Source: an uncultured Bacilli bacterium
GTDB taxonomy: Bacteria > Bacillota_I > Bacilli_A > RF39 > UBA660
Assembly: GCA_934096125.1 (NCBI GenBank)
Contig: CAKOLB010000004.1
Span: 55,117 to 119,116, forward strand
DNA length: 64,000 nucleotides
Direction: 5' to 3'
How positions within the stretch are numbered: position 1 is the first letter of the stretch; every line of letters starts with the position of its first letter. Positions 1-64,000 of the stretch are shown here, in pieces. Under the pieces are notes generated by a model. It made no database searches and was not told the origin of the DNA. It saw only the letters and a list, made by a program, of their open reading frames with translations. The position numbers were made by a program, and so were the translations under genes.

Positions 1-397
1 TGTAAGTGATGAAGATGTTAAAATAGAAATACATCAAAAAATAAATGAAATTGATTCTTATGATAAATTATTGCAAGTAAAAGAAGAAATTGAAGACCGC
101 TTTGGTAAAATTGATGAAAATATGCTTGTGTATATGTATGAAGAATGGTTTGAAAAGCTTGCCTTAAAATATAACATTACGAATGTGGTACAAACTGATA
201 GATTAGTGGAAGTTACTTTGCCTGAGGAAATATCTGCAGGTATTAAAGGCGATAAACTTTTGTTTGATGCGATGAACTTATCAAAATCATTTAATATAAA
301 GTATCAAAATAAAAAAATAATTATTACTTTATATATTAAAAATTTAGAAAAACACTTTATCTTTTATTTAGTTAGTTTATTAGAAAAGACTTTGTAA
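1..397 (+). CDS. mfd: 3' end of transcription-repair coupling factor Mfd (5' truncated by window edge)
   Basis: Frame is open from position 2. The translated tail (…EDRFGKIDENMLVYMYEEWFEKLALKYNITNVV…) resembles the Mfd C-terminal TRCF domain. It is immediately followed by spoVT, as in B. subtilis. Confidence 0.55.
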   Translation, partial: VSDEDVKIEIHQKINEIDSYDKLLQVKEEIEDRFGKIDENMLVYMYEEWFEKLALKYNITNVVQTDRLVEVTLPEEISAGIKGDKLLFDAMNLSKSFNIKYQNKKIIITLYIKNLEKHFIFYLVSLLEKTL

Positions 398-434
398 GAA
401 TAACACTAAAACTTTTGGTTATACTAAGGGTGAA

Positions 435-923
435 GTGAGTGTGAAAGTTTTGAAGTCAACAGGTGTTACAAGAAAAATAGATGAGCTGGGAAGAATAGTG
501 GTTCCCAAAGAGATACGAAAAAATTTAGGGATAAGAGAAGGAGAAAGTTTAGAGATATATACAAGTGATGATGCTATAGTCTTAAAAAAACATTATGAGA
601 TATGGCAAAATCATGAAAATATTAAAAGAATAATTAATATAGCAGAGGATATGCTGGATCTGGAAGTTTTAGTAACGGATAGAGAAAAGATTATTTTAGG
701 AAGTTGTAAGAATACTAAACTTTCAGTAGAACTACTTTCTTATATAGATAATCGGGAGATGTATTTTGGGTATGTGGAAAGTCTTGGAGATATTTACACA
801 CTGGTGCCGATTATTTCGGAGTCATCTGCTTTAGGTTTAATTATGATAAAGGAAAATGTTGATAATAGTAAGATAGGAAAGTTTTTAGCAAGGCTTATCG
901 CTGATAAAATTGATATAACATAA
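435..923 (+). CDS. spoVT: stage V sporulation protein T (AbrB-type DNA-binding domain + GAF-like domain)
   Basis: N-terminal motif RKIDELGRIVVPKEIRKNLGIREGESLEIY is an AbrB/SpoVT swapped-hairpin domain. Length is 162 aa and the gene sits downstream of mfd. Confidence 0.8.
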   Translation: MSVKVLKSTGVTRKIDELGRIVVPKEIRKNLGIREGESLEIYTSDDAIVLKKHYEIWQNHENIKRIINIAEDMLDLEVLVTDREKIILGSCKNTKLSVELLSYIDNREMYFGYVESLGDIYTLVPIISESSALGLIMIKENVDNSKIGKFLARLIADKIDIT

Positions 924-1011
924 ATCTTAAGGATAAATTCTTTAAGATTTTTTTCATCTATTGATGAATACCTTAATTTGTGCTAGACTTAAGGTAAATT
1001 TGGGAGGTATT

Positions 1012-1479
1012 ATGCGCAAATTTGAAAAGATAAGTAAAGATGAGTTTCAGAAATATTTTAAAATAGAAGAGTATGAGGGTTTTAATCTTCCAAGAAGAGC
1101 GACGAAAAGTAGTGCTGGCTATGATTTTTTTGCTATTTCTGATTATGTGTTTCATCCAGGGGAAAAATTCCTTGTTCCAACTGGGTATAAAGTAAAAATG
1201 GAAAGTGATGAAATGCTTATGATTGTTATTCGAAGTAGTATGGCTATTAAGCGTAGTATTCGGGTAGTTAATCAAGTTGGAATTATTGAAAGTGATTATT
1301 ACAATAATGAAAGTAATGAAGGGCATATATTTGTGAGTTTAGAAAATTTTGGGGATGAAGATTTTGTATTAGAAAAAGGTGTGGCTTATGCGCAAGGAAT
1401 TTTTACGAAGTTTTTAGTGACTGATGATGATGTAGCTTTAAATAAGAGAACTGGTGGTATTGGAAGTACAACTAAATAA
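1012..1479 (+). CDS. dut: dUTP diphosphatase-like protein
   Basis: dUTPase motifs are present: SAGYDFF (motif I), IRSSMAI (motif II), GIIESDYY (motif III). RBS GGGAGG lies 7 nt upstream of the ATG at 1012. The earlier in-frame start at 961 is probably not used. Confidence 0.6.
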   Translation: MRKFEKISKDEFQKYFKIEEYEGFNLPRRATKSSAGYDFFAISDYVFHPGEKFLVPTGYKVKMESDEMLMIVIRSSMAIKRSIRVVNQVGIIESDYYNNESNEGHIFVSLENFGDEDFVLEKGVAYAQGIFTKFLVTDDDVALNKRTGGIGSTTK

Positions 1480-1494
1480 AGAAAGGAAGAAAAA

Positions 1495-3012
1495 ATGAAA
1501 GAAAAATATTATATAACAACAGCGATTGCTTATACTTCAGGGAAACCTCATATTGGTAATACATATGAGATTGTTTTAGCAGATACAATTGCTAGATATA
1601 AAAGATTAATGGGGTATGATGTTTATTTTCAAACAGGTACTGATGAACATGGGGAAAAGATTGAAATTAAAGCAAAAGAACAAAATAAAACTCCTCAAGA
1701 TTTTGTTGATGATGTGTCAAAAGAGATTAAAAGTATTTGGGATGTTATGAATACAAGTTATGATAAATTTGTTAGAACAACTGATGAAGTTCATGAGAAA
1801 AAAGTTCAAGCTATATTTAAGAAAATGTATGATAATGGGGATATATATAAAGGAGAGTATACGGGAAAATATTGTATTCCTTGTGAATCCTTTTGGACTG
1901 ATACTCAGCTTGTGGATGGTAAATGTCCAGATTGTGGTAGAGATGTTGTTAGTAAAGGAGAAGAGGCTTACTTCTTTAGATTATCTAAATATCAAAAAAG
2001 ACTGGAAGATTATATTCTAAGTCATCCAGATTTTATTAAGCCAGAGTCTCGAAAAAATGAAATGCTTAATAATTTTATTCGTCCAGGTTTACAAGATTTA
2101 TGTGTGTCTAGAACTAGTTTTAAATGGGGAATTCCGGTGACATTTGATGATAAGCATATTGTTTATGTGTGGCTAGATGCACTTACTAACTATATTACGA
2201 ATATTGGTTATGATACAGAAAATCCATCTTCTGAATTTAATTATTGGTGGCCGGCTGATTTACATTTAGTTGGCAAAGATATTGTTCGCTTTCACACTAT
2301 TTACTGGCCATGCTTTTTGATGAGTCTTGGTTTAGATTTGCCTAAACAAGTATTTGGTCATCCATGGCTGATTGTGGAAGGTGGCAAGATGAGTAAGAGT
2401 CTTGGTAATGTGGTTTATGCCGATGATTTAGTGGCAAAATACGGTGTAGATGCAGTTAGATATTATTTTTTACATGAAATTCCATATGCATCTGATGGCT
2501 TGTTTACTGAAAAACTACTCGTAGAGAGAATTAACAGTGACCTTGTAAATGTTCTGGGAAATTTAGTAAATAGAACGATTACTATGGCTTATAAATATTT
2601 TGATGGTGTTATTGATTGTAAGCGAGAAAGTGAAGAAATAGATAAGGATTTTGAAAAAGTAATTGATACACTAAATGAAAATGTGGCTAAAAAAATGGAT
2701 GAATTAATGGTTGGAGATGCTTTAGAAGAAATATTTAAAGTATATAAAAGATGTAATAAATATATAGATGAAGCTATGCCTTGGGTACTTGCGAAAGATG
2801 AAGAGAAAAAGAATAGATTAGCAACAGTTCTTTACAACTTACTTGAGGGAATTAGAAAGGCAACCGTTTTATTACAAGCCTTTTTGCCTGAGACTGCTAA
2901 AAAAGTTTTAGATGCTTTAAATACAAAACAAAGAAGTGTACGTGATGAAGCATTATTATTGCCAGTTACTTTACAAAAATTAGATCATTTATTTGAAAGG
3001 ATAGATGAGTAA
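1495..3012 (+). CDS. metG: methionine--tRNA ligase (short form, no C-terminal tRNA-binding domain)
   Basis: HIGH-type motif (KPHIGNTYE), KMSKS motif, and a CPxCG zinc knuckle in the connective peptide insertion. Confidence 0.9.
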   Translation: MKEKYYITTAIAYTSGKPHIGNTYEIVLADTIARYKRLMGYDVYFQTGTDEHGEKIEIKAKEQNKTPQDFVDDVSKEIKSIWDVMNTSYDKFVRTTDEVHEKKVQAIFKKMYDNGDIYKGEYTGKYCIPCESFWTDTQLVDGKCPDCGRDVVSKGEEAYFFRLSKYQKRLEDYILSHPDFIKPESRKNEMLNNFIRPGLQDLCVSRTSFKWGIPVTFDDKHIVYVWLDALTNYITNIGYDTENPSSEFNYWWPADLHLVGKDIVRFHTIYWPCFLMSLGLDLPKQVFGHPWLIVEGGKMSKSLGNVVYADDLVAKYGVDAVRYYFLHEIPYASDGLFTEKLLVERINSDLVNVLGNLVNRTITMAYKYFDGVIDCKRESEEIDKDFEKVIDTLNENVAKKMDELMVGDALEEIFKVYKRCNKYIDEAMPWVLAKDEEKKNRLATVLYNLLEGIRKATVLLQAFLPETAKKVLDALNTKQRSVRDEALLLPVTLQKLDHLFERIDE

Positions 3013-3805
3013 ATTGAAACCTTTTTTAATAGATTCTCATTGTCATTTGTTTAGTGATGATTACAGTGATTTAACCAAAGTAATTAAAGAAGCAAGGGAA
3101 GAACGGGTAAAATATTTTCTTAATAATGGGAGTAATAAAAAATATAATGAAGAGCTTATAAAGATGCTTTCAAATTATCCAAATATGGTTGGAGCTCTTG
3201 GTATTCATCCGGAGAGTGTGGAAGACGCAGGAGATGAAGATTTAGATTTTATTGAAAGAAATTTAGGTTATGAAAAGATTGTTGCTATTGGAGAGATTGG
3301 ACTTGATTACTATTATGGTAAAGCGAGTAAAGAGGCGCAAATTAAATTTTTGGAAAAACAACTAAAAATGGCCGAGAAATATGAGATGCCGGTTGTTATT
3401 CATAGTAGAGAGGCAACGCAGGATACTATTAGTCTTTTGCAAAAATATAATGTGAAAGGTGTTATCCACTGTTTTTCTGGAAGTTATGAAACGGCCAAAA
3501 TTTATATAAAAATGGGGTATAAACTGGGAGTTAATGGTGTTATTACTTTTAAAAATGCCAATATAAAAGAGGTAATAAAGAAAGTGGGTCTTGAAAATAT
3601 AGTTTTAGAAACTGATAGTCCCTATCTTACACCAGAGCCTTACCGTGGGAGACAAAATTGTCCCAAGCATGTGCTGGAAGTGGCAAAATTTGTCGCTGAT
3701 TTATTTGATACTACACTAGAAGAAGTAATGAAAGTTACGACAAATAATGTCTTAAATACTTTTTCAAAATTTGCAAAAATTGTAAGTTGCGATGAAAATG
3801 ATTAG
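3005..3805 (+). CDS. tatD: TatD-family metal-dependent DNase/hydrolase (YabD)
   Basis: Begins with the HCHL motif of TatD-family metal-dependent hydrolases, 266 aa, located downstream of metG. Start overlaps the metG stop. Confidence 0.8.
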   Translation: MSKLKPFLIDSHCHLFSDDYSDLTKVIKEAREERVKYFLNNGSNKKYNEELIKMLSNYPNMVGALGIHPESVEDAGDEDLDFIERNLGYEKIVAIGEIGLDYYYGKASKEAQIKFLEKQLKMAEKYEMPVVIHSREATQDTISLLQKYNVKGVIHCFSGSYETAKIYIKMGYKLGVNGVITFKNANIKEVIKKVGLENIVLETDSPYLTPEPYRGRQNCPKHVLEVAKFVADLFDTTLEEVMKVTTNNVLNTFSKFAKIVSCDEND

Positions 3806-3842
3806 ATGATATAATATTTTGGCCTGGTGAGGAGGGCAATAG

Positions 3843-4367
3843 ATGAGAATTGTTAATTATTTTTTGAGGGTGTTTTTAATGATTGGTGTTTTGTTTTTAG
3901 CAGAAAGCAGTACGAATAATCATATGAAAATAGCCATAAATGAGAATGTTAATAAAACAATAAATGTTGATGCGATGTCAATGAAAGTATTGGAAGTTAC
4001 CGAGAGTTTGAAGTTTAGAGCCATAGATTCTTATACGGGTGATATGACTGGCTATGCGGCGAATTGTCCGAAGTGCAGCGGCAAGCTTTCATGTCTTCCT
4101 AGTTTGGATGTAACTGGGGGAAAAAATACTTATGAAGATGCGACTTATGGTAAAGTTAATATAGTTGCAGCGAGTAAAAATTTAGCGTGTGGCTCTATTG
4201 TTAGTTTTTATAATGATAGAATATCAAATGAAAAGATAGTAGCAATAGTACTAGATAGAGGAGTATATGCTAATACCTTAGACTTTTTAGCTCCGAGTGA
4301 AGCTTATGCTAGCAATTATATAGGCCGCAGAAGTATTACTTATGATGTGTTAAGAGTTGGGTGGTAA
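3843..4367 (+). CDS. 3D-domain (MltA-like) cell-wall protein, YabE-like
   Basis: N-terminal signal/TM segment. C-terminal region resembles a 3D domain (…TGYAANCPKCSGK…TGGKNTYEDATYGKVNIVAAS…). Syntenic position of yabE between tatD and ksgA. Confidence 0.5.
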   Translation: MRIVNYFLRVFLMIGVLFLAESSTNNHMKIAINENVNKTINVDAMSMKVLEVTESLKFRAIDSYTGDMTGYAANCPKCSGKLSCLPSLDVTGGKNTYEDATYGKVNIVAASKNLACGSIVSFYNDRISNEKIVAIVLDRGVYANTLDFLAPSEAYASNYIGRRSITYDVLRVGW

Positions 4368-5154
4368 GATGCGAGCAAAAAAAAGACTAGGGCAAAACTT
4401 TTTGATAAGTAAGGAAATAATTAAAAAAATAATGTTAGAAGTTGAAGCTTTAGAAGATGATTTAATTATTGAAATTGGTCCAGGGATGGGAGCATTAACA
4501 AAAGCTATGAAGAAAAAAAATGCCCATTTAATAGCTTATGAACTGGATACTGATTTAAAGCAAGTCTTAAGTCCTTTAGAAGATGAGAAAACAAAAGTTA
4601 TATATAAAGACTTTTTGCAAAGTGATGTTAGAAGTGATATAAAAAATATGAAGTATAATAATATTTATATTGTTGGTAATTTACCATATTATATTACTAC
4701 TCCGATAATAGAACATATAATATCTTTGAATTTAGATTTAAAAAGACTTACAATTATGGTGCAAAGGGAAGTAGCTGAGAGATTTTTAGCAAAGCCTGGT
4801 TCAAAAAGTTATGGTTATATCACATTGTTTTTAAGATATTATTTTTCGGCTTATAAAGTATGTGATGTAAGTAGTAAATGTTTTAGCCCAGAGCCAAAGG
4901 TGCAAAGTGCTGTGGTAAGTTTTGAGCCAAGGAAGCAAAAATTAGAGCTGGATGATGGTTATTTTAAATTTTTGAAAGTAATATTTAAACAGAAGAGAAA
5001 AAATATTCGAAATAATTTAAAAGGTATTTATGAAGAAGATGTTTTAAAGGAAAAACTTGAGAAGATGAATTTGGATATGCAAGTAAGAGCAGAAGAATTA
5101 AGTGAAGAGCAAATAATAATGTTATATAAAGAGTTAACCAAGAAGAGGGGTTAG
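4357..5154 (+). CDS. rsmA: 16S rRNA (adenine1518/1519-N6)-dimethyltransferase
   Basis: KRLGQNFL N-terminal motif, SAM-binding EIGPGMGALT, length 265 aa. Confidence 0.9.
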   Translation: MGGKMRAKKRLGQNFLISKEIIKKIMLEVEALEDDLIIEIGPGMGALTKAMKKKNAHLIAYELDTDLKQVLSPLEDEKTKVIYKDFLQSDVRSDIKNMKYNNIYIVGNLPYYITTPIIEHIISLNLDLKRLTIMVQREVAERFLAKPGSKSYGYITLFLRYYFSAYKVCDVSSKCFSPEPKVQSAVVSFEPRKQKLELDDGYFKFLKVIFKQKRKNIRNNLKGIYEEDVLKEKLEKMNLDMQVRAEELSEEQIIMLYKELTKKRG

Positions 5155-5208
5155 CTTTTTTTGAATAAATTACTTTGATAAATAATATAATTAAATGGTG
5201 ATTATATT

Positions 5209-5985
5209 TTGGATATAAAAAAAGGGGATTATGTAACTAGAAATAGTTATAATAATGATACTGTTTTTAAAGTTATAAATGTTAAAGATAATATGGTTTA
5301 TTTAAAAGGGGTAGAGGTTCGTTTAGTAGCCGATGCTTTAGTTACGGACTTAAGAAAAGAAGAAAATGTTAGTCAAGATAACTTAATAGATGAAATAAAA
5401 GTGCAAGAAGATCTTTTGGTGCGAGGGGAGTATTTTTATTTGCCGGCGAAAGTTCTTCATATTGATGCGGATGAGGAGTACTTGAGAAGATGTTTGAAGT
5501 TTTATAAGAAAAATGGGATTTTTGCTATTGGCAAGAAAATAAATGAGAAAAATATTTATGAGCAGTTACTCATGCTTTTAAGGGAATATAAACCCGATAT
5601 TGTTGTGATTACAGGACATGATGCTTATTATAAGAAAAAAGGAAATATTAATGATTTAAAAAATTATAAAAATTCAGCGTATTTTGTTAAAGCAGTGAAA
5701 GTAGCTAGAAATTATGAAAAAAGTCATGAAAAGCTTGTAATTATTGCTGGGGCTTGTCAAAGTGATTATGAAGAGTTAATTAAAGCTGGAGCAAATTTTG
5801 CCTCTAGTCCCAAAAGAATTAATATTCATGCATTAGACCCAGCGATTATTGCGAGTACTATATCACTTACGGAAAGAAGTAGGGAAATAGATTTAAAGAA
5901 ACTTTTAGATAAAACGAAATATAAAGAAGAAGGTATGGGGGGAATTATTTGTAATGGACTTATGTATGTGGGGTATCCAAGATGA
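5209..5985 (+). CDS. yabG: sporulation-specific protease YabG (peptidase U57)
   Basis: About 258 aa, located between ksgA and veg exactly as yabG is in B. subtilis. TTG start. Confidence 0.5.
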   Translation: MDIKKGDYVTRNSYNNDTVFKVINVKDNMVYLKGVEVRLVADALVTDLRKEENVSQDNLIDEIKVQEDLLVRGEYFYLPAKVLHIDADEEYLRRCLKFYKKNGIFAIGKKINEKNIYEQLLMLLREYKPDIVVITGHDAYYKKKGNINDLKNYKNSAYFVKAVKVARNYEKSHEKLVIIAGACQSDYEELIKAGANFASSPKRINIHALDPAIIASTISLTERSREIDLKKLLDKTKYKEEGMGGIICNGLMYVGYPR

Positions 5986-6191
5986 ATATTAATATAATAA
6001 GAGATCATATCAAAAAACTTTTAAATAAGAAAGTAATGCTCTCTGTTTATGGGATGCGTAACAGAGTAACAAGATATGAAGGAATTGTTTATAAAATGTA
6101 TCCTAATATCTTTACGTTACTAATAAATGGAGAAGAGAAGAGTTTTTGTTATAGAGATGTTGCAACAGGAGATATAAAAATAAATGTATAA
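5982..6191 (+). CDS. veg: Veg protein (biofilm formation stimulator)
   Basis: 69-aa protein with a conserved Veg-like sequence (…IRDHIKKLLNKKVMLSVYGMRNRVTRYEGIV…). Confidence 0.8.
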   Translation: MNINIIRDHIKKLLNKKVMLSVYGMRNRVTRYEGIVYKMYPNIFTLLINGEEKSFCYRDVATGDIKINV

Positions 6192-6216
6192 TAAAAAAAA
6201 TAAAACATATAATTAA

Positions 6217-6507
6217 ATGGTGATAAAAATGGATGGAACGGTTTATGGTAATCAAGAAGTAAAAATGATTGATAGAAGTAATATTTCAATATCAGGAGTT
6301 AAAAAAATTGTTAGTTTTGATGATCAAGAGTTTTTGATGGAAACTAATATGGGAAATATGCGGATACTTGGAAATACTTTAGAGCTTTTGAAACTTGATA
6401 CTCAGGATGGAAATGTAAAGATTAAGGGGAAGATTAACTCCTTTATGTATGTAGATGGAAAGGGAAAAAATAAAGAAGATAGTTTGATGAGTAAGTTATT
6501 TAAATGA
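6217..6507 (+). CDS. yabP: sporulation protein YabP
   Basis: 96 aa. The …ISISGVKKIVSFDDQEF… motif is typical of YabP. Followed by yabQ and divIC as in Bacillus. Confidence 0.75.
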   Translation: MVIKMDGTVYGNQEVKMIDRSNISISGVKKIVSFDDQEFLMETNMGNMRILGNTLELLKLDTQDGNVKIKGKINSFMYVDGKGKNKEDSLMSKLFK

Positions 6508-6803
6508 GTAGTTCCCTGCAACTTGTAAGTTTTCTTTTTTCTTTTCTATTTGGAGTAGTATTTAGTTTTTTAACAAGTGTTAATAATTATGTTTTGCAGG
6601 ATAAATCAAAAATTGTGAAGTGCTTTATAACCGGGGTATTTGTTCTTGATATAGTACTTTTGTATGTTTATATGATGTATAAAATAAATATGGGAATTTT
6701 ACATATATACTTTATAATGGTATTGGTATTAGGTTATATTGGGGCGGTTAAGTGTCAAACTTGTGTCAAAAGAAAAATTAAACTATTTAAAAAGACAAAA
6801 TAA
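6504..6803 (+). CDS. yabQ: spore cortex biosynthesis protein YabQ (small membrane protein)
   Basis: 99-aa multi-TM protein. Translationally coupled to yabP, in the syntenic position. Confidence 0.6.
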   Translation: MSSSLQLVSFLFSFLFGVVFSFLTSVNNYVLQDKSKIVKCFITGVFVLDIVLLYVYMMYKINMGILHIYFIMVLVLGYIGAVKCQTCVKRKIKLFKKTK

Positions 6804-6849
6804 GTTGTCTTTTTTTGATATACTAATTAAAGATTTGATGGGGTGGAAA

Positions 6850-7134
6850 ATGAAAAAAACAAGGAAAGAGAAGAAGAGACTTATTACGATTAGCTTGATT
6901 ATTATGTTTATGCTTGTGTCTTTGGTAACTTCTGTTGCTAGTGACTGGACTAAAATTTTAGAAAATAAAAGTAAGATAGAGTCTTTAAATGTCAAGTATA
7001 ATACTTTGCTAAGTGATGAAGAGAAGCTTGTTAGTGAAGTAACTAAACTTCAAGATACTGATTATATAGCAAGATATGCTAAAGAAAAGTATATGTATTC
7101 AGCAGATGGTGAAACAATTATTAGAATGGACTAA
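6850..7134 (+). CDS. divIC: septum formation initiator DivIC/FtsB-like protein
   Basis: Basic N-terminus, one TM segment, then a coiled coil, in the syntenic position after yabQ. RBS GGGGTGG precedes the ATG at 6850. The listed ORF start at 6739 is probably too far upstream. Confidence 0.6.
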
Positions 7135-7709
7135 ATAATATTTTTCTTAAGTATTTCATCAATTAATCCATACTCGAGGGCTTCATCAGCGCTTAGAAAG
7201 TTATCTCTTTCGGTATCATTATAGATTTTTTCCACAGACTTTCCAGTGTTTTGAGCTAGTATTTGATTTAATTTTTCTTTAAGTTTAATAATTCTTTCAG
7301 CGGCAATTTTGATATCACTTGCCCGCCCACTTGCACCACCTAGAGGTTGGTGAATCATGACTTCAGTATTTGGTAAAGCATATCTTTTATCGCCACTTGA
7401 AAGTAAAAAGGCTCCCATACTTGCACAAAGACCAAGGCCAATGGTTATTATTTTGCTTTCAGTATACTTCATAGTATCGTAAATAGCCATACCAGCGGTG
7501 ATAGCTCCTCCAGGGCTGTTGATATAAAGGTAAATATCATCATGACTTAGGTTATCAAGATAAAGAAGCTGACCGATGATATTACTTGCCAAATTATCCT
7601 CAATTTCACCACTTAAAAAAATAATTCGGTCCTTTAAAAGACGAGAGTATAAGTCAAAGGCATACTCTTTATTGCTAGTTTTTTCAATTACTGTAGGTAT
7701 TATGTTCAT
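7131..7709 (-). CDS. clpP: ATP-dependent Clp protease proteolytic subunit
   Basis: Catalytic-serine motif GLCASMGAF, His motif MIHQP, 192 aa. Confidence 0.9.
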
Positions 7710-7813
7710 ATTTTTGTCTCCTTATAAGTAAATAATAGTAAATATATTTAAATTTTATTCACAAGAACTAAAAAAATTGATATAATTGTTATTAAGAATA
7801 GAGGGAGATAATA

Positions 7814-9457
7814 GTGAGCTATTTTGAAGTTGAATTTGATGGTGTGAAACATAAATATCCTCAAGGTACTTTGTTTTATGAAGTATCTAAGGCTTCTAAA
7901 AAAGAAAATATAATGGCTTATAAAATAGGTAATGAAGTGTTTTCTTTAGATGAAAAAGTAAATAAAAATGTTAAGATAGAGTTTATAAATACGGATGATA
8001 TAATTGGTAATAAGATATATAAAGCAGGACTTAAGTTTTTGTTTGAAGTGGCTCTTTTGGAGTGTTTTCCAAATTTAGAAGTTACTTATGAACATAGTGT
8101 GCCAAGAGGAATGCTTGCTCATGTATCAGGAGATAAAGTTTTAACCCAAGATGATATTTCAGTAATTAAGGGAAAGATGAGTGAGATAATATATAATAAT
8201 GATAAAATTATAAAGCTTAATATTTTGCCGAAAGAGGCGATTAATTATTTTTATCATCATTCTTTGTATGAAAAGGCGGAAAATATCCAAAATATAAGTG
8301 ATAGGGTTGTTAATTTTTATAGTTTGCGGAAAAGACTTAATTATTTTTATTCACTTATGCCTTATAATACTGGTGCTCTTAATAAGTTTGAAATAGTATA
8401 TTTAGGAAAAAATAAGTTAATATTTTTGTTCCCAACTGTTAAAAGTCATGGAAAAGTGCCAGAGTATGTGCATTATGCTAGTATCTTAGAAAGCTTTTGG
8501 GAAGGTAAAAAATGGCTTAATCAAATGCATATTCCTTATGTTTCCGATTTAAATAAATTAGTTGGTAATGGAAAGATTAAAGATTTTATTACTTCTTCTG
8601 AGCTTAAGTTTAACTTAAACATTTCCAAAGTGGTAAAGGATGTGCAAGCAAGAAAAGATATTAAGTTCATTTTGATTGCGGGTCCATCATCTTCAGGAAA
8701 GACAACGACGACCTCAAGAATTGCGAATTATTTTGCGGCTGAAGGGTATGATACAATTAAAATAAGTTTGGATGATTATTTTCTAGACCGAGAAAAAAGT
8801 CCAAAGGATGAAAATGGTAAGTATAATTTTGAATGTTTAGAAGCTTTGGATGTTTCCCTTTTTAATCAAGATTTAAATGATTTACTTATGGGTAAGGAAG
8901 TGTTGCTTCCAAAGTATAATTTTTTAACAGGGAAAGGTGAAAAGGGAAAAGAAAAAATTTCTTTAAAAGAAAATAGTATTGTTCTAATTGAAGGACTTCA
9001 TGCTTTAAATGAAGAACTTACGAAGTCTATTGCATCAACATATAAGTACAAAGTGTATTTAAGTCCATTTATTCCTCTTAGTATCGATAGACATAACTAT
9101 ATATCAACTCTAGATATGCGGCTTTTAAGAAGAATGGTTCGTGATAATAGAACAAGAGGTTATGAAGTTACAGCGACAATTGATAGTTGGCAGAGCGTTC
9201 GAAGTGGAGAAGAAAAATATATTTTTCCATATATTCATGAGGCTGATACAATTGTTAATACGGCGCTTCCCTATGAAATTGGGGTGCTGAAAGTTTATGT
9301 GCTTCCTCTTTTGTTATCAGTTGATGTAAATTCTATTTATTATGAAGAGGCAAGAAGATTAGTGGATTTCTTAAAACAGTTTTTTCCTATTCCAGGAGAA
9401 TATGTTAATGATGAATCAATATTACGCGAGTTTATAGGAGGTAAATATAATGATTAA
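7814..9457 (+). CDS. uridine kinase/phosphoribulokinase-family P-loop kinase with N-terminal TGS-like domain
   Basis: Walker A motif IAGPSSSGKTTT about 280 aa from the N-terminus. Overall 547-aa architecture matches clostridial 'Udk-like nucleoside kinase' proteins. GTG start with RBS GGAGGGAG. Confidence 0.55.
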   Translation: MSYFEVEFDGVKHKYPQGTLFYEVSKASKKENIMAYKIGNEVFSLDEKVNKNVKIEFINTDDIIGNKIYKAGLKFLFEVALLECFPNLEVTYEHSVPRGMLAHVSGDKVLTQDDISVIKGKMSEIIYNNDKIIKLNILPKEAINYFYHHSLYEKAENIQNISDRVVNFYSLRKRLNYFYSLMPYNTGALNKFEIVYLGKNKLIFLFPTVKSHGKVPEYVHYASILESFWEGKKWLNQMHIPYVSDLNKLVGNGKIKDFITSSELKFNLNISKVVKDVQARKDIKFILIAGPSSSGKTTTTSRIANYFAAEGYDTIKISLDDYFLDREKSPKDENGKYNFECLEALDVSLFNQDLNDLLMGKEVLLPKYNFLTGKGEKGKEKISLKENSIVLIEGLHALNEELTKSIASTYKYKVYLSPFIPLSIDRHNYISTLDMRLLRRMVRDNRTRGYEVTATIDSWQSVRSGEEKYIFPYIHEADTIVNTALPYEIGVLKVYVLPLLLSVDVNSIYYEEARRLVDFLKQFFPIPGEYVNDESILREFIGGKYND

Positions 9458-10454
9458 AGTTGCGATTAATGGTTTTGGGAGAATTGGGAGGTTAGCTTTT
9501 AGACAAATAGTTACACAAACAGATTTTGATATTGTAGCTATTAATGACTTAACTAGTGCTGAAGATTTAGCATATTTAGTTAAGTATGATACTGTTCATG
9601 GCTCTTTTCATGAAGATGAAATTACTTTTGATGGTAATGAAATAGTTGTAGCAGGAAAGAAAAGAATTAAAGTTTATAGTGAAACTGACCCTTTTAATTT
9701 ACCATGGGGTGAATTAGGTGTAGATTTAGTTCTTGAATGTACTGGTAAGTTTACATCAAGAGAAGGGGCAATGAAACATATTACATCTGGCGCAAAAAAG
9801 GTACTTATTTCTGCACCTTGTAAAGATGAGGTAAAAACTATTGTTTATGGTGTTAATGATAATATTTTAACTAGTGATGATATTATTGTTTCTGGGGCAA
9901 GTTGTACTACCAATTGTTTGGCACCAGTTTTATATGTTTTAAATAAAAATATTGGAATTAAAAAAGGTTTTATGACTACTGTTCATGCTTATACAAATGA
10001 CCAAGCTACTTTGGATATTGCTCATAAAAAAGGTATTAAAGCTAGAAGAGGTAGAGCATGTGCGCAAAATATTGTTCCAGCATCTACTGGAGCAGCAAAA
10101 GCAATTGGGCATGTTATTCCTGAACTTAATGGAAAACTTGATGGAATGGCAATGCGAGTTCCAACTGCAGATGGTTCTTTAATTGATGTAACTTTGGAAC
10201 TAGCTCGAAAGACAACTATAGAAGAAGTTAATAATTTGTTTAAAAATAATCAAAGTGTTGTTCTTAAGTACACAGAAGACCCAATTGTTTCAAGCGATTG
10301 TCTTGGTAAAAAATTTGGGGCTATAGTTGATGGACTTTCAACTAATATAATTGAGTCAGATGACACACAACTTGTTAAAGTACTTGCTTGGTATGATAAT
10401 GAATATGGGTATACAGCACAAATGCTTAGAACTGCAAAAAAAATGTTTGAATAG
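9450..10454 (+). CDS. gap: glyceraldehyde-3-phosphate dehydrogenase
   Basis: NGFGRIGR Rossmann motif and the active-site stretch SGASCTTNCLAPV. 334 aa. Confidence 0.95.
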   Translation: MIKVAINGFGRIGRLAFRQIVTQTDFDIVAINDLTSAEDLAYLVKYDTVHGSFHEDEITFDGNEIVVAGKKRIKVYSETDPFNLPWGELGVDLVLECTGKFTSREGAMKHITSGAKKVLISAPCKDEVKTIVYGVNDNILTSDDIIVSGASCTTNCLAPVLYVLNKNIGIKKGFMTTVHAYTNDQATLDIAHKKGIKARRGRACAQNIVPASTGAAKAIGHVIPELNGKLDGMAMRVPTADGSLIDVTLELARKTTIEEVNNLFKNNQSVVLKYTEDPIVSSDCLGKKFGAIVDGLSTNIIESDDTQLVKVLAWYDNEYGYTAQMLRTAKKMFE

Positions 10455-10495
10455 AGTCTTATGACTTTTTTTGCTAGTTATAAATAATTTTGATT

Positions 10496-10740
10496 GATTT
10501 TTTTGATAATGGAGTTAGGGTAAGGTTTTCTTTCATCAGTTTTGCCTACGATATAATCTATTGATGTGTCGTAAAATATAGCTAGTTCATAAAGCTAGTT
10601 GATTGGCATTAGTCTTTTGCCTATTTCACATTCACTAAATTGTTGCTGTTTAATTCCAAGGGCATTAGCTGCATCTTTTTGTTTTAAATCTTTGTCTTCT
10701 CTAATTCTTTAAGTCTATTGATATTCATATGGAGTTTATT
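10496..10740 (-). pseudogene. degraded XRE-family helix-turn-helix regulator
   Basis: Reverse-strand translation gives MNINRLKEL…KDLKQKDAANALGIKQQQFSECEIGKRLMPIN*LYELAIFYDTSIDYIVGKTDERKP. This is a Cro/CI-type HTH interrupted by an in-frame stop and a frameshift. Confidence 0.6.
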
Positions 10741-10889
10741 ATTCTAGACAAAGTATTGGGCACTGCCAGGCTATGATGCATCTGGAAATGATATTAGAAA
10801 AGAAATTATAAAATATAAAATTTGATTTAATCGATTTGGATACTGAAACAAAATCAAACCCAATTAGGATAAACTAAAAAGTTAGTAAA

Positions 10890-12515
10890 TTATTTAGTCT
10901 TTACTAACTTTTTCTTTGGAAGTTTATTAATTATTCTATCTCCTAGTAGTTTGTTTAATAAGTCTTTATTCATGCTATAGTATAAAACTAGTGATGAAAG
11001 ACCGATGACCGCAAGAATTGTAAATGTTATGATTTTGCTGTAAGAATGGTCAAAAATTAAGTTGCGAGCTATAGTGCATATGATAACTAAAATGATAATT
11101 GTAATAAATAATTTAGGAATAGATTTAAGAGTTTCTTTGTAGCTGAAATTATATTTGTGTTTGAGTGTATATAAAGGAATTAATAGTGATAAACAGTAGC
11201 CGATGGTAGTTGCTAAGATAGCTCCATAAAATGGATAAATACCAATTTTGTTGAATAATAAAATTAAAGGAATATCAAGAATGGTTTTAGTGATAAGACC
11301 AATACCTACCGATGTATATATGAGTTTTGTTTTATTTAAACCTTGAAGAGCACTACATATCATTATGTAAGCAGAGTCTAAAATGGCTAGTAAAATGGTA
11401 TATTTAAATATTAGAGGTCCATAAAAACTTTGACCATAGAAACAAGTCCATATTTCTTTGGAAAAGATACTTAAGAAAATTGATAGGGGAAGTATTGCAT
11501 AAAGTAATACTTGAAGTGTTTTGTTAAATTGTAAGTTTACTTCTTTCATATCTTTTTTAGTAAAAGCTTCCACAATTGAGGGAATAAGACTGATGACTAG
11601 GCCTGTTGCAATGGCTGTAACAACACTTACAAGTTTTGCACCCCAGGTGGTAAAGATACTACTGATGGTTTCGATATCTTCGGCAGGATAACCAATCCAG
11701 TTTAAACCTTTGATAACTAAAATCATATCAACAGAATTATAAATACTGTTAGCAACATTGATAACGATGAAAGGAATGCAGTAGCCGATTAATTTTTTTA
11801 AGATAGATTTCTTTTCTTCTTGAGAGACTTCTTCGTACTTTGTAAATAAGTCTTTTTTGATGGCCCTAGTTTTTATAAGTAAGTACATATAAGAGATAAT
11901 GGCTCCGATGAATGCTCCAGAAACGGCGATACCTACGGCTTTAGCAACATTTAAATGAAATACTTTAAGAGCTAGAAAAGAACCAATGATGATTATTAGA
12001 ACTCTGGTAAATTGTTCGATAACTTGGCCAATTGATGGAGCGGCGATGTACCGGTGTCCTTGAAGATATCCTCTTAAAATACTTAGAAGAGGAACAACTA
12101 ATATGGCAAAAGATACACACCTAAGAACGTATGTTACATCGGCAACAGAATTTCCGCCTTGTAAATCACCAACGATAACCTGAGCTATTAATGGAGCACC
12201 GAAAAAACAAATACAAAAAGAGACAATAGAAAATATCTGAATGATTTTACTAGCATACTTAAACATATATGTTTTTTCTTTTTGTTTTCCTAAAGTGTTG
12301 TATTCACTTGTTATCTTACTAATGGCAAGAGGTATGCCGGCGGAAGAAATTATAAGAAAGAAATTATATATATTGTAAGCATAACCATATAAAGACCCAC
12401 CGTTTTCACCAATTATATTATAGAAAGGAATAACGTATACTACTCCTAAAATTTTGGATACGATAATAGCAATTGTGGCAATTAAAGCGCCTTCCATAAA
12501 TTCATTTTTTTTCAA
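10890..12515 (-). CDS. MOP-superfamily flippase (SpoVB/YtgP/MurJ-like polysaccharide biosynthesis protein)
   Basis: 541 aa with about 14 predicted TM segments. N-terminal region is typical of SpoVB-family proteins (…SKILGVVYVIPFYNIIGENGG…). Confidence 0.6.
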   Translation of the reverse strand: MKKNEFMEGALIATIAIIVSKILGVVYVIPFYNIIGENGGSLYGYAYNIYNFFLIISSAGIPLAISKITSEYNTLGKQKEKTYMFKYASKIIQIFSIVSFCICFFGAPLIAQVIVGDLQGGNSVADVTYVLRCVSFAILVVPLLSILRGYLQGHRYIAAPSIGQVIEQFTRVLIIIIGSFLALKVFHLNVAKAVGIAVSGAFIGAIISYMYLLIKTRAIKKDLFTKYEEVSQEEKKSILKKLIGYCIPFIVINVANSIYNSVDMILVIKGLNWIGYPAEDIETISSIFTTWGAKLVSVVTAIATGLVISLIPSIVEAFTKKDMKEVNLQFNKTLQVLLYAILPLSIFLSIFSKEIWTCFYGQSFYGPLIFKYTILLAILDSAYIMICSALQGLNKTKLIYTSVGIGLITKTILDIPLILLFNKIGIYPFYGAILATTIGYCLSLLIPLYTLKHKYNFSYKETLKSIPKLFITIIILVIICTIARNLIFDHSYSKIITFTILAVIGLSSLVLYYSMNKDLLNKLLGDRIINKLPKKKLVKTK

Positions 12516-12690
12516 GTTATCATCTCCGTCTTCCTAATTATAATAGAAAATTTAGGGTGAGGCAAATAAATTTAAGGGAAAATGTCAAGTAGGGGTAAAA
12601 GTTATGAGGTGTTATGAAAGTGTCAAGTTCTTTTTTTATTATTTTAATAATCTAAAAAGTCGTGTTATAATTATGGTGGAGGATTGTCTT

Positions 12691-13392
12691 ATGAAGTTTA
12701 TTGAATTAAAAAATGTTAATAAAACTTATAAAAATGGGATAACAGCGATTGCGGATTTGTCGGTGGGAATTACCAAAGGTGAATTTGTCTTTGTAATAGG
12801 TCTTACCGCCAGTGGAAAATCGACGTTTATTAAAATGTTATATAGAGAAGAAAAACCAACTAGTGGAACTGTTTATGTTGGTGGTTTAAATGTGGGGAAA
12901 CTTAGAAATGGTAAGGTTTACAAACTTAGAAGAAAACTAGGAATTGTTTTTCAAGATTTTAAACTTTTGCCAAAGCTTACGGTTTATGAAAACGTTGCTT
13001 TTGCTCTTGAATGTATTGGTCTTAAGTCTAGTGAGATTAGACCAAAGGTTTTAAATGCCTTGGAAAGAGTAGGCTTAAAAGAAAAGGTAAGGGCATTTCC
13101 AGGGGAACTATCTGGTGGAGAACAGCAAAGAGTGTGTATTGCTAGGGCAATTGTAAATGAGCCAAAACTACTTATTTGTGATGAACCTACAGGTAATTTA
13201 GATCCTAAAACTAGTAAAGAAATTATGAAAGTAATTGAAAACATTAATAAAGATTTAGGGACAACTATAGTTATGGCTACTCATGATAAAGAAATAGTGG
13301 ACCGAATGAAGAAAAGAGTTCTTTTGATAGACCATGGGGTTTTAGCAGGAGACTATGCGAAAGGAAGTTATAAGACAAATGAGGGTGTGTAG
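12691..13392 (+). CDS. ftsE: cell-division ABC transporter ATP-binding protein FtsE
   Basis: Walker A GLTASGKST, signature LSGGEQQRV, Walker B LLICDEPT. Followed by ftsX. Confidence 0.9.
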   Translation: MKFIELKNVNKTYKNGITAIADLSVGITKGEFVFVIGLTASGKSTFIKMLYREEKPTSGTVYVGGLNVGKLRNGKVYKLRRKLGIVFQDFKLLPKLTVYENVAFALECIGLKSSEIRPKVLNALERVGLKEKVRAFPGELSGGEQQRVCIARAIVNEPKLLICDEPTGNLDPKTSKEIMKVIENINKDLGTTIVMATHDKEIVDRMKKRVLLIDHGVLAGDYAKGSYKTNEGV

Positions 13393-14272
13393 AATATTTA
13401 TAAGAAGTGTTAGAGATGCTTTTAAAAGTGTAGTTAGAAATTTCTCTTTAAGTTTTGCTTCAATCATGTGTACAACAATAACTCTTATTTTAGTATCTGT
13501 AGCTTTGATATGTGCTTTAAATGTGGATAATGCAACTAAGATGGTCGAAAATGAATTAACTGTTGTAGTATATTTGAAAAAAGATGTAACTGATGATGTG
13601 GTTAGTAATATTAAGGCAGATTTGAAAAATCAAGGGAATATAAGTGAGATGACTTATAAAAGTAAAGATGAGTGGAAAAGTGAAATGAGTGAATATGATG
13701 ATGCTTTTAAAACTGTCCTTGATTACTTAGATGAAAATCCTTTGCTTGATTCTTTTGTTATTAAAGTAAAAGATGTGAAGAAGTTAAAGGAAACTAGTGA
13801 GTATATTAAAACTTTAGATGGTGTAGATACTGTCAAATATGGTGAGGGAATGGTTGAAACTGTTATCTCGGTATTTGATATAGTTCAAAAGGTAGTTATT
13901 GTGGTGGTAATAGCTTTAGTGCTTGTTACAGGTTTTCTAATTAGTAATACTATTAAACTTACAATATTTAGCCGAAGAAATGAAATAGAAATAATGAGAC
14001 TCGTTGGTGCTAGCAATATGGCGATTAAATTACCATTTTTATTCGAAGGCTTTATGATTGGTTTAATTGGTTCAATAATTCCAGTGTGTGTAACAATTTA
14101 TGGATATGTAATTTTGTATACGCGATTACATGGTAGATTATTTTCTAATATGCTTATGCTTATTAAACCTTATAATTTTGTATTTTATGTCTCTTTAATA
14201 CTAGTTTTAATTGGAGCTTTAGTAGGTATGTATGGTAGTGTTAAAGCCGTTAGGAAGTATTTGAAGATATGA
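13379..14272 (+). CDS. ftsX: cell-division permease-like protein FtsX
   Basis: 4-TM FtsX architecture with a large extracytoplasmic loop. Overlaps the ftsE 3' end. Confidence 0.85.
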   Translation: MRVCRIFIRSVRDAFKSVVRNFSLSFASIMCTTITLILVSVALICALNVDNATKMVENELTVVVYLKKDVTDDVVSNIKADLKNQGNISEMTYKSKDEWKSEMSEYDDAFKTVLDYLDENPLLDSFVIKVKDVKKLKETSEYIKTLDGVDTVKYGEGMVETVISVFDIVQKVVIVVVIALVLVTGFLISNTIKLTIFSRRNEIEIMRLVGASNMAIKLPFLFEGFMIGLIGSIIPVCVTIYGYVILYTRLHGRLFSNMLMLIKPYNFVFYVSLILVLIGALVGMYGSVKAVRKYLKI

Positions 14273-15480
14273 TGAAGATGGTAAATTATTTTGTGCGTTA
14301 TATTCTAGCTATATGTATGATTTGTGCTTCTTTTATGGTAAATATTAAAAGTGCAAGTGCAAAAAGTGAAGCGACTACTTTGGCAGAACTTCGGCAAGAG
14401 CTTAAGAATTTACAAGCAAAAAAACAAAGTACACAAAATCAGAAGAACATGACGGAAAAAGAAAAGAGACAAAGAAATAATGATATTATGAATGCCAATC
14501 AGGAGATTCAAAATTCGGAGAATAAGATTGCTGAGGCTAAGGCTGATATCGAAGCAACACAAGTAAAGATTGCTGAGCTTGACAAACAGACTAAGGATCT
14601 TATGGAGTCCTATCAAGTGATGCTGGGTGATAATTCTTATCTAGAGTTTGTGACAGATTCTTCGTCGATGACTGAGCTTATCATGAGAATAGATGCTGTG
14701 CGGCAAGTAACTAATTACAATAAAGATAAACTAGCAGAGATGGAAGAACTTATTAAGACTAATGAGCAAAAACAAGTAGATTTAAAAAATTATGAAGTAG
14801 AACTTAATAATAATATTGATTCTTATCAAAAACAAATTGAAAGTTTAGACTCTAGTTTGCTTGCTCTTTCTGATATTTCAATTGGTATCGATGAAGAAAT
14901 TGATATTGTACAAACAAATATAAAAAATTATGTAGCAATGGGATGTGGAGAAAATCAAAAATTTACGGAATGTGCTTCATATTCTTATAATAGTACTTGG
15001 TTAAAGCCTGTTACCAAGGGGACTGTGACTAGTTTATTTGGCTGGCGAAAGTTAAACGGAGCTAGTAGCAACCATAGTGGTATTGATATTGGAACGCCGG
15101 AAGGAACAAGTGTTTATTCGGCCACAAATGGGAAAGTTGTCTATATTATAAGAGGCTCTAGTTGTGGGGGAAATCAAGTTTATATTGAGTCTAAAGTAGA
15201 TGGTGTTACTTATACGATGCTTTATGCACACATGTTATCAATTAATGTTAGCCTTCATCAAGATGTAAGTAATCAAACAGTTATAGGTAAATCTGGAGGT
15301 CAAAGTACGGCGAAAAAGTATGGTGGCTATGATAGATGTACTTTTGGAGCGCATCTTCACTATAGTGTTTCAAAGAGTAACTGGACTACTTGGTCACACT
15401 TCTATTCTAATTTAATTAATCCGCCGGGATTTCCAGGAAAAGGTGCTTCGTTTTATTCGCGGACACAATGGTTTAGATAA
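14269..15480 (+). CDS. coiled-coil M23 peptidase (EnvC/PcsB-like, probable FtsEX-regulated murein hydrolase)
   Basis: Signal peptide, about 180 aa of coiled coil, and a C-terminal M23 domain with HSGIDIG…HLHY metal ligands. Translationally coupled to ftsX. Confidence 0.75.
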   Translation: MMKMVNYFVRYILAICMICASFMVNIKSASAKSEATTLAELRQELKNLQAKKQSTQNQKNMTEKEKRQRNNDIMNANQEIQNSENKIAEAKADIEATQVKIAELDKQTKDLMESYQVMLGDNSYLEFVTDSSSMTELIMRIDAVRQVTNYNKDKLAEMEELIKTNEQKQVDLKNYEVELNNNIDSYQKQIESLDSSLLALSDISIGIDEEIDIVQTNIKNYVAMGCGENQKFTECASYSYNSTWLKPVTKGTVTSLFGWRKLNGASSNHSGIDIGTPEGTSVYSATNGKVVYIIRGSSCGGNQVYIESKVDGVTYTMLYAHMLSINVSLHQDVSNQTVIGKSGGQSTAKKYGGYDRCTFGAHLHYSVSKSNWTTWSHFYSNLINPPGFPGKGASFYSRTQWFR

Positions 15481-15482
15481 TT

Positions 15483-15983
15483 ATGGAAGTTAAAAGAGTT
15501 GTAGTAGGTGACCTGCAAGAAAACTGTTATATTGTAAGTGATGGTAAGTATTCTTTAATTATTGACCCAGGAAGTGAAGCGGATAAAATATTAGAAGCTG
15601 CTAAAGACTTAAATGTTGTGGAAGTTCTTGTTACTCATCATCACTTTGACCATGTTGGAGCTTTAAAGCCAATTTTAAATCATTATAATTTAGAAGAAAA
15701 TAAAAGAAGTGGAAAATTTAATTATGAGATAATTTTAGTGCCCGGGCATACTTTGGATAGTAAATGTATTTATTTTCCTGATGATAAAATTATGTTTACA
15801 GGCGATTTTATCTTCTATAACGCAATTGGAAGAACTGATTTGGGTGGAAGTGATACTCTTATGAAGCAAAGTCTTGAAAGTATGATGGCTTATCCAGATG
15901 ATCTTATCCTGTATCCGGGGCATGGTTCGTCCACAACTTTAGGACGAGAAAAACAAAATTTTAAATATTATTATGATAATTAA
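15483..15983 (+). CDS. MBL-fold metallo-hydrolase
   Basis: Metal-binding motif HHHFDHVG, 166 aa. Confidence 0.7.
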   Translation: MEVKRVVVGDLQENCYIVSDGKYSLIIDPGSEADKILEAAKDLNVVEVLVTHHHFDHVGALKPILNHYNLEENKRSGKFNYEIILVPGHTLDSKCIYFPDDKIMFTGDFIFYNAIGRTDLGGSDTLMKQSLESMMAYPDDLILYPGHGSSTTLGREKQNFKYYYDN

Positions 15984-15984
15984 A

Positions 15985-16016
15985 ACTACTTATTTGCGTA
16001 ATAAGTAGTTTTTTTA
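15985..16016. terminator. rho-independent terminator (bidirectional, between MBL gene and gerQ)
   Basis: Inverted repeat ACTACTTATTtgcgtAATAAGTAGT followed by a T-run. Confidence 0.6.
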
Positions 16017-16084
16017 GTGGGAAAATGTGATGGTAAGTGTTTAGGACAAGAAAAAACTGATAAGAAATCTACTTATCAATTTTT

Positions 16085-16453
16085 TTAATATGTTTTTTCT
16101 GAGTAACTATGAGAATAAATAATTGGTTCCATAAATTCAACATAATTTAAGTAAATAATTCGGATTAAGTACCATAAGTTATTGGTGTTGTCTCGGATTA
16201 TTAAGTGGTCTTTGCCTGCTTCTTCAATAATTCCCTCATATACTTTATTTTGCCAAGCACTACTGTCGGGATAAGAGACATAAGCTTTGATTTTTCTTCC
16301 TTTGTTAAGTCTTAATATATTTTCAATATAACTTGCTTCCATCACTGGTGTTTTTTCTACTTCAATTGAAGACATGTTTCCAGGTGGAGTAGGAAAGTTT
16401 TGCGATGGAAATGTTGGATTTTGGTAGTAGTTACCATTCATAAAATTTATCAC
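16085..16453 (-). CDS. gerQ: spore coat protein GerQ-like
   Basis: Q/P-rich N-terminus, then a core (…YIENILRLNKGRKIKAYVSYPDSS…YEGIIEEAGKDHLIIRD…) resembling the GerQ (YwdL) family. Confidence 0.5.
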   Translation of the reverse strand: MINFMNGNYYQNPTFPSQNFPTPPGNMSSIEVEKTPVMEASYIENILRLNKGRKIKAYVSYPDSSAWQNKVYEGIIEEAGKDHLIIRDNTNNLWYLIRIIYLNYVEFMEPIIYSHSYSEKTY

Positions 16454-16529
16454 CTCTAAAAAAGTATATGTTTCTCTTTTCTTTTTTTGCTTATTTATGT
16501 TAAACTTATTATAAAAGTAGGTAGTAGTT

Positions 16530-17405
16530 ATGGATAATCTGAGTATAAAAGAAATAGTTATTAATGGATTGTGTTTTGTTTTCGGTGTATTTTTATATGC
16601 TTTAACCTTTAATTTGTTTTTAACTCCTAATAATTTGGTGGTATCAGGTTTTAGTGGTGTTGCAATTGTCGTGCAACAGTGGTTTGGAGTTACTCCATCA
16701 ATATTTATCTATGTTATGAATCTTTTGATGCTTGTAGTTGGTTTAATAGTTCTTGGATGGAGCGCTACAAAAAGAAATTTAGCGGGTTCATTATTATATC
16801 CATATATGATTATTGCATCGATGCCTATTGCTAAGTTTTTGAGTAAATATTTAATAAGTGATGATTTTTATTTAGTACTACTTTTTTCAACTATATTTTA
16901 TGGCGTTAGTAGTGGTCTTATTTATCGAAGTGGTTTTTCAACTGGTGGATCTGATATTATTATGCAGATAATTCATAAAAAGGTGCGAATTAGTGAGTCA
17001 AAGGCAATGATTGCAGCAAATACGATAATTATTATTTTGGGAATGTTTACCTTTGGCCTAAATCATGGTATTTATTCTTTTATAATTTTAGCAGGATCAA
17101 CTTATTTTGTTGATAAAATACTTTTTGGAGTATCAAATAGTAAACTTTTCTTTATTACGACGAAACATCCACATAAAATGAGAAAACTGATAATCGATGA
17201 GTTTGAAACAGGGCTTACTATTATTCCAACAAAGGGTGGATATACGAAGCAATCCGGGTTTTTAATTATGTGCGTTATAGCTAATACACAGTATTATTTA
17301 TTTAAAGAAAGAGTACTGGAGGTAGACCCGAATGCTTTTATAGTTATTGATAAGTGTTATGAAGTAAATGGAGGAGTTAAAAGAAGTAGTATTCCTTTTC
17401 TTTGA
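16530..17405 (+). CDS. YitT-family membrane protein (DUF161/DUF2179)
   Basis: 5-6 TM segments plus a C-terminal soluble DUF2179-like domain. 291 aa. Confidence 0.65.
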   Translation: MDNLSIKEIVINGLCFVFGVFLYALTFNLFLTPNNLVVSGFSGVAIVVQQWFGVTPSIFIYVMNLLMLVVGLIVLGWSATKRNLAGSLLYPYMIIASMPIAKFLSKYLISDDFYLVLLFSTIFYGVSSGLIYRSGFSTGGSDIIMQIIHKKVRISESKAMIAANTIIIILGMFTFGLNHGIYSFIILAGSTYFVDKILFGVSNSKLFFITTKHPHKMRKLIIDEFETGLTIIPTKGGYTKQSGFLIMCVIANTQYYLFKERVLEVDPNAFIVIDKCYEVNGGVKRSSIPFL

Positions 17406-17438
17406 TTTATGTGTTAAACTTACAAATGAGTGATAGAT

Positions 17439-18392
17439 ATGAAAAAAATTGTAATTTTTGGAGGAGGAAGTGGACTTTCTCAACTATTAAAGGGGATAAA
17501 GTTATTTCCTTTAGAAGTAACTGCAGTAGTTTCTGTTGCCGATAATGGTGGTAGTACAGGACTTTTACGAAGAGAACTTAATATTCCAGCGGTGGGAGAT
17601 ATTACAAAAGTAATGCTTAGTATGTCGGAAGCTAGCTCGGATGTTATCGATTTAATGAATTACCGGTTTACCAAACCAAAGTCTTTAAAGGTTCATTCAG
17701 TTAAAAATCTTTTATTGATGGCTCTTTTAGATATCAAGGGTGATTTTGCATCAGCTATGCCAATTATGGAAGACTTATTAGATGTTAAGGGAAAGATACT
17801 TCCTTTAACGGAGGATAATGTTAATTTAGTGGGTATTACTGCAAGTGGTAAAAAAATAGTAGGAGAAGAGCAGCTGACAAAGTGTGCAAGTAAAATTGTT
17901 AAAGTAGAATATGATAAAAAAATAACAGTTAATCCTAAAGTCTTAAAAGCTGTTGCAAATGCCGATTTAATTATCTTTTCTTCTGGTAGTTTGCTTACTA
18001 GTATTGTTCCACATCTAATTGATAAAACTTTAGTGGATGCGATTAATAATGCTAAAGCAGATGTGATGTATATATGTAATTTGTTTACTCAGCCAGGGGA
18101 AACTGATAATTTTACAGTTAAAGACCATATTGATTATTTAGAGAAATATTTGGGAAAAAATGCGATAGATGTTGTAATTGCTAATAATGTTGTTATGAGT
18201 AATAAGTTAGTGGCTAAGTATGCTACTGAAGAACAAAAAGATCAAATTGTATATAAAAATGAGCTTGACGATCGTGGTGTGTATGTTATTGCTGATAAAA
18301 TGTATACGATTGAAGATGGATTTTATCGGCATGATGCACTTAAAACTGGTTATTTAATCTTTTCTTATTTGATGGATGGGCGAAAAAAATGA
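17439..18392 (+). CDS. yvcK: gluconeogenesis factor / UDP-sugar-binding protein YvcK (CofD-like)
   Basis: IVIFGGGSGLS N-terminus. Followed by whiA, as in the yvcK-whiA locus. Confidence 0.8.
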   Translation: MKKIVIFGGGSGLSQLLKGIKLFPLEVTAVVSVADNGGSTGLLRRELNIPAVGDITKVMLSMSEASSDVIDLMNYRFTKPKSLKVHSVKNLLLMALLDIKGDFASAMPIMEDLLDVKGKILPLTEDNVNLVGITASGKKIVGEEQLTKCASKIVKVEYDKKITVNPKVLKAVANADLIIFSSGSLLTSIVPHLIDKTLVDAINNAKADVMYICNLFTQPGETDNFTVKDHIDYLEKYLGKNAIDVVIANNVVMSNKLVAKYATEEQKDQIVYKNELDDRGVYVIADKMYTIEDGFYRHDALKTGYLIFSYLMDGRKK

Positions 18393-19303
18393 CTTTTACA
18401 ACGATGCTTAAAGAAGAAATTTCTAAAGAAGAGATAAACCTCATTAATATAAGATATGAGCTTTTGGCATTTTTAACTATTGCTGGAAAAATAAATACTG
18501 AGGAGTTACTTCTTACTTTGGAAAATGCAAGTATTGCTAGACGTATATATAAAGAACTAAAAATAATATATGGGGTAAATCCAAAAATAACTATTAGAAT
18601 GCAGAAAAGATTTAAAGTTAAACAAATATATATATTAAGTGTTAAAAATAATTTAGAGGTTATACAAGAAGATATAAATAAATTTAAGTTAGAAGATTTG
18701 GTTAGTGATGAAGAGAAGAAAGACTATTTGCTGGGAAGTTTTTTAGCTAGTGGTAATATTTCTAATCCGAGTACTAGTGGTTATCATTTGGAGTTTGTAC
18801 TAGCCTTAGAAAGTAAAGCTTTAGAGATTTTGGAAGTGTTAAATTATTTTAACTTAAAAGCGAAGATGATAAAAAGAGGATATAAATATATAACTTATAT
18901 TAAAGCTAGTGAGTGTATTAGTGATTTAATAAAGATGTTTAAAGCAACTAGTTCTTTGTTTTATTTTGAAGATATAAGAATATATAAAGATCATAAAAAT
19001 ATGGTTAATAGACTTAATAATTGTGAGATTGCTAATCAAGAGAAGAGTTTTAAATCGGGGATGGAACAAGTTAAAAATATAGAATACTTAAAAGAGCATG
19101 ATATGTTTGATTTGTTAGATGAGAAAACTAAGATTGTGGCAGAGATGAGAGTGATGTATCCAGAGTATTCGATGCAAGAGATTGCTGATTTAATAAGTAG
19201 TGAAAACAATTATAAAATAGGAAAGTCGGGTGTAAATCATCATTTTATTAAGATAAAAAATTTAGTGCAAAAAGAGATGGAGAGATGTAGGGATGAAAGT
19301 TAG
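18389..19303 (+). CDS. whiA: DNA-binding sporulation/cell-division regulator WhiA
   Basis: 304 aa with LAGLIDADG-like repeats and a C-terminal HTH. Syntenic with yvcK. Confidence 0.75.
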   Translation: MTFTTMLKEEISKEEINLINIRYELLAFLTIAGKINTEELLLTLENASIARRIYKELKIIYGVNPKITIRMQKRFKVKQIYILSVKNNLEVIQEDINKFKLEDLVSDEEKKDYLLGSFLASGNISNPSTSGYHLEFVLALESKALEILEVLNYFNLKAKMIKRGYKYITYIKASECISDLIKMFKATSSLFYFEDIRIYKDHKNMVNRLNNCEIANQEKSFKSGMEQVKNIEYLKEHDMFDLLDEKTKIVAEMRVMYPEYSMQEIADLISSENNYKIGKSGVNHHFIKIKNLVQKEMERCRDES

Positions 19304-19790
19304 GTTAGCTTCAGAATTACAAAAGGATAGTATAATTGATGGTAAAGGAATAAGGACAGTTATTTGGTTTCAAGGATGCTCACATAAGTGCTTAGGGTGC
19401 CAAAATCCAGGGACGCATAGTTTTGATGGTGGTTTTGTTTGTGATACTAAAGATATATTTGTGCAAATAGATGAACTTTCTTATCAAAGTGGTATTACTT
19501 TATCTGGGGGAGACCCATTTTATCAAGCTGATGCGGCGCGTGAAATTGCTCATTATGCCCATCAAAAAGGTTTAAATGTGTGGGCATATACAGGCTTTGT
19601 TTTTGAAGATATTTTAAAAAGTGAAAATAGCATGAAAAAGCTTTTGGAAGAAATTGATGTTTTAGTGGATGGCCCTTTTATTATAGAGAAGAAAAGTTTT
19701 GGATGTAAGTTTCGCGGAAGTACTAATCAAAGAATTATAGATGTTGCTAAGTCTTTAGAAAGTGGTAAGGTGTGCTTGTATGAAGTTTGA
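19293..19790 (+). CDS. anaerobic ribonucleotide reductase activating protein-like radical SAM protein (NrdG small family)
   Basis: Cys cluster GCSHKCLGCQN near the N-terminus (NrdG-type CxxxCxxC variant). 165 aa. Confidence 0.55.
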   Translation: MKVRLASELQKDSIIDGKGIRTVIWFQGCSHKCLGCQNPGTHSFDGGFVCDTKDIFVQIDELSYQSGITLSGGDPFYQADAAREIAHYAHQKGLNVWAYTGFVFEDILKSENSMKKLLEEIDVLVDGPFIIEKKSFGCKFRGSTNQRIIDVAKSLESGKVCLYEV

Positions 19791-20256
19791 TAGTAAATTA
19801 AATTATACGGTTTTAACTAATAAAGCAAATAAGACATTTTTAGAAAAATTTTCGGGTATAAGTGTGATAAATGAAAAGCTCTCTTTTGATGAGTTAAAAA
19901 AAAGCTTAGAGTTTTTTCCAAGTAAGCAAGTGGTGTTTGTAGAAACATTTTCTTATTTGCAAAAAACAGAAAGAGAGGCAGTAATTAAAATGTTGGAGCT
20001 AGAAAATGTAAAGTTTATTAATGTGACAAGTGATGTGGAAGAGGCTTTATATAGTGATTATGTTTATGTATTTGATGAAGATAATATGGTTTTAGAAGGA
20101 AAGACTTTCGAAGTACTTGAAAATGAAAAAATGTTAAAACAATTAGGATATGGGTTGCCATTTGTTACAGATTTATCAAGACAACTTATGATTTATGATC
20201 TTTTAGACTATCCATTTTATGATGTGAAAGATTTAGTGGAGGAATTATGGAGTTAA
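19780..20256 (+). CDS. hypothetical protein resembling the C-terminal region of an ABC ATPase (no Walker A)
   Basis: …SDYVYVFDEDNMVLEGKTFEVLENEKMLKQLG resembles the ABC ATPase C-terminal region (ADRVIVMxxGxIVxxGxPxEVF). No P-loop is present. Confidence 0.35.
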   Translation: MKFDSKLNYTVLTNKANKTFLEKFSGISVINEKLSFDELKKSLEFFPSKQVVFVETFSYLQKTEREAVIKMLELENVKFINVTSDVEEALYSDYVYVFDEDNMVLEGKTFEVLENEKMLKQLGYGLPFVTDLSRQLMIYDLLDYPFYDVKDLVEELWS

Positions 20257-20798
20257 AAAATTTAAGGGGATGTATAATTGGTCTTGTTTATGATAAATAT
20301 AAAGAAGAGAAAATGACTGGCCTTGTAAAAGATATTGTAACTAAAAAGACTTTGGCATCTTTAAAAATGGTAGGTTTAGCTGAAAGTTTGGTAGATGAAG
20401 ATATAGGTAGTTTATCAAGGGGTGAGCAAAATAAAGTTGGGCTTGCAAGTAAACTTTTAGATGATGTGATTGTGCTAAAGGATTTTTCTGTAGGTTTAAC
20501 TAAGAAAGAATTAACATTTTATAAACGATTATTTAAAAAGATTTCATCTTATAATAAAAAAATAATTTTGATTGATAAGAATGCTGAGCTTTTTATAGAT
20601 TTAGTTGATAATATTTATGTGATTGATGAAGATATTTTGTATGAAACAAATGATATATATGATGCTAAACTTTATGACTATATCGATAAGCCATTTTTGG
20701 TAGAATTTACTATGCTTTCCGAAGACTATGGTGTTAAACTAAATCATTATTATGAACTAGATGAGCTTTTGAAAGCAATATATAGGATTAAATCATGA
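20247..20798 (+). CDS. hypothetical degenerate ABC-ATPase-like protein (signature-like LSRGEQNKV; lacks Walker A)
   Basis: Layout Q-loop-like / LSRGEQNKVGLASKLL / hydrophobic stretch + D (IILIDKNAELF) parallels LSGGQ…Walker B…H-loop of EcfA-type ATPases. In B. subtilis, ecfA-ecfA'-ecfT occupy the position upstream of truA. Confidence 0.35.
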   Translation: MELKNLRGCIIGLVYDKYKEEKMTGLVKDIVTKKTLASLKMVGLAESLVDEDIGSLSRGEQNKVGLASKLLDDVIVLKDFSVGLTKKELTFYKRLFKKISSYNKKIILIDKNAELFIDLVDNIYVIDEDILYETNDIYDAKLYDYIDKPFLVEFTMLSEDYGVKLNHYYELDELLKAIYRIKS

Positions 20799-21514
20799 GA
20801 TACTTAATTCGTTTTAGATATGATGGTACTTGCTTTCATGGTTTTCAAAGGCAAAAAGAGTTAAAAAGTGTGCAGGGAACGCTGGAAAATGCTCTATCAA
20901 AAATGCTTGATTGTCAGATAGTTATTAAAGGTAGTGGCAGGACGGATGCAGGAGTTCATGCTTTAGCACAGTGTGCTCATTTTGATTATGATGGAAGTCT
21001 TGGCAAGAAAGATTTAGAAATAATTAATGATTATTTAGGAGGAGAAATCTATATTGATAAAATAGAGAAAAAGTCTAGTGATTTTCATGCTCGGCATAGT
21101 GTTTTAAAGAAGGTTTATGAATATCGGGTTAATTTTGGCCCTTTTAAAGATGAGTATAAAGGATACTATTATCAGTATAAGGGGAAGTTTGATATTAAAG
21201 AGATGAAAAGAGGGGCAAAGTTAATGGAAGGTAAACATGATTTTCGCCAGTTTGTAAGTGGACCACGGAATGATTATACTTCCTACATTTACAAAATAAC
21301 AATAAAAGTAAAGAAGAATATACTTATATTTAAGTTCGTTGGAGCAGGGTTTTATAGATATATGGTAAGGCATTTGGTTGGAGCTTTAATGGATATTGGG
21401 AAAGGAAAATTAAAGGCTGAAGATGTTAAAGCTATGCTGGAGTGTCAAGATATGTCTAAAAATCATAGTATTGTGGTGGCAGATGGCCTTTATTTAGTGA
21501 AAGTTTATTATTAA
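20795..21514 (+). CDS. truA: tRNA pseudouridine(38-40) synthase
   Basis: RYDGTxFHGFQRQ N-terminal motif and catalytic Asp context GSGRTDAGVHA. Confidence 0.9.
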   Translation: MRYLIRFRYDGTCFHGFQRQKELKSVQGTLENALSKMLDCQIVIKGSGRTDAGVHALAQCAHFDYDGSLGKKDLEIINDYLGGEIYIDKIEKKSSDFHARHSVLKKVYEYRVNFGPFKDEYKGYYYQYKGKFDIKEMKRGAKLMEGKHDFRQFVSGPRNDYTSYIYKITIKVKKNILIFKFVGAGFYRYMVRHLVGALMDIGKGKLKAEDVKAMLECQDMSKNHSIVVADGLYLVKVYY

Positions 21515-21639
21515 TAATCGTGAAAACTTGTTGACTTTTTGTAGGTTTTCCCATATAATTTTAATCGGTACATTTAATTTGTGATTTTTATTTAGCCGTG
21601 GGAAAGCTTGATAAAAAACATAAATGGAAGGAAATTATT

Positions 21640-22071
21640 ATGAAAACATTTATGCAAAGAAAAGAAGATATCGAAAGAAATTGGTATGTAATTGATGCTG
21701 AAGGTCAAACTCTTGGACGCATTGCAACTAAGGCTGCCCATGTACTTCGTGGAAAGCATAAAGTTACATATACTCCTCATGTTGACTGTGGCGATTATGT
21801 TATTATTATTAATGCAGAAAAAGTTGCTTTAACTGGTAACAAACTAAATGATAAGATGTATTATAATCATAGTGGTTATCCAGGAGGACTTAGAGAAAGA
21901 ACTGCAAAAGAAATGATTGAAAAATATCCAGAAGAAATGGTTGAAAGAGCTGTTAAAGGAATGCTTCCTCACAATAGACTTGGAAGAGCTATGGGTAAGA
22001 AGTTATTTGTTTATCGTGGTACTGATCATAAGCATCAAGCTCAAAAACCACAAGCTTTGGAAGTTAAATAG
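21640..22071 (+). CDS. rplM: 50S ribosomal protein L13
   Basis: [30 protein letters not shown]… is a canonical L13 N-terminus. Real start is the ATG at 21640 inside the longer listed ORF. Confidence 0.95.
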
Positions 22072-22079
22072 GAGGATAT

Positions 22080-22499
22080 ATGACTAAGAAACAAGAATGG
22101 ACTGCAACAGGTAGAAGAAAAAGAAGTGTTGCGCAAGTAAAACTTGTTGGTGGAACAGGTAATATTACTGTTAATGGTGTTGATGTTAATGAGTATATGC
22201 CATATGCTACACTTGTAAAAGATTTAAAACAACCACTTACTGTTACTGATAATGAAAATCGTTTTGATATTACAGTTACTGTTAAAGGTGGAGGTTTTTC
22301 TGGTCAAACTGGTGCTATTAGATTAGCTATTACTAGAGCATTACTTAAATTTGATGCTAATACTGACCAAACTAGGGAAGATAGTTATAGACATGTTTTA
22401 AAAATTAATGGATTTACAACAAGAGATCCAAGAATTAAAGAAAGAAAGAAATATGGTCTTAAAAAAGCACGTCGTGCACCACAATTCTCTAAGAGATAA
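22080..22499 (+). CDS. rpsI: 30S ribosomal protein S9
   Basis: Canonical C-terminus …[14 protein letters not shown]. 139 aa. Confidence 0.95.
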
Positions 22500-22518
22500 T
22501 ATCAATTTTCTTTGGAAA

Positions 22519-22546
22519 GGCTACCCTTTTGGGTGGTTTTTTTGTT
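22519..22546 (+). terminator. rho-independent terminator of rplM-rpsI operon
   Basis: AAAGGCTACCCttttGGGTGGtttttttg: GC-rich hairpin followed by a T-tract. Confidence 0.7.
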
Positions 22547-22786
22547 TAGCTTCATTTTCTACATATGCTTACTTTATTGCTCAAAGTGATACTGCGTCGA
22601 ATAGTAGTGTGCGAGTACAAACATCCCCAACTGATAACTTATCTTTTAGTATGGGGTCTTCCATTAACTTAACGGCAGACCAATCATCATTTGCAAGTGG
22701 TAAAGGTAATGTGACAGGAAGTACAACTGCAAAATTTAACTCGTATTAAGGAGTTATGTGAAAAAAATGAGGACATAGACCCAGCA

Positions 22787-23065
22787 GTGCGGATGGCTCG
22801 TCTTGATGCTTTGAATAAGTGTCTCTCTTTATCAGATGCTTTGGATACAAAAGATGTTTGTGAACTTGATAAAAAACGTGATGGGGTTATGATAAGTGGA
22901 TATGAAGATGGTCTTAGTCCGGTGGAAAAGCTATATCAAGAAATTGTTAGTTTGCATCTTTATACTTCTCAAGAGAGGTTTTTACGAAATCTTTTGAAAG
23001 AAAGCAGAGATATGCCTGATAGTACAAAAAGATATTATGGTTTGCCGCTTTCTAGAACACGCTAG
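22787..23065 (+). CDS. hypothetical small protein
   Basis: 92-aa ORF with no recognisable motifs. Could be non-coding. Confidence 0.25.
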   Translation: MRMARLDALNKCLSLSDALDTKDVCELDKKRDGVMISGYEDGLSPVEKLYQEIVSLHLYTSQERFLRNLLKESRDMPDSTKRYYGLPLSRTR

Positions 23066-23155
23066 AGAATTCTCTAGTTTTTTTATGTCAACGTGATCTT
23101 AATTTTCTTGTAAAACATTATTATAAATAGTACAATTAATTTGTGAGGTATAGAT

Positions 23156-24019
23156 ATGAGGCTAAGTGAAAAATGGCAAGATTATGAATGTATAGATGCT
23201 GGTAATGGAGAAAAGTTAGAACGATTTGGAGATGTTGTGCTTGTAAGACCGGAACCACAAGCGATGTGGCCAAGGCAAATAAATGATAGTTGGAAAAAAA
23301 TTGATGGGATTTATCATCGAAGTAAAGATGGGGGAGGAAGCTGGGAGTTTTATAAAAAGTTGCCAGATTTTTGGACAGTTTCTTATGGCGATTTAGTGTT
23401 TAAAGTAACGCCGACGAATTTTAAGCACACTGGTCTTTTCCCTGAACAAGCCACTAACTGGGATTTTATGATGGATAAAATAAAAAATGCCGGCCGAGAT
23501 ATAAAAGTTTTGAACTTGTTTGGATATACAGGGGCAGCGACAGTTGCTTGTAGTAAAGCTGGGGCTAAAGAGGTAGTGCATGTAGATGCGTCTAAAGGAA
23601 TTGTTGGATGGGCTAAAGAAAATGCTAAATTATCTGGTGTTAGCAACAACTACATTAGATATTTAGTAGATGATTGTTTGAAGTTTGTTGAAAGAGAGAT
23701 TAGAAGAGGTAATAAGTATGATGCAATAGTTATGGACCCTCCAAGCTATGGACGAGGACCCTCTGGGGAAATGTGGAAACTTGAAAAAAATTTAGAAAAA
23801 CTCATTACTAGGTGCTCTATGTTACTTTCTGATAAACCATTATTCTTTTTAATAAATGCTTATACTACAGGTTTATCTAGTACAGTTTTATATAATATAT
23901 TAAAACTTACGATCGAAAAGAAATATAATGGAAAGGTTGATGCTGGAGAAATAGGTCTTCCAATTACTAATAATAAACTTGTTCTTCCTTGTGGTATTTA
24001 CGGTAGATGGCAGGCATGA
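23156..24019 (+). CDS. class I SAM-dependent methyltransferase (RlmI/YbaJ-like rRNA methyltransferase core)
   Basis: Motif I LNLFGYTGAATVA, then DASKG and MDPPSYG (the DPPxY-like motif of RlmI/RlmL-type MTases). Position corresponds to ybaJ, downstream of rpsI in Bacillus. Confidence 0.65.
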   Translation: MRLSEKWQDYECIDAGNGEKLERFGDVVLVRPEPQAMWPRQINDSWKKIDGIYHRSKDGGGSWEFYKKLPDFWTVSYGDLVFKVTPTNFKHTGLFPEQATNWDFMMDKIKNAGRDIKVLNLFGYTGAATVACSKAGAKEVVHVDASKGIVGWAKENAKLSGVSNNYIRYLVDDCLKFVEREIRRGNKYDAIVMDPPSYGRGPSGEMWKLEKNLEKLITRCSMLLSDKPLFFLINAYTTGLSSTVLYNILKLTIEKKYNGKVDAGEIGLPITNNKLVLPCGIYGRWQA

Positions 24020-24729
24020 GAAGTAATAGAGATATTTTTATAAGTTATGTAAATAGTTTTAAGTTTAAGGGAAAAGAAAGTAATCGAAAACTTAATCACT
24101 CGGTTAGAGTAAGCATGCTTTGTAAAGGAATTGCTAAAAGTCTTAACTTAAGTGAAAAAGAAATAGAACTTGCCGAGTTAATTGGACTTGTTCATGATAT
24201 TGGGAGATTTTGGCAATGGGAAAAATATCAGACGTTTGATGATAGTAAAAGTATTGATCATGCGTTGCTGGGAATAGAAGTCTTATTTGAAAATAAAGTG
24301 ATTGAAGATTTTAATGTTGATATCAAAGACTTTCAAACTATTAAAGATGCTGTCTTTTATCATAATAAATATAAAGTAGATAATGCACTTAATCTTGAGA
24401 GTTTAATTATGGTAAAAATAATAAGGGATGCTGATAAAGCGGACATACTTTGTATGGTTGCTAATGATATACTTCCTTTAGAGGAAGATGGACAAAAGTT
24501 AAGTGAGCAAGTAGTACGTAGTTTTTTGAATAAGACTAGTGTAAAAATACTAGATGTACATAACTTGAGTGATAAGATACTTTTTCAACTGGCCTTTATA
24601 TTTGATTTAAATTTTGAGTATACAAAAAAATTTGTAAAAAAAGAAAGATGTTTAGATGTAATATATGAAAAATTAGAGAAAAAAGAGGTTATTAAGCCTT
24701 ACTTTGAATTTGGAAAAAGATATTTGTAA
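24007..24729 (+). CDS. HD-domain phosphohydrolase
   Basis: LVHDIGR HD motif. 240 aa. Confidence 0.6.
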   Translation: MAGMRSNRDIFISYVNSFKFKGKESNRKLNHSVRVSMLCKGIAKSLNLSEKEIELAELIGLVHDIGRFWQWEKYQTFDDSKSIDHALLGIEVLFENKVIEDFNVDIKDFQTIKDAVFYHNKYKVDNALNLESLIMVKIIRDADKADILCMVANDILPLEEDGQKLSEQVVRSFLNKTSVKILDVHNLSDKILFQLAFIFDLNFEYTKKFVKKERCLDVIYEKLEKKEVIKPYFEFGKRYL

Positions 24730-24786
24730 GTTATGTCTTTTTTTTTGAAAAGTTATGTTATATAATAGGTTTGCTAAAAAAAGTGG

Positions 24787-25620
24787 GTGAAGTATATGGA
24801 AGAAAGATATAAAGAGATAGAAAGAAGTATTATAAAGAAGTATCGAAAAGAGTTATGGAGTAAATTTATGCATGGGGTTTCTTTATATAACCTAATTGAA
24901 GAAGGGGATAGAGTAATGGTGTGTGTGTCTGGTGGTAAAGACTCTTTTTTGCTTGCAAAATGTATTGAAGAATTACAAAAACATGGGAATGTTCATTTTG
25001 ATGCCTATTTTGTTATGATGGATCCTGGCTATAGTGAAGAGACACTTGAAGCAATTTGGAAGAATGCTGAGGTTTTAAATGTTGATTTGCAAAGTTTTAA
25101 GTCTGATATTTTTGAAGTTACAAATGAGCTGGCAGAGAAAAGTCCTTGTTATTTATGTGCGAGAATGAGAAGAGGGCATTTATATAATAAGGCTAAGGAG
25201 CTTGGGTGTAATAAAATAGCTTTAGGTCATCACTTCGATGATGTTATTGAGACAACTCTTTTATCAATGTTTTATGGAGCGGAGCTAAAAACAATGCTTC
25301 CGAAACTACATAGTGATAATTTTGAGCATATAGATTTAATTAGACCTCTTTATTTTGTTAAAGAAGAAAATATTATAAAATGGAGAGAATATAATAATCT
25401 AAAGTTTATTAATTGTGCTTGTAAGTTTACTTTGGAAAATAATGTACCTAATAAAGGAACAAGTAAAAGAAAAGAGATAAAGGAAATAATAAAAAGTCTT
25501 AAAAAAATAAATAAAGATATTGATTATAATATATTTAAGTCTTTAGATAATATAAATTTAAATTGTGTTCTAGGTTATAAAAAGGATGGCGATTATAAAT
25601 CATTTTTAGACAATTTTTAG
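24787..25620 (+). CDS. PP-loop ATPase, tRNA 2-thiocytidine biosynthesis TtcA-like
   Basis: SGGKDS PP-loop in VMVCVSGGKDSF. Cys motifs CYLC and CAC. 277 aa. Confidence 0.7.
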   Translation: MKYMEERYKEIERSIIKKYRKELWSKFMHGVSLYNLIEEGDRVMVCVSGGKDSFLLAKCIEELQKHGNVHFDAYFVMMDPGYSEETLEAIWKNAEVLNVDLQSFKSDIFEVTNELAEKSPCYLCARMRRGHLYNKAKELGCNKIALGHHFDDVIETTLLSMFYGAELKTMLPKLHSDNFEHIDLIRPLYFVKEENIIKWREYNNLKFINCACKFTLENNVPNKGTSKRKEIKEIIKSLKKINKDIDYNIFKSLDNINLNCVLGYKKDGDYKSFLDNF

Positions 25621-25628
25621 GGGGATAT

Positions 25629-27080
25629 ATGGATAGTGAAAAGTTACCAAAGGATATTTGGGAGAAAATAAATTATAAACATTTGCGAAAAATAGAAGAA
25701 AGCTTGCAGCCTCTTGTAGGGAATATGGCAAGGATTTATGCAGTGCATTTTCTTTTGTTAATTGGTTATGAAAGAGCATGGGATTTTGTAAATAATAAAT
25801 ATGGTACTTTAAATAAAGAAAATGTCCAAAAAATATTTAATGTGGATGAAGATATAAGTTATGTAAAGTTTACTTTGGATAAGAAAAGATATGTGCCAGT
25901 TTTAAATGAAAGGTTAGTGGAAAAGCTTTTTGGAAAAAGTTATAAAGATGAAACTTCATTAATTAAAGAGTATATAAATGGATTTGAAAAACAAATGACA
26001 AGTCAAAAACAACATAAGAAGAATGCAGAAGAGTTTATTGATAATTTTTATTATATACATAAGAATTTCGATAAGATAGTAGAACTTCATTATGAAAAAC
26101 AAGCTCTTTTTCAAAAAAAAATAAGATTAAATATTGAGGAGATTAATAAACTTTGTAAAGTATGTCGAGAAAATAGACCTTATAATAAATATTCTTTTTT
26201 GGAAAGTTATGCAAGGTTTATGGATAATGGTGATTTGGTTTTGGCTAGGACTAGCGAGTTAAAAAAGTTTATGGATTTGCAAAAGTTTAAAAAGATACCT
26301 AATACATTTGTGTATAATGATGGTTATTTCATGCATATGATGGGGCCACATGATGAGAGAATATTTGCTTCTGGTTATAAAACTCATAGTTGTTTTGCCC
26401 CAATGCATAATGCTGATAATAAAGGAAAGGATAATGGGCTTCTTTCGTATTCAATAAAGAGTATGTATGGTGGAGTGCTTGAACTAATTAATAATCAAGG
26501 TAAAGTTTTGATGATTGGCCCTATTTTAAGAAATGGTAATGTTTTGATGATACATTCAATTGAGAGTATTAATTTGACTATAGAGGAAAAAACAGTGCTA
26601 GAAAAGATGCTTCATAAGTGGAGTGAAAGAGTAATTATGGAAAGTAAGTTTAATCATGATGATATAGATTATGTGTTAATTACTGATTTACATCCAATGA
26701 TAGATTTTGATTCACTTTCAAAAAGCCCATATAAATTTGAAGTTTATGATCCTTTTGAAGAATATGAGGGAATGTATACCAATTTTGATAAGACAGAGCA
26801 TTACGTTTTAAAGGCAAATCAAAATAAGGACATGAAGTTTGGGAGTATGGTTTCAGCTTTGTATACTTATGATGATTATAATTTATTATGCGGAGTTTTT
26901 TTGCCTTTGAACATTATAAAAATAAAGGATATGAAAAAGCTAAAAGAAGTGCTTTTAAAAAGGAGTTTGGAAGATAATATTAATTACTTTCAAGTTTATA
27001 ATGATTTGGTGGGTACTGGGTTTGACAAAGTGTATTATGATAATTTTGGAAATGTTTTAAAAAGAGAAAAAAAATTGTAA
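25629..27080 (+). CDS. hypothetical protein (483 aa, no recognisable domain)
   Basis: Long ORF with compositional coherence. No motifs identified by eye. Confidence 0.5.
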   Translation: MDSEKLPKDIWEKINYKHLRKIEESLQPLVGNMARIYAVHFLLLIGYERAWDFVNNKYGTLNKENVQKIFNVDEDISYVKFTLDKKRYVPVLNERLVEKLFGKSYKDETSLIKEYINGFEKQMTSQKQHKKNAEEFIDNFYYIHKNFDKIVELHYEKQALFQKKIRLNIEEINKLCKVCRENRPYNKYSFLESYARFMDNGDLVLARTSELKKFMDLQKFKKIPNTFVYNDGYFMHMMGPHDERIFASGYKTHSCFAPMHNADNKGKDNGLLSYSIKSMYGGVLELINNQGKVLMIGPILRNGNVLMIHSIESINLTIEEKTVLEKMLHKWSERVIMESKFNHDDIDYVLITDLHPMIDFDSLSKSPYKFEVYDPFEEYEGMYTNFDKTEHYVLKANQNKDMKFGSMVSALYTYDDYNLLCGVFLPLNIIKIKDMKKLKEVLLKRSLEDNINYFQVYNDLVGTGFDKVYYDNFGNVLKREKKL

Positions 27081-27156
27081 TGAATAATATAAATGAAAAA
27101 GTAATTGATTTAAAAAGTTATGGAAATAAAAGAAGTAATTATTAATAATATTTAAT

Positions 27157-27807
27157 ATGAATAGATATTATTGGTTTGTAATTACTCTTTTTTTGCTAGT
27201 TTTAGTATTTTTTAGTGGCAAATCTGCTCATGCTAGTTTACCTCTTTTGGGAAGAACTATTGTGGTTGATGCAGGACATGGCGGGTTAGACCCTGGAGCT
27301 ATTTATAATGATATTTATGAGAAAGACATTACTTTAAAAATTGGAAAGTATTTAGAAGAGTATTTGACTAAAATGGGGGCAACAGTTGTGATGACAAGAA
27401 CTGATAATAATGATTTAAGTAATGGAACACAAAACAAACGAAAGAAAAAAGATTTTGATGAAAGAATTAAAATAATTAATGATAAAAAAATAGATATGTA
27501 TGTATCAGTTCATTTAAACTTTTTAAAAAATTCTAGATACTATGGTCCTCAAGTGTTTTATAATTATGATAACAAAGATTTGGCTGATTTCATTCAGAAA
27601 TATTTAAATAAACAACTTAAAGGGAAAAGAAATGTTAAAAGTATTCCAAGTAATACATATATGTATAAGAGATTAAAAAGGCCAGGATTTTTGATAGAAT
27701 GTGGGTTTTTATCAAACGCTGAAGAAAGAAATAAACTTACAAATAAAAGTTATCAACAAAAGTTTGCTCAGAGTTTAGCTGAAGCGATAAGTCATTATTA
27801 TAATTAA
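27157..27807 (+). CDS. cwlD: germination-specific N-acetylmuramoyl-L-alanine amidase CwlD-like (Amidase_3)
   Basis: Signal/TM segment, then VVDAGHGGLDPGA…DMYVSVHLN…GFLIECGFLSN (Amidase_3 zinc ligands). Syntenic with cwlD downstream of rpsI-ybaJ-ybaK in Bacillus. Confidence 0.75.
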   Translation: MNRYYWFVITLFLLVLVFFSGKSAHASLPLLGRTIVVDAGHGGLDPGAIYNDIYEKDITLKIGKYLEEYLTKMGATVVMTRTDNNDLSNGTQNKRKKKDFDERIKIINDKKIDMYVSVHLNFLKNSRYYGPQVFYNYDNKDLADFIQKYLNKQLKGKRNVKSIPSNTYMYKRLKRPGFLIECGFLSNAEERNKLTNKSYQQKFAQSLAEAISHYYN

Positions 27808-27971
27808 TTGTTATTAACTGTGGCTTTTTTTGTTTTAGTATGTTATGATAAAGTAAAGTAGAGTTAGTAAATGGTAGTTGTGTTATTCTTTAGTTGGTCA
27901 ATTATTTTTATAATTCTATTTGTTTTTGAATAATCAGAATAAATGATTGATGAGAAAGGAAGTTGTAGTTT

Positions 27972-28844
27972 ATGAATTGTTCAAATTGTGGTTATTATAA
28001 TAATACTGAGTCAAAATTTTGTGTTAAGTGTGGTCAAAGTTTGGCTTTAAGTGTTGATGTGAATTCATTAGGAGCGGCATCAAATGTGCAAATGCCTATT
28101 AACAACGTTGGTGTTGTGGAGAAACAAGTTAACATCCAACCTCAAAGCCCTGAAGTTTTAAGTGTTTCAAATAATAGTAAAGTTGAAATAATGGATTTAT
28201 TTAAATTAGTATTTAGTTTTATTACTAAGCCGTTTACAGCAACTCAAGAAAAAATGGGTATGATTTCTGAGATTAAAAATTCAGTTTTAATAACAGTAAT
28301 TGTTTCACTTATTGCAACACTTATTAATTTAGTGAAATCAATGATTTCTGCGGTAGTGGTTAAAGATTTTGACTGGTATGCTGGAACTTATAAGACAACT
28401 GTTCAAATGGCTAATTTAGGTAAATTAAATTATTTACAATTAATCGGAAAAACTTTAATTATCATAATAGCTTCGATTGCTTTTATTGCAGCGGTTTATT
28501 ATATTGTAAGCTTGATTATAAAAAAGCAACCTTCTTTTGCTAAAATACTGGGAATATCAGCTCTTTGTGTTACTCCAGTTTTAGGAGCGGTATTGTTATT
28601 TGCACCTATATTGTCTCTTATATGGTCTTTATTGTATATGCCAGTAGTTATTATAGGTTTTGTTTATACTTTTATTCTTATGTATGAAGGCATTAATAAT
28701 GAAATAGCACTAGATGGTAATGTTAAATATTATTTTAATTTAATATGTTTATCGATTATTCTTATAGCACTATACTATTTATATACTAAGATGTTTGTCG
28801 GTTCTATTACGGGAATAAGTGACGTAATGAATTTACTAGGGTAA
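27972..28844 (+). CDS. zinc-ribbon domain membrane protein (Yip1-like multi-TM)
   Basis: N-terminal CxxCG…CxxCG zinc ribbon (MNCSNCGYYN…FCVKCGQ), then about 5 TM helices. Confidence 0.55.
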   Translation: MNCSNCGYYNNTESKFCVKCGQSLALSVDVNSLGAASNVQMPINNVGVVEKQVNIQPQSPEVLSVSNNSKVEIMDLFKLVFSFITKPFTATQEKMGMISEIKNSVLITVIVSLIATLINLVKSMISAVVVKDFDWYAGTYKTTVQMANLGKLNYLQLIGKTLIIIIASIAFIAAVYYIVSLIIKKQPSFAKILGISALCVTPVLGAVLLFAPILSLIWSLLYMPVVIIGFVYTFILMYEGINNEIALDGNVKYYFNLICLSIILIALYYLYTKMFVGSITGISDVMNLLG

Positions 28845-28852
28845 TTTTAGTT

Positions 28853-30388
28853 ATGAATAATAATTATAATTTTGACCCTATGACAGGTGCACCAATTCAA
28901 CAGAGTGTTAATGACTTACAAAAAAAGAAAAAAAATAATATTTTTAAATTTGTTGTGGCTGGTATAGTTTTATGTGTAGTTGTTGGTCTATTATTTTTAT
29001 TTTTAAATAAAAATGATAAAAATGTGAATTCTTTAACTGTGGATTATGATTTAATTTTTGATGTGAGTAAACCAATTCCGGTAAAAAATGGAGATAAATA
29101 TGGATATATTGATACTGATGGAAAAATTTTATTAGATTTTAACTATAAAGCAGCGGATACTTTTTATGGTGATTATGCGGTTGTAGGTGTTGATAATCCT
29201 GATAAAACTGCTTATTATGATACTGTTTATGAGGTTATTGATAGAAATGGAAATGTGAAAATGACCTCTGATAGTTATGTTGCTCCAAAGTATTATGAAG
29301 ATGCTGGTGTATGGGTTATTAATAACACTATGTATGACTCTAAACTTAATAAGCTTTTAGATGATGGGGTAGACGTTAAATATTTGGCATATGATTATTT
29401 TCAATTTATAAATAGAGAAAAAAAAGAATCTGGAATCATTAAATCAAATGGGAAGAAAGTCTATACTATAAATGAAAGTTATATTTCTTCAAGTATATCA
29501 GAAAATGAATATAATCAAGATGATTTATATGCTGAGATTCGTACCTCTGGAGATAATGGTAAGGAAATGGTTATATCCTTAAAAACAAATGATGTTTTAT
29601 TTACTTTAGATGATGCTGATAAATACTATTTGAATGCTGAAAAAGATGGTATTTTTACTTATTATAATCATGAACAAGATGATGGTTATGAAAATAAAAA
29701 GTATTTAGTATTCATGAATAATAAATTAGTTTATCAAACTACTGAAAAGGTATCTGATGTAAAATTCTTAGATTATAAAAATCAAATCTTAAAAATAAGT
29801 TATGGTTATGATTATAGAGAGTTAGGAAAAGAGTATTTATTTGATTATTACGATATTAAAAGTGGGTCTATGTTAAGTTCAGAACCTGATAATTCGAGTT
29901 CGGATTCTGATTTAGAAAAAGAGAAAAGAGAAAAAGACTATGGATATAAAGAATTCATGTGCTCAGGAAAGGTTGGTTTAAAGAAAGATAATAAAGAAGT
30001 AGTATCTTGTGATTATTATGAAATTGATTATTTAAACTTGAATATGTTTAATTATATGAAATCAAAAGGACAAGAGTTAGTTGTGTTAGAAAAATATGAT
30101 GAAACGATATTATATGATGTTAAAAATTCAAAAACAATAGAATCGTTTGATTCTTTAACTTATGTTACTCCTACGGGGAATACTACTTTTATTGATTTAT
30201 CTAAATATGATGATAATTTTACAAAGACTGGAGTTCATGTTTATAACTTAATAACTAATAAATCTATGGATTATTCTGGAGATGTTAATGTTAGTTTAAA
30301 AGTTAATTATATAATAGTAGATGATGGAACTAAGCAAACATATTATAATATGGATTTTAAAGAAATATATAGTGTAGAAAAAGTGTAG
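28853..30388 (+). CDS. membrane-anchored WG-repeat (KxGYID) beta-propeller-like protein
   Basis: N-terminal TM anchor. Motifs such as KNGDKYGYIDTDGKILLDFNY are typical of WG_beta_rep repeats. 511 aa. Confidence 0.5.
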   Translation: MNNNYNFDPMTGAPIQQSVNDLQKKKKNNIFKFVVAGIVLCVVVGLLFLFLNKNDKNVNSLTVDYDLIFDVSKPIPVKNGDKYGYIDTDGKILLDFNYKAADTFYGDYAVVGVDNPDKTAYYDTVYEVIDRNGNVKMTSDSYVAPKYYEDAGVWVINNTMYDSKLNKLLDDGVDVKYLAYDYFQFINREKKESGIIKSNGKKVYTINESYISSSISENEYNQDDLYAEIRTSGDNGKEMVISLKTNDVLFTLDDADKYYLNAEKDGIFTYYNHEQDDGYENKKYLVFMNNKLVYQTTEKVSDVKFLDYKNQILKISYGYDYRELGKEYLFDYYDIKSGSMLSSEPDNSSSDSDLEKEKREKDYGYKEFMCSGKVGLKKDNKEVVSCDYYEIDYLNLNMFNYMKSKGQELVVLEKYDETILYDVKNSKTIESFDSLTYVTPTGNTTFIDLSKYDDNFTKTGVHVYNLITNKSMDYSGDVNVSLKVNYIIVDDGTKQTYYNMDFKEIYSVEKV

Positions 30389-30405
30389 TGAAAGAGGGAA
30401 GTTAT

Positions 30406-33114
30406 ATGTTTTGTCCAAATTGTGGAAATAAAATAAATAAAAATGAAGACTTTTGCTCTAGTTGTGGTACTAATGTAAAAAATTTATTTCCTCCAAAAAA
30501 TAATATATTTTTAAAATGCTTGCAGATATTTGTTAATAATAAGAAAAAAGTGTCTTTGACTTTTTGTGCATCCTTGATTGTTGTTGTAAGTGTTTTACTT
30601 TTTAATAGAGTTTATGGTTTTCATAATTTAAGTTGGGATGATAGTTATAGCGATTATAAACTTACATATGTTTCTCAAACTAATGTTAAGTTGGGAGTAA
30701 AATACAATGGAAATGATGGCTTAAAAAATATTAAGTATATGGCTACTTGTGGAGAAGTTAAAAGTAAGGGATTAAATATAATTTGGGATTTAACTAATTC
30801 TAAAGGCGATTGCGTTATTACAGCTCAAGTGAAAAAAAGAAAAATTACAAAAAGTGTTAAAGTAATAGATGATAAAATAAATGAGGCAGATTTGTGGCTT
30901 TCGGAAGACGAAGATTTTGATAGTGATGATGATTCTGATTATGATGGACTATCTAATAAGCAGGAAAAAGAGTATGGAACTAATCCAAAACTTTTAGATA
31001 GTGATATGGATGGGCTAGATGATTATTATGAAATATTTACTAGTAAAACTGACCCGTTAAAGAAAGATTCTGATAATGATGGTTTAAATGATTATGATGA
31101 AATAGAACTCGGATTAAATCCGCTAGAAAAAGATTCTAAAAATGATGGATTGCTTGATGGAAATAGAACTTTAACGTATGAGTATGAAAAAAATAATATT
31201 AAGATTATTATTAAAGGAACAGGAAATATAGCTAGTGTTAATGCTATAATCAATTCTGATACTAAGATTAGTAATAAAAAAGGTTTAATTAATAAGTTAT
31301 ATACTTTTTATACGGATGGAAAAATAAAGGAAGCTGAAGTAGTTATTCCATATACTGATGAAGAATTAATAAAGTATGGTTTAAGTGAAGATAACTTATC
31401 ACTATATTATTATAATACTGATAGTTCAGTATATGAAAAAATAGATACTGTTATAGATAAAGAAAACAATATTTTAAAAGCTAATTTAGAGCATTTTTCA
31501 AATTATGTTATTGGAGATTCTTCTTTGGTAAGTAATAATATTTCAACAGAAGTGTTATTTATTTTAGATAATTCTTGGAGTATGTATAGTGATGAGGATT
31601 ATAAAAAGATTACTGGTAATGATTCGACTTCGAAGTGGGAAGGATTTGATGCTTCGGGTTTAAGATTTAAACTTACTGACAATTTAATGACAAGGCTTGG
31701 AAATAAAAATTATAAAATTGGATTATCTGAGTTTCGGCGAGATTATCAAAATATCATGGGAATTGGTAGTAGCTTACGAAAACTAAAAAGTGCAATTGAA
31801 TTAATGAATGGAAATTTTTCAACGATTTTACCTGGTACAGATATTTCTAATGCTTTGGTAAGTGGTATTCAGGAATTTAGTGATGATGACACTAATAAAT
31901 ATATAGTTTTACTTACAGATGGGCAGGATTCTGATTTACATAAAGAGGCAAGCAATGTTATAAATAAAGCTACGCTTAAAAATGTAAAGATTTGTTCTAT
32001 AGGTTTTGGTGGAGGTTCTTATAATATGGAACTTGCAAATATTTCTAATGCCACTGGTTGTAAATTTTATTCTTCTGGGGAAGCCTCAGGACTTACAGAG
32101 TTATTTGAAAATCTTGGCTCAGAGTTGGATGATGATTTAGTTGATATTGATAATGATAATAAAGCAGATGGTATTTTAGTTGCTGATAGTGATTTTATAG
32201 TTAATAGAGATGGTTTTTCTTTTAATAATTATCGCTCTAACTTAGCTGATGGACATTGTTATGGTATGGCAACCTTTGCCCAACTTTATTACAAAAAAAT
32301 GTTACCCTTAACTTTTCAAAGTAAAGTACTTGAAGATGCACGTTCTTATGCGTATGATTTAACTAATATATCAAATAATTATCCTAACTTATATAGCTAT
32401 AAGTTACAATCTAATGCACTGAAATATACTTTTGGTTTTGATGTTTTTAAAGAAGAAGTGCCATCGGATTATAGAGTGTTAGAAAAAAATAGATTACTAA
32501 TATCATCAAAATATAAACAAGATATTGAGAGGTTAAATCTTTATGATATCAATCAGCTAGAGTCATCCTTGACCAAAGAAGAGAAAGAACAACGTTATGG
32601 AGTAAATTTTAAAACTTATGAAGTGCCATATTTAAATGAAGATAAAATGCAAAATAATAGTGTTATGGTTCAAGATGATGTAGAACTTTTAAATGCTATA
32701 TATGCATCCTTTATAAAACAATATAATGCATCAAGTTATAGTTCGGGAATGAATTTTGTTTTGTGGCTTAGGAATGTCATAGGGACAGAGTCAAATGATT
32801 ATTCTGGACAGCAAGGTTTTATAAATATTCTTAAAACCCGAATAACTGATAAAGACCCTGTAGTGCTAGCTTCAAATTATAGTGGTGGATTACATGCGAT
32901 AAATGCTATTAGTTTAGTTCAAAGTATTGATAATCCTAATTACTATTACATTGGTGTTTATGATAATAACTATCCAGGAGAAAAAAGATATGTTGATGTC
33001 GAGTGTAAAAATGATTCTTGTTTCACTGTTAGTAATAGTTATTATTCAATGTCAGGTGAACCGCTTAGAATTACACCGTCTTTGGAATATGATTTAAACT
33101 ATTTTAAACAATAG
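30406..33114 (+). CDS. zinc-ribbon / TM / thrombospondin-type-3-like Ca-binding repeats / VWA-domain surface protein
   Basis: MFCPNCGNK…CSSCGT zinc ribbon and one TM. Repeated DxDxDGLxDxxE motifs (DSDMDGLDDYYE, DSDNDGLNDYDE, DSKNDGLLDG). VWA MIDAS-like motif LFILDNSWSM…LLTDGQD. Confidence 0.6.
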   Translation: MFCPNCGNKINKNEDFCSSCGTNVKNLFPPKNNIFLKCLQIFVNNKKKVSLTFCASLIVVVSVLLFNRVYGFHNLSWDDSYSDYKLTYVSQTNVKLGVKYNGNDGLKNIKYMATCGEVKSKGLNIIWDLTNSKGDCVITAQVKKRKITKSVKVIDDKINEADLWLSEDEDFDSDDDSDYDGLSNKQEKEYGTNPKLLDSDMDGLDDYYEIFTSKTDPLKKDSDNDGLNDYDEIELGLNPLEKDSKNDGLLDGNRTLTYEYEKNNIKIIIKGTGNIASVNAIINSDTKISNKKGLINKLYTFYTDGKIKEAEVVIPYTDEELIKYGLSEDNLSLYYYNTDSSVYEKIDTVIDKENNILKANLEHFSNYVIGDSSLVSNNISTEVLFILDNSWSMYSDEDYKKITGNDSTSKWEGFDASGLRFKLTDNLMTRLGNKNYKIGLSEFRRDYQNIMGIGSSLRKLKSAIELMNGNFSTILPGTDISNALVSGIQEFSDDDTNKYIVLLTDGQDSDLHKEASNVINKATLKNVKICSIGFGGGSYNMELANISNATGCKFYSSGEASGLTELFENLGSELDDDLVDIDNDNKADGILVADSDFIVNRDGFSFNNYRSNLADGHCYGMATFAQLYYKKMLPLTFQSKVLEDARSYAYDLTNISNNYPNLYSYKLQSNALKYTFGFDVFKEEVPSDYRVLEKNRLLISSKYKQDIERLNLYDINQLESSLTKEEKEQRYGVNFKTYEVPYLNEDKMQNNSVMVQDDVELLNAIYASFIKQYNASSYSSGMNFVLWLRNVIGTESNDYSGQQGFINILKTRITDKDPVVLASNYSGGLHAINAISLVQSIDNPNYYYIGVYDNNYPGEKRYVDVECKNDSCFTVSNSYYSMSGEPLRITPSLEYDLNYFKQ

Positions 33115-33251
33115 ATGGTTTTTCTAAATCATCTTTTTGTATGGCTTACTTCACTTAATTATCACTTTTTTACCTTAAGTTTACCAAAAATATATTCTAT
33201 ATTTATTTTGTTTGGTGTGATATAATTGATTAGTAAAGGTGGCATGGTGAT

Positions 33252-34187
33252 GTGAAGTTAAAGACATTTAAAACCTTAGATGAACAAATAGATATTCTAA
33301 CAAAAAAAGGATTAGTTATTGAAGATACTGAGGCTGCTAAAAATATATTGCTTCGAGAGAATTATTTTTTCTTAAGTGGTTATCGTCATTTATTTATGGA
33401 TCCAAGTAATAATAAACGTTACTTAGAAAATACAACATTTGAAGAGTTATTTGCAATGTTTACTTTTGATAGACAACTTAGAAATATTATTTTTAAAAAT
33501 ATATTAATTGTGGAAAATAATTTGAAAAGTATACTGGCTTATGTGATGAGTAAAAACCATGGTTTTAAAGAACATAATTATTTAAATCCAAATAATTTTA
33601 ATAATGACCCTAGACGAAGTAAACAAATAAATGATTTAATAAGAAAGATGAAAAGGCAAATAACTGTTAATGGTAAACAACATACAGCGACTGCTCACTA
33701 CCTATATAATTATGGTTATATTCCTTTATGGGTTGTTGTAAAAGTCTTATCATTTGGGATAGTTGGAGAACTTTATACTGTGCTTCAGCATCAAGACCAA
33801 CAAGAAATTGCCGATGTTTATGGTATTTCCATTGATAATATGGTTTTATATTTACCACTAGTTGCTAATTATCGTAATTTGTGTGCTCATGAAGATATAT
33901 GTTATATAAACAGAACTCAAAAGGAGATTGAAAACACCAAATACCATCGTCTTTTGTATATTCCTTTAGCAAGTGGGGAGTATATATATGGTAAAAATGA
34001 TTTGTTTGCTCTGGTAATAATATTAAAACAATTGCTTGATGCTGATAATTTTAATCTATTTATAAGTGAAATAGCATATGAATTTGATAGACTGGCAGGG
34101 AAGCTTAAAGTAATAGAGATTGAAAAGGTTATGCATGAAATGGGATTTCCAAATAATTATAAAGAAATAGTGAGGTTAGAAAAATGA
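33252..34187 (+). CDS. Abi family protein (AbiD/AbiF-type, Abi_2 domain) abortive-infection protein
   Basis: N-terminal pattern LDEQIDILTKKGLVIEDTEAAKNILLRENYFFLSGYRHLFM…FDRQLRNIIFKNILIVENNLKS is characteristic of the Abi_2 (AbiD/AbiF/AbiD1) family. GTG start. Confidence 0.7.
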   Translation: MKLKTFKTLDEQIDILTKKGLVIEDTEAAKNILLRENYFFLSGYRHLFMDPSNNKRYLENTTFEELFAMFTFDRQLRNIIFKNILIVENNLKSILAYVMSKNHGFKEHNYLNPNNFNNDPRRSKQINDLIRKMKRQITVNGKQHTATAHYLYNYGYIPLWVVVKVLSFGIVGELYTVLQHQDQQEIADVYGISIDNMVLYLPLVANYRNLCAHEDICYINRTQKEIENTKYHRLLYIPLASGEYIYGKNDLFALVIILKQLLDADNFNLFISEIAYEFDRLAGKLKVIEIEKVMHEMGFPNNYKEIVRLEK

Positions 34188-35299
34188 AAGATAATATAAA
34201 TAATAATAATAGAAAAACAATTAATTATATATTAATATTTTTTATTGGTTGTTTAGTGATGTATGCGGTTGTTTACTTTTTTCCAACGACAATTACGCAA
34301 AAAGTAACTAAATTAGAAAAAGATGTAACAGTGACAGATACTGGTATAGCAGATGCAGTTGAGAAAGTATATGATGCAGTTGTTATAGTATCTACTTATA
34401 AAAATGACCAATATACAGCATCAGGAACTGGTTTTGTCTTTAAAAAAGATAATGATACTTATTATCTTCTTACCAATAATCATGTTATTGAAGGTGGTAA
34501 TAAAGTAACTGTTACATTTACCAATGGTAATGTTGTGGAAACAAAAGTGGTTGGTAGTGATCAATATTCTGATATAGCTGTTTTATCATTAGAAAGTAAA
34601 GATGATATAGCTGTAACTTCACTTGGTAATAGTGAGAATTTAAGGGTAGGGGATACAGCTTTTACTGTTGGAGCTCCACTTGATAGTGTCTATTCATGGA
34701 CTGTTACAAGAGGAATAGTTTCTGGGAAAGATAGAATGGTTGAAGTATCTTTAGGTTCCAGTAGTAACAGTAGTGATTATGTTATGAAAGTTTTACAAAC
34801 TGATGCATCAATTAACTCTGGTAATAGTGGTGGACCTTTATGTAATTCTAATGGTGAAGTTATTGGTATTACTTCCCTTAAGCTTGTTAGTAGTGGGGTT
34901 GAGGGAATGGGATTTGCCATTCCAATTGAAAATGCTTTAACTAAGGCGGAAGAAATTATCTCAGGCGTATCATCAGAATATCCTTATTTAGGAGTTGGAA
35001 TGATTGATATAGCTACTGCTTACTATTCATATGAGTATTATGACTTGATTAAGAGTTCTGGTCTTTCAAGTGGTGTTATAGTAACTCAAGTAGAAAAGAA
35101 AAGTCCAGCAGGAGAAGCTGGTTTGAAAGATAATGATATAATAACTAAGATTGATGATAAAGAAGTTAAAAATGTTGCTTATTTAAGATATTATTTATAT
35201 CAATATAAGGTTGGAGATAAAGTTAAAATTACATTTAATAGAGATGGTAAAGAAGAAAGTGTAGAAGTAAAACTTGGAACTAATAAAACTACAACTTAA
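34184..35299 (+). CDS. htrA: HtrA/DegP-family serine protease with PDZ domain
   Basis: Catalytic triad contexts HV(I)EG, DIAVL and GNSGGPL. C-terminal PDZ domain. N-terminal TM anchor. Confidence 0.85.
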   Translation: MKDNINNNNRKTINYILIFFIGCLVMYAVVYFFPTTITQKVTKLEKDVTVTDTGIADAVEKVYDAVVIVSTYKNDQYTASGTGFVFKKDNDTYYLLTNNHVIEGGNKVTVTFTNGNVVETKVVGSDQYSDIAVLSLESKDDIAVTSLGNSENLRVGDTAFTVGAPLDSVYSWTVTRGIVSGKDRMVEVSLGSSSNSSDYVMKVLQTDASINSGNSGGPLCNSNGEVIGITSLKLVSSGVEGMGFAIPIENALTKAEEIISGVSSEYPYLGVGMIDIATAYYSYEYYDLIKSSGLSSGVIVTQVEKKSPAGEAGLKDNDIITKIDDKEVKNVAYLRYYLYQYKVGDKVKITFNRDGKEESVEVKLGTNKTTT

Positions 35300-35320
35300 A
35301 TATGGGAGTGATGGTAAAGT

Positions 35321-35908
35321 ATGAAGTGGAAGAGATTAGGAGCTTATCTTATTGATTATACATTTGTGATACTACTGGCAACTTTAATAGCGCAAATTCA
35401 TGTTATTAATCCATATTATGATAATTATCAAGCTGCTTACGAAAAGTATGAAGAAGTAATTAGTGATGTAAATGTTAATAATTCTCTTAGTTATATTAAA
35501 TCTAGTGAGTATGCAAGTAGTTATCATGATGTTATTAAATATGGTTCAGTGATATCGAGTATTTCTATTGTTTGTACACTTCTTTATTTTGTTGGTTTTC
35601 AAAAATGGAATAAAGGTCAAACTTTAGGAAAGAAAATGTTCGGTTTAAAACTGGTAAATGATGAGGGAGAAAATCCAAGTTTACTTGCCTATATCTTGAG
35701 AACAGTTATTATTTATAATGTTTTAATTAATATGCTTATTATAATTTTGGCATTTTTATGCAAGGGGTTAGTATTTGTTATTTTATCGATTATTCTAAAT
35801 TTTGTTGGTAATATTTTGGTATATGGAAGTGCGGCATGTATATTTTTGCGAAAAGATAATAAAGGACTTCATGATATTATTGCTAAAACGAATGTTGTGG
35901 ATGCTTAA
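35321..35908 (+). CDS. RDD-family membrane protein
   Basis: N-terminal KRLGAYLIDYTFV (RDD motif context). 3 TM segments. Confidence 0.55.
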   Translation: MKWKRLGAYLIDYTFVILLATLIAQIHVINPYYDNYQAAYEKYEEVISDVNVNNSLSYIKSSEYASSYHDVIKYGSVISSISIVCTLLYFVGFQKWNKGQTLGKKMFGLKLVNDEGENPSLLAYILRTVIIYNVLINMLIIILAFLCKGLVFVILSIILNFVGNILVYGSAACIFLRKDNKGLHDIIAKTNVVDA

Positions 35909-35911
35909 AAA

Positions 35912-35943
35912 AAGACAAGTTTTAATTAACTTGTCTTTTTATC
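35912..35943. terminator. bidirectional rho-independent terminator
   Basis: AAAAGACAAGTTttaaTTAACTTGTCTTTTT: perfect hairpin flanked by A/T runs, between convergent genes. Confidence 0.7.
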
Positions 35944-36490
35944 TGGCATGACCTAGTGTTCTATTTTTTAGTTTTTCTTTAATTTCTTCCTCATTATTTG
36001 AGCAAGATAAATTTGGTGTGATACCATACAGTTTAGCTTGGTCTTTAAACATTGATTGAGCGATTAAAACTGCATAACTTGGTCTTTTTTCTTTCATAGC
36101 ATTTGTAAATGGTTTTATATATTTTTCAAATATACTTTTTATGTTAGTTATATTATTAGTTTTAGCATCGTTATATACACCGCTAGCTAAAGCTGGACTT
36201 AACATATCATATGTATAAAGCAAGACTTGACCAGTTTTATCTTTTAATAGAAGACTACGTAGTGTTCGAAAAGCTTCCATATAAATACAGTTATCTGCAA
36301 AACCTAAAGAAGATAGTATAGCTGTAACATCGCAGCCGCCGGGCTTGTAACCATTACCAGGTTTATTTACAAAGTCATTACATGCTTGGCTGTTGGGATT
36401 AACGTATTTTCCTTTTTTATTACAGTATCCGTTTCCTGTCCATCTGTCGATTGAACCATCAAAGTTTGCACAATTTAAACAATTATTCAT
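35939..36490 (-). CDS. hypothetical Cys-rich protein
   Basis: 183 aa. The N-terminal 60 aa contain 7 Cys (CLNCANFDGS…GYCNKKG…CNDF…GGCD). No recognised family. Confidence 0.45.
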   Translation of the reverse strand: MNNCLNCANFDGSIDRWTGNGYCNKKGKYVNPNSQACNDFVNKPGNGYKPGGCDVTAILSSLGFADNCIYMEAFRTLRSLLLKDKTGQVLLYTYDMLSPALASGVYNDAKTNNITNIKSIFEKYIKPFTNAMKEKRPSYAVLIAQSMFKDQAKLYGITPNLSCSNNEEEIKEKLKNRTLGHAR

Positions 36491-36644
36491 ATTTTCCCCC
36501 TTGTTGTACTAGCTATTATACTATTTATTTGCAGGTTGTCAATAGTAGTACCTTGTGTGTTAATCATACCTAAATGATTAAAAAATATTGTTAGGCACTT
36601 GACGATATTTTTTTTTTAAGATAAAATTGTATTTCGGTGGTATT

Positions 36645-37100
36645 ATGAGTGAGTGTGGTGTTTTGCGGAAAATTCATGATGTTGATAAATTAATCATGAA
36701 AGAGTTTATTGCGGGGCGAGAAAATTCTTCAAAGTTTTATGTTCCTAGTGCAACGCAGATGAAAATTATGAAATACATATTAGATAACTGTGATAATCCG
36801 GTTTATCAAAGAGATTTGGAAAACATTTTGGGTCTTTCAAGAGCCAGTGTTTCTGGAGTGTTAAAGACGATGGAGAAACATAAAATGATAAAGCGGGTAA
36901 TAGATAGTGATGATGTTAGATGTAAAAGGATAATGCTTAATGATGCTGCTTTGATGATATTTAACCAAGGAAAAGAGAAGTTTACTGAACTTGAGGCTGC
37001 TGTTATAAAGGGGCTTTCGAAGAAAGAGTTAGATACGTTTGATTGGTTGATAAAAAAGATAGAGAATAATATAATTGATTATGTAAATGAGAAAGGATAA
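36645..37100 (+). CDS. MarR-family transcriptional regulator
   Basis: Winged-HTH region YQRDLENILGLSRASVSGVLKTMEKHKMIKR. RBS GGTGGT before the ATG at 36645. Immediately upstream of the ABC exporter pair. Confidence 0.75.
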   Translation: MSECGVLRKIHDVDKLIMKEFIAGRENSSKFYVPSATQMKIMKYILDNCDNPVYQRDLENILGLSRASVSGVLKTMEKHKMIKRVIDSDDVRCKRIMLNDAALMIFNQGKEKFTELEAAVIKGLSKKELDTFDWLIKKIENNIIDYVNEKG

Positions 37101-37103
37101 GTT

Positions 37104-38867
37104 ATGAGAAAATTAATAATAAAAAATTTTAATAAAAAAGATTGGGCTCTAATTTTAGTTAGCGTTGTTTTAATTTTCGGTCAAGTATGGCTAGAACTTA
37201 AGATGCCCGATTATATGTCACAAATTACAGTTTTAGTGCAAACTGAGGGTAGTAAAATGTCTGAAATTATTAAAAATGGGGCATATATGATTTTATGTGC
37301 TTTGGGAAGTTTACTAAGTGCTGTAGTTGTTGGATATTTGATTGCCCGTTTATCTGCGAACTTTTCAAAAGACTTAAGAGAAAAGTTATTTAGTAAAGTT
37401 GAAAGTTTATCTATGCATGAGATAAAAGGCTTTTCAACTAGTAGTTTAATTACTAGGACAACAAATGATGTTACTCAAATAGAAATGTTTGTAGGTATGG
37501 GGATTCAACTTTTGATAAAAGCTCCGATTACGGCGATATGGGCGATTACCAAAATACTAAATAAAAGCTGGCAATGGAGTGCGGTGACAGCTACTTGTGT
37601 AGTAATACTACTTGCGGTTATAAGTATTTTAGTTGTTTTAGTTATGCCAAAATTTAAGATTGTTCAAAAATTAACTGATAAATTAAATAATGTTACGAGA
37701 GAAAATTTAATGGGTATTAGAGTGGTTAGAGCTTTTAATGCGGAAGATTTTCAACAAGACAGATTTGAAGATGTTAATAATAATTTAACAAATTTACAAC
37801 TTTTCAATCAAAAAACTATGGCGATAATGTCACCAGTGATGTACCTTATTATGTATATGTTAACTTTGGCAATTTACTTTATCGGAGCCTTTTTAATTCA
37901 AGATGCTATGATGGCAGATAAAATTTCATTGTTTGGAGATATGGTGGTATTTTCTAGTTATGCAATGCAAATTATTATGTCTTTCTTGATGTTAGCAATG
38001 ATTTTTATGATTTTACCAAGAGCTAGTGTTTCTGCAGGAAGAATAAATGAGGTGTTGGAAACAAATGTTTCTATTCAAAATGGTAGTTATACAAATATAG
38101 ATACGGATGAAGTTGGAGTTGTTGAATTTAAAAATGTATCGTTTAAATATCCTGATGCAGAAGAATATATTTTGAAAGATATATCATTTACGGCGAAAAA
38201 AGGAGAGACTGTTGCATTTATTGGATCTACTGGAAGTGGAAAGTCAACCTTAATTAACTTAATAGTTCGTTTTTATGATGCTACTAGTGGAGAAATATTA
38301 ATTGATGGTATAAATGTAAAAGATTATGATACTGAAGTGCTTTATAAAAAAATTGGATATGTTTCTCAGAAACCAGTGATATTTAGTGGAGATATAAATT
38401 ATAATATTGCTTATGGTGAAGCTAAAAATGAAATAACTGAACAAAAAATTAAAGAGGCAGCTTTAGTGGCACAAGCTCAAGAGTTTATTTTGAAAATGGA
38501 TGAAACATATCAAACAAAGCTTGCGCAAGGAGGAACAAACGTTTCTGGGGGACAAAAACAAAGATTATCGATTGCCCGGGCCATTGCTCGAGATCCGGAA
38601 GTATATATATTTGATGACTCTTTTTCAGCGCTTGACTATAAAACGGATGCAACACTTCGAAGTGAACTCAAGAAATATACAAGTGATGCTACAAACTTAA
38701 TAGTAGCACAAAGAATAGGAACTATTATGCATGCTGATAAAATTATTGTACTTGATAATGGATGTGCAGTTGGAGTGGGTACGCATGCGGAACTTTTAAA
38801 AAATTGTGATATATATAAACAAATTGCGTTATCACAATTATCGAAGGAGGAACTGGAAAATGCCTAG
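37104..38867 (+). CDS. ABC multidrug-type exporter, fused permease/ATPase subunit 1 (heterodimeric, LmrCD/BmrCD-like)
   Basis: 6 TM segments followed by an NBD with Walker A GSTGSGKST, signature VSGGQKQRL and Walker B IFDDSFSALD. Confidence 0.85.
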   Translation: MRKLIIKNFNKKDWALILVSVVLIFGQVWLELKMPDYMSQITVLVQTEGSKMSEIIKNGAYMILCALGSLLSAVVVGYLIARLSANFSKDLREKLFSKVESLSMHEIKGFSTSSLITRTTNDVTQIEMFVGMGIQLLIKAPITAIWAITKILNKSWQWSAVTATCVVILLAVISILVVLVMPKFKIVQKLTDKLNNVTRENLMGIRVVRAFNAEDFQQDRFEDVNNNLTNLQLFNQKTMAIMSPVMYLIMYMLTLAIYFIGAFLIQDAMMADKISLFGDMVVFSSYAMQIIMSFLMLAMIFMILPRASVSAGRINEVLETNVSIQNGSYTNIDTDEVGVVEFKNVSFKYPDAEEYILKDISFTAKKGETVAFIGSTGSGKSTLINLIVRFYDATSGEILIDGINVKDYDTEVLYKKIGYVSQKPVIFSGDINYNIAYGEAKNEITEQKIKEAALVAQAQEFILKMDETYQTKLAQGGTNVSGGQKQRLSIARAIARDPEVYIFDDSFSALDYKTDATLRSELKKYTSDATNLIVAQRIGTIMHADKIIVLDNGCAVGVGTHAELLKNCDIYKQIALSQLSKEELENA

Positions 38868-41136
38868 ACCAAATAGAGGGACTGGAAAAGCTAAGGATTT
38901 TAAGGGAGCGCTTAAAAGACTATTTAAAGAATTAAAAGAGTTTCGAGTGCTAGTTTCTATAGCAATGGTTTTGGCTGTTGTCTCAGCAGTTTTGACTATT
39001 TGTACTCCTAATATTTTATCTGATTTAACGGATAAGATATCTGAGGGACTAGTAATAAATAAAGATAATTTTGAAAAAATTACTAAAGAAGTAACGGGCT
39101 CATTTAGTCAATCAAAAATGGCTAGTATCATGGCGATGGATTTAAGCGATAAAAAAATGATGAGTTTATTTTTAGATAGTAGTATTTCGCCAGAAGATTT
39201 GGAAAGTTTTCAAAAAATAACTAAGTCGCTTCAAAATACTAGTGATGAAAGTGAACAGATGAAGTTAATTGCTAGCATTCCATCTAGTATTTTGGCGAAA
39301 GTTTTAAACCAAGATGATAAAATAAGTATTCAAGATAAAGTAACATTTATTAAAAGTATGGGTAGTGATTTAGTTATTCCTGATAGCATTGCTAGTAGCT
39401 TATTTACAGAGTTTTCTATTGATGGTGTAGTAATTACTAGTAGTGATTCTGCTAGATTTATGGAAATGCTTAGTACGGTAAAGGATGAAGATGTAAGTCT
39501 TTTATATAGTAAACTAGATAAGTTACCTGATAATATAAAAGAAGTAGTAAAGCCTGTTTTGGATATGGTAAAAATTAAAAGTATTGCTCTTACACTTGTT
39601 GTTATTTACTTAATTAGTGCGTTATTTAATTATATTGAATCTATATCTATGACTAGTGTTTCGAATAATTTTGCTCGTCGTATTAGAACAAAAATATCAG
39701 AAAAGATTAATGCTTTACCACTTAAATACTTTGATAAACATGCAACTGGTGATACTCTTTCAAGAGTAACTAATGATGTTGATACAATTGCCCAGTCGAT
39801 GAATCAGTCATTGTCAACTTTAGTAAGTGCTGTAACATTATTCTTAGGAACAGTCCTAATGATGTTTGTGACAAACTGGGTTATGGCATTAACAGCGATA
39901 ATTGCAAGTTTACTGGGATTTATCTTTATGGTGCTTGTTCTTTCTAAATCACAAAAATATTTTGTCGCTAAACAAAAAGGTTTAGGAAATTTAAATGGAC
40001 ATATTGAAGAGATATATTCAGGACTTATGGTAGTAAAAGCTTATAATGGTGTGAAAGATGCAACTGATAAATTTAATAAATTAAATTATAATTTATATAA
40101 TGCTAATTGGAAAAGTCAATTTTTATCAGGTCTTATGATGCCAATGATGGTATTTATTGGAAACTTTGGTTATGTTGCAGTATGTATTGTTGGTGCATTA
40201 CTTGCAATGAAAGGTTATATTAGTTTTGGTGTTATCGTAGCATTTATTGTGTATGTTAGATTGTTTACATCACCTTTATCACAAATAGCTCAAGCGATGA
40301 CAAGTTTACAATCTACTGCAGCGGCAAGTGAAAGAGTGTTTGAATTTTTAGATGAAAAAGAGATGAGTAGTGAAGAAAAAGTAACTAAACATTTAGATAA
40401 AGATAAAGTTAAAGGAAAGATAGAATTTAAACATGTATCCTTTAAATATGATGGTAATGATAAGCCGACGATTAATGATTTTAGTGCTATTGCAAAACCT
40501 GGTCAAAAGGTAGCGATTGTTGGACCTACTGGAGCAGGAAAGACAACCATGGTTAATTTGCTTATGAAGTTTTATGATATTAATGATGGGGAAATACTTA
40601 TTGATGGAGTATCAACTAAAGACTTGACAAGAAAAAATATTCATAGCTTGTTTACGATGGTTCTTCAAGATACTTGGATTTTTGATGGAACTGTAAAAGA
40701 AAATATTGTATATAATCAAAGTGATGCAAGTGACTATGATGTGCGAGAAGTTTGTAAGACTGTTGGGCTTGATCATTTTATTAAGACGTTACCTAGTGGT
40801 TATGATACAGTTATTAGTGAAGATTTGATTTCGGCAGGACAAAGACAACTTTTAACAATTGCTAGGGGAATGATGCAAAATGTGCCTTTCCTAATTTTAG
40901 ACGAAGCAACTAGTAATGTTGATACTAGAACGGAAGAATTGGTTCAAAAAGCGATGGATAAACTTACGGAAGGAAAAACTTCATTTATAATTGCCCACAG
41001 ATTATCCACAATTAAAAATGCAGATTTAATATTAGTTATGAAAGATGGTAATATTATTGAACAAGGTGATCATGAAAGCCTTCTTGCTAAAAAAGGATTT
41101 TATGCTGATTTATACAATTCTCAATTTGAGTTATAG
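38860..41136 (+). CDS. ABC multidrug-type exporter, fused permease/ATPase subunit 2 with large extracytoplasmic insertion
   Basis: NBD with Walker A GPTGAGKTT, signature ISAGQRQLL and Walker B LILDEATSNVD. About 190 aa of hydrophilic sequence inserted between TM1 and TM2. Start overlaps the stop of subunit 1. Confidence 0.8.
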   Translation: MPRPNRGTGKAKDFKGALKRLFKELKEFRVLVSIAMVLAVVSAVLTICTPNILSDLTDKISEGLVINKDNFEKITKEVTGSFSQSKMASIMAMDLSDKKMMSLFLDSSISPEDLESFQKITKSLQNTSDESEQMKLIASIPSSILAKVLNQDDKISIQDKVTFIKSMGSDLVIPDSIASSLFTEFSIDGVVITSSDSARFMEMLSTVKDEDVSLLYSKLDKLPDNIKEVVKPVLDMVKIKSIALTLVVIYLISALFNYIESISMTSVSNNFARRIRTKISEKINALPLKYFDKHATGDTLSRVTNDVDTIAQSMNQSLSTLVSAVTLFLGTVLMMFVTNWVMALTAIIASLLGFIFMVLVLSKSQKYFVAKQKGLGNLNGHIEEIYSGLMVVKAYNGVKDATDKFNKLNYNLYNANWKSQFLSGLMMPMMVFIGNFGYVAVCIVGALLAMKGYISFGVIVAFIVYVRLFTSPLSQIAQAMTSLQSTAAASERVFEFLDEKEMSSEEKVTKHLDKDKVKGKIEFKHVSFKYDGNDKPTINDFSAIAKPGQKVAIVGPTGAGKTTMVNLLMKFYDINDGEILIDGVSTKDLTRKNIHSLFTMVLQDTWIFDGTVKENIVYNQSDASDYDVREVCKTVGLDHFIKTLPSGYDTVISEDLISAGQRQLLTIARGMMQNVPFLILDEATSNVDTRTEELVQKAMDKLTEGKTSFIIAHRLSTIKNADLILVMKDGNIIEQGDHESLLAKKGFYADLYNSQFEL

Positions 41137-41528
41137 AGAGGAAACTTCAGTTCATGCTAAATAAAAAACATATTTAGTTTGAATAGTAAAAAGTGTTAAG
41201 TTTTTCTCTTTTTTTTTACAGTAAATAAGAGTAAAATTTTTAATTATTTAAAAATAAATTAAATATATTAAAAATAATTATATCTATTTTTTTCTTTTCC
41301 AAATGAAATTTTCTTATTACGACAAAAAAACAAATAATTACAACTCATAGAATGATGTGTGATCACTTCAAAAGAAATTTTTTGCTCTTGTTGAATTTTT
41401 TTGCTTGGCGATGATATAAATTACTTAGGTGGTAAGTATTTACAATATAAGAAAATATGATAAACTAGTTATACCAAGTATGACTATAACTTTAAGATTA
41501 AGTTAGTAGTTTAGTGGTGGAGGATGTT

Positions 41529-42089
41529 ATGTTCGAAGTAGAATTAAATTATATACGAAATGAGAGAATAAGGGAGAGTGCTAAAGTTTTAATTGATGGA
41601 TTGCCAGAGTACTTTTTTCGGATTGCTGCCTCTTCAACGGGAAAATATCATCCTGCTTTTGCCTTGGGTGAAAGAGGTTTAGTAAGACATACTAAAGTAG
41701 CGGTGAGAATAGCGTATGAGTTATTTCAGATTATACCTTATGATCGTTTATTTTCTAGTGATGAAAAAGATATTATGATATTAAGTTTATTGATACATGA
41801 TGGAATAAAAAAAGGATTTACTGAAGAAAGATATACTAGGTTTGATCACCCTAATTTGATAGCAGATTATGTGGAGTTAAATAAAGGGAAAACTAGGCTC
41901 AGTGAAAAAGAGATAGATTTAGTAAAGCATGTTTTAAACTCCCATATGGGAAAGTGGAATACAAATCCTTATAGTAAGGTTGTGCTTAAGCTTCCAAATG
42001 ATAAATATCAATATTTTGTGCATATGTGTGATTATTTAGCTAGTCGTAAGTTTTTAAATGTTAATTTTAATGGTGATAATATAGAATAA
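41529..42089 (+). CDS. HD-domain protein
   Basis: HPAF…LLIHDGIKK motifs consistent with an HD phosphohydrolase fold. RBS GGAGGA before the ATG at 41529. Confidence 0.5.
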   Translation: MFEVELNYIRNERIRESAKVLIDGLPEYFFRIAASSTGKYHPAFALGERGLVRHTKVAVRIAYELFQIIPYDRLFSSDEKDIMILSLLIHDGIKKGFTEERYTRFDHPNLIADYVELNKGKTRLSEKEIDLVKHVLNSHMGKWNTNPYSKVVLKLPNDKYQYFVHMCDYLASRKFLNVNFNGDNIE

Positions 42090-42190
42090 AGATGGTAATA
42101 GTTGAAATAGCATAAGGTGCTAAGCAGATAAAACAATGTTAAATAATTTTTGGGATATTTCGTTTTTTGAAAAAAGGCATATAATATCTT

Positions 42191-42238
42191 AGGTGATAAC
42201 ATGAATGATAGAGCTTTAAAAAAGGTGGTTTTGGATGC
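42191..42238 (+). pseudogene. fragment A (codons 1-16) of an interrupted CwlC-type N-acetylmuramoyl-L-alanine amidase gene
   Basis: ATG at 42191 encodes MNDRALKKVVLDAGHG, the canonical start of the Amidase_3 domain (xDAGHGG), then diverges into element sequence (RYCYSTQ*). Preceded by a promoter-like CATATAATA. Confidence 0.7.
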
Positions 42239-42373
42239 CGGACATGGGAGATACTGTTATTCTACACAATGAATAGAAACTATCAGAACTAGTTGATTTA
42301 CATGAAAATTAAACTTTAAAGAGATATTTGAAAAAGTATCTCTTTTTGCATATTAAAAAAAAGGGGGAATTAT

Positions 42374-43633
42374 ATGAGTTATGCAATATTTAGAAGTCAA
42401 CCAATAAATACACTACAAGATTTAGCGCAAATTGGTTCACACAATAAAAGAGAAAAGAAAGCTTATAAGAGCAATCCAGATATAAAATTAGATAGAAGTA
42501 AGGATAATATAGAATTAGTAAAATGTGCTGAAAAATATGTTAAAAGATTTTACGAATTAACTAAAGACTATAAAAAAGAACATGAAGAAAGACAAAAGAC
42601 AATGCGAGAAGATAGAAAAAAATCCTATTATAAAATGCTTAATGATGCTAGAAATGTAGTAGCAGATGAATTGTTATTTACAAGTGATAGTTTATTCTTT
42701 AAAGATAAAAGTAAGAAAGAAATATTAAGGTGGGCTAATACTTGTATGGATTTTGTTTATAATGATTTAGGTTATACTAAAGAACAGGTATTACATTCTA
42801 CTATTCATATGGATGAAAAAACACCACACATTCATTGTGTAGTGATTCCACTAGTTAAAAAATTAGATAAAAGAACTAATACAGAAAGATATACTATCTC
42901 AAAAAAGCAATATATCAAAAATAACGAGCATTTAAGTGAATTACAAGATAAATACCATAATAGATTAGTTAAGGCTGGTTTTGATCTAGAAAGAGGTTTA
43001 AAAGGCAGTACAGCAGAGAATATAAATATAAAAGAATTTAAAAAAATGACTAGAAGGTTAGATAAGTCATTAGAGAAAAGTACACTATTATTAAATGATG
43101 ATTATAATGACTTAAAAGTTAAATTAAATAAAAGTAAACCTACAATAACTGGCAAGGAAGTTAAAATAGATAAAGATACTTATCAAACATTAAATAAATT
43201 TATGAGTACGGCTAAAAGAATAATAGAAGATATTCCTAAAACACAATCAATGGTAAAAACTTTAGATGAGTATACCAAAATCTTTAGAAGTACGCAAAGA
43301 GAGAATATTCAATTAAAGAAAGAAGTAAATAGACTTGAATTAGAAAAAGAAGAAATCAAACAAGAAAATAATAGACTAGAAAATCTTATGTATAATTTAC
43401 TTCAAAGATTAAAAGATTTATTTAAAAAAATTCTTCATATAGGTACTGATAAAGAAAAAGATAATGTATCAAAAGAAATAAAGTATCATTATGATAATAA
43501 TTATTATAACGATTTAGATTTATGCTATATTTCTAAGGGAACAACTAAAGAAAGAGATATATTTGAACACATTGGTTATATCAAAAAAGGGTATAACAAA
43601 GAAAAAGAAGAAGATTTTGATATAAATAGATAA
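42374..43633 (+). CDS. MobV-family (Mob_Pre) plasmid recombination/mobilisation relaxase
   Basis: N-terminus MSYAIFRSQPINT… and the HxDExxPHxH motif (STIHMDEKTPHIHCVVIP) are typical of pMV158 MobM-like relaxases. Confidence 0.75.
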   Translation: MSYAIFRSQPINTLQDLAQIGSHNKREKKAYKSNPDIKLDRSKDNIELVKCAEKYVKRFYELTKDYKKEHEERQKTMREDRKKSYYKMLNDARNVVADELLFTSDSLFFKDKSKKEILRWANTCMDFVYNDLGYTKEQVLHSTIHMDEKTPHIHCVVIPLVKKLDKRTNTERYTISKKQYIKNNEHLSELQDKYHNRLVKAGFDLERGLKGSTAENINIKEFKKMTRRLDKSLEKSTLLLNDDYNDLKVKLNKSKPTITGKEVKIDKDTYQTLNKFMSTAKRIIEDIPKTQSMVKTLDEYTKIFRSTQRENIQLKKEVNRLELEKEEIKQENNRLENLMYNLLQRLKDLFKKILHIGTDKEKDNVSKEIKYHYDNNYYNDLDLCYISKGTTKERDIFEHIGYIKKGYNKEKEEDFDINR

Positions 43634-43699
43634 GTCAAAACAAAAACGGACTTTTTTCGTGGTATAATAAAGAAAAACTTGTTATTTTTGGAGGTAGTT

Positions 43700-45910
43700 A
43701 TGAACAAAGAAAATAAAATTATAAATTTTAAAAATGAAGATTCAAAGAAAAATATTTCTTTAGAATTAGATAAAAAAATGATTTTTATTTACGGTAAAAA
43801 TGGTAGTGGCAAAACAACTTTTTCTAGATCGAACGATTTGGATAAAAAATATGTATTTAATGAAGACTTCGTATATAAAAATGTTTATATAATAGACGCT
43901 GAAGGAGCAAAAATTGATTCAGGTGTTAAAAATAATTTTTCAGAGTTGCTTGTTGGAGAAGATGTTGTTCTATTAAAAGAAAAACAAAATAAATTAGAAG
44001 AAATATATAAAGAATTAAATACTAAAAGTAATGATAATGAAACATTTATCAATTCTAGTTTAGCAAGTAATGGTATTCCAAACAGTTATAATTTTTTAAA
44101 GGAAAAAGTTGATGAAACTTTTAATTATGATGAAACAAAAACAATCGAAGAACAAATGGAGATATATAAGAGCGATTTAGAATTGGAACAGACTATTACA
44201 AATGATAAAGAGTTAGAAATCAATGTGAATCAAATAAAGAAACATGAGAATATTAAATTATTAATAGAAAAAATAAAAAAAATACCATTGTTAGAGGAGT
44301 TTCTTTTTTCAGAGGATTATCCAATACTATTGAAACTTAATTCTGATTTAGACATTATTAATACAAATATTCAAAACATTAAAAGTTTAGAAGAGTTAGG
44401 GAAAAAGAAAAGGGTAGAAAAAAATGATTTTTCTATTATAAGAGATTGTATAACATTACAAGAAAAAGTGGGAACTGATATTTGTGTATTATGTGGTAAT
44501 ACTGAAATTAAAGCAGGTATAGAAGAATGGAAGAAAATATTTCAGGACAAAACAGTAAATTTAAAAACGAAAGTAATATCAGAATTAAATGATATTCTAA
44601 AAAATTGTAAAACTATTATTGATGATAGAAAAGTATATGAACCTGTTGCACCTGGTACTATTAACAATATAATAATATTTATAGGAATTATAGAAAACGC
44701 TTTAAAAGAAGTGAATTTAGGCAATGTTTTAGAAATTAAATATCAAGAAATCGTAAGAGAAAAATATACTGAAGACATTATTCAAAAGTATAAAACTATT
44801 GCAAATTACGTATTAAAGAAATATAAAGATAAAACTATTTTCTTAAATTCATCACTTAAAAGTGTAGGTGGTAAAATAAAAGTAATAAAAGAAAACATAG
44901 AAAAAATTTTAAAGCTAAATGCTGACACCCATAAAGAATCAATAAACTCTATTCTTAAAGATTTGGGATTAGATAAAGAAATAACCGTTGGTGTTGATAG
45001 ACTAGGCGGTAAAATAAAATATTCACTAAATGTAGTTAATAACAATTTATCAAAATTGAGTGATGGGCAAAAACATAAATTAGCTTTGGCAATATTTTTA
45101 AATACTATTAAAAATGAAGATTTAAAAGGTAAAACAGTTGTGTTTGACGACCCTGTTGTTGCGCTTGATGAACTAGGATATCACTTTTTTAAACAATATG
45201 TTATAAAAAATATAATGAATAATCCTAACATAGAAGAATGCCCTAATCTTATTATATTAACTCACAACTTTAATTATCTTTATATACAAACAAGTAATAT
45301 AATAATTAGTCCTAATTTACAAGACAATACAAAAATATTGAAATTAAATTCAGATGGATTTAAAGAATTAGATTTTGAATTGTTTAAATTAGATGATATC
45401 GCATTATTTAAAAAATGCTTAGATAATATTAAGTATGAAGATGAATTGATAGACTTAAGTAGTTTATACAATAAAGTTTTTAGAGAATTTTTGGATTTAA
45501 AACTAAGAATACTTGGAAATCCATTAAATGGTAATCCAGCAGAAGAAATAAAGATAATAGTATCTGATGAACAAACAAGAAAATTGTTGCAGGAACAAAG
45601 TAATAAGTTAAGTAGTTATTCAAAAAATAAAAATATAACAATAGAAGAATCGAAAGAAGGTTTTTGCTTATTATCAGATATGCTAAAGACAATAGGGTTT
45701 GATGAATATATTCTGCCTCAAAACATTGATTCAATTAAAAATATTGTAAAGAGGGAAGAAATAATTTATTCAGATATATTTTATATTATTCATGAAATAG
45801 CAAATATTTTAAGAAATGAAGATAATAAATATAAAAATTATATAAATTATTTAAATCATCCAAGAATATCATTTACTAAAAATATGATGTCAACATCTAT
45901 GGATGCATAG
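43700..45910 (+). CDS. large AAA_13/ABC-type ATPase (PrrC/RloC- or Abi-like), candidate defence protein
   Basis: Walker A IYGKNGSGKTTF near the N-terminus. Long coiled-coil/insert region. Distant signature/D-loop LSDGQKHKLALAIFLN…VVFDDPVVALD. C-terminal about 250 aa unassigned. RBS GGAGGT before the ATG at 43700. Confidence 0.55.
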   Translation: MNKENKIINFKNEDSKKNISLELDKKMIFIYGKNGSGKTTFSRSNDLDKKYVFNEDFVYKNVYIIDAEGAKIDSGVKNNFSELLVGEDVVLLKEKQNKLEEIYKELNTKSNDNETFINSSLASNGIPNSYNFLKEKVDETFNYDETKTIEEQMEIYKSDLELEQTITNDKELEINVNQIKKHENIKLLIEKIKKIPLLEEFLFSEDYPILLKLNSDLDIINTNIQNIKSLEELGKKKRVEKNDFSIIRDCITLQEKVGTDICVLCGNTEIKAGIEEWKKIFQDKTVNLKTKVISELNDILKNCKTIIDDRKVYEPVAPGTINNIIIFIGIIENALKEVNLGNVLEIKYQEIVREKYTEDIIQKYKTIANYVLKKYKDKTIFLNSSLKSVGGKIKVIKENIEKILKLNADTHKESINSILKDLGLDKEITVGVDRLGGKIKYSLNVVNNNLSKLSDGQKHKLALAIFLNTIKNEDLKGKTVVFDDPVVALDELGYHFFKQYVIKNIMNNPNIEECPNLIILTHNFNYLYIQTSNIIISPNLQDNTKILKLNSDGFKELDFELFKLDDIALFKKCLDNIKYEDELIDLSSLYNKVFREFLDLKLRILGNPLNGNPAEEIKIIVSDEQTRKLLQEQSNKLSSYSKNKNITIEESKEGFCLLSDMLKTIGFDEYILPQNIDSIKNIVKREEIIYSDIFYIIHEIANILRNEDNKYKNYINYLNHPRISFTKNMMSTSMDA

Positions 45911-46067
45911 TCTTTTTTGAAAAATGGATATATAAAGATACATTTTAGTAACACACTACGATATTGACAGAGCCAATAACGATGTGTGCCAAGGGGATTG
46001 TCCCTTTGGAAACCCTATTAGCTCTATCGCCACTTTCATTGCTAAAGCAACAAAACGTGCCACGAGC

Positions 46068-46101
46068 TAAAAAGACTGACAAAAATTAATTGTCAGTCTT
46101 T
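46068..46101. terminator. bidirectional rho-independent terminator
   Basis: AAGACTGACAAaaattaaTTGTCAGTCTT hairpin flanked by A/T runs, between convergent genes. Confidence 0.65.
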
Positions 46102-46361
46102 TCTGATGGAATATCATCAAATAGTTGTCTGATGTCTATTCCTAAAGCATCAGCAAATTTACCTATGGTTTCTAATGTTGGAGTTTTATCAATGCTTAAG
46201 CATTCTAAATCTCGAACATATCCATGAGTCAGTTCAGTTAAATCAGCTAATTCTTGAAGTGTATAACCACGTATAAGTCTGTATTTTCGAATGTTTTTTC
46301 TAACTTGAATAGATAAAATTGTTTTTGAATATCTTCTCATAGAAGTTATACACCTCCTCAC
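46086..46361 (-). CDS. XRE-family helix-turn-helix transcriptional regulator
   Basis: IRGYTLQELADLTELTHGYVRDLE HTH_3-like motif. About 85-91 aa. Confidence 0.65.
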   Translation of the reverse strand: MRRCITSMRRYSKTILSIQVRKNIRKYRLIRGYTLQELADLTELTHGYVRDLECLSIDKTPTLETIGKFADALGIDIRQLFDDIPSEKTDN

Positions 46362-46448
46362 ATTTAAATTATTTCATAAAAATTTTAAAAAATATGTCGC
46401 CTGACAGAAGTTTTTGTGATATAATTAAAATGAAAGGAGACTGCTTTT

Positions 46449-46925
46449 ATGAAGAAATGCAAATATTGTCAAACTGAAATTGACTCAAAAGCAAAAATTT
46501 GCCCAAACTGTAAAAAGAAACAAGGTAAACCAAAATGGTTAATAGCTTTAATTGTTATTATTGTAATAATGATTATTGCATCTGTTGCTGGAGGTAACGA
46601 AGAGAATGCTAAGGAAGGAAATGTTTCAAACGGAGGTAATAAGCCAACAGAAAAATTTACTTATGAAGTAACAAAACAATATGCAGATGAATATGGTATG
46701 TCTTATTATATAGAAGGTAGTGTAAAAAATAATAAGGATAAAGATTATTCATATGTTCAAATTGAATTTGTTTGCTATGATGCAGAAGGCAATAACCTTG
46801 GAACTGCTATTGATAATACAAATAATTTACTAGGAAATCAGACTTGGAAATTTAAAGCAATGGCTATGTTTAGTGATGCTGAAACTGTTGATCATTGCGA
46901 TTATCATGAAATAACAAGCTGGTAA
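46449..46925 (+). CDS. hypothetical zinc-ribbon membrane-anchored protein
   Basis: CKYCQ…CPNC zinc ribbon and one TM segment, followed by a small extracellular domain. Confidence 0.45.
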   Translation: MKKCKYCQTEIDSKAKICPNCKKKQGKPKWLIALIVIIVIMIIASVAGGNEENAKEGNVSNGGNKPTEKFTYEVTKQYADEYGMSYYIEGSVKNNKDKDYSYVQIEFVCYDAEGNNLGTAIDNTNNLLGNQTWKFKAMAMFSDAETVDHCDYHEITSW

Positions 46926-46932
46926 AATAGTT

Positions 46933-46958
46933 GGAAGTCTTTTTAAGACTTCTTTTTG
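46933..46958 (+). terminator. rho-independent terminator
   Basis: GAAGTCTTTTTAAGACTTCttttt: hairpin followed by a T-run. Confidence 0.6.
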
Positions 46959-47035
46959 TTAGATTTTTTTACCAAAATAGTCGTTTTATATTTGTTTTAT
47001 GTTATAATAATATTTAATGAAAAAAGGGTGGTTTT

Positions 47036-47335
47036 ATGTATCAATTATTGAGTTTATTCAGTTTTCTTATTAGGGCATATTTGTGTTATTGCACAATAGA
47101 TAATATTCCAATATTAGCTAATCCGATATTAAATAGTATTTTAGGGGAAGTAATATCCTTATATACTATTTTGTGGGCAATAAGTTATTTTGTTGTTGGA
47201 AGATTTTATGATAAAGGTTCTGAACCCTTGTTAGGTGTTATTTTATATTTTATTGTATATGTTGTAATTCTGGGAATTACATATTTATTGTTGTTATTAT
47301 TAACATATATTGGAGTTTTACCAATAGTTATATAA
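47036..47335 (+). CDS. hypothetical small membrane protein
   Basis: 99 aa, 3 predicted TM helices. Confidence 0.35.
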   Translation: MYQLLSLFSFLIRAYLCYCTIDNIPILANPILNSILGEVISLYTILWAISYFVVGRFYDKGSEPLLGVILYFIVYVVILGITYLLLLLLTYIGVLPIVI

Positions 47336-47338
47336 ATA

Positions 47339-47368
47339 AAAAAACTTATCGTTGTGATAAGTTTTTAT
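47339..47368. terminator. bidirectional rho-independent terminator
   Basis: AAAAACTTATCgttgtGATAAGTTTTT hairpin between convergent genes. Confidence 0.6.
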
Positions 47369-47904
47369 AGGTTTATTCTATCATCAGGTAATTTTGAGTA
47401 ATCATATTTTTCAGCACACATTTCTAAATCTTCGTAAATAGAGGTTAATTGTGCTAATATTTTTTCGGGTGGAAGTAATTCTTTATAATAATCATAATCT
47501 TTAAGTAAAAGCATCATTTGGAATATTCTTGTTCTGCAATCAGCAACTTTAGTTCTTTTCTCATAAGAATCTTCTAATAAATCCAATTGAGATTCTCTAT
47601 ATTGTTTTACTAATTCCTTTATATTTTTAGGAGTTTTATGTTTTGAAGTGTCTTTGAAACTATCTAGAATATCACTATAACCAGCAGTAGTTAAAAGAAA
47701 TTCTAAACTTATTTCTAATACTTCAGATAAACTTCTTAACATATCTATATCTGGTTTTTTAATATTACCTTTTTCAAGTTCATTATATGTAGAGTGATGT
47801 GTATTGATTAAACGAGCTACTTTTCTTTGAGAGTAGCCTTTTTTTGTTCTAGCAGTCCTTAATATTTTACTTAATTCTTCAAGATTAGCATTATTATTTT
47901 CCAT
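47365..47904 (-). CDS. XRE-family HTH regulator with C-terminal extension (repressor-like)
   Basis: N-terminal HTH (KGYSQRKVARLINTHHSTYNELEKG) plus about 110 aa of C-terminal domain. Divergent from a Rep-like ORF, forming a phage-like regulatory module. Confidence 0.6.
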   Translation of the reverse strand: MENNNANLEELSKILRTARTKKGYSQRKVARLINTHHSTYNELEKGNIKKPDIDMLRSLSEVLEISLEFLLTTAGYSDILDSFKDTSKHKTPKNIKELVKQYRESQLDLLEDSYEKRTKVADCRTRIFQMMLLLKDYDYYKELLPPEKILAQLTSIYEDLEMCAEKYDYSKLPDDRINL

Positions 47905-48116
47905 TTAAACCACCTCTAAAATGCTTTCTTCCAATAACATAATACCATAACGAAAATTAAAAAGCAATAATTTTGTCGGTTATTCTTGACAAAATTATAA
48001 TTACAATGTATATTATAGTTGTCGGGCAATCTTGACAAAAAAGGGGGATAGTAATAAAGTAGATTGCTAATGCGACTAATGTTCTTTGAAAATTTACACA
48101 AGTCTTTAAAGGTTAA

Positions 48117-48650
48117 TTAAAAGGGGGTGATAGCATAACAGAATCTATAAAAGATGGGTTTTGGATTATACCTGCAAAAGTAGGTATAGATGATGCACTC
48201 ACATTACAAGATAAATTACTATATGCTCAAATCTTATCATTAACAAGACAAGATGGATTCTGTTTTGCTACTAATTCTTATCTATCTAATTTAAATAATG
48301 TTACTCCAAAAACAATTTCTAACAGTATTTCTAATCTTAAAAAAAATAATTATATACGAGTTGAATATCACAAGGAAAAAATAAATAAAGATAAAAGAAA
48401 AATATTTGTAACTGATAAGGGGGTATGGAAAACAAATCCTGGGGATATAGAAAAAAATGTTAATACCGGTATGGAAGATAATTTCCAATATAATAATATA
48501 AAGAATAAAAAGATAAAAAAATATAATACCAATAATAATGTTCCTTGGTGGCTAGATAAAGAAATTAAAGAAAATCCTGCATCTCTAGAAGAACAAGCAG
48601 AGATGGAAGCACTACTAAGCGAATTTAAAAAAGATTGAAAAGGAGTTGGT
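48117..48650 (+). pseudogene. DnaD/phage-replisome-organiser-like winged-helix protein lacking a canonical start codon
   Basis: Open frame from 48117 translates to …ITESIKDGFWIIPAKVGIDDALTLQDKLLYAQILSLTRQDGFCFATNSYLSNLNNVTPKTISNSISNLKKNNYI… (replication-initiator N-terminal wHTH). A strong RBS AAGGGGGTGA is present, but there is no in-frame ATG/GTG/TTG until 48469. Confidence 0.35.
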
Positions 48651-48937
48651 TTTATAAATAAATACAAGACTAAATCATAAAATTTAATAAAAAGGAAAAG
48701 GGGGAATTATAAGAATGGAGGTAGTACTTAAGGCAAAACACACATTTAAAACTGATATATCAAACGAAGAATTATTTAGAGATAGATTTAACGAGATATT
48801 GTTAAAAGTTATATTGCATCTTGAGCAAAATTACCAAAGTAGTTAAAAAAATTATAAATAACTATCAAAAAGGGGTATAATATAAGTTGTAGTCGATTTA
48901 GTTCTGATAGTTATACACAGAATTGGAGGATATAACT

Positions 48938-50533
48938 ATGAGACTAAGAGTTGGTATTTATGGGAGGTTATCACAAGAGGATATAGATAAGATAAACAAA
49001 GAAGATGAAAGTGAAAGTATCCAAAATCAAAAAAGAATGTTATTAGAGTATGCTTTAAAAAATGATTGGGATGTAGTTGATATTTATATTGATGAAGATT
49101 ATTCAGGTGCTGGAGTTTATAGACCAGAGTTTGAGAGAATGCTAAAAGATTGTGAAAATGGAAAACTAGATATAGTTTTATGTAAGAGTCAATCAAGATT
49201 CTCGAGAGATATGGAAATAATTGAAAGATATATAAATAACAAATTTAAAGAATGGAATGTTAGATTTATTAGTTTAGTAGATAATATAGATACTGATAAT
49301 AAATCTAATAAGAAATCTATTCAAATATTAGGACTAACTAATGAATGGTATTTAGAAGATTTATCAGATAACATTAAAAGAACAATTAGGAATAAAAAAG
49401 AGTCTGGACAATTTACTGGTTCATTTGCTCCCTATGGTTATTTAAGAAGTGAAGAAGATAAACACAAATTAGTTATTGATCCTATTGCTTCAATCATTGT
49501 TAAAAAGATATTTGAAATGTATAAACAAGGTAATGGTTATACTAAAATAGCAACTTATTTGAATGATACTAATGTTCCTAGTCCTTATGAACACAAAAAA
49601 GCAAGTGGTAGTAAATTTGTATGTGGAAATGTTGGAAAGGAAAAATCATATTGGTATTCAGATACAATTGCTAAAATCTTAAAAGATGAAGTATATATTG
49701 GAAATCTAGTACAAGGAAAAACAAGGCATATAAGTTATAAAAATAAAAAATCAGTTCCTGTTCCTAAAGAAGATTGGATAATTGTTAAAAACACACACGA
49801 ACCTATAATAGATGAAGATACTTGGAATATAGTTTCTGCTAAATTTAAAGGTAGGACAAAGCCAAGTAAATCTGGGGAAATTCATATGTTTACTAAAAAG
49901 GTTTATTGTGATTGTTGCAAAAAAATATTTTATAATGGTTATTCTAAATCAGGAAATGGGAACAAGCATTATTATTTAACTTGTAAGTCTAGAAAATCAG
50001 GGGTGTTTTGTGAAAATAATCTATCTATTAGAGTAGATAAATTAAAAGACTTTATCCTTAATGAGATTAATGAATATATCAAAGTTTATCATAATTCTAA
50101 AGCTTTAAATGAGAAATACCAAAAATTAAATACTAAGAATAATAAAAATGAGATTCAAGAACAAATTAAAACTTTGGAAAAACAACAAACTGAATTAGAA
50201 AAATCACAAAGTAAAAAGAATTCTTATTTAAGAAAATTATATGAAGATAGAATAGAGGGTTTCATTACTGATGAGCAATACAAAGCTTTTAGTAAAGACT
50301 ATGATGATGAATTAAATGAATTGCAAAACAGAATTCAATTAATAAAAGATGAAATCACTCTCTTAAATCAAAGGCACAGTGATATGATTGATAGAGATAA
50401 AATATTTAATAAATATAAATCTATAAAGGAATTAGATAGAAGTATATTAGATGATTTTATAGAAAAAATATATATCGGTGCAGTAGATAAAGAAACGAAT
50501 GAACGAGAAATAAATATTGTATGGGCCATATAA
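48938..50533 (+). CDS. large serine recombinase (SpoIVCA/CisA/TndX-like) of element 1
   Basis: Resolvase catalytic domain (VGIYGRLSQED…SRFSRD with catalytic Ser), recombinase domain, Cys-rich zinc ribbon (CDCC…C…C) and C-terminal coiled coil. Ends 42 bp before amidase fragment B. Confidence 0.85.
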   Translation: MRLRVGIYGRLSQEDIDKINKEDESESIQNQKRMLLEYALKNDWDVVDIYIDEDYSGAGVYRPEFERMLKDCENGKLDIVLCKSQSRFSRDMEIIERYINNKFKEWNVRFISLVDNIDTDNKSNKKSIQILGLTNEWYLEDLSDNIKRTIRNKKESGQFTGSFAPYGYLRSEEDKHKLVIDPIASIIVKKIFEMYKQGNGYTKIATYLNDTNVPSPYEHKKASGSKFVCGNVGKEKSYWYSDTIAKILKDEVYIGNLVQGKTRHISYKNKKSVPVPKEDWIIVKNTHEPIIDEDTWNIVSAKFKGRTKPSKSGEIHMFTKKVYCDCCKKIFYNGYSKSGNGNKHYYLTCKSRKSGVFCENNLSIRVDKLKDFILNEINEYIKVYHNSKALNEKYQKLNTKNNKNEIQEQIKTLEKQQTELEKSQSKKNSYLRKLYEDRIEGFITDEQYKAFSKDYDDELNELQNRIQLIKDEITLLNQRHSDMIDRDKIFNKYKSIKELDRSILDDFIEKIYIGAVDKETNEREINIVWAI

Positions 50534-50575
50534 TTTAGTCCATACAGGACTTGTGTAGAATAAACATAACCTCCA

Positions 50576-50815
50576 CATGGTGGTGATGATCCGGGGACTA
50601 TTGCAAATGGAATAACTGAAAAAGATTATACTTTGAAGATAACAAATTATATTCACAACAGATTAGATGAACTTGGAGTGCCAAATAAATTATCGAGGAG
50701 TACTGATGAGACTTTAGATGCCAGTAGTAGGCCACAGAGAATACAAAGTCTTTATGGAAATGGGAGTGATGTGATTGTTGTGTCTAATCACATAAATGCA
50801 GGGGGACAGGACGCG
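50576..50815 (+). pseudogene. fragment B (about 80 codons) of the interrupted amidase gene
   Basis: Encodes HGGDDPGTIANGITEKDYTLKITNYIHNRLDELGVPNKLSRSTDETL…SDVIVVSNHINAGG(QDA*). This matches the Amidase_3 segment between the first Zn ligands (GHGG-DPGA-GNG-EK-TL-I) and the HxNxGGG motif. Same frame as the listed ORF 50633-50818. Confidence 0.7.
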
Positions 50816-50928
50816 TAATATGTGGTTAATCGTAGGCGCAGTGTATAACTTTAATAAGCTTCTTATTTTACTGTATATGATGGTATAATAGATATATCAA
50901 ATAACTTTAAAGATGAGAGGTGAAAAGA

Positions 50929-51840
50929 ATGTTATATATAACTGGTGATACTCATGGAGATTTTTATAGATTTGGTCATTTAGGATTAAATGAAGGTGAT
51001 ATTATGATTATCTTAGGGGATGTGGGTATTAATTATTACTTAGATGAATATGATAAAAAGTTAAAGGAAAGATTAAAAAGATATAATTTTAAATTTTTCT
51101 GTATTCAAGGTAATCATGAAAAAAGACCAGAAAATATTTCAAGTTACCACGAAGTGGAAATGTTTGGCGGTAAAGTATTTGTAGAAGATGAATATCCTAA
51201 TTTAGTATTTGCTAAAAATGGAGAACTTTATAATATTGATGACAAAAGTATTTTAGTAATAGGTGGAGCTTATTCTATTGATAAAGATTATAGAATAAGT
51301 AAAGGATATCCTTGGTTCAAAGATGAACAATTAACTGAGAAAGAGAGACTAAATATATTGGACGAGTATTCTGGTAAACATGTGGATATAATTTTATCTC
51401 ATACTTGTCCATTAAGATATGAACCTAAAGAAAGCTTTAAATTAAGTTTGCCACAGATTGCGATAGATAAATCTATGGAGTATTTTCTAAATGAAGTAGA
51501 GCAAAGAGTAGATTATGGTAAATGGTATTGTGGACATTATCATTTAGAAAAAATTGTGGACAAGTTAGAGTTTATGTTTGGAAGAATTAAAAGTGTTGAC
51601 ACAGGAGAATTTATTCCTAAATATGATTTCCATAATGGCTACAAAATAGTTAGAGATGTATGTAGTCAAAAAGATTATAAATATTGTCCTGAATGTAAAG
51701 GAGATAATATAATTATAGAAAAAGGTGAAGGACATAATATTAATGGTTTAGATTTTATTGCTATCATTTGTAATGATTGTAAAAAAGTTTATGGATTTAA
51801 TGATGTTAATTATAAACGTAATTGTCCTAAAGAATTGTAA
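50929..51840 (+). CDS. calcineurin-like metallophosphoesterase with C-terminal zinc-ribbon
   Basis: YITGDTHGD…GNHE MPP motifs. C-terminal CPECKGD…CNDCKK. Sigma-A-like -10 TATAAT upstream at about 50885. Confidence 0.6.
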   Translation: MLYITGDTHGDFYRFGHLGLNEGDIMIILGDVGINYYLDEYDKKLKERLKRYNFKFFCIQGNHEKRPENISSYHEVEMFGGKVFVEDEYPNLVFAKNGELYNIDDKSILVIGGAYSIDKDYRISKGYPWFKDEQLTEKERLNILDEYSGKHVDIILSHTCPLRYEPKESFKLSLPQIAIDKSMEYFLNEVEQRVDYGKWYCGHYHLEKIVDKLEFMFGRIKSVDTGEFIPKYDFHNGYKIVRDVCSQKDYKYCPECKGDNIIIEKGEGHNINGLDFIAIICNDCKKVYGFNDVNYKRNCPKEL

Positions 51841-51902
51841 CTGTGTTTACCAAATTTTAAAATTTATGCTATAATTAAGATGTAATAATTATTTGACTAA
51901 GT

Positions 51903-52550
51903 GTGGTGAGTAGTATGGAGTATAGAAAATATTCATTTAGACATGCAGAAGATATTTTTAAAAACGATAAGGATTTTACTTATTTATGGAATGAAATTTT
52001 GGAAGTGCTTGATAGTATAAGCGATGATGATTTAATTAATGAATTTAACATTGAAACTAGAAAAGCAAAAAGCATTTCCGAAGCAATTAATAAATTAATT
52101 GCAAAAAGGCTAAGTGAAAAAGGATGGCATGAACAAAGTTACATTTTTGCTGACCCTGATTATTCTGATAATAAAGGTACATGGAGATTAGATTTTGCAA
52201 AAGATAATATTGCAATTGAAGTTGCATTTAATCATGGAGGAAATGTATCTTGGAATTTAATTAAGCCAGTATTATCTAGTGAATTAAATCATGTTAAAAA
52301 GGCAATACAAACTCAAGCTGGCGTTGTCATAACAGCAACTGATGCTATGAAAAAAGCCGGTGGATTTGATAATGCTATCGGTACCTATGAAAAATATGTT
52401 GAATATCTAAAACCATTAAATAATTTGTTAACCACACCTATGATGATAATAGGATTAGAACCACCAAAAAAGTTTACTATTGAGCAGAAAAAAGAAGATG
52501 GTAAAATGGTTGGACATGTTAAATTAAAAGAAGAAGATAATAACTTTTAG
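51903..52550 (+). CDS. hypothetical protein with possible PD-(D/E)xK (BglII/BstYI-like?) motif
   Basis: WRLDFAKDNIAIEVAFNHGG gives a D-x8-E-x-(A) spacing reminiscent of type II REase catalytic cores. Very tentative. Confidence 0.3.
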   Translation: MVSSMEYRKYSFRHAEDIFKNDKDFTYLWNEILEVLDSISDDDLINEFNIETRKAKSISEAINKLIAKRLSEKGWHEQSYIFADPDYSDNKGTWRLDFAKDNIAIEVAFNHGGNVSWNLIKPVLSSELNHVKKAIQTQAGVVITATDAMKKAGGFDNAIGTYEKYVEYLKPLNNLLTTPMMIIGLEPPKKFTIEQKKEDGKMVGHVKLKEEDNNF

Positions 52551-52601
52551 ACTTACAATTTTGTGAGTCTTTTTATTTTGAAAAAGAAAGGATACGATAT
52601 T

Positions 52602-52895
52602 ATGAAAATAAAAACAAATAGAGAAGAGGGTTATGTAGTTATGGGTAACTATCATCTAAGAGATAAAAAATTAAGCTTAAAAGCAAAAGGACTATTATCT
52701 ATAATGTTGTCATTACCAGACACATGGTGTTATTCCACGCTAGGATTATCTAGTATTTGTGTTGAAAGCAGGGATACAGTTAGAAATATATTAAAAGAAT
52801 TAAAGGAAGCAAAATATTTAAAGGTAGTTGAAAATAGAGATGAAAATGGTAGATTTAATTATGAATATGTAATTTATGAAAAACCCTATATGTAA
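52602..52895 (+). CDS. RepA_N-like winged-HTH protein (firmicute plasmid/ICE-associated)
   Basis: YVVMGNYHLRDKKLSLKAKGLLSIMLSLPDTWCYSTLGLSSICVESRDTVRNILKELKEAKYL resembles the N-terminal domain of Firmicute RepA_N initiators. Confidence 0.4.
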   Translation: MKIKTNREEGYVVMGNYHLRDKKLSLKAKGLLSIMLSLPDTWCYSTLGLSSICVESRDTVRNILKELKEAKYLKVVENRDENGRFNYEYVIYEKPYM

Positions 52896-53069
52896 TAATC
52901 CATGGTATCATTACGGTTACATGGATTTCCGTATGCGGTTATTTATTCACAATAAATTATTTAGAAGTAATTAATAAAACAAATAGATAAAGTCGATAAA
53001 ACCTCTATCGATTCAAAAAAAGAGAAGGTTTTATAGTATAATTTCTCTTTTCATTGGTTAATTTAGCTA

Positions 53070-54467
53070 TTAAATAAATTCTTTTAATATATTTTCTAAG
53101 TATTTACTATTTAACCAAAAACAATGCTTTGTATATTCAGCTAATCCTGTTAACTTGTCTTTTACAGGTAATGGCAAAGTATCTTTTGAGTCTCTAGCAT
53201 GTGGTCTAACATGGCAAACTCCATTATCCCCGATTCCTGGAAAGTTAGTATTTCTTTTACCCATATTATCAATTGATTTAATAATATTTCCAGATAAAAT
53301 AATGTTTTTTGTATTATTCCACATATTTTTCACTTCATTTTCAAGTGTTAGTTCTGGCATGTTCCATAATTTTATACCACTAAAGATATAATCATTATCT
53401 TTCTTTTTAAATATAAAGAACATGTATTTTGTAGTTTCTAATTCTTCTTTTAACTTTGATTCTTCCCAATCAGTTGTTTTAAAATCCATATAATTGAAAT
53501 ATGGAAAAGGCATAGATTCTTTAATGTGTCCATTTTCTTCAACTCTGATTGTTCTTGGAACTATATTTGCTTTTTGGAATTCATCAGTATCACGAAGTCT
53601 AGATTTAACATTAAACATTCTAGCTATCAGTATTCCATTTAAATTTTTTGCATTAGAATCAATATTAAATTCATGCATTAATTGTTTTTGAGTTTTCCCC
53701 TGATATTTCTTGGTAACATTTTCAACAAATTCAGTAAATGATTCACCAGCATTTTTAATAACTTTTTCAACATCTTCATAATTTCCAATATATTTTCTAA
53801 CGAGTCCTGTCATATAAGAAGTTTTTAAACAAAATGCTCTTTGCTTTGCTTTAATTGATGAAAAAGGTTGTTCTCTAACGGATTTTTTATTTGCTCCTTT
53901 TGTACAAGCACCAAGATACATTGTATCTGCTTCTGATATCTCATGGGCTTTTCCTTGTTTAATTTTATTAATTATTGTTTCCCAATCCTTAATAATTATT
54001 GGTAAATCTTCTTTTGGAAATGTAAATAATAACTCGTGTGTTATTCTTAAATCATTTTTATTTTTGTGAGGTTCGTAAAAATACCAAATTATTTGAATTT
54101 TATTATTTTTAAACCAAAAATGACTAGAGTAAAATTCATTTTTATATTCATCCATATAATTAATTATGTTTAGAACAAGTCTTTCTTTAGCTGATAAAGT
54201 ATTGTCTTTGTTTTTCTTATACGGTGTAACTTTAAGTTCTATTCCCGCATCAATAAAGTCAGGCGCAGATATTGAATTAATGTTGTATCCATATACATTA
54301 GTTTCAAATAAATGACCAAAGAAAGCTTTATTAAACTTTTCATCATCTTTGTTATATTCATTGTTATAAATAGTTGTTACATTCATATTATTTAATTCTT
54401 TAAAAGTTTTTCCTAATGCACTTTTAGCTAAAATTTGAATTTCATCTTTTGTGTAACTTTTTGCCAT
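53070..54467 (-). CDS. Sau3AI/MutH-family type II restriction endonuclease (probable GATC specificity)
   Basis: MutH-like catalytic motif PDFIDAGIELKVTP (D…E-x-K) in the N-terminal domain. About 465-aa two-domain size like R.Sau3AI. Divergently paired with an m5C methyltransferase. Confidence 0.6.
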   Translation of the reverse strand: MAKSYTKDEIQILAKSALGKTFKELNNMNVTTIYNNEYNKDDEKFNKAFFGHLFETNVYGYNINSISAPDFIDAGIELKVTPYKKNKDNTLSAKERLVLNIINYMDEYKNEFYSSHFWFKNNKIQIIWYFYEPHKNKNDLRITHELLFTFPKEDLPIIIKDWETIINKIKQGKAHEISEADTMYLGACTKGANKKSVREQPFSSIKAKQRAFCLKTSYMTGLVRKYIGNYEDVEKVIKNAGESFTEFVENVTKKYQGKTQKQLMHEFNIDSNAKNLNGILIARMFNVKSRLRDTDEFQKANIVPRTIRVEENGHIKESMPFPYFNYMDFKTTDWEESKLKEELETTKYMFFIFKKKDNDYIFSGIKLWNMPELTLENEVKNMWNNTKNIILSGNIIKSIDNMGKRNTNFPGIGDNGVCHVRPHARDSKDTLPLPVKDKLTGLAEYTKHCFWLNSKYLENILKEFI

Positions 54468-54636
54468 AAAAATTTCCTTTCGATCTTGTTTTTATCTCAA
54501 AAATAATTTAAAATATATATATAGTGTTGATCTTTTTAAAATATTATTTTATAATTAATATGTAAGAAGTTGATCTTTTCGCTTAAATATATTATAATAT
54601 ATTTAAATATGTTTAACAATTATTAGGAGGCGTTTT

Positions 54637-55875
54637 ATGCAAAAAACAGTAGTAGAATTATTTGCCGGTGTTGGTGGATTTAGATGTGGATTAAATAATG
54701 TAAAATTAAAAGATAATAAAGTTATTGAAAAAGGTAATTGGAATTTTGTGTGGGCGAATCAATGGGAACCTTCTACTAAAACACAAGAGGCTTTTGAATG
54801 CTATTCAAAAAGATTTGGAAAGGATGATGTTAGTAATGTAGATATATTTCAAGTAAATAAAAAAGAGATACCTAATCATACTTTATTAGTTGGTGGTTTT
54901 CCATGTCAAGATTATTCTGTTGCACAGACACTATCTAATAGCAAAGGAATTGATGGAAAAAAAGGTGTTTTGTGGTGGGCAATTGCAGATATATTAAAAG
55001 TTAAGAAACCTCCATTTGTGTTTTTAGAAAATGTTGATCGCTTACTTCTTTCGCCAGCGAGTCAAAGAGGCAGAGATTTTGGAATAATTTTGAGAAGTTT
55101 TTATGAAAATGGATATGATTTAGAATGGCGAGTTATCAATGCGGGAGAATATGGATTTCAACAAAAACGTAGGAGAATTTATATAATTGCATATCACAAA
55201 TCAACTAAATATTGTAAGAAAATGAGAAAAATTGATAAGAAAAATATATTACTTAAGGAAGGTATTTTCATAAAACAGTTTCCTGTAAAAGAGAAAGAGT
55301 TTAACTCAAATGTATCAAGTATTTCAGAATATAAAGATTTAGTCGATGTTAGTGATAATTTTAAAAACCAATTTTATAATTCTGGAGTTATGATAAATGG
55401 TGAAATATATACTGCCAAATTAGAACATAATTGCGATAGTGTATATCAGTTAGGCAATTTAATAGAAACTAATAAGGTTGATGAAAAATATTTCCTTTCA
55501 AAAGATAGAATTGAGAAATTTAGAATATTAAAGGGAAGTAAAAGAATACCTAGAAAAAAGCCAAATGGAGATGATTACATTTATTCTGAAGGTTCAATGC
55601 CATTTCCTGATAATCTAAATGTTCCTGCTAGAACAATGCTGACTTCAGAAAGTGGAACTAGCAGAATGACACATGTTATAGAGGACTATAGAACTAAAAA
55701 ATTAAGATTTTTAACACCATTAGAGTGTGAAAGAATTAATGGATTTCCAGATAATTGGACAAATACTGGGATGAGTGATAAGAAACGATATTTCATGATG
55801 GGTAACGCTTTAGTAGTAAATGTTGTTGAAAAAATAGGGATTGAATTGGAAAAAATAGTAGAAATGGAAGAGTAA
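54637..55875 (+). CDS. DNA (cytosine-5)-methyltransferase
   Basis: Motif I FAGVGGF, motif IV GGFPCQDYS, motif VI ENV (VFLENVDRLL), C-terminal motif X region MMGNALVVNVV. 412 aa. Confidence 0.85.
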   Translation: MQKTVVELFAGVGGFRCGLNNVKLKDNKVIEKGNWNFVWANQWEPSTKTQEAFECYSKRFGKDDVSNVDIFQVNKKEIPNHTLLVGGFPCQDYSVAQTLSNSKGIDGKKGVLWWAIADILKVKKPPFVFLENVDRLLLSPASQRGRDFGIILRSFYENGYDLEWRVINAGEYGFQQKRRRIYIIAYHKSTKYCKKMRKIDKKNILLKEGIFIKQFPVKEKEFNSNVSSISEYKDLVDVSDNFKNQFYNSGVMINGEIYTAKLEHNCDSVYQLGNLIETNKVDEKYFLSKDRIEKFRILKGSKRIPRKKPNGDDYIYSEGSMPFPDNLNVPARTMLTSESGTSRMTHVIEDYRTKKLRFLTPLECERINGFPDNWTNTGMSDKKRYFMMGNALVVNVVEKIGIELEKIVEMEE

Positions 55876-55934
55876 ATGAAAAAATGTTAAAATTTGGTAA
55901 TTTATCTAAATAGTGTTATAATTTTATACAGAAG

Positions 55935-55975
55935 ATATGCAGTATTTGTCTTTTTAAGATGGATACTGCATTTTT
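55935..55975 (+). terminator. rho-independent terminator after methyltransferase gene
   Basis: ATGCAGTATttgtctttttaagatggATACTGCAttttttt: hairpin followed by a T-run. Confidence 0.6.
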
Positions 55976-55984
55976 TTGAAGTAG

Positions 55985-56950
55985 GTGGTAGTATTGGATT
56001 CACTTAATTATGAAGTTTTTAAAAAAATAAAGAAATATTATAATGATAATTGCAAACCTTTAATTTTTGTTGGAGAAAAATTATTATCGCAGAATAACAA
56101 ATGTAAAATGTATTTTTGTGATGTTGATTTAAATCAAGAAAAAGAAAATTATAGAAAAGTTTTTCAAGAATATTTGGCACTTTATGTTAGAAATCATGAT
56201 TTGCTAAAATATTATGATAAGATTATAAAAAGTGAAACAGAAGATGAAATTTCAGAAGCTTTAATTTATTATGGAAATGATTTGTGGAATAATACCGTAT
56301 TGATAACTACAACTACACCAGAGACTTTAGGGATATATGGAGAAGCCATTAATGATTTTTATTTAAATATTGTTAAGAATGAAAATATAATTATCACTTA
56401 TTCAGCAAAAAGGGGGTATGGTGAACGTAATATAAAAGGGGTAGATGTAGTTGCATGTACTTGGAAAAAAGATAATCTTGTACTAATATTTTCTGAGTGT
56501 AAATTTGTCGAATCAATATATAAGGCGTCGTGTGGTTTATATAATGATATAAAGGGAACTCAATATGAATTGGCACATATAAGTAAAGATTATATAAACG
56601 GATATTCTACTTATATTGTTGATAATGCTCATTCAATTTTTGCAGAGAGTAATAATTCAGATAAAATTATAGATGTTTTGGACAAATTGAATAGTAGGAT
56701 AATAAATGGAAACAAGGCGATAGATGTGTTTAATGAATTAAACATAAAAATTCAATTTAATTTCTTTGCAATTTACTGTGATAATAAATTTACACCAGAT
56801 GAAAGACAAATAATGTTTGAAAAAGTATATAATGCTTTTTATGAAAATGTAAAATTAACAGGTATTAAAAATTATGATATGGAAATTGTGTATATACCTA
56901 TTAAAAATACAAGCTCTGTGGTAAAGGAATGTATGAGACAATGGAATTGA
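55985..56950 (+). CDS. HamA-like (DUF1837-type) predicted PD-(D/E)xK nuclease, first gene of candidate Hachiman-like pair
   Basis: 321 aa. Putative nuclease motif GVDVV…(24 aa)…LIFSECKF (D…E-x-K). Translationally coupled (22-nt overlap) to a downstream SF2 helicase. Confidence 0.4.
   Translation: MVVLDSLNYEVFKKIKKYYNDNCKPLIFVGEKLLSQNNKCKMYFCDVDLNQEKENYRKVFQEYLALYVRNHDLLKYYDKIIKSETEDEISEALIYYGNDLWNNTVLITTTTPETLGIYGEAINDFYLNIVKNENIIITYSAKRGYGERNIKGVDVVACTWKKDNLVLIFSECKFVESIYKASCGLYNDIKGTQYELAHISKDYINGYSTYIVDNAHSIFAESNNSDKIIDVLDKLNSRIINGNKAIDVFNELNIKIQFNFFAIYCDNKFTPDERQIMFEKVYNAFYENVKLTGIKNYDMEIVYIPIKNTSSVVKECMRQWN

Positions 56951-64000: not shown

Follow-up and report, generated by a model that had tools for sequence, protein, structure and literature searches.

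Tn4451 and Tn4453 are clostridial mobilisable transposons that carry a large serine recombinase (TnpX) together with a Mob/Pre relaxase (TnpZ), and both TnpX and TndX, the enzyme of Tn5397, recombine at a GA dinucleotide with little specificity for the target (PMC5704250). Streptococcal MOBV integrative mobilisable elements (IMEs), IMESag-rpsI included, combine a MobV relaxase with an oriT immediately 5' of mob and a Cro/CI regulator (PMC5704250, PMC5357655, PMC5090054), and a layout with a hairpin upstream of mob has been described for both pMV158 and IMESag-rpsI (PMC5863519, PMC5090054). Vertical inheritance, fixation, and excision controlled by the mother cell characterise elements of the skin, SPbeta, and gin type (PMC4191935, PMC5595907, PMC5025042). 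Here we analysed a 64,000-nucleotide stretch of DNA from an uncultured Bacilli bacterium (hereafter the window), in which an amidase gene is interrupted by two insertions. The first of these, Insertion 1 (8,333 bp), is very probably an IME that integrates into amidase genes through a serine recombinase and would excise under the control of an XRE repressor, transfer in trans by means of a MobV relaxase, and carry exchangeable cargo (Table 1). Elements of this kind, i.e. MOBV/serine-integrase IMEs, are already known, whereas the target of Insertion 1 is undescribed.

Like Tn4451 and Tn4453, Insertion 1 encodes a serine recombinase and a MOBV relaxase near opposite ends and has no conjugation genes (PMC5704250), a likeness drawn from their descriptions, with the sequence comparison made to an annotated TndX only. 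Unlike TnpX/TndX, it is highly site-specific, with an attB of ~40 bp and a CATGG core. Three features set it further apart from Tn4451 and Tn5397: an XRE/operator switch and, 5' of the recombinase, an HTH_36 gene and a conserved gene for a 43-aa protein. Its cargo also looks defence-like, in place of catP. The nearest streptococcal parallels are MOBV IMEs with site-specific serine integrases, such as the rumA-targeting IMEs, from which Insertion 1 differs in its host clade (uncultured gut Bacilli) and in its target, namely the DNA of the Amidase_3 catalytic motif in several paralogues. IMESag-rpsI, in contrast, integrates at the rpsI end by a tyrosine-type reaction, and its oriT nick sequence (GTGCG/T) is absent from Insertion 1.

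The sequence-only reading had already proposed an integrase-plus-relaxase element devoid of conjugation genes, and this holds: the relaxase is intact, the recombinase complete, and the att sites precise, empty sites exist in the population, and nearly identical copies occupy many unrelated host loci. The other features it listed were likewise all present, at its coordinates or a few bases off. Searches against Pfam, NCBIfam, and PADLOC detected no VirB4, VirD4, TcpA, or FtsK-type domain in the nine ORFs, nor did PHROGs yield any T4SS or coupling-protein domain in the eight non-relaxase ORFs. Insertion 1 is without a T4SS or coupling protein of its own, and its DNA would leave by the mating pore that a conjugative element in the same cell provides.

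Table 1. Features of Insertion 1 and of the interrupted host gene (positions counted from the first letter of the window)
Feature	Position	Strand	Basis or remark
5' fragment of the interrupted host Amidase_3/LysM gene (MNDRALKKVVLDAGHG)	42201..42247	+	sequence
attL core CATGG, common to attR	42243-42247		last 5 nt of the 5' amidase fragment
Left terminal inverted repeat TTATTCTACACAA, P' arm of attP	42257..42269	.	reverse complement of 50551-50563
Hairpin AAAGAGATATTT-GAAA-AAGTATCTCTTT, then TTG; candidate oriT or intrinsic terminator/insulator	42318..42345	+	folding, relatives
MobV (Mob_Pre) relaxase, 419 aa	42374..43633	+	Pfam, NCBIfam, 4LVI alignment
AAA_13-family ATPase, 736-743 aa, cargo	43700..45910	+	Pfam AAA_13 1.3e-13
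Small HTH_3 (XRE-type) regulator	46086..46361	-	Pfam HTH_3 6.7e-8
Zinc-ribbon, transmembrane, FxLYD-domain protein, 158 aa	46449..46925	+	NCBIfam FxLYD_dom 1.9e-22
Hydrophobic, membrane-like protein, 99 aa, no family hit	47036..47335	+	
XRE/CI-like repressor, 179 aa; HTH_3 plus ~100-aa C-terminal domain with no family hit	47365..47904	-	Pfam, NCBIfam
Regulatory switch: two 21-nt operator-like direct repeats TTGTCGGNNANTCTTGACAAA	47973..48039	+	47973-47993, 48019-48039
HTH_36 winged-helix protein, 167 aa, apparent ATA start after ribosome-binding site AAAGGGGGTGA	48135..48638	+	
Conserved 43-aa ORF directly 5' of recombinase	48715..48846	+	relatives
Large serine recombinase, 531 aa; Resolvase + Recombinase + Zn_ribbon_recom + DUF4368	48938..50533	+	domain searches
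Right terminal inverted repeat TTGTGTAGAATAA, P arm of attP	50551..50563	.	
attR core CATGG; host amidase frame restarts (H-G-G-D-D-P-G...)	50576..50580	.	
Host amidase middle fragment, between Insertion 1 and Insertion 2	50581..50806	+	

The 5-bp core and the 13-bp terminal inverted repeats fix the ends of Insertion 1 exactly to the nucleotide, and the limits first proposed for it (42239-50575) proved essentially right. Its attP comprises the inverted ends TTGTGTAGAATAA / TTATTCTACACAA flanking a 26-bp spacer, the centre of which is the CA of CATGG, and the left repeat did not differ among copies from different hosts. The attB is the DNA coding for the Amidase_3 zinc-site motif D-x-G-H-G-G (consensus T.gTT.T.GATgCtGG.CATGGtGGt.aTGATCC.GG). 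Insertion occurred in a single orientation throughout, with the target gene cut after the His codon; the TndX/TnpX-like recombinase at the right end is the enzyme that joins attP to attB. Taking both insertions out in silico gave a 395-aa ORF with an Amidase_3 and four LysM domains, and all three fragments of the amidase gene keep the frame and are free of stop codons. The host contexts in which copies of Insertion 1 were found number at least 13; in 12 of them the element interrupts an Amidase_3 gene within the D-x-G-H-G|G coding motif, and a single attB of ~40 bp is common to 12 of the 13. Conservation of this motif in the DNA itself opens several amidase paralogues, both CwlD-type and LysM-type, to the element in various species. 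Diverged relatives of the element (Mob 52-56%, recombinase 48-52% identical) likewise occupy the DAGH|GG motif. The copy L105 is not in an amidase gene but in an unrelated glycine-rich protein, and the specificity is therefore for a DNA sequence and not for a gene.

The hosts, relatives of "Acholeplasma sp. CAG:878", are uncultured Bacilli of the gut and probably form spores. Copies of Insertion 1 at different loci are 99.0-99.96% identical, while syntenic or housekeeping host genes reach only 68-83% identity between the same loci. In the species of the window, occupied and empty sites coexist: an empty site was found on at least 24 contigs against five with the element (window included), the Insertion-1-free middle amidase fragment (94 aa) is present on at least 24 contigs, and the predicted 107-nt empty attB had a 100% identity match in five same-species contigs (L117-L121). 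For three other hosts, the restored targets are exact matches to intact proteins, on 37 (L002), 2 (L003), and 134 (L007) contigs, compared to one or two occupied loci, such that intact alleles are clearly commoner for two of the three; the gene neighbourhood of the occupied L002 locus is also found with an intact cwlD. Far from being confined to one gene context, Insertion 1 was thus recovered both at other loci and in other genomes. The combination of an intact relaxase with ~99% identity across species speaks for horizontal over vertical spread. The attP junction string expected of an excised circle had no match in JGI metagenome contigs.

The sequence-only reading had further suggested that the IME behaves as a sporulation intervening element, and this part found no support. 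The element would then be developmental in the manner of skin or SPbeta, resident in the germ line and excised only in the sporulating mother cell to rebuild a late-sporulation amidase, and the interruption would itself serve as a regulatory device. Several observations fit such a role. As in skin, SPbeta, and gin, a coding sequence is broken by an element with a large serine recombinase, and precise excision would rebuild the ORF; the three gene fragments are in frame and stop-free, some targets are cwlD-like, and the host is a probable spore former, with YabG above the NCBIfam cutoff and GerQ-like, SpoVB-like, and CwlD-like genes; relevant orders of gut Bacilli include predicted sporulators (PMC10868615). 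The L002 target, which one source names CwlD, gives a full-length alignment to the model, with the CwlD-like L002 and L008 targets scoring 187.6 bits, under the 221.55 cutoff. The LysM amidase of the window has no signal peptide, and a sleB-like gene is found close to it.

However, skin-type elements are fixed, whereas Insertion 1 is polymorphic in the window's species and missing from intact alleles in other hosts, encodes a relaxase, spreads horizontally, and is apparently under sigma-A/XRE control. Its targets include different amidase paralogues as well as the glycine-rich protein. Only sigma-A-type promoters were recognised 5' of the recombinase, under the XRE operator, in a scan that covered sigma-A-type promoters, with sigma-E and sigma-K promoters outside its range. 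Moreover, Insertion 2 had split the gene before Insertion 1 arrived in this species, and therefore excising Insertion 1 alone cannot restore function. We consider a developmental role for Insertion 1 improbable. There is similarly little likelihood that the amidase-targeting serine-recombinase elements of these Bacilli, foremost Insertion 2, which appears to be fixed in the same gene, but also the family of Insertion 1, act as regulated switches of gene integrity, whose excision in the mother cell or upon XRE de-repression would rebuild an amidase for the spore cortex or for mother-cell lysis. If this were true, an actively transferring IME would double as a developmental element, and two independent excisions would be needed per gene.

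The enzyme for integration and excision of the IME is a complete large serine recombinase (PF00239 5.6e-27, PF07508 4e-25, PF13408 1.4e-7, and DUF4368 in Pfam; 6.5e-109 to a PHROG integrase), with its presumed catalytic Ser in YGRLS. Its nearest named relative is TndX, at 33.6% identity over 98% of the length. The 531-aa version of the protein is on record, and none is for a 536-aa version starting at TTG. The XRE repressor was confirmed at the position first assigned to it, 47365-47904 (Pfam HTH_3 E=1.6e-13; NCBIfam RstR-type 1.9e-10), and the exact protein occurs on 178 contigs. Beside it, the two operator-like repeats bracket a rightward sigma-A-type promoter (TTGACA-17-TATATT, 47986-48014) that scores 11/12, the best match in the element; the repeat pattern is found twice in the window, with none expected. 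Judging only by this geometry of promoter and operators, we propose that the repressor sits on both 21-nt operators around the strong promoter and controls excision, the promoter driving the HTH_36 protein, the 43-aa protein, and the recombinase. A conserved promoter-like motif (TATAAT..TTGTA) 5' of the recombinase may give this gene an additional promoter of its own.

The ORF that had been read as a DnaD-like replisome organiser (48117-48650) retains only part of that description. It has an HTH_36 N-terminal domain (Pfam 5.1e-9), but DnaD_N and DnaB_2 (the PF07261-type C-terminal domain) gave no hit at E<=1, and its PHROG matches ("replication initiation" 3.5e-15, DnaD-like loader 3.9e-8) are confined to the N-terminal 100-150 positions of profiles 283-459 positions long. 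We regard the "DnaD/Rep module" reading as weak. The frame is open from 48117 to 48638, with the first canonical start codon only at 48471, and the protein likely starts at the ATA at 48135, which follows a strong ribosome-binding site; this ATA is conserved in L011 and L026, and distant homologues have ATG. Every diverged relative examined has a homologue of the 43-aa ORF (MEV.YNV.Y...LL.VIL.LE...NNS) at this position and keeps the order HTH_36, 43-aa ORF, recombinase; at least 998 contigs carry the exact 43-aa sequence. We view the 43-aa protein as a candidate directionality or regulatory factor.

A repressor, an initiator-like protein, and an integrase could also make up a lysogeny module, in which case Insertion 1 would be a phage-related satellite or cryptic prophage remnant spread by transduction. 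The layout of the switch is CI-like, and integrase, repressor, and HTH_36 protein ("replication initiation protein") all have PHROG matches. Yet genes for capsid, terminase, portal, tail, or lysis are all missing from the 8.3 kb, as is any evident packaging signal, no replication or helicase-loader domain was detected by Pfam in the HTH_36 protein, and a full-length, catalytically intact MobV relaxase is kept throughout the element family. A phage origin of this sort is accordingly very unlikely.

The relaxase itself, first described as a pMV158 MobM-type enzyme with an HxDExxPHxH motif, was borne out as such. Mob_Pre (PF01076) matched over profile positions 1-196 of 196 (E=8.4e-28, 98 bits vs a threshold of 25.5), and the NCBIfam MobV equivalog scored 109.3 bits (cutoff 100). 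Alignment to structure 4LVI pairs H23 of the HxxR motif (GSHNKR) with the catalytic H22 of MobM (H-N-E-R), and the metal-site motif IHMDEKTPHIH (H145-x-D-E-x-x-P-H152-x-H154) with VHLDESTPHMH. None of these catalytic and metal-site residues varies among 14 homologues (59-93% identity), and at least 22 contigs encode the identical protein; by its sequence, the relaxase is catalytically intact. It shares the fold family, catalytic His, and HxDE..PHxH metal site of pMV158 MobM, although the match is distant (phmmer E = 2.2e-10, N-terminal domain only) and pMV158 is a rolling-circle plasmid, whereas Insertion 1 is chromosomal and integrative. We infer that the excised IME circle would be nicked by this relaxase, with a histidine nucleophile and the HxDE..PHxH motif as metal site, probably at or just 3' of a hairpin that lies on the coding strand, 29 nt upstream of the mob ATG.

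The perfect inverted repeat noted just upstream of the relaxase is real, AGAGATA (42320-42326) pairing with TATCTCT (42337-42343), and with G.T pairs the stem extends to 12 bp around a GAAA loop. As a single sequence it is unexceptional (DNA -6.4 kcal/mol, z = -1.5; 15 of 200 shuffles fold equally well). It is nevertheless kept at the same position and strand in 21 diverged relatives, with pairing in 87% of cells vs 75% in shuffles (0/500), compensatory changes at seven of the seven scored pairs, and a stem sequence (GGTATG/CATATC) that persists even where the flanking DNA is unalignable. Small MobV plasmids also have a hairpin just upstream of mobV. Conservation, covariation, strand, and position hence agree with the suggestion that the hairpin is the oriT, and this is plausible; its likeness to pMV158-family origins, on the other hand, stops at strand and position. 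The pMV158 oriT consists of overlapping IR1/IR2/IR3 and a GTGTG/TT nick site, neither of which is present in Insertion 1, and the MOBV1-type nick sequence, TAGTG(T/C)G/TTA, located ~8 nt 3' of IR1, has no counterpart here, down to the characterised GTG(T/C)G/TT. The 24-nt core of pMV158 found no match within the window, with up to three mismatches allowed. Instead, the tail 3' of the hairpin reads TTGCATATTAAAA.

With no pMV158 nick sequence and a T-run after the stem, the hairpin could therefore be either an oriT or a terminator. We tentatively entertain a Rho-independent terminator or insulator, the true oriT lying elsewhere or being unrecognised, which would stop transcription from the interrupted host gene or, in the circle, from the recombinase gene, whose stop codon is then ~120 nt upstream. 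The T-run is present in all 21-23 relatives, an A-tract marks the start of the stem, the sense strand keeps its G.U wobble pairs, and the RNA fold (-12 kcal/mol, z = -2.6) has the shape of a terminator. A strong terminator so close to mob would however silence it, and the 29-nt gap means that the mob promoter must overlap or precede the hairpin. The conservation of stem sequence as well as pairing across unalignable flanks also argues against a simple terminator, as do the hairpins of MobV plasmids, which occupy the same position with no T-run. A simple terminator scan made no call at the hairpin because it has too few G-C pairs. Finally, oriT and terminator functions can coexist in one hairpin.

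Between mob and the regulatory genes of the IME lies a cargo slot whose content is exchangeable. The AAA_13 ATPase found there in Insertion 1 shows a weak likeness to the candidate defence family PDC-S06 (PADLOC, 1.2e-11), while the slot holds SMODS and SUa-2TM, a CBASS-like pair, in L011, and Peptidase_M78 and HTH_3, an ImmA/ImmR-like pair, in L026. The small HTH_3 regulator belongs to the backbone, at 96-99% identity in both of these relatives. The FxLYD protein matches PHROG 14275 (3e-30), and the terminator scan placed a terminator-like hairpin at 46933-46953, just 3' of its gene.

The Insertion 1 family is a cleanly delimited, evidently active family of integrative mobilisable elements (IMEs). 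Insertion 1 itself combines precise ends with a relaxase and a recombinase, profile searches found no T4SS or coupling-protein domain in any of its ORFs, and it occurs in many genomic contexts and has recognisable empty sites, all of which supports the IME interpretation put forward in a sequence-only reading of the window. The MobV relaxase named in that reading was confirmed by a match covering the full Pfam Mob_Pre profile (E=8.4e-28), with a score above the NCBIfam MobV equivalog cutoff. Upon alignment with MobM (PDB 4LVI), H23 within GSHNKR corresponds to the catalytic histidine and IHMDEKTPHIH to the HxDE..PHxH metal site; none of these residues varies across 14 homologues sharing 59-93% identity, and the predicted relaxase is intact. 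For the recombinase, a 536-aa version with a TTG start had no exact record; the gene in fact starts at an ATG and encodes 531 aa. Because virion and packaging genes are all missing, Insertion 1 was not taken for a prophage or satellite.

Features of Insertion 1, its host gene and other loci of the window (positions in the window)
Feature	Position	Strand	Remarks
Core CATGG, 5 bp	42243-42247 and 50576-50580		bounds Insertion 1 (8,333 bp)
Terminal inverted repeats, 13 bp	42257; 50551		TTATTCTACACAA at 42257; TTGTGTAGAATAA at 50551
Hairpin upstream of mob	42318-42345		AAAGAGATATTT-GAAA-AAGTATCTCTTT
MobV relaxase	42374-43633		
AAA_13 ATPase	43700-45910		
Small HTH_3 regulator	46086-46361	minus	
Zinc-ribbon/FxLYD membrane protein	46449-46925		
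99-aa membrane protein	47036-47335		
XRE repressor	47365-47904	minus	
Sigma-A-type promoter	47986-48014		TTGACA-17-TATATT
HTH_36 protein	48135-48638		
43-aa ORF	48715-48846		
Large serine recombinase, 531 aa	48938-50533		Resolvase + Recombinase + Zn_ribbon_recom + DUF4368
Host amidase gene	start 42201		cytoplasmic Amidase_3 + 4xLysM; split twice (Insertions 1, 2)
Insertion 2	50807-62218		11,412 bp; splits amidase after H-I-N-A-G-G; core GGA
Insertion 2 recombinase	60464-62089		large serine type
CwlD-like amidase	27157-27807		intact
Sporulation-type genes	435-923, 5209-5985, 10890-12515, 16085-16453		

The exact relaxase protein was found on at least 22 contigs, and the whole of Insertion 1 is 99.0-99.96% identical between these loci. 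When copies located by a metagenome search with the Insertion 1 left end are included, there are at least 13 distinct flanking contexts, and the element is thus not confined to the gene context of the window. In 12 of the 13 contexts, the left flank ends in ...GAT-GCN/AGT/CCT-GGN-CATGG and the right flank reads NGG-NNN-GAT-CCN-GG, so that Insertion 1 interrupts the Amidase_3 motif D-x-G-H-G-G just past its His codon; the orientation of Insertion 1 is identical in all 12. The attB consensus is T.gTT.T.GATgCtGG.CATGGtGGt.aTGATCC.GG, an attB sequence without its flanks being GATGCCGGACATGGTGGTGATGATCC, and the symmetry centre of the two 13-bp arms of attP is the CA of CATGG, which we infer to be the crossover dinucleotide. 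Both CwlD-type (L002 and L008) and LysM-type amidases (the window, L001, L003 and L007) are targeted, the remaining amidase flanks being left untyped; the protein restored at L002, which one source names CwlD, scores 187.6 bits in an alignment spanning the entire CwlD model. One copy lies outside any amidase (L105, 6366-7760), at W-G-A-H-G/G of a 464-aa glycine-rich protein built of repeated 'FDYTGGEQ..AP.(S/T)GTYKLE.WGA(Q/H)G' units. This site is a secondary attB that has GGAGCACATGG in common, and its location in a non-amidase gene indicates that the DNA sequence, not the gene, is recognised.

Several restored targets exist elsewhere as exact intact proteins (on 37 contigs for L002, 2 for L003 and 134 for L007), and the gene neighbourhood of the occupied L002 locus also occurs with an intact cwlD. 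In syntenic housekeeping genes, the window shares 68-83% identity with L002 and ~71% with L001; given that Insertion 1 is ~99% identical despite such strongly diverged hosts, it has spread horizontally and recently. The attP junction string expected of an excised circle (AACATAACCTCCACATGGGAGATACTGTTATTC) had no match in JGI metagenome contigs. Since attB is the DNA for the DxGHGG catalytic motif of Amidase_3, it provides a multi-copy landing pad usable across species, and the recombinase with its ~40-50-bp attP/attB pair, resolved to the nucleotide, is a candidate genome-engineering integrase. Insertion 1 can also knock out cwlD- or LysM-type amidases, through which spore cortex maturation or autolysis may be affected. 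The host has a further, CwlD-like amidase downstream of rplM-rpsI, whose match spans the whole CwlD model but, at 193.8 bits, stays under the cutoff of 221.55. Inside this gene lies GATGCAGGACATGGCGGG, which resembles attB and is unoccupied; in L002, the ortholog of the gene is the occupied target.

The window has a low G+C content (~28%), the Insertion 1 recombinase cluster is annotated '[Bacilli bacterium]', an 'Acholeplasma sp. CAG:878' protein was found in the recombinase cluster of the neighbouring element, and the MAGs in which relatives occur come from the gut of humans, rabbits, goats and chickens and are assigned to Bacilli, Tenericutes and Mollicutes; the host is, on sequence grounds, an uncultured gut Bacilli lineage. 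In-silico deletion of both insertions restores a single uninterrupted 395-aa amidase ORF. The stretch CATATAATA, 5' of the amidase start codon, was rejected as a sigma-E/sigma-K promoter, its -35 box and spacing being a misfit by eye and its sequence equally a sigma-A TATAAT; an Rfam scan of window positions 41000-63500 gave no match at gathering thresholds. Within the window's species, a 94-aa N-terminal amidase fragment ending in ...HINAGGQDA, as expected of a gene with Insertion 2 but not Insertion 1, occurs on at least 24 contigs, five of which contain the predicted 107-nt empty target site of Insertion 1 (attB1) at 100% identity, with the same ABC-transporter genes on its left and Insertion 2 genes directly on its right. 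As the empty attB1 adjoins Insertion 2, the amidase gene must have been split by Insertion 2 before Insertion 1 arrived. Insertion 2 appears to be fixed in the species of the window: the C-terminal amidase fragment occurs on 77 contigs, and a search of ~15 billion proteins gave no intact allele of at least 90% identity, the best full-length matches reaching at most 73%.

The two elements are unrelated; their recombinases are ~32% identical, and that of Insertion 2 is also found beside a LysM amidase in one other host context. Insertion 2 has no relaxase; its genes encode MutH/Sau3AI-like and BglII-like endonucleases, a Dcm-type methylase, a DEAD helicase, a metallophosphatase and a small protein of the HTH_36 type. 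At L001 (18285-21260) and L004, in another host, the amidase bearing Insertion 1 has a second break immediately past HINAGGG, caused by a different element that begins with genes for an AAA ATPase and a Peptidase_S8, which makes the second Amidase_3 motif an insertion hot spot as well.

Predicted sporulators occur in related orders (PMC10868615). A YabG match above the NCBIfam cutoff, a GerQ match just below it, SpoVB-like and SpoVT/AbrB-like genes, the intact CwlD-like gene and a sleB-like gene just past the split amidase likewise indicate that the host of the window probably forms spores. The proposal that Insertion 1 acts as a sporulation intervening element was thus a reasonable one, yet it is not supported: Insertion 1 is polymorphic, spreads horizontally, bears a relaxase and is apparently under XRE/sigma-A-type control, and as a switch it would be at odds with the targeting of several paralogues and a non-amidase gene and with a window target that was already split. 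If the amidase gene holds a fixed intervening element at all, Insertion 2 is the better candidate.

An inverted repeat upstream of mob had been put forward as a plausible oriT. The repeat is real and extends further than described, forming a hairpin that by itself is unremarkable (DNA -6.4 kcal/mol, z = -1.5). In 21 diverged relatives, a hairpin occupies the corresponding position on the same strand, with 25-45 nt separating it from the mob gene downstream, usually with the stem GGTATG/CATATC and otherwise with the compensated variants GGTACT/AGTATC, GATACTTT/AAAGTATT or GAGATA/TATCTC. Paired cells make up 87% against 75% in shuffles (0/500), two-sided changes affect 7/7 stem pairs (equalled by 2/500 shuffles), and covariation scores 0.52, compared to 0.29 in shuffles (0/500) and at most 0.29 with partners slid. 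The hairpin might be a pure terminator, as it is followed by a T-run in every relative, has a good RNA fold (-12 kcal/mol) and is devoid of the GTG(T/C)G/TT nick motif, the pMV158 oriT core likewise having no match at up to 3 mismatches. However, the gap between hairpin and mob is too short for a promoter, the stem sequence is conserved, and position and strand relative to mob are those of the pMV158 and IMESag-rpsI oriT (PMC5863519, PMC5090054), which makes a terminator alone the less likely reading. Small MobV plasmids of C. baratii and Priestia also have a hairpin at that position, and an oriT, possibly doubling as an attenuator, is plausible and in our judgement slightly favoured, albeit one with a T-run and lacking a pMV158-type nick motif. 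A 'G' following the T-run was dismissed as a pMV158-like G/T nick site, a G being expected by chance within 9 nt. A larger set of relatives (L012-L053, e.g. L016 8176-11242), with Mob 59-60% identical, represents a different element type, in which mob is immediately preceded by an unrelated serine recombinase gene (product ~24% identical) and its start is overlapped by a short ORF. The GGTATG..CATATC hairpin is absent from this subfamily, which therefore offers no independent test.

The interval separating the XRE gene from the HTH_36 ORF contains the best sigma-A-type promoter of Insertion 1. A 21-nt repeat, TTGTCGGNNANTCTTGACAAA, has two matches in the window where none is expected; the -35 box falls inside the first copy and the start region just upstream of the second, a layout that would fit the geometry of a repressor-controlled rightward operon towards the recombinase. 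Diverged relatives also share a second promoter-like motif (TATAAT..TTGTA), which follows the 43-aa ORF and precedes the recombinase. The HTH_36 ORF is open from 48117 (to 48638) with no ATG, GTG or TTG until 48471, and an ATA at 48135 lies downstream of a strong ribosome-binding site, AAAGGGGGTGA. This ATA is conserved in the related elements of L011 and of L026, the L026 protein having no more than 80% identity, and distant homologues start with ATG; it looks like a case of AUA initiation. The same ORF had been read as DnaD/replisome-organiser-like and as part of a Rep module, a view that finds no support: a profile search detected an HTH_36 domain (E 5.1e-9) and no DnaD/DnaB_2 C-terminal domain, and the PHROG 'replication initiation' and 'DnaD-like helicase loader' families matched in the N-terminal part only. 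The product is best described as a putative DNA-binding protein of the integration/regulation module. The exact sequence of the 43-aa ORF occurs on at least 998 contigs, compared to ~22 for the relaxase and 43 for the recombinase, and every diverged relative examined has a recognisable homologue; its product is a candidate for a directionality factor or a regulator.

To our knowledge, mobile elements of uncultured small-genome gut Bacilli (RF39/RFN20-like) are hardly described, and no amidase-targeting IME was found in the searchable literature. IMEs with a MobV relaxase and a serine recombinase are themselves established (Tn4451/Tn4453 and streptococcal IMEs), as is the disruption of dispensable genes such as rumA by site-specific serine-integrase IMEs (PMC5704250, PMC5357655), and the IME concept is left unchanged by these findings. 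Compared to Tn4451/Tn4453 and the streptococcal IMEs, Insertion 1 differs in its host clade, in its strict attB within a catalytic-motif coding sequence, in its conserved XRE/HTH_36/43-aa module and in its swappable cargo; its recombinase is 33.6% identical to annotated TndX. Diverged relatives (Mob 52-56%, recombinase 48-52% identical) keep the gene order mob, cargo, XRE, HTH_36, small ORF, recombinase and, where the junction or downstream flank is readable, lie at a DAGH/GG motif or directly upstream of amidase sequence. With its swappable slot, the family carries exchangeable, partly defence-like cargo between hosts. The slot of the window holds the AAA_13 ATPase, with weak similarity to PDC-S06; PADLOC and NCBIfam gave no assignable system for it, the other matches (mad3/mad8, AbiLi, ABC-type P-loop) being weak as well. 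The same slot is occupied by a SMODS cyclase and a SUa-2TM effector (CBASS-like) in L011 (11673-14032), and by a Peptidase_M78 and HTH_3 (ImmA/ImmR-like) pair in L026 (11278-12295).

Follow-up and report, generated by a model that had tools for sequence, protein, structure and literature searches.

A Distant RloC Relative With a Divergent C-Terminal Domain on a Mobilizable Element of an Uncultured Bacilli Bacterium

Introduction

Only a few defenses made of a single protein, the RloC-type enzymes among them, couple a Rad50-like sensor of DNA damage to a translation-disabling RNase. [quoted passage not shown] The protein discussed here resembles the RloC proteins of Geobacillus kaustophilus and Acinetobacter baylyi in overall architecture and in size (~700–870 aa). 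The shared features comprise a GKNGxGK[ST] Walker A motif, an LSxG[QE]K signature, a DDP Walker B, a THN H-loop, a helical insert that resembles that of Rad50 and bears the zinc hook H-x5-C-x-F-C-G-N, and an Arg-x3-acid catalytic helix ~75 residues past the H-loop. Both are encoded by a single, laterally mobile gene that is linked to restriction-modification (R-M) genes only sometimes (PMC2610378, PMC3458546). The catalytic triad of RloC, Arg-x3-Glu-x(28–52)-His, has been described (PMC2610378).

Another anticodon nuclease, PrrC, which cleaves tRNA-Lys in Escherichia coli and is associated with EcoprrI, likewise combines an N-terminal ABC-type NTPase domain with a ribonuclease of the R-x3-E...H type at the C-terminus, which is assigned to HEPN (PMC3710099, PMC2610378). 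However, PrrC measures only ~400 aa, lacks a coiled-coil/zinc-hook insert, and is always found inside a silencing type Ic hsd locus. ABC ATPases with a C-terminal HEPN-type domain are also found in the APECO1_4465-like and ERFG_01251-like fusions (Anantharaman et al., 2013), which reside in prophages or mobile islands (PMC3710099). As described, these fusions retain an Rx4-6H motif, which sets them apart from the family presented here, which has H-P-R. Variants of the HEPN active site have been documented (PMC3710099). Rad50/SbcC and the Lamassu protein LmuB share the ATPase head, the coiled coil, the logic of a CxxC hook, and the sensing of DNA ends, but they have no fused C-terminal effector and work with separate nuclease partners (Mre11/SbcD and LmuA, respectively).

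The gene presented here lies in a 64,000-nucleotide stretch of contig CAKOLB010000004.1 (assembly GCA_934096125.1), hereafter called the window, of an uncultured gut bacterium of the Bacilli. A preliminary description, made from the letters alone, had proposed a standalone defense gene with the architecture of PrrC/RloC anticodon nucleases or of OLD/Gabija-like ATPases. The gene product is a distant relative of RloC; it adds a branch to a family already known and does not represent a new kind of system.

The Gene and Its Flanking Signals

The open reading frame runs without interruption on the + strand up to a stop codon at 45908–45910. The length of 743 aa reported at first is that of the maximal frame, counted from a TTG at 43679, but the protein itself has 736 aa: it starts at the ATG at 43700, which is preceded at a distance of 5 nt by a Shine-Dalgarno sequence, GGAGG (43690–43694, + strand), and an identical public protein (P0001) is likewise called at 736 aa. 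The CDS (43700–45910, + strand) encodes an ABC ATPase whose helical insert bears a zinc-hook motif and whose C-terminus consists of a further helical domain; it was assigned to the RloC family (Pfam AAA_13) from matches to AAA_13 and PDC-S06 and from the hhalign comparison discussed below. Its GC content is ~23%, vs. 26–33% in the flanking kilobases.

An extended −10 promoter-like element, TGgTATAAT, can be read at 43660–43668 (+ strand), within the 66-nt spacer 3' of the upstream relaxase gene; it was omitted from a consensus promoter scan because it has no −35 hexamer. The block of homology with a 90%-identical copy of the gene, located in a type I R-M locus, starts at 43659, and, thus, the promoter-like element travels with the gene. 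This homology extends from 41 nt upstream of the CDS to 6 nt past its end and comprises the promoter and the CDS only. In the 3' spacer, a 46-nt motif (45940–45985, + strand) is conserved with a diverged gene copy (L001): it is 96% identical there, whereas the gene-wide nucleotide alignment, which ends exactly at 45985, is only 79% identical.

The next gene (46086–46361), encoding an HTH_3 protein, is convergent with the ATPase gene and, as noted previously, separated from it by a terminator-like signal. A 13-bp hairpin between an A-run and a T-run (46070–46102, no strand assigned; −16.1 kcal/mol, z = −5.25) looks like a bidirectional terminator shared by the two genes; it was not listed in a pattern scan.

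The ATPase Sensor and Its Relationship to RloC

Profile comparison with hhalign of an alignment of 43 homologs (A1) with one of 31 RloC-family proteins (A3) yielded a probability of 99.9% with 564 aligned columns (E = 7e-32), and a second, local run aligned 598 columns (E = 6e-31). The aligned region starts at Walker A, includes the zinc hook, and reaches into the catalytic Arg-x3-acid helix. It pairs K38 with K40 of RloC, C262, C265, G266, and N267 with C259, C262, G263, and N264, S454 with S528, DDP with DDP, D490 with D566, H522 with H606, R595 with R682, and D599 with E686. RloC sequences came from a TM7 locus recovered in a genome scan. A3 consists of bona fide RloC proteins: its seed scores 693 bits over its full length on the PADLOC model PDC-S06, the R-x3-E-x28-NSH motif is present, and one member bears the name "wobble nucleotide-excising tRNase." PDC-S06 of PADLOC and RloC of DefenseFinder label the same proteins. 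The architecture suggested in the preliminary description was supported for RloC but not for PrrC proper, which was rejected since it has no coiled-coil insert.

When PADLOC was run, as had been proposed, the PDC-S06 models were the sole defense models matched by the protein. The best of them reached 47 bits and covered the ATPase C-lobe only (best stretch aa 353–527), whereas bona fide members are matched along their entire length, at 693 and 962 bits. Similarly, Pfam AAA_13 was matched at 51 bits (cut-off 36), but only over aa 352–540, and a full-length match was found with neither of these RloC-family models. A protein search with a partial G. kaustophilus RloC, an approximate query rebuilt from supplementary figure text, retrieved nothing.

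All the ATPase motifs quoted earlier for the gene are present in its translation. The segment YGKNGSGKTTF (aa 31–41) contains Walker A, i.e., the P-loop G32-K-N-G-S-G-K38-T39 (43793–43816, + strand), which is invariant in the 43 homologs and aligned to G34..K40 of RloC. The ABC signature is found in LSDGQKHKLALAIFLN (aa 453–468), with L-S454-D-G-Q457 at 45056–45070 (+ strand). Walker B and the D-loop lie in VVFDDPVVALD (aa 480–490; 45134–45169, + strand), in which, according to the family alignment and hhalign, VVFD483-D484-P485 carries the DDP of RloC rather than the usual DE and is followed by D490 of the D-loop. The H-loop, T521-H522-N523 (45260–45268, + strand), is aligned to T605-H606-N607 of RloC. 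Walker A, the signature, Walker B with the D-loop, and the linchpin His are all invariant in the 43 homologs and correspond one-to-one to the invariant residues of the RloC family.

The head is split by an insert of ~335 aa (aa 87–421; 43958–44962, + strand), which agrees with the long insert reported before the distal signature and is predicted to be helical (AF2 model, pLDDT 87). In this model, long outgoing (aa 87–123) and returning (aa 376–421) helices would form a Rad50-like stalk, and a Foldseek search of the model against the PDB gave Rad50, SMC heads, and Lamassu LmuB as the best matches. A loop in the middle of the insert contains C262-V-L-C265 (44483–44494, + strand; family consensus CxFCGN). 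C262 is conserved in all 43 homologs and in all 35 sequences of the wider family, and C265 in 43 of 43 and 34 of 35, respectively. Both cysteines are aligned by hhalign to the RloC hook C259-x-F-C262-G-N, and the CxFCGN motif is also present in published RloC alignment rows. On these sequence grounds, C262 and C265 are predicted to constitute a zinc hook within the coiled-coil insert of the ATPase, as in RloC.

The C-Terminal Domain

About 250 C-terminal residues had originally been described as free of motifs. The first ~60 of these still belong to the ABC head, including the H-loop, but the description holds for the remaining ~185 residues (aa 552–736; 45353–45907, + strand), which form a putative HEPN-like nuclease effector of ten helices, essentially without strands. 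The all-helical fold and the absence of a TOPRIM domain in Pfam and PADLOC searches led to the rejection of the proposed OLD/Gabija likeness and, with it, of a TOPRIM fusion as in GajA. This C-domain had no sequence match in Pfam, PHROGs, NCBIfam, or the PDB. Pfam searches with 28 C-domain sequences gave scattered noise only, PHROGs nothing for either the whole protein or the C-domain, and NCBIfam nothing above the cut-off for the protein, whilst nothing but generic ABC motifs or noise was retrieved from PDB sequences, whether the query was the protein, the family profile, or the C-domain profile. A Foldseek comparison of the C-domain with PDB structures produced nothing with E below 1 and no significant match to HEPN, and the C-domain profile found no match outside its own family among 1.84e9 proteins.

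Nevertheless, the domain is under strong purifying selection, with a dN/dS of 0.067, the same as that of the ATPase head, and contains several conserved polar residues. A long helix carries R595-x3-D599-x3-R603 (45482–45508, + strand), the counterpart of the catalytic Arg-x3-Glu of RloC according to the alignment described above. In the wider family, R595 is present in all 35 sequences, the column of D599 is occupied by D or E in 32 of them, and that of R603 by R or K in 31. D599-x3-R603 also fits the HEPN-associated pattern [DE]x3[KR]. The other end of the domain contains H720-P-R722 (45857–45865, + strand; consensus NYxxHPRxxxT), immediately ahead of the last helix and with H720 located 125 residues after R595. 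H720 is the sole invariant His of the C-domain (43/43 and 33/33 sequences), and R722 and T726 are found in 29 and 31 of 33 sequences, respectively. An invariant Arg, an invariant His, and a conserved acid, within a domain of such low dN/dS, look like a catalytic set.

In other respects, the domain differs from that of RloC. The complete RloC triad was not found: the Arg and the acid are present, but the column paired with the catalytic His (N-S-H715), by a low-confidence extension of the alignment, is occupied by K636 in the window protein (45605–45607, + strand) and by His in only 10 of the 43 family members. The Rx4-6H motif, which in HEPN proteins opens the last core helix of an up-down helical bundle of ~100–120 aa, is absent as well, as there is no Arg 4–6 residues before H720. 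Furthermore, the C-domain is ~70–90 aa longer than that of RloC and has the invariant H-P-R at its extreme C-terminus, and its distal 130 aa have no detectable sequence similarity to RloC. When profiles of these distal pieces were compared with the RloC tail, the match was insignificant, at a probability below 1%, and the equation of H720 with H748 of RloC is, therefore, only a guess. The active site of the C-domain has probably been remodeled relative to that of RloC, and its RNA target may differ.

Proposed Mode of Action

The favored explanation, of moderate confidence, is that the gene encodes a divergent ABC-ATPase/nuclease fusion of the RloC lineage that acts as a self-contained, single-gene anti-phage module of the abortive-infection type. 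An RNA-nuclease mechanism is suggested for the window protein by analogy. The complete Rad50-like ABC head, together with the ~335-aa helical insert and its invariant CxFCGN hook, would serve as the sensor. As in RloC, the hook and the DNA-dependent ATPase might hold the C-terminal RNase silent (PMC3458546, PMC3874168), until DNA ends or DNA damage, arising from phage infection or restriction failure, would act as the trigger. Once activated, the domain could use metal-independent His/Arg/acid chemistry to cut the anticodon loops of tRNAs, or other RNA, and translation would stop.

A more radical version, in which the family is a separate clade of ABC-ATPase/zinc-hook effectors, is possible but rather doubtful. 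Such a clade would have abandoned the RloC His and built a new site from the Arg-x3-Asp helix and the C-terminal H-P-R, in an enlarged HEPN-like domain. If so, its RNA target or cleavage mode would be unlike those of any characterized anticodon nuclease, and the gene would represent a defense specific to wall-less, low-GC gut Bacilli that is missed or partly flagged by current defense-finder models.

Family Distribution and Genomic Context

The family is rare and sporadic, with 78 clusters among 1.84 billion representatives, and, unlike RloC, it is confined to MAGs of low-GC gut Bacilli-like organisms. In nine genomic contexts, no conserved gene neighbor was found. Three of these nine members are located directly behind R-M operons, two of them after a type I hsdR gene (P0003 and P0096) and one 16 nt after an AlwI-type R-M system (P0098). 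The six others have no adjacent R-M operon; they are found on recombinase- or Mob-bearing elements or beside GmrSD, AbiE, Abi_2, RT, AAA_21/RloB, or RHS genes. A two-gene toxin-antitoxin system formed with the convergent HTH gene was rejected, as the HTH neighbor is absent from the 8 other contexts examined. Thus, the absence of a conserved neighbor, the R-M, mobilizable, and defense-island settings, and the restriction of homology to the gene itself support the earlier suggestion of a standalone defense gene.

Like PrrC, some family members are found in type I R-M loci. The position of three of the nine members directly behind R-M operons would fit a functional link to restriction enzymes and, thus, another explanation, in which the C-domain of an RloC-derived sensor ATPase is no longer an RNase. 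It could then bind DNA or proteins, or act as an effector through a different chemistry, and defense would proceed via DNA binding or sequestration or via a host nuclease acting in trans, such as a neighboring R-M enzyme, as in PrrC-EcoprrI. The Lys in the RloC His column, which is variable across the family, the lack of an Rx4-6H motif, and the outcome of the Foldseek search for HEPN are all compatible with this possibility. However, the conservation of the Arg, the His, and the acid under strong purifying selection argues against it, most contexts offer no adjacent R-M partner, and the copy linked to a type I R-M system shares homology with the window copy in the gene itself only. Moreover, no hsd genes are linked to the window copy, which lies between a relaxase gene and the HTH gene and is carried alone by its mobilizable element. 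Loss of the RNase function is, therefore, considered fairly unlikely.

The carrier, as deduced from profile matches and contig comparison, is an integrative mobilizable element of ~8.3 kb (42248–50580, + strand), inserted in an amidase-like gene. It comprises a MobV relaxase gene (42374–43633), the ATPase gene, and genes for two HTH regulators, two small membrane proteins, and a large serine recombinase (48938–50533). The mobile nature supposed previously is confirmed by an 8.7-kb contig with different flanks, which is 99.9% identical to positions 42230–50601; the element is present in another host as well. Searches of PLSDB plasmids and INPHARED phages with the element (megablast) and the protein (tblastn) gave no match, and neither did an Rfam search of positions 41000–51500.

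Within this element, the ATPase gene is located directly 3' of the MobV relaxase gene, on the same strand, and two other members lie on Mob- or recombinase-bearing elements. According to Pfam, a role in conjugative transfer is annotated for many AAA_13 proteins. The gene might thus serve the MobV/serine-recombinase element instead of the host, as an SMC/Rad50-like ATPase accessory to DNA processing, partition, exclusion, or transfer. Such a role is improbable, as the 90%-identical, P0096, and P0098 copies are in chromosomal R-M loci without a relaxase or recombinase nearby, the gene order relative to mob and recombinase varies among members, a promoter-like element and a Shine-Dalgarno sequence belong to the gene itself, and its closest characterized relatives are RloC-type nucleases. 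Finally, a housekeeping protein of the SMC/RecN/RecF/SbcC type, involved in DNA repair or chromosome maintenance, is effectively refuted: although the N-terminal P-loop weakly matches SMC_N, RecF, and AAA_23, and Rad50 and SMC heads are the best PDB folds for the whole model, these sequence matches cover only ~35 residues and all fall below curated cut-offs, Rad50 and SMC have no extra C-terminal domain, the family is sporadic and found in variable mobile contexts, including an element shared with another host, and no Mre11/SbcD- or LmuA-like partner is linked to the window gene.

Implications

If the protein turns out to be an ordinary RloC whose His has shifted, the outcome is a modest extension of annotation. 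The family is only weakly matched, at the ATPase C-lobe, by the defense models tested. It represents a natural experiment on how the catalytic end of such a protein may be rebuilt: the P-loop, the zinc hook, the DDP Walker B, and the H-loop of the sensor were kept together with the first catalytic helix, whilst the canonical His was lost and a different invariant His is found at the C-terminus. RloC-like defense would also be extended to poorly studied lineages of uncultured gut Bacilli and Mollicutes-like bacteria, where the gene, as a cassette of promoter plus CDS, moves among small mobilizable elements and R-M loci of type I.

The ATPase gene and its family

The gene had been described preliminarily as encoding a 743-aa split ABC ATPase of RloC/PrrC-like architecture, standing alone on a mobile element. 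Its coordinates on the + strand hold, with an ATG at 43700 preceded by GGAGG (43690-43694) and located 21 bases 3' of a TTG. The figure of 743 aa is the maximal length of the ORF (43679-45910) when begun at that TTG; the ATG form comprises 736 aa, as does the identical protein called in public assemblies (P0001; 22 contigs). All quoted motifs were found in the translated ORF, i.e., Walker A YGKNGSGKTTF (aa 31-41), the ABC signature LSDGQKHKLALAIFLN (aa 453-468), and Walker B with the D-loop, VVFDDPVVALD (aa 480-490). Pfam AAA_13 scores above its gathering threshold (51 vs. 36 bits) and spans aa 352-540 only. The gene has a GC content of ~23%, lower than the 26-33% of the kilobases on either side. 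The gene that follows (46086-46361, HTH_3) is indeed convergent, and a 13-bp hairpin (46070-46102; -16.1 kcal/mol, z = -5.25) is located between both genes.

The 175-nt spacer 3' of the ATPase gene (45911-46085) has a higher GC content than its surroundings and is without a match in Rfam; on either strand, it folds better than its shuffled controls do (z = -3.5 and -3.7). Its 46-nt core (45940-45985), with an imperfect hairpin, is 96% identical to positions 2802-2847 of the genomic locus L001, where it stands downstream of a homologue in a gene-wide nucleotide alignment of just 79% identity; a GTGTG following the core is present in the window copy only, not in L001. It might represent an sRNA, a site similar to oriT, or the boundary of a cassette.

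Among 5.8 billion proteins searched, 108 clusters matched the window protein, nearly all of 720-770 aa and covering 98-100% of the query. Names are almost absent, the few given being generic ones like "AAA family ATPase." The host genomes are metagenome-assembled, in most cases from the gut, and belong to uncultured Bacilli, Erysipelotrichaceae, Acholeplasmataceae, Mycoplasmatales, and Clostridia. Across 43 aligned members with 23-90% identity (A1), the set of ATPase motifs is complete: invariant are the P-loop, the mid-insert residues C262 and C265, S454, G456, H459, and K460 in the signature region, D483, D484, and P485 of Walker B, D490 of the D-loop, and H522 of the H-loop. Outside the ATPase, D565/D566, R595, R603, and H720 are invariant, and D599, Y717, R722, and T726 are conserved in >90% of the members. 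R595 and H720 were also retained in all sequences (35/35 and 33/33, respectively) of a wider set from an exhaustive HMM search.

The AlphaFold2 model of the whole protein (pLDDT 87) predicts a split ABC head with an outgoing (87-123) and a returning (376-421) long helix, a middle part made up of helices, and a loop (258-269) bearing the CxxC motif. When compared with the PDB in Foldseek, this model matched Rad50, SMC heads, Lamassu LmuB, and a retron ATPase.

Relationship to RloC

The sole defense models matched were the PDC-S06 models of PADLOC (best E-value 2.8e-13), and these covered the ATPase C-lobe only. Certain Bacillus cereus proteins are assigned to PDC-S06 by PADLOC and to RloC by DefenseFinder (PMC11811056, supplementary file 6). 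Two distant AAA_13 genes from a genome scan, L018 (TM7, 765 aa) and L015 (Verrucomicrobiota, 849 aa), gave full-length PDC-S06 scores of 693 and 962 bits, respectively, and both products contain R-x3-E...(S)H, the signature published for RloC. One homologue of the TM7 protein was named "wobble nucleotide-excising tRNase" by JGI, and others are staphylococcal proteins whose size agrees with that listed for RloC of S. aureus. In an alignment of the TM7 protein homologues (A3), R682, N713-S714-H715, F740, and H748 are invariant and E686 is conserved in >90%.

Comparison of A1 with A3 in hhalign gave a probability of 99.9% (E = 7e-32, 564 columns). In a local re-run (E = 6e-31, 598 columns), K38 of the window protein was aligned with K40 of A3, C262, C265, G266, and N267 with C259, C262, G263, and N264, S454 with S528, D483-D484-P485 with D559-D560-P561, D490 with D566, H522 with H606, R595 with R682, and D599 with E686. 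Judged by these residue pairs, the homology between the window protein and RloC extends from the P-loop across the zinc hook and into the nuclease domain, where it includes the first catalytic helix. Also the spacing between the H-loop and the Arg is alike (73 vs. 76 residues in A3). The earlier RloC-type assignment is thus borne out by the alignment of the hook and the Arg/acid helix, whilst a nuclease function is suggested by analogy.

The C-terminal domain

The confident alignment ends soon after R603. A low-confidence extension places N-S-H715 of RloC opposite S634-N635-K636. Column 636 contains His in 10 of the 43 A1 members, mostly a clade ~33% identical to the window protein with the motif S-N-H-L; in the window protein itself and those closely related to it, the residue is Lys. 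The RloC triad was published as R-x3-E-x36-52-H (PMC2610378); because its His column is occupied by Lys, only two-thirds of it is present in the window protein. The family may have been caught in the middle of an active-site transition.

The sole invariant His of the C-domain (aa 552-736) is H720, which is located 16 residues from the end in NYxxH-P-R-x-x-x-T, directly preceding the last helix. RloC has an invariant His (H748 in A3) 17 residues from its C terminus, and one might guess that the two correspond; a profile comparison of the distal C-domain parts gave no significant match. The HEPN motif Rx4-6H was not found in the C-domain, whereas D599-x3-R603 agrees with the [DE]x3[KR] motif of HEPN proteins, and relocated catalytic residues are documented in some HEPN families (PMC3710099). 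When the C-terminal 185 aa were used as a profile, only 78 representatives were found among 1.84 billion proteins, with the domain always at the C terminus of full-length (~730 aa) proteins; hence, the domain is limited to the RloC-like family. In a comparison with a 90%-identical copy, dN/dS was 0.13 for the whole gene, 0.06-0.07 for the ATPase head, and 0.067 for the C-domain; the latter is therefore functional and not decaying. Thus, the C-domain is family-specific and under selection, with an invariant Arg and an invariant His. That its function has changed is the main rival explanation, which is rather unlikely.

Genomic contexts and carrier element

The contexts of the window gene and eight other family members were compared. 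P0003 (90% identity) follows the hsdR gene of a type I restriction-modification (R-M) operon at a distance of 140 nt and precedes genes for a HigB-like toxin and an HTH/M78-peptidase protein; P0096 (31%) stands behind hsdM-hsdS-hsdR, and P0098 (31%) behind an AlwI-type R-M pair, from which it is separated by 16 nt. P0022 (45%) adjoins a serine recombinase, P0014 (60%) RHS toxin genes, and P0064 (34%), on an integrase/Mob_Pre element, an AAA_21-RloB pair. P0085 (32%) lies amid GmrSD, DUF3800, a Schlafen-like gene, and AbiEii, and P0090 (32%) amid Abi_2, DUF3800, a reverse transcriptase, and AAA_21. An association with defense islands and R-M systems is evident, and no neighbor is common to all nine contexts. 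Nucleotide homology with the P0003 locus is limited to 43659-45916, i.e., a promoter-like TGgTATAAT, the Shine-Dalgarno sequence, and the coding sequence; the gene therefore travels as an autonomous cassette, in agreement with its description as a standalone gene. In loci L025-L028 (6012-7876), a pair of genes for an AAA_21 ATPase and an RloB-domain protein is found directly upstream of a family member, and the integrase/Mob_Pre element bearing both also neighbors type I and type IIG R-M genes.

The window gene is carried by an integrative mobilizable element (~42248-50580), which further encodes a MobV relaxase (NCBIfam, 109 bits), a large serine recombinase, two HTH regulators, and two small membrane proteins. 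Positions 42230-50601 are 99.9% identical to an 8.7-kb contig with different flanks; together with the relaxase and the recombinase, this confirms the location on a mobile element. Insertion of this 8.3-kb element has split an amidase-like gene (ATG 42201) exactly where its conserved DAGHGG motif is encoded, and the core ACATGG is present at either junction (window 42201-42247 and 50573-50860; locus L034 1-204 and 8577-8688). As the 99.9%-identical copy occupies the equivalent motif in a gene of another host, the serine recombinase appears to target a conserved coding motif. The membrane-protein genes (46449-46925 and 47036-47335), which may be additional cargo, stand between the two regulator genes; the product of the former has an N-terminal zinc ribbon and matches phrog_14275 (E = 3e-30) and, faintly, a superinfection-exclusion PHROG. 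A role of the ATPase in maintenance of the element fits the data poorly and is very improbable; a housekeeping role also fits poorly and is hardly credible.

Other defense-type genes are found in the window. With the element removed in silico, the amidase-like ORF still ends after 94 codons (~50860), and the downstream part of 50580-59322 looks like a second inserted defense island. It encodes a metallophosphoesterase, a BglII-like endonuclease, an HTH_36 protein, a MutH/Sau3AI-like endonuclease (- strand), a C5 cytosine methylase, a 321-aa protein without family, and a 797-aa DEAD/ResIII helicase. Just outside the element, 41514-42089 encodes a 191-aa protein matching phrog_5889 (unknown function, E = 5.5e-48) and, weakly, HD and Cas3-HD-like domains. 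A 311-aa gene (33252-34187), upstream of an ABC exporter pair, carries Pfam Abi_2 (AbiD-like) in the precomputed annotation of an identical contig; the entire 3' half of the window is hence rich in defense genes.

Proposed mechanism and significance

By analogy with RloC biochemistry (PMC3458546, PMC3874168), the zinc hook and a DNA-dependent ATPase would form an internal switch, which, upon encountering DNA ends or damage, would free the putative nuclease to cut tRNA and thereby disable translation. This RloC-like account is considered reasonably probable. Within the RloC lineage, the family is a divergent and hitherto undescribed branch whose nuclease end has been rebuilt; it is not a novel type of system. 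Whilst a specialist in phage defense would not be surprised by this finding, it supplies a clear set of mutants and assays.
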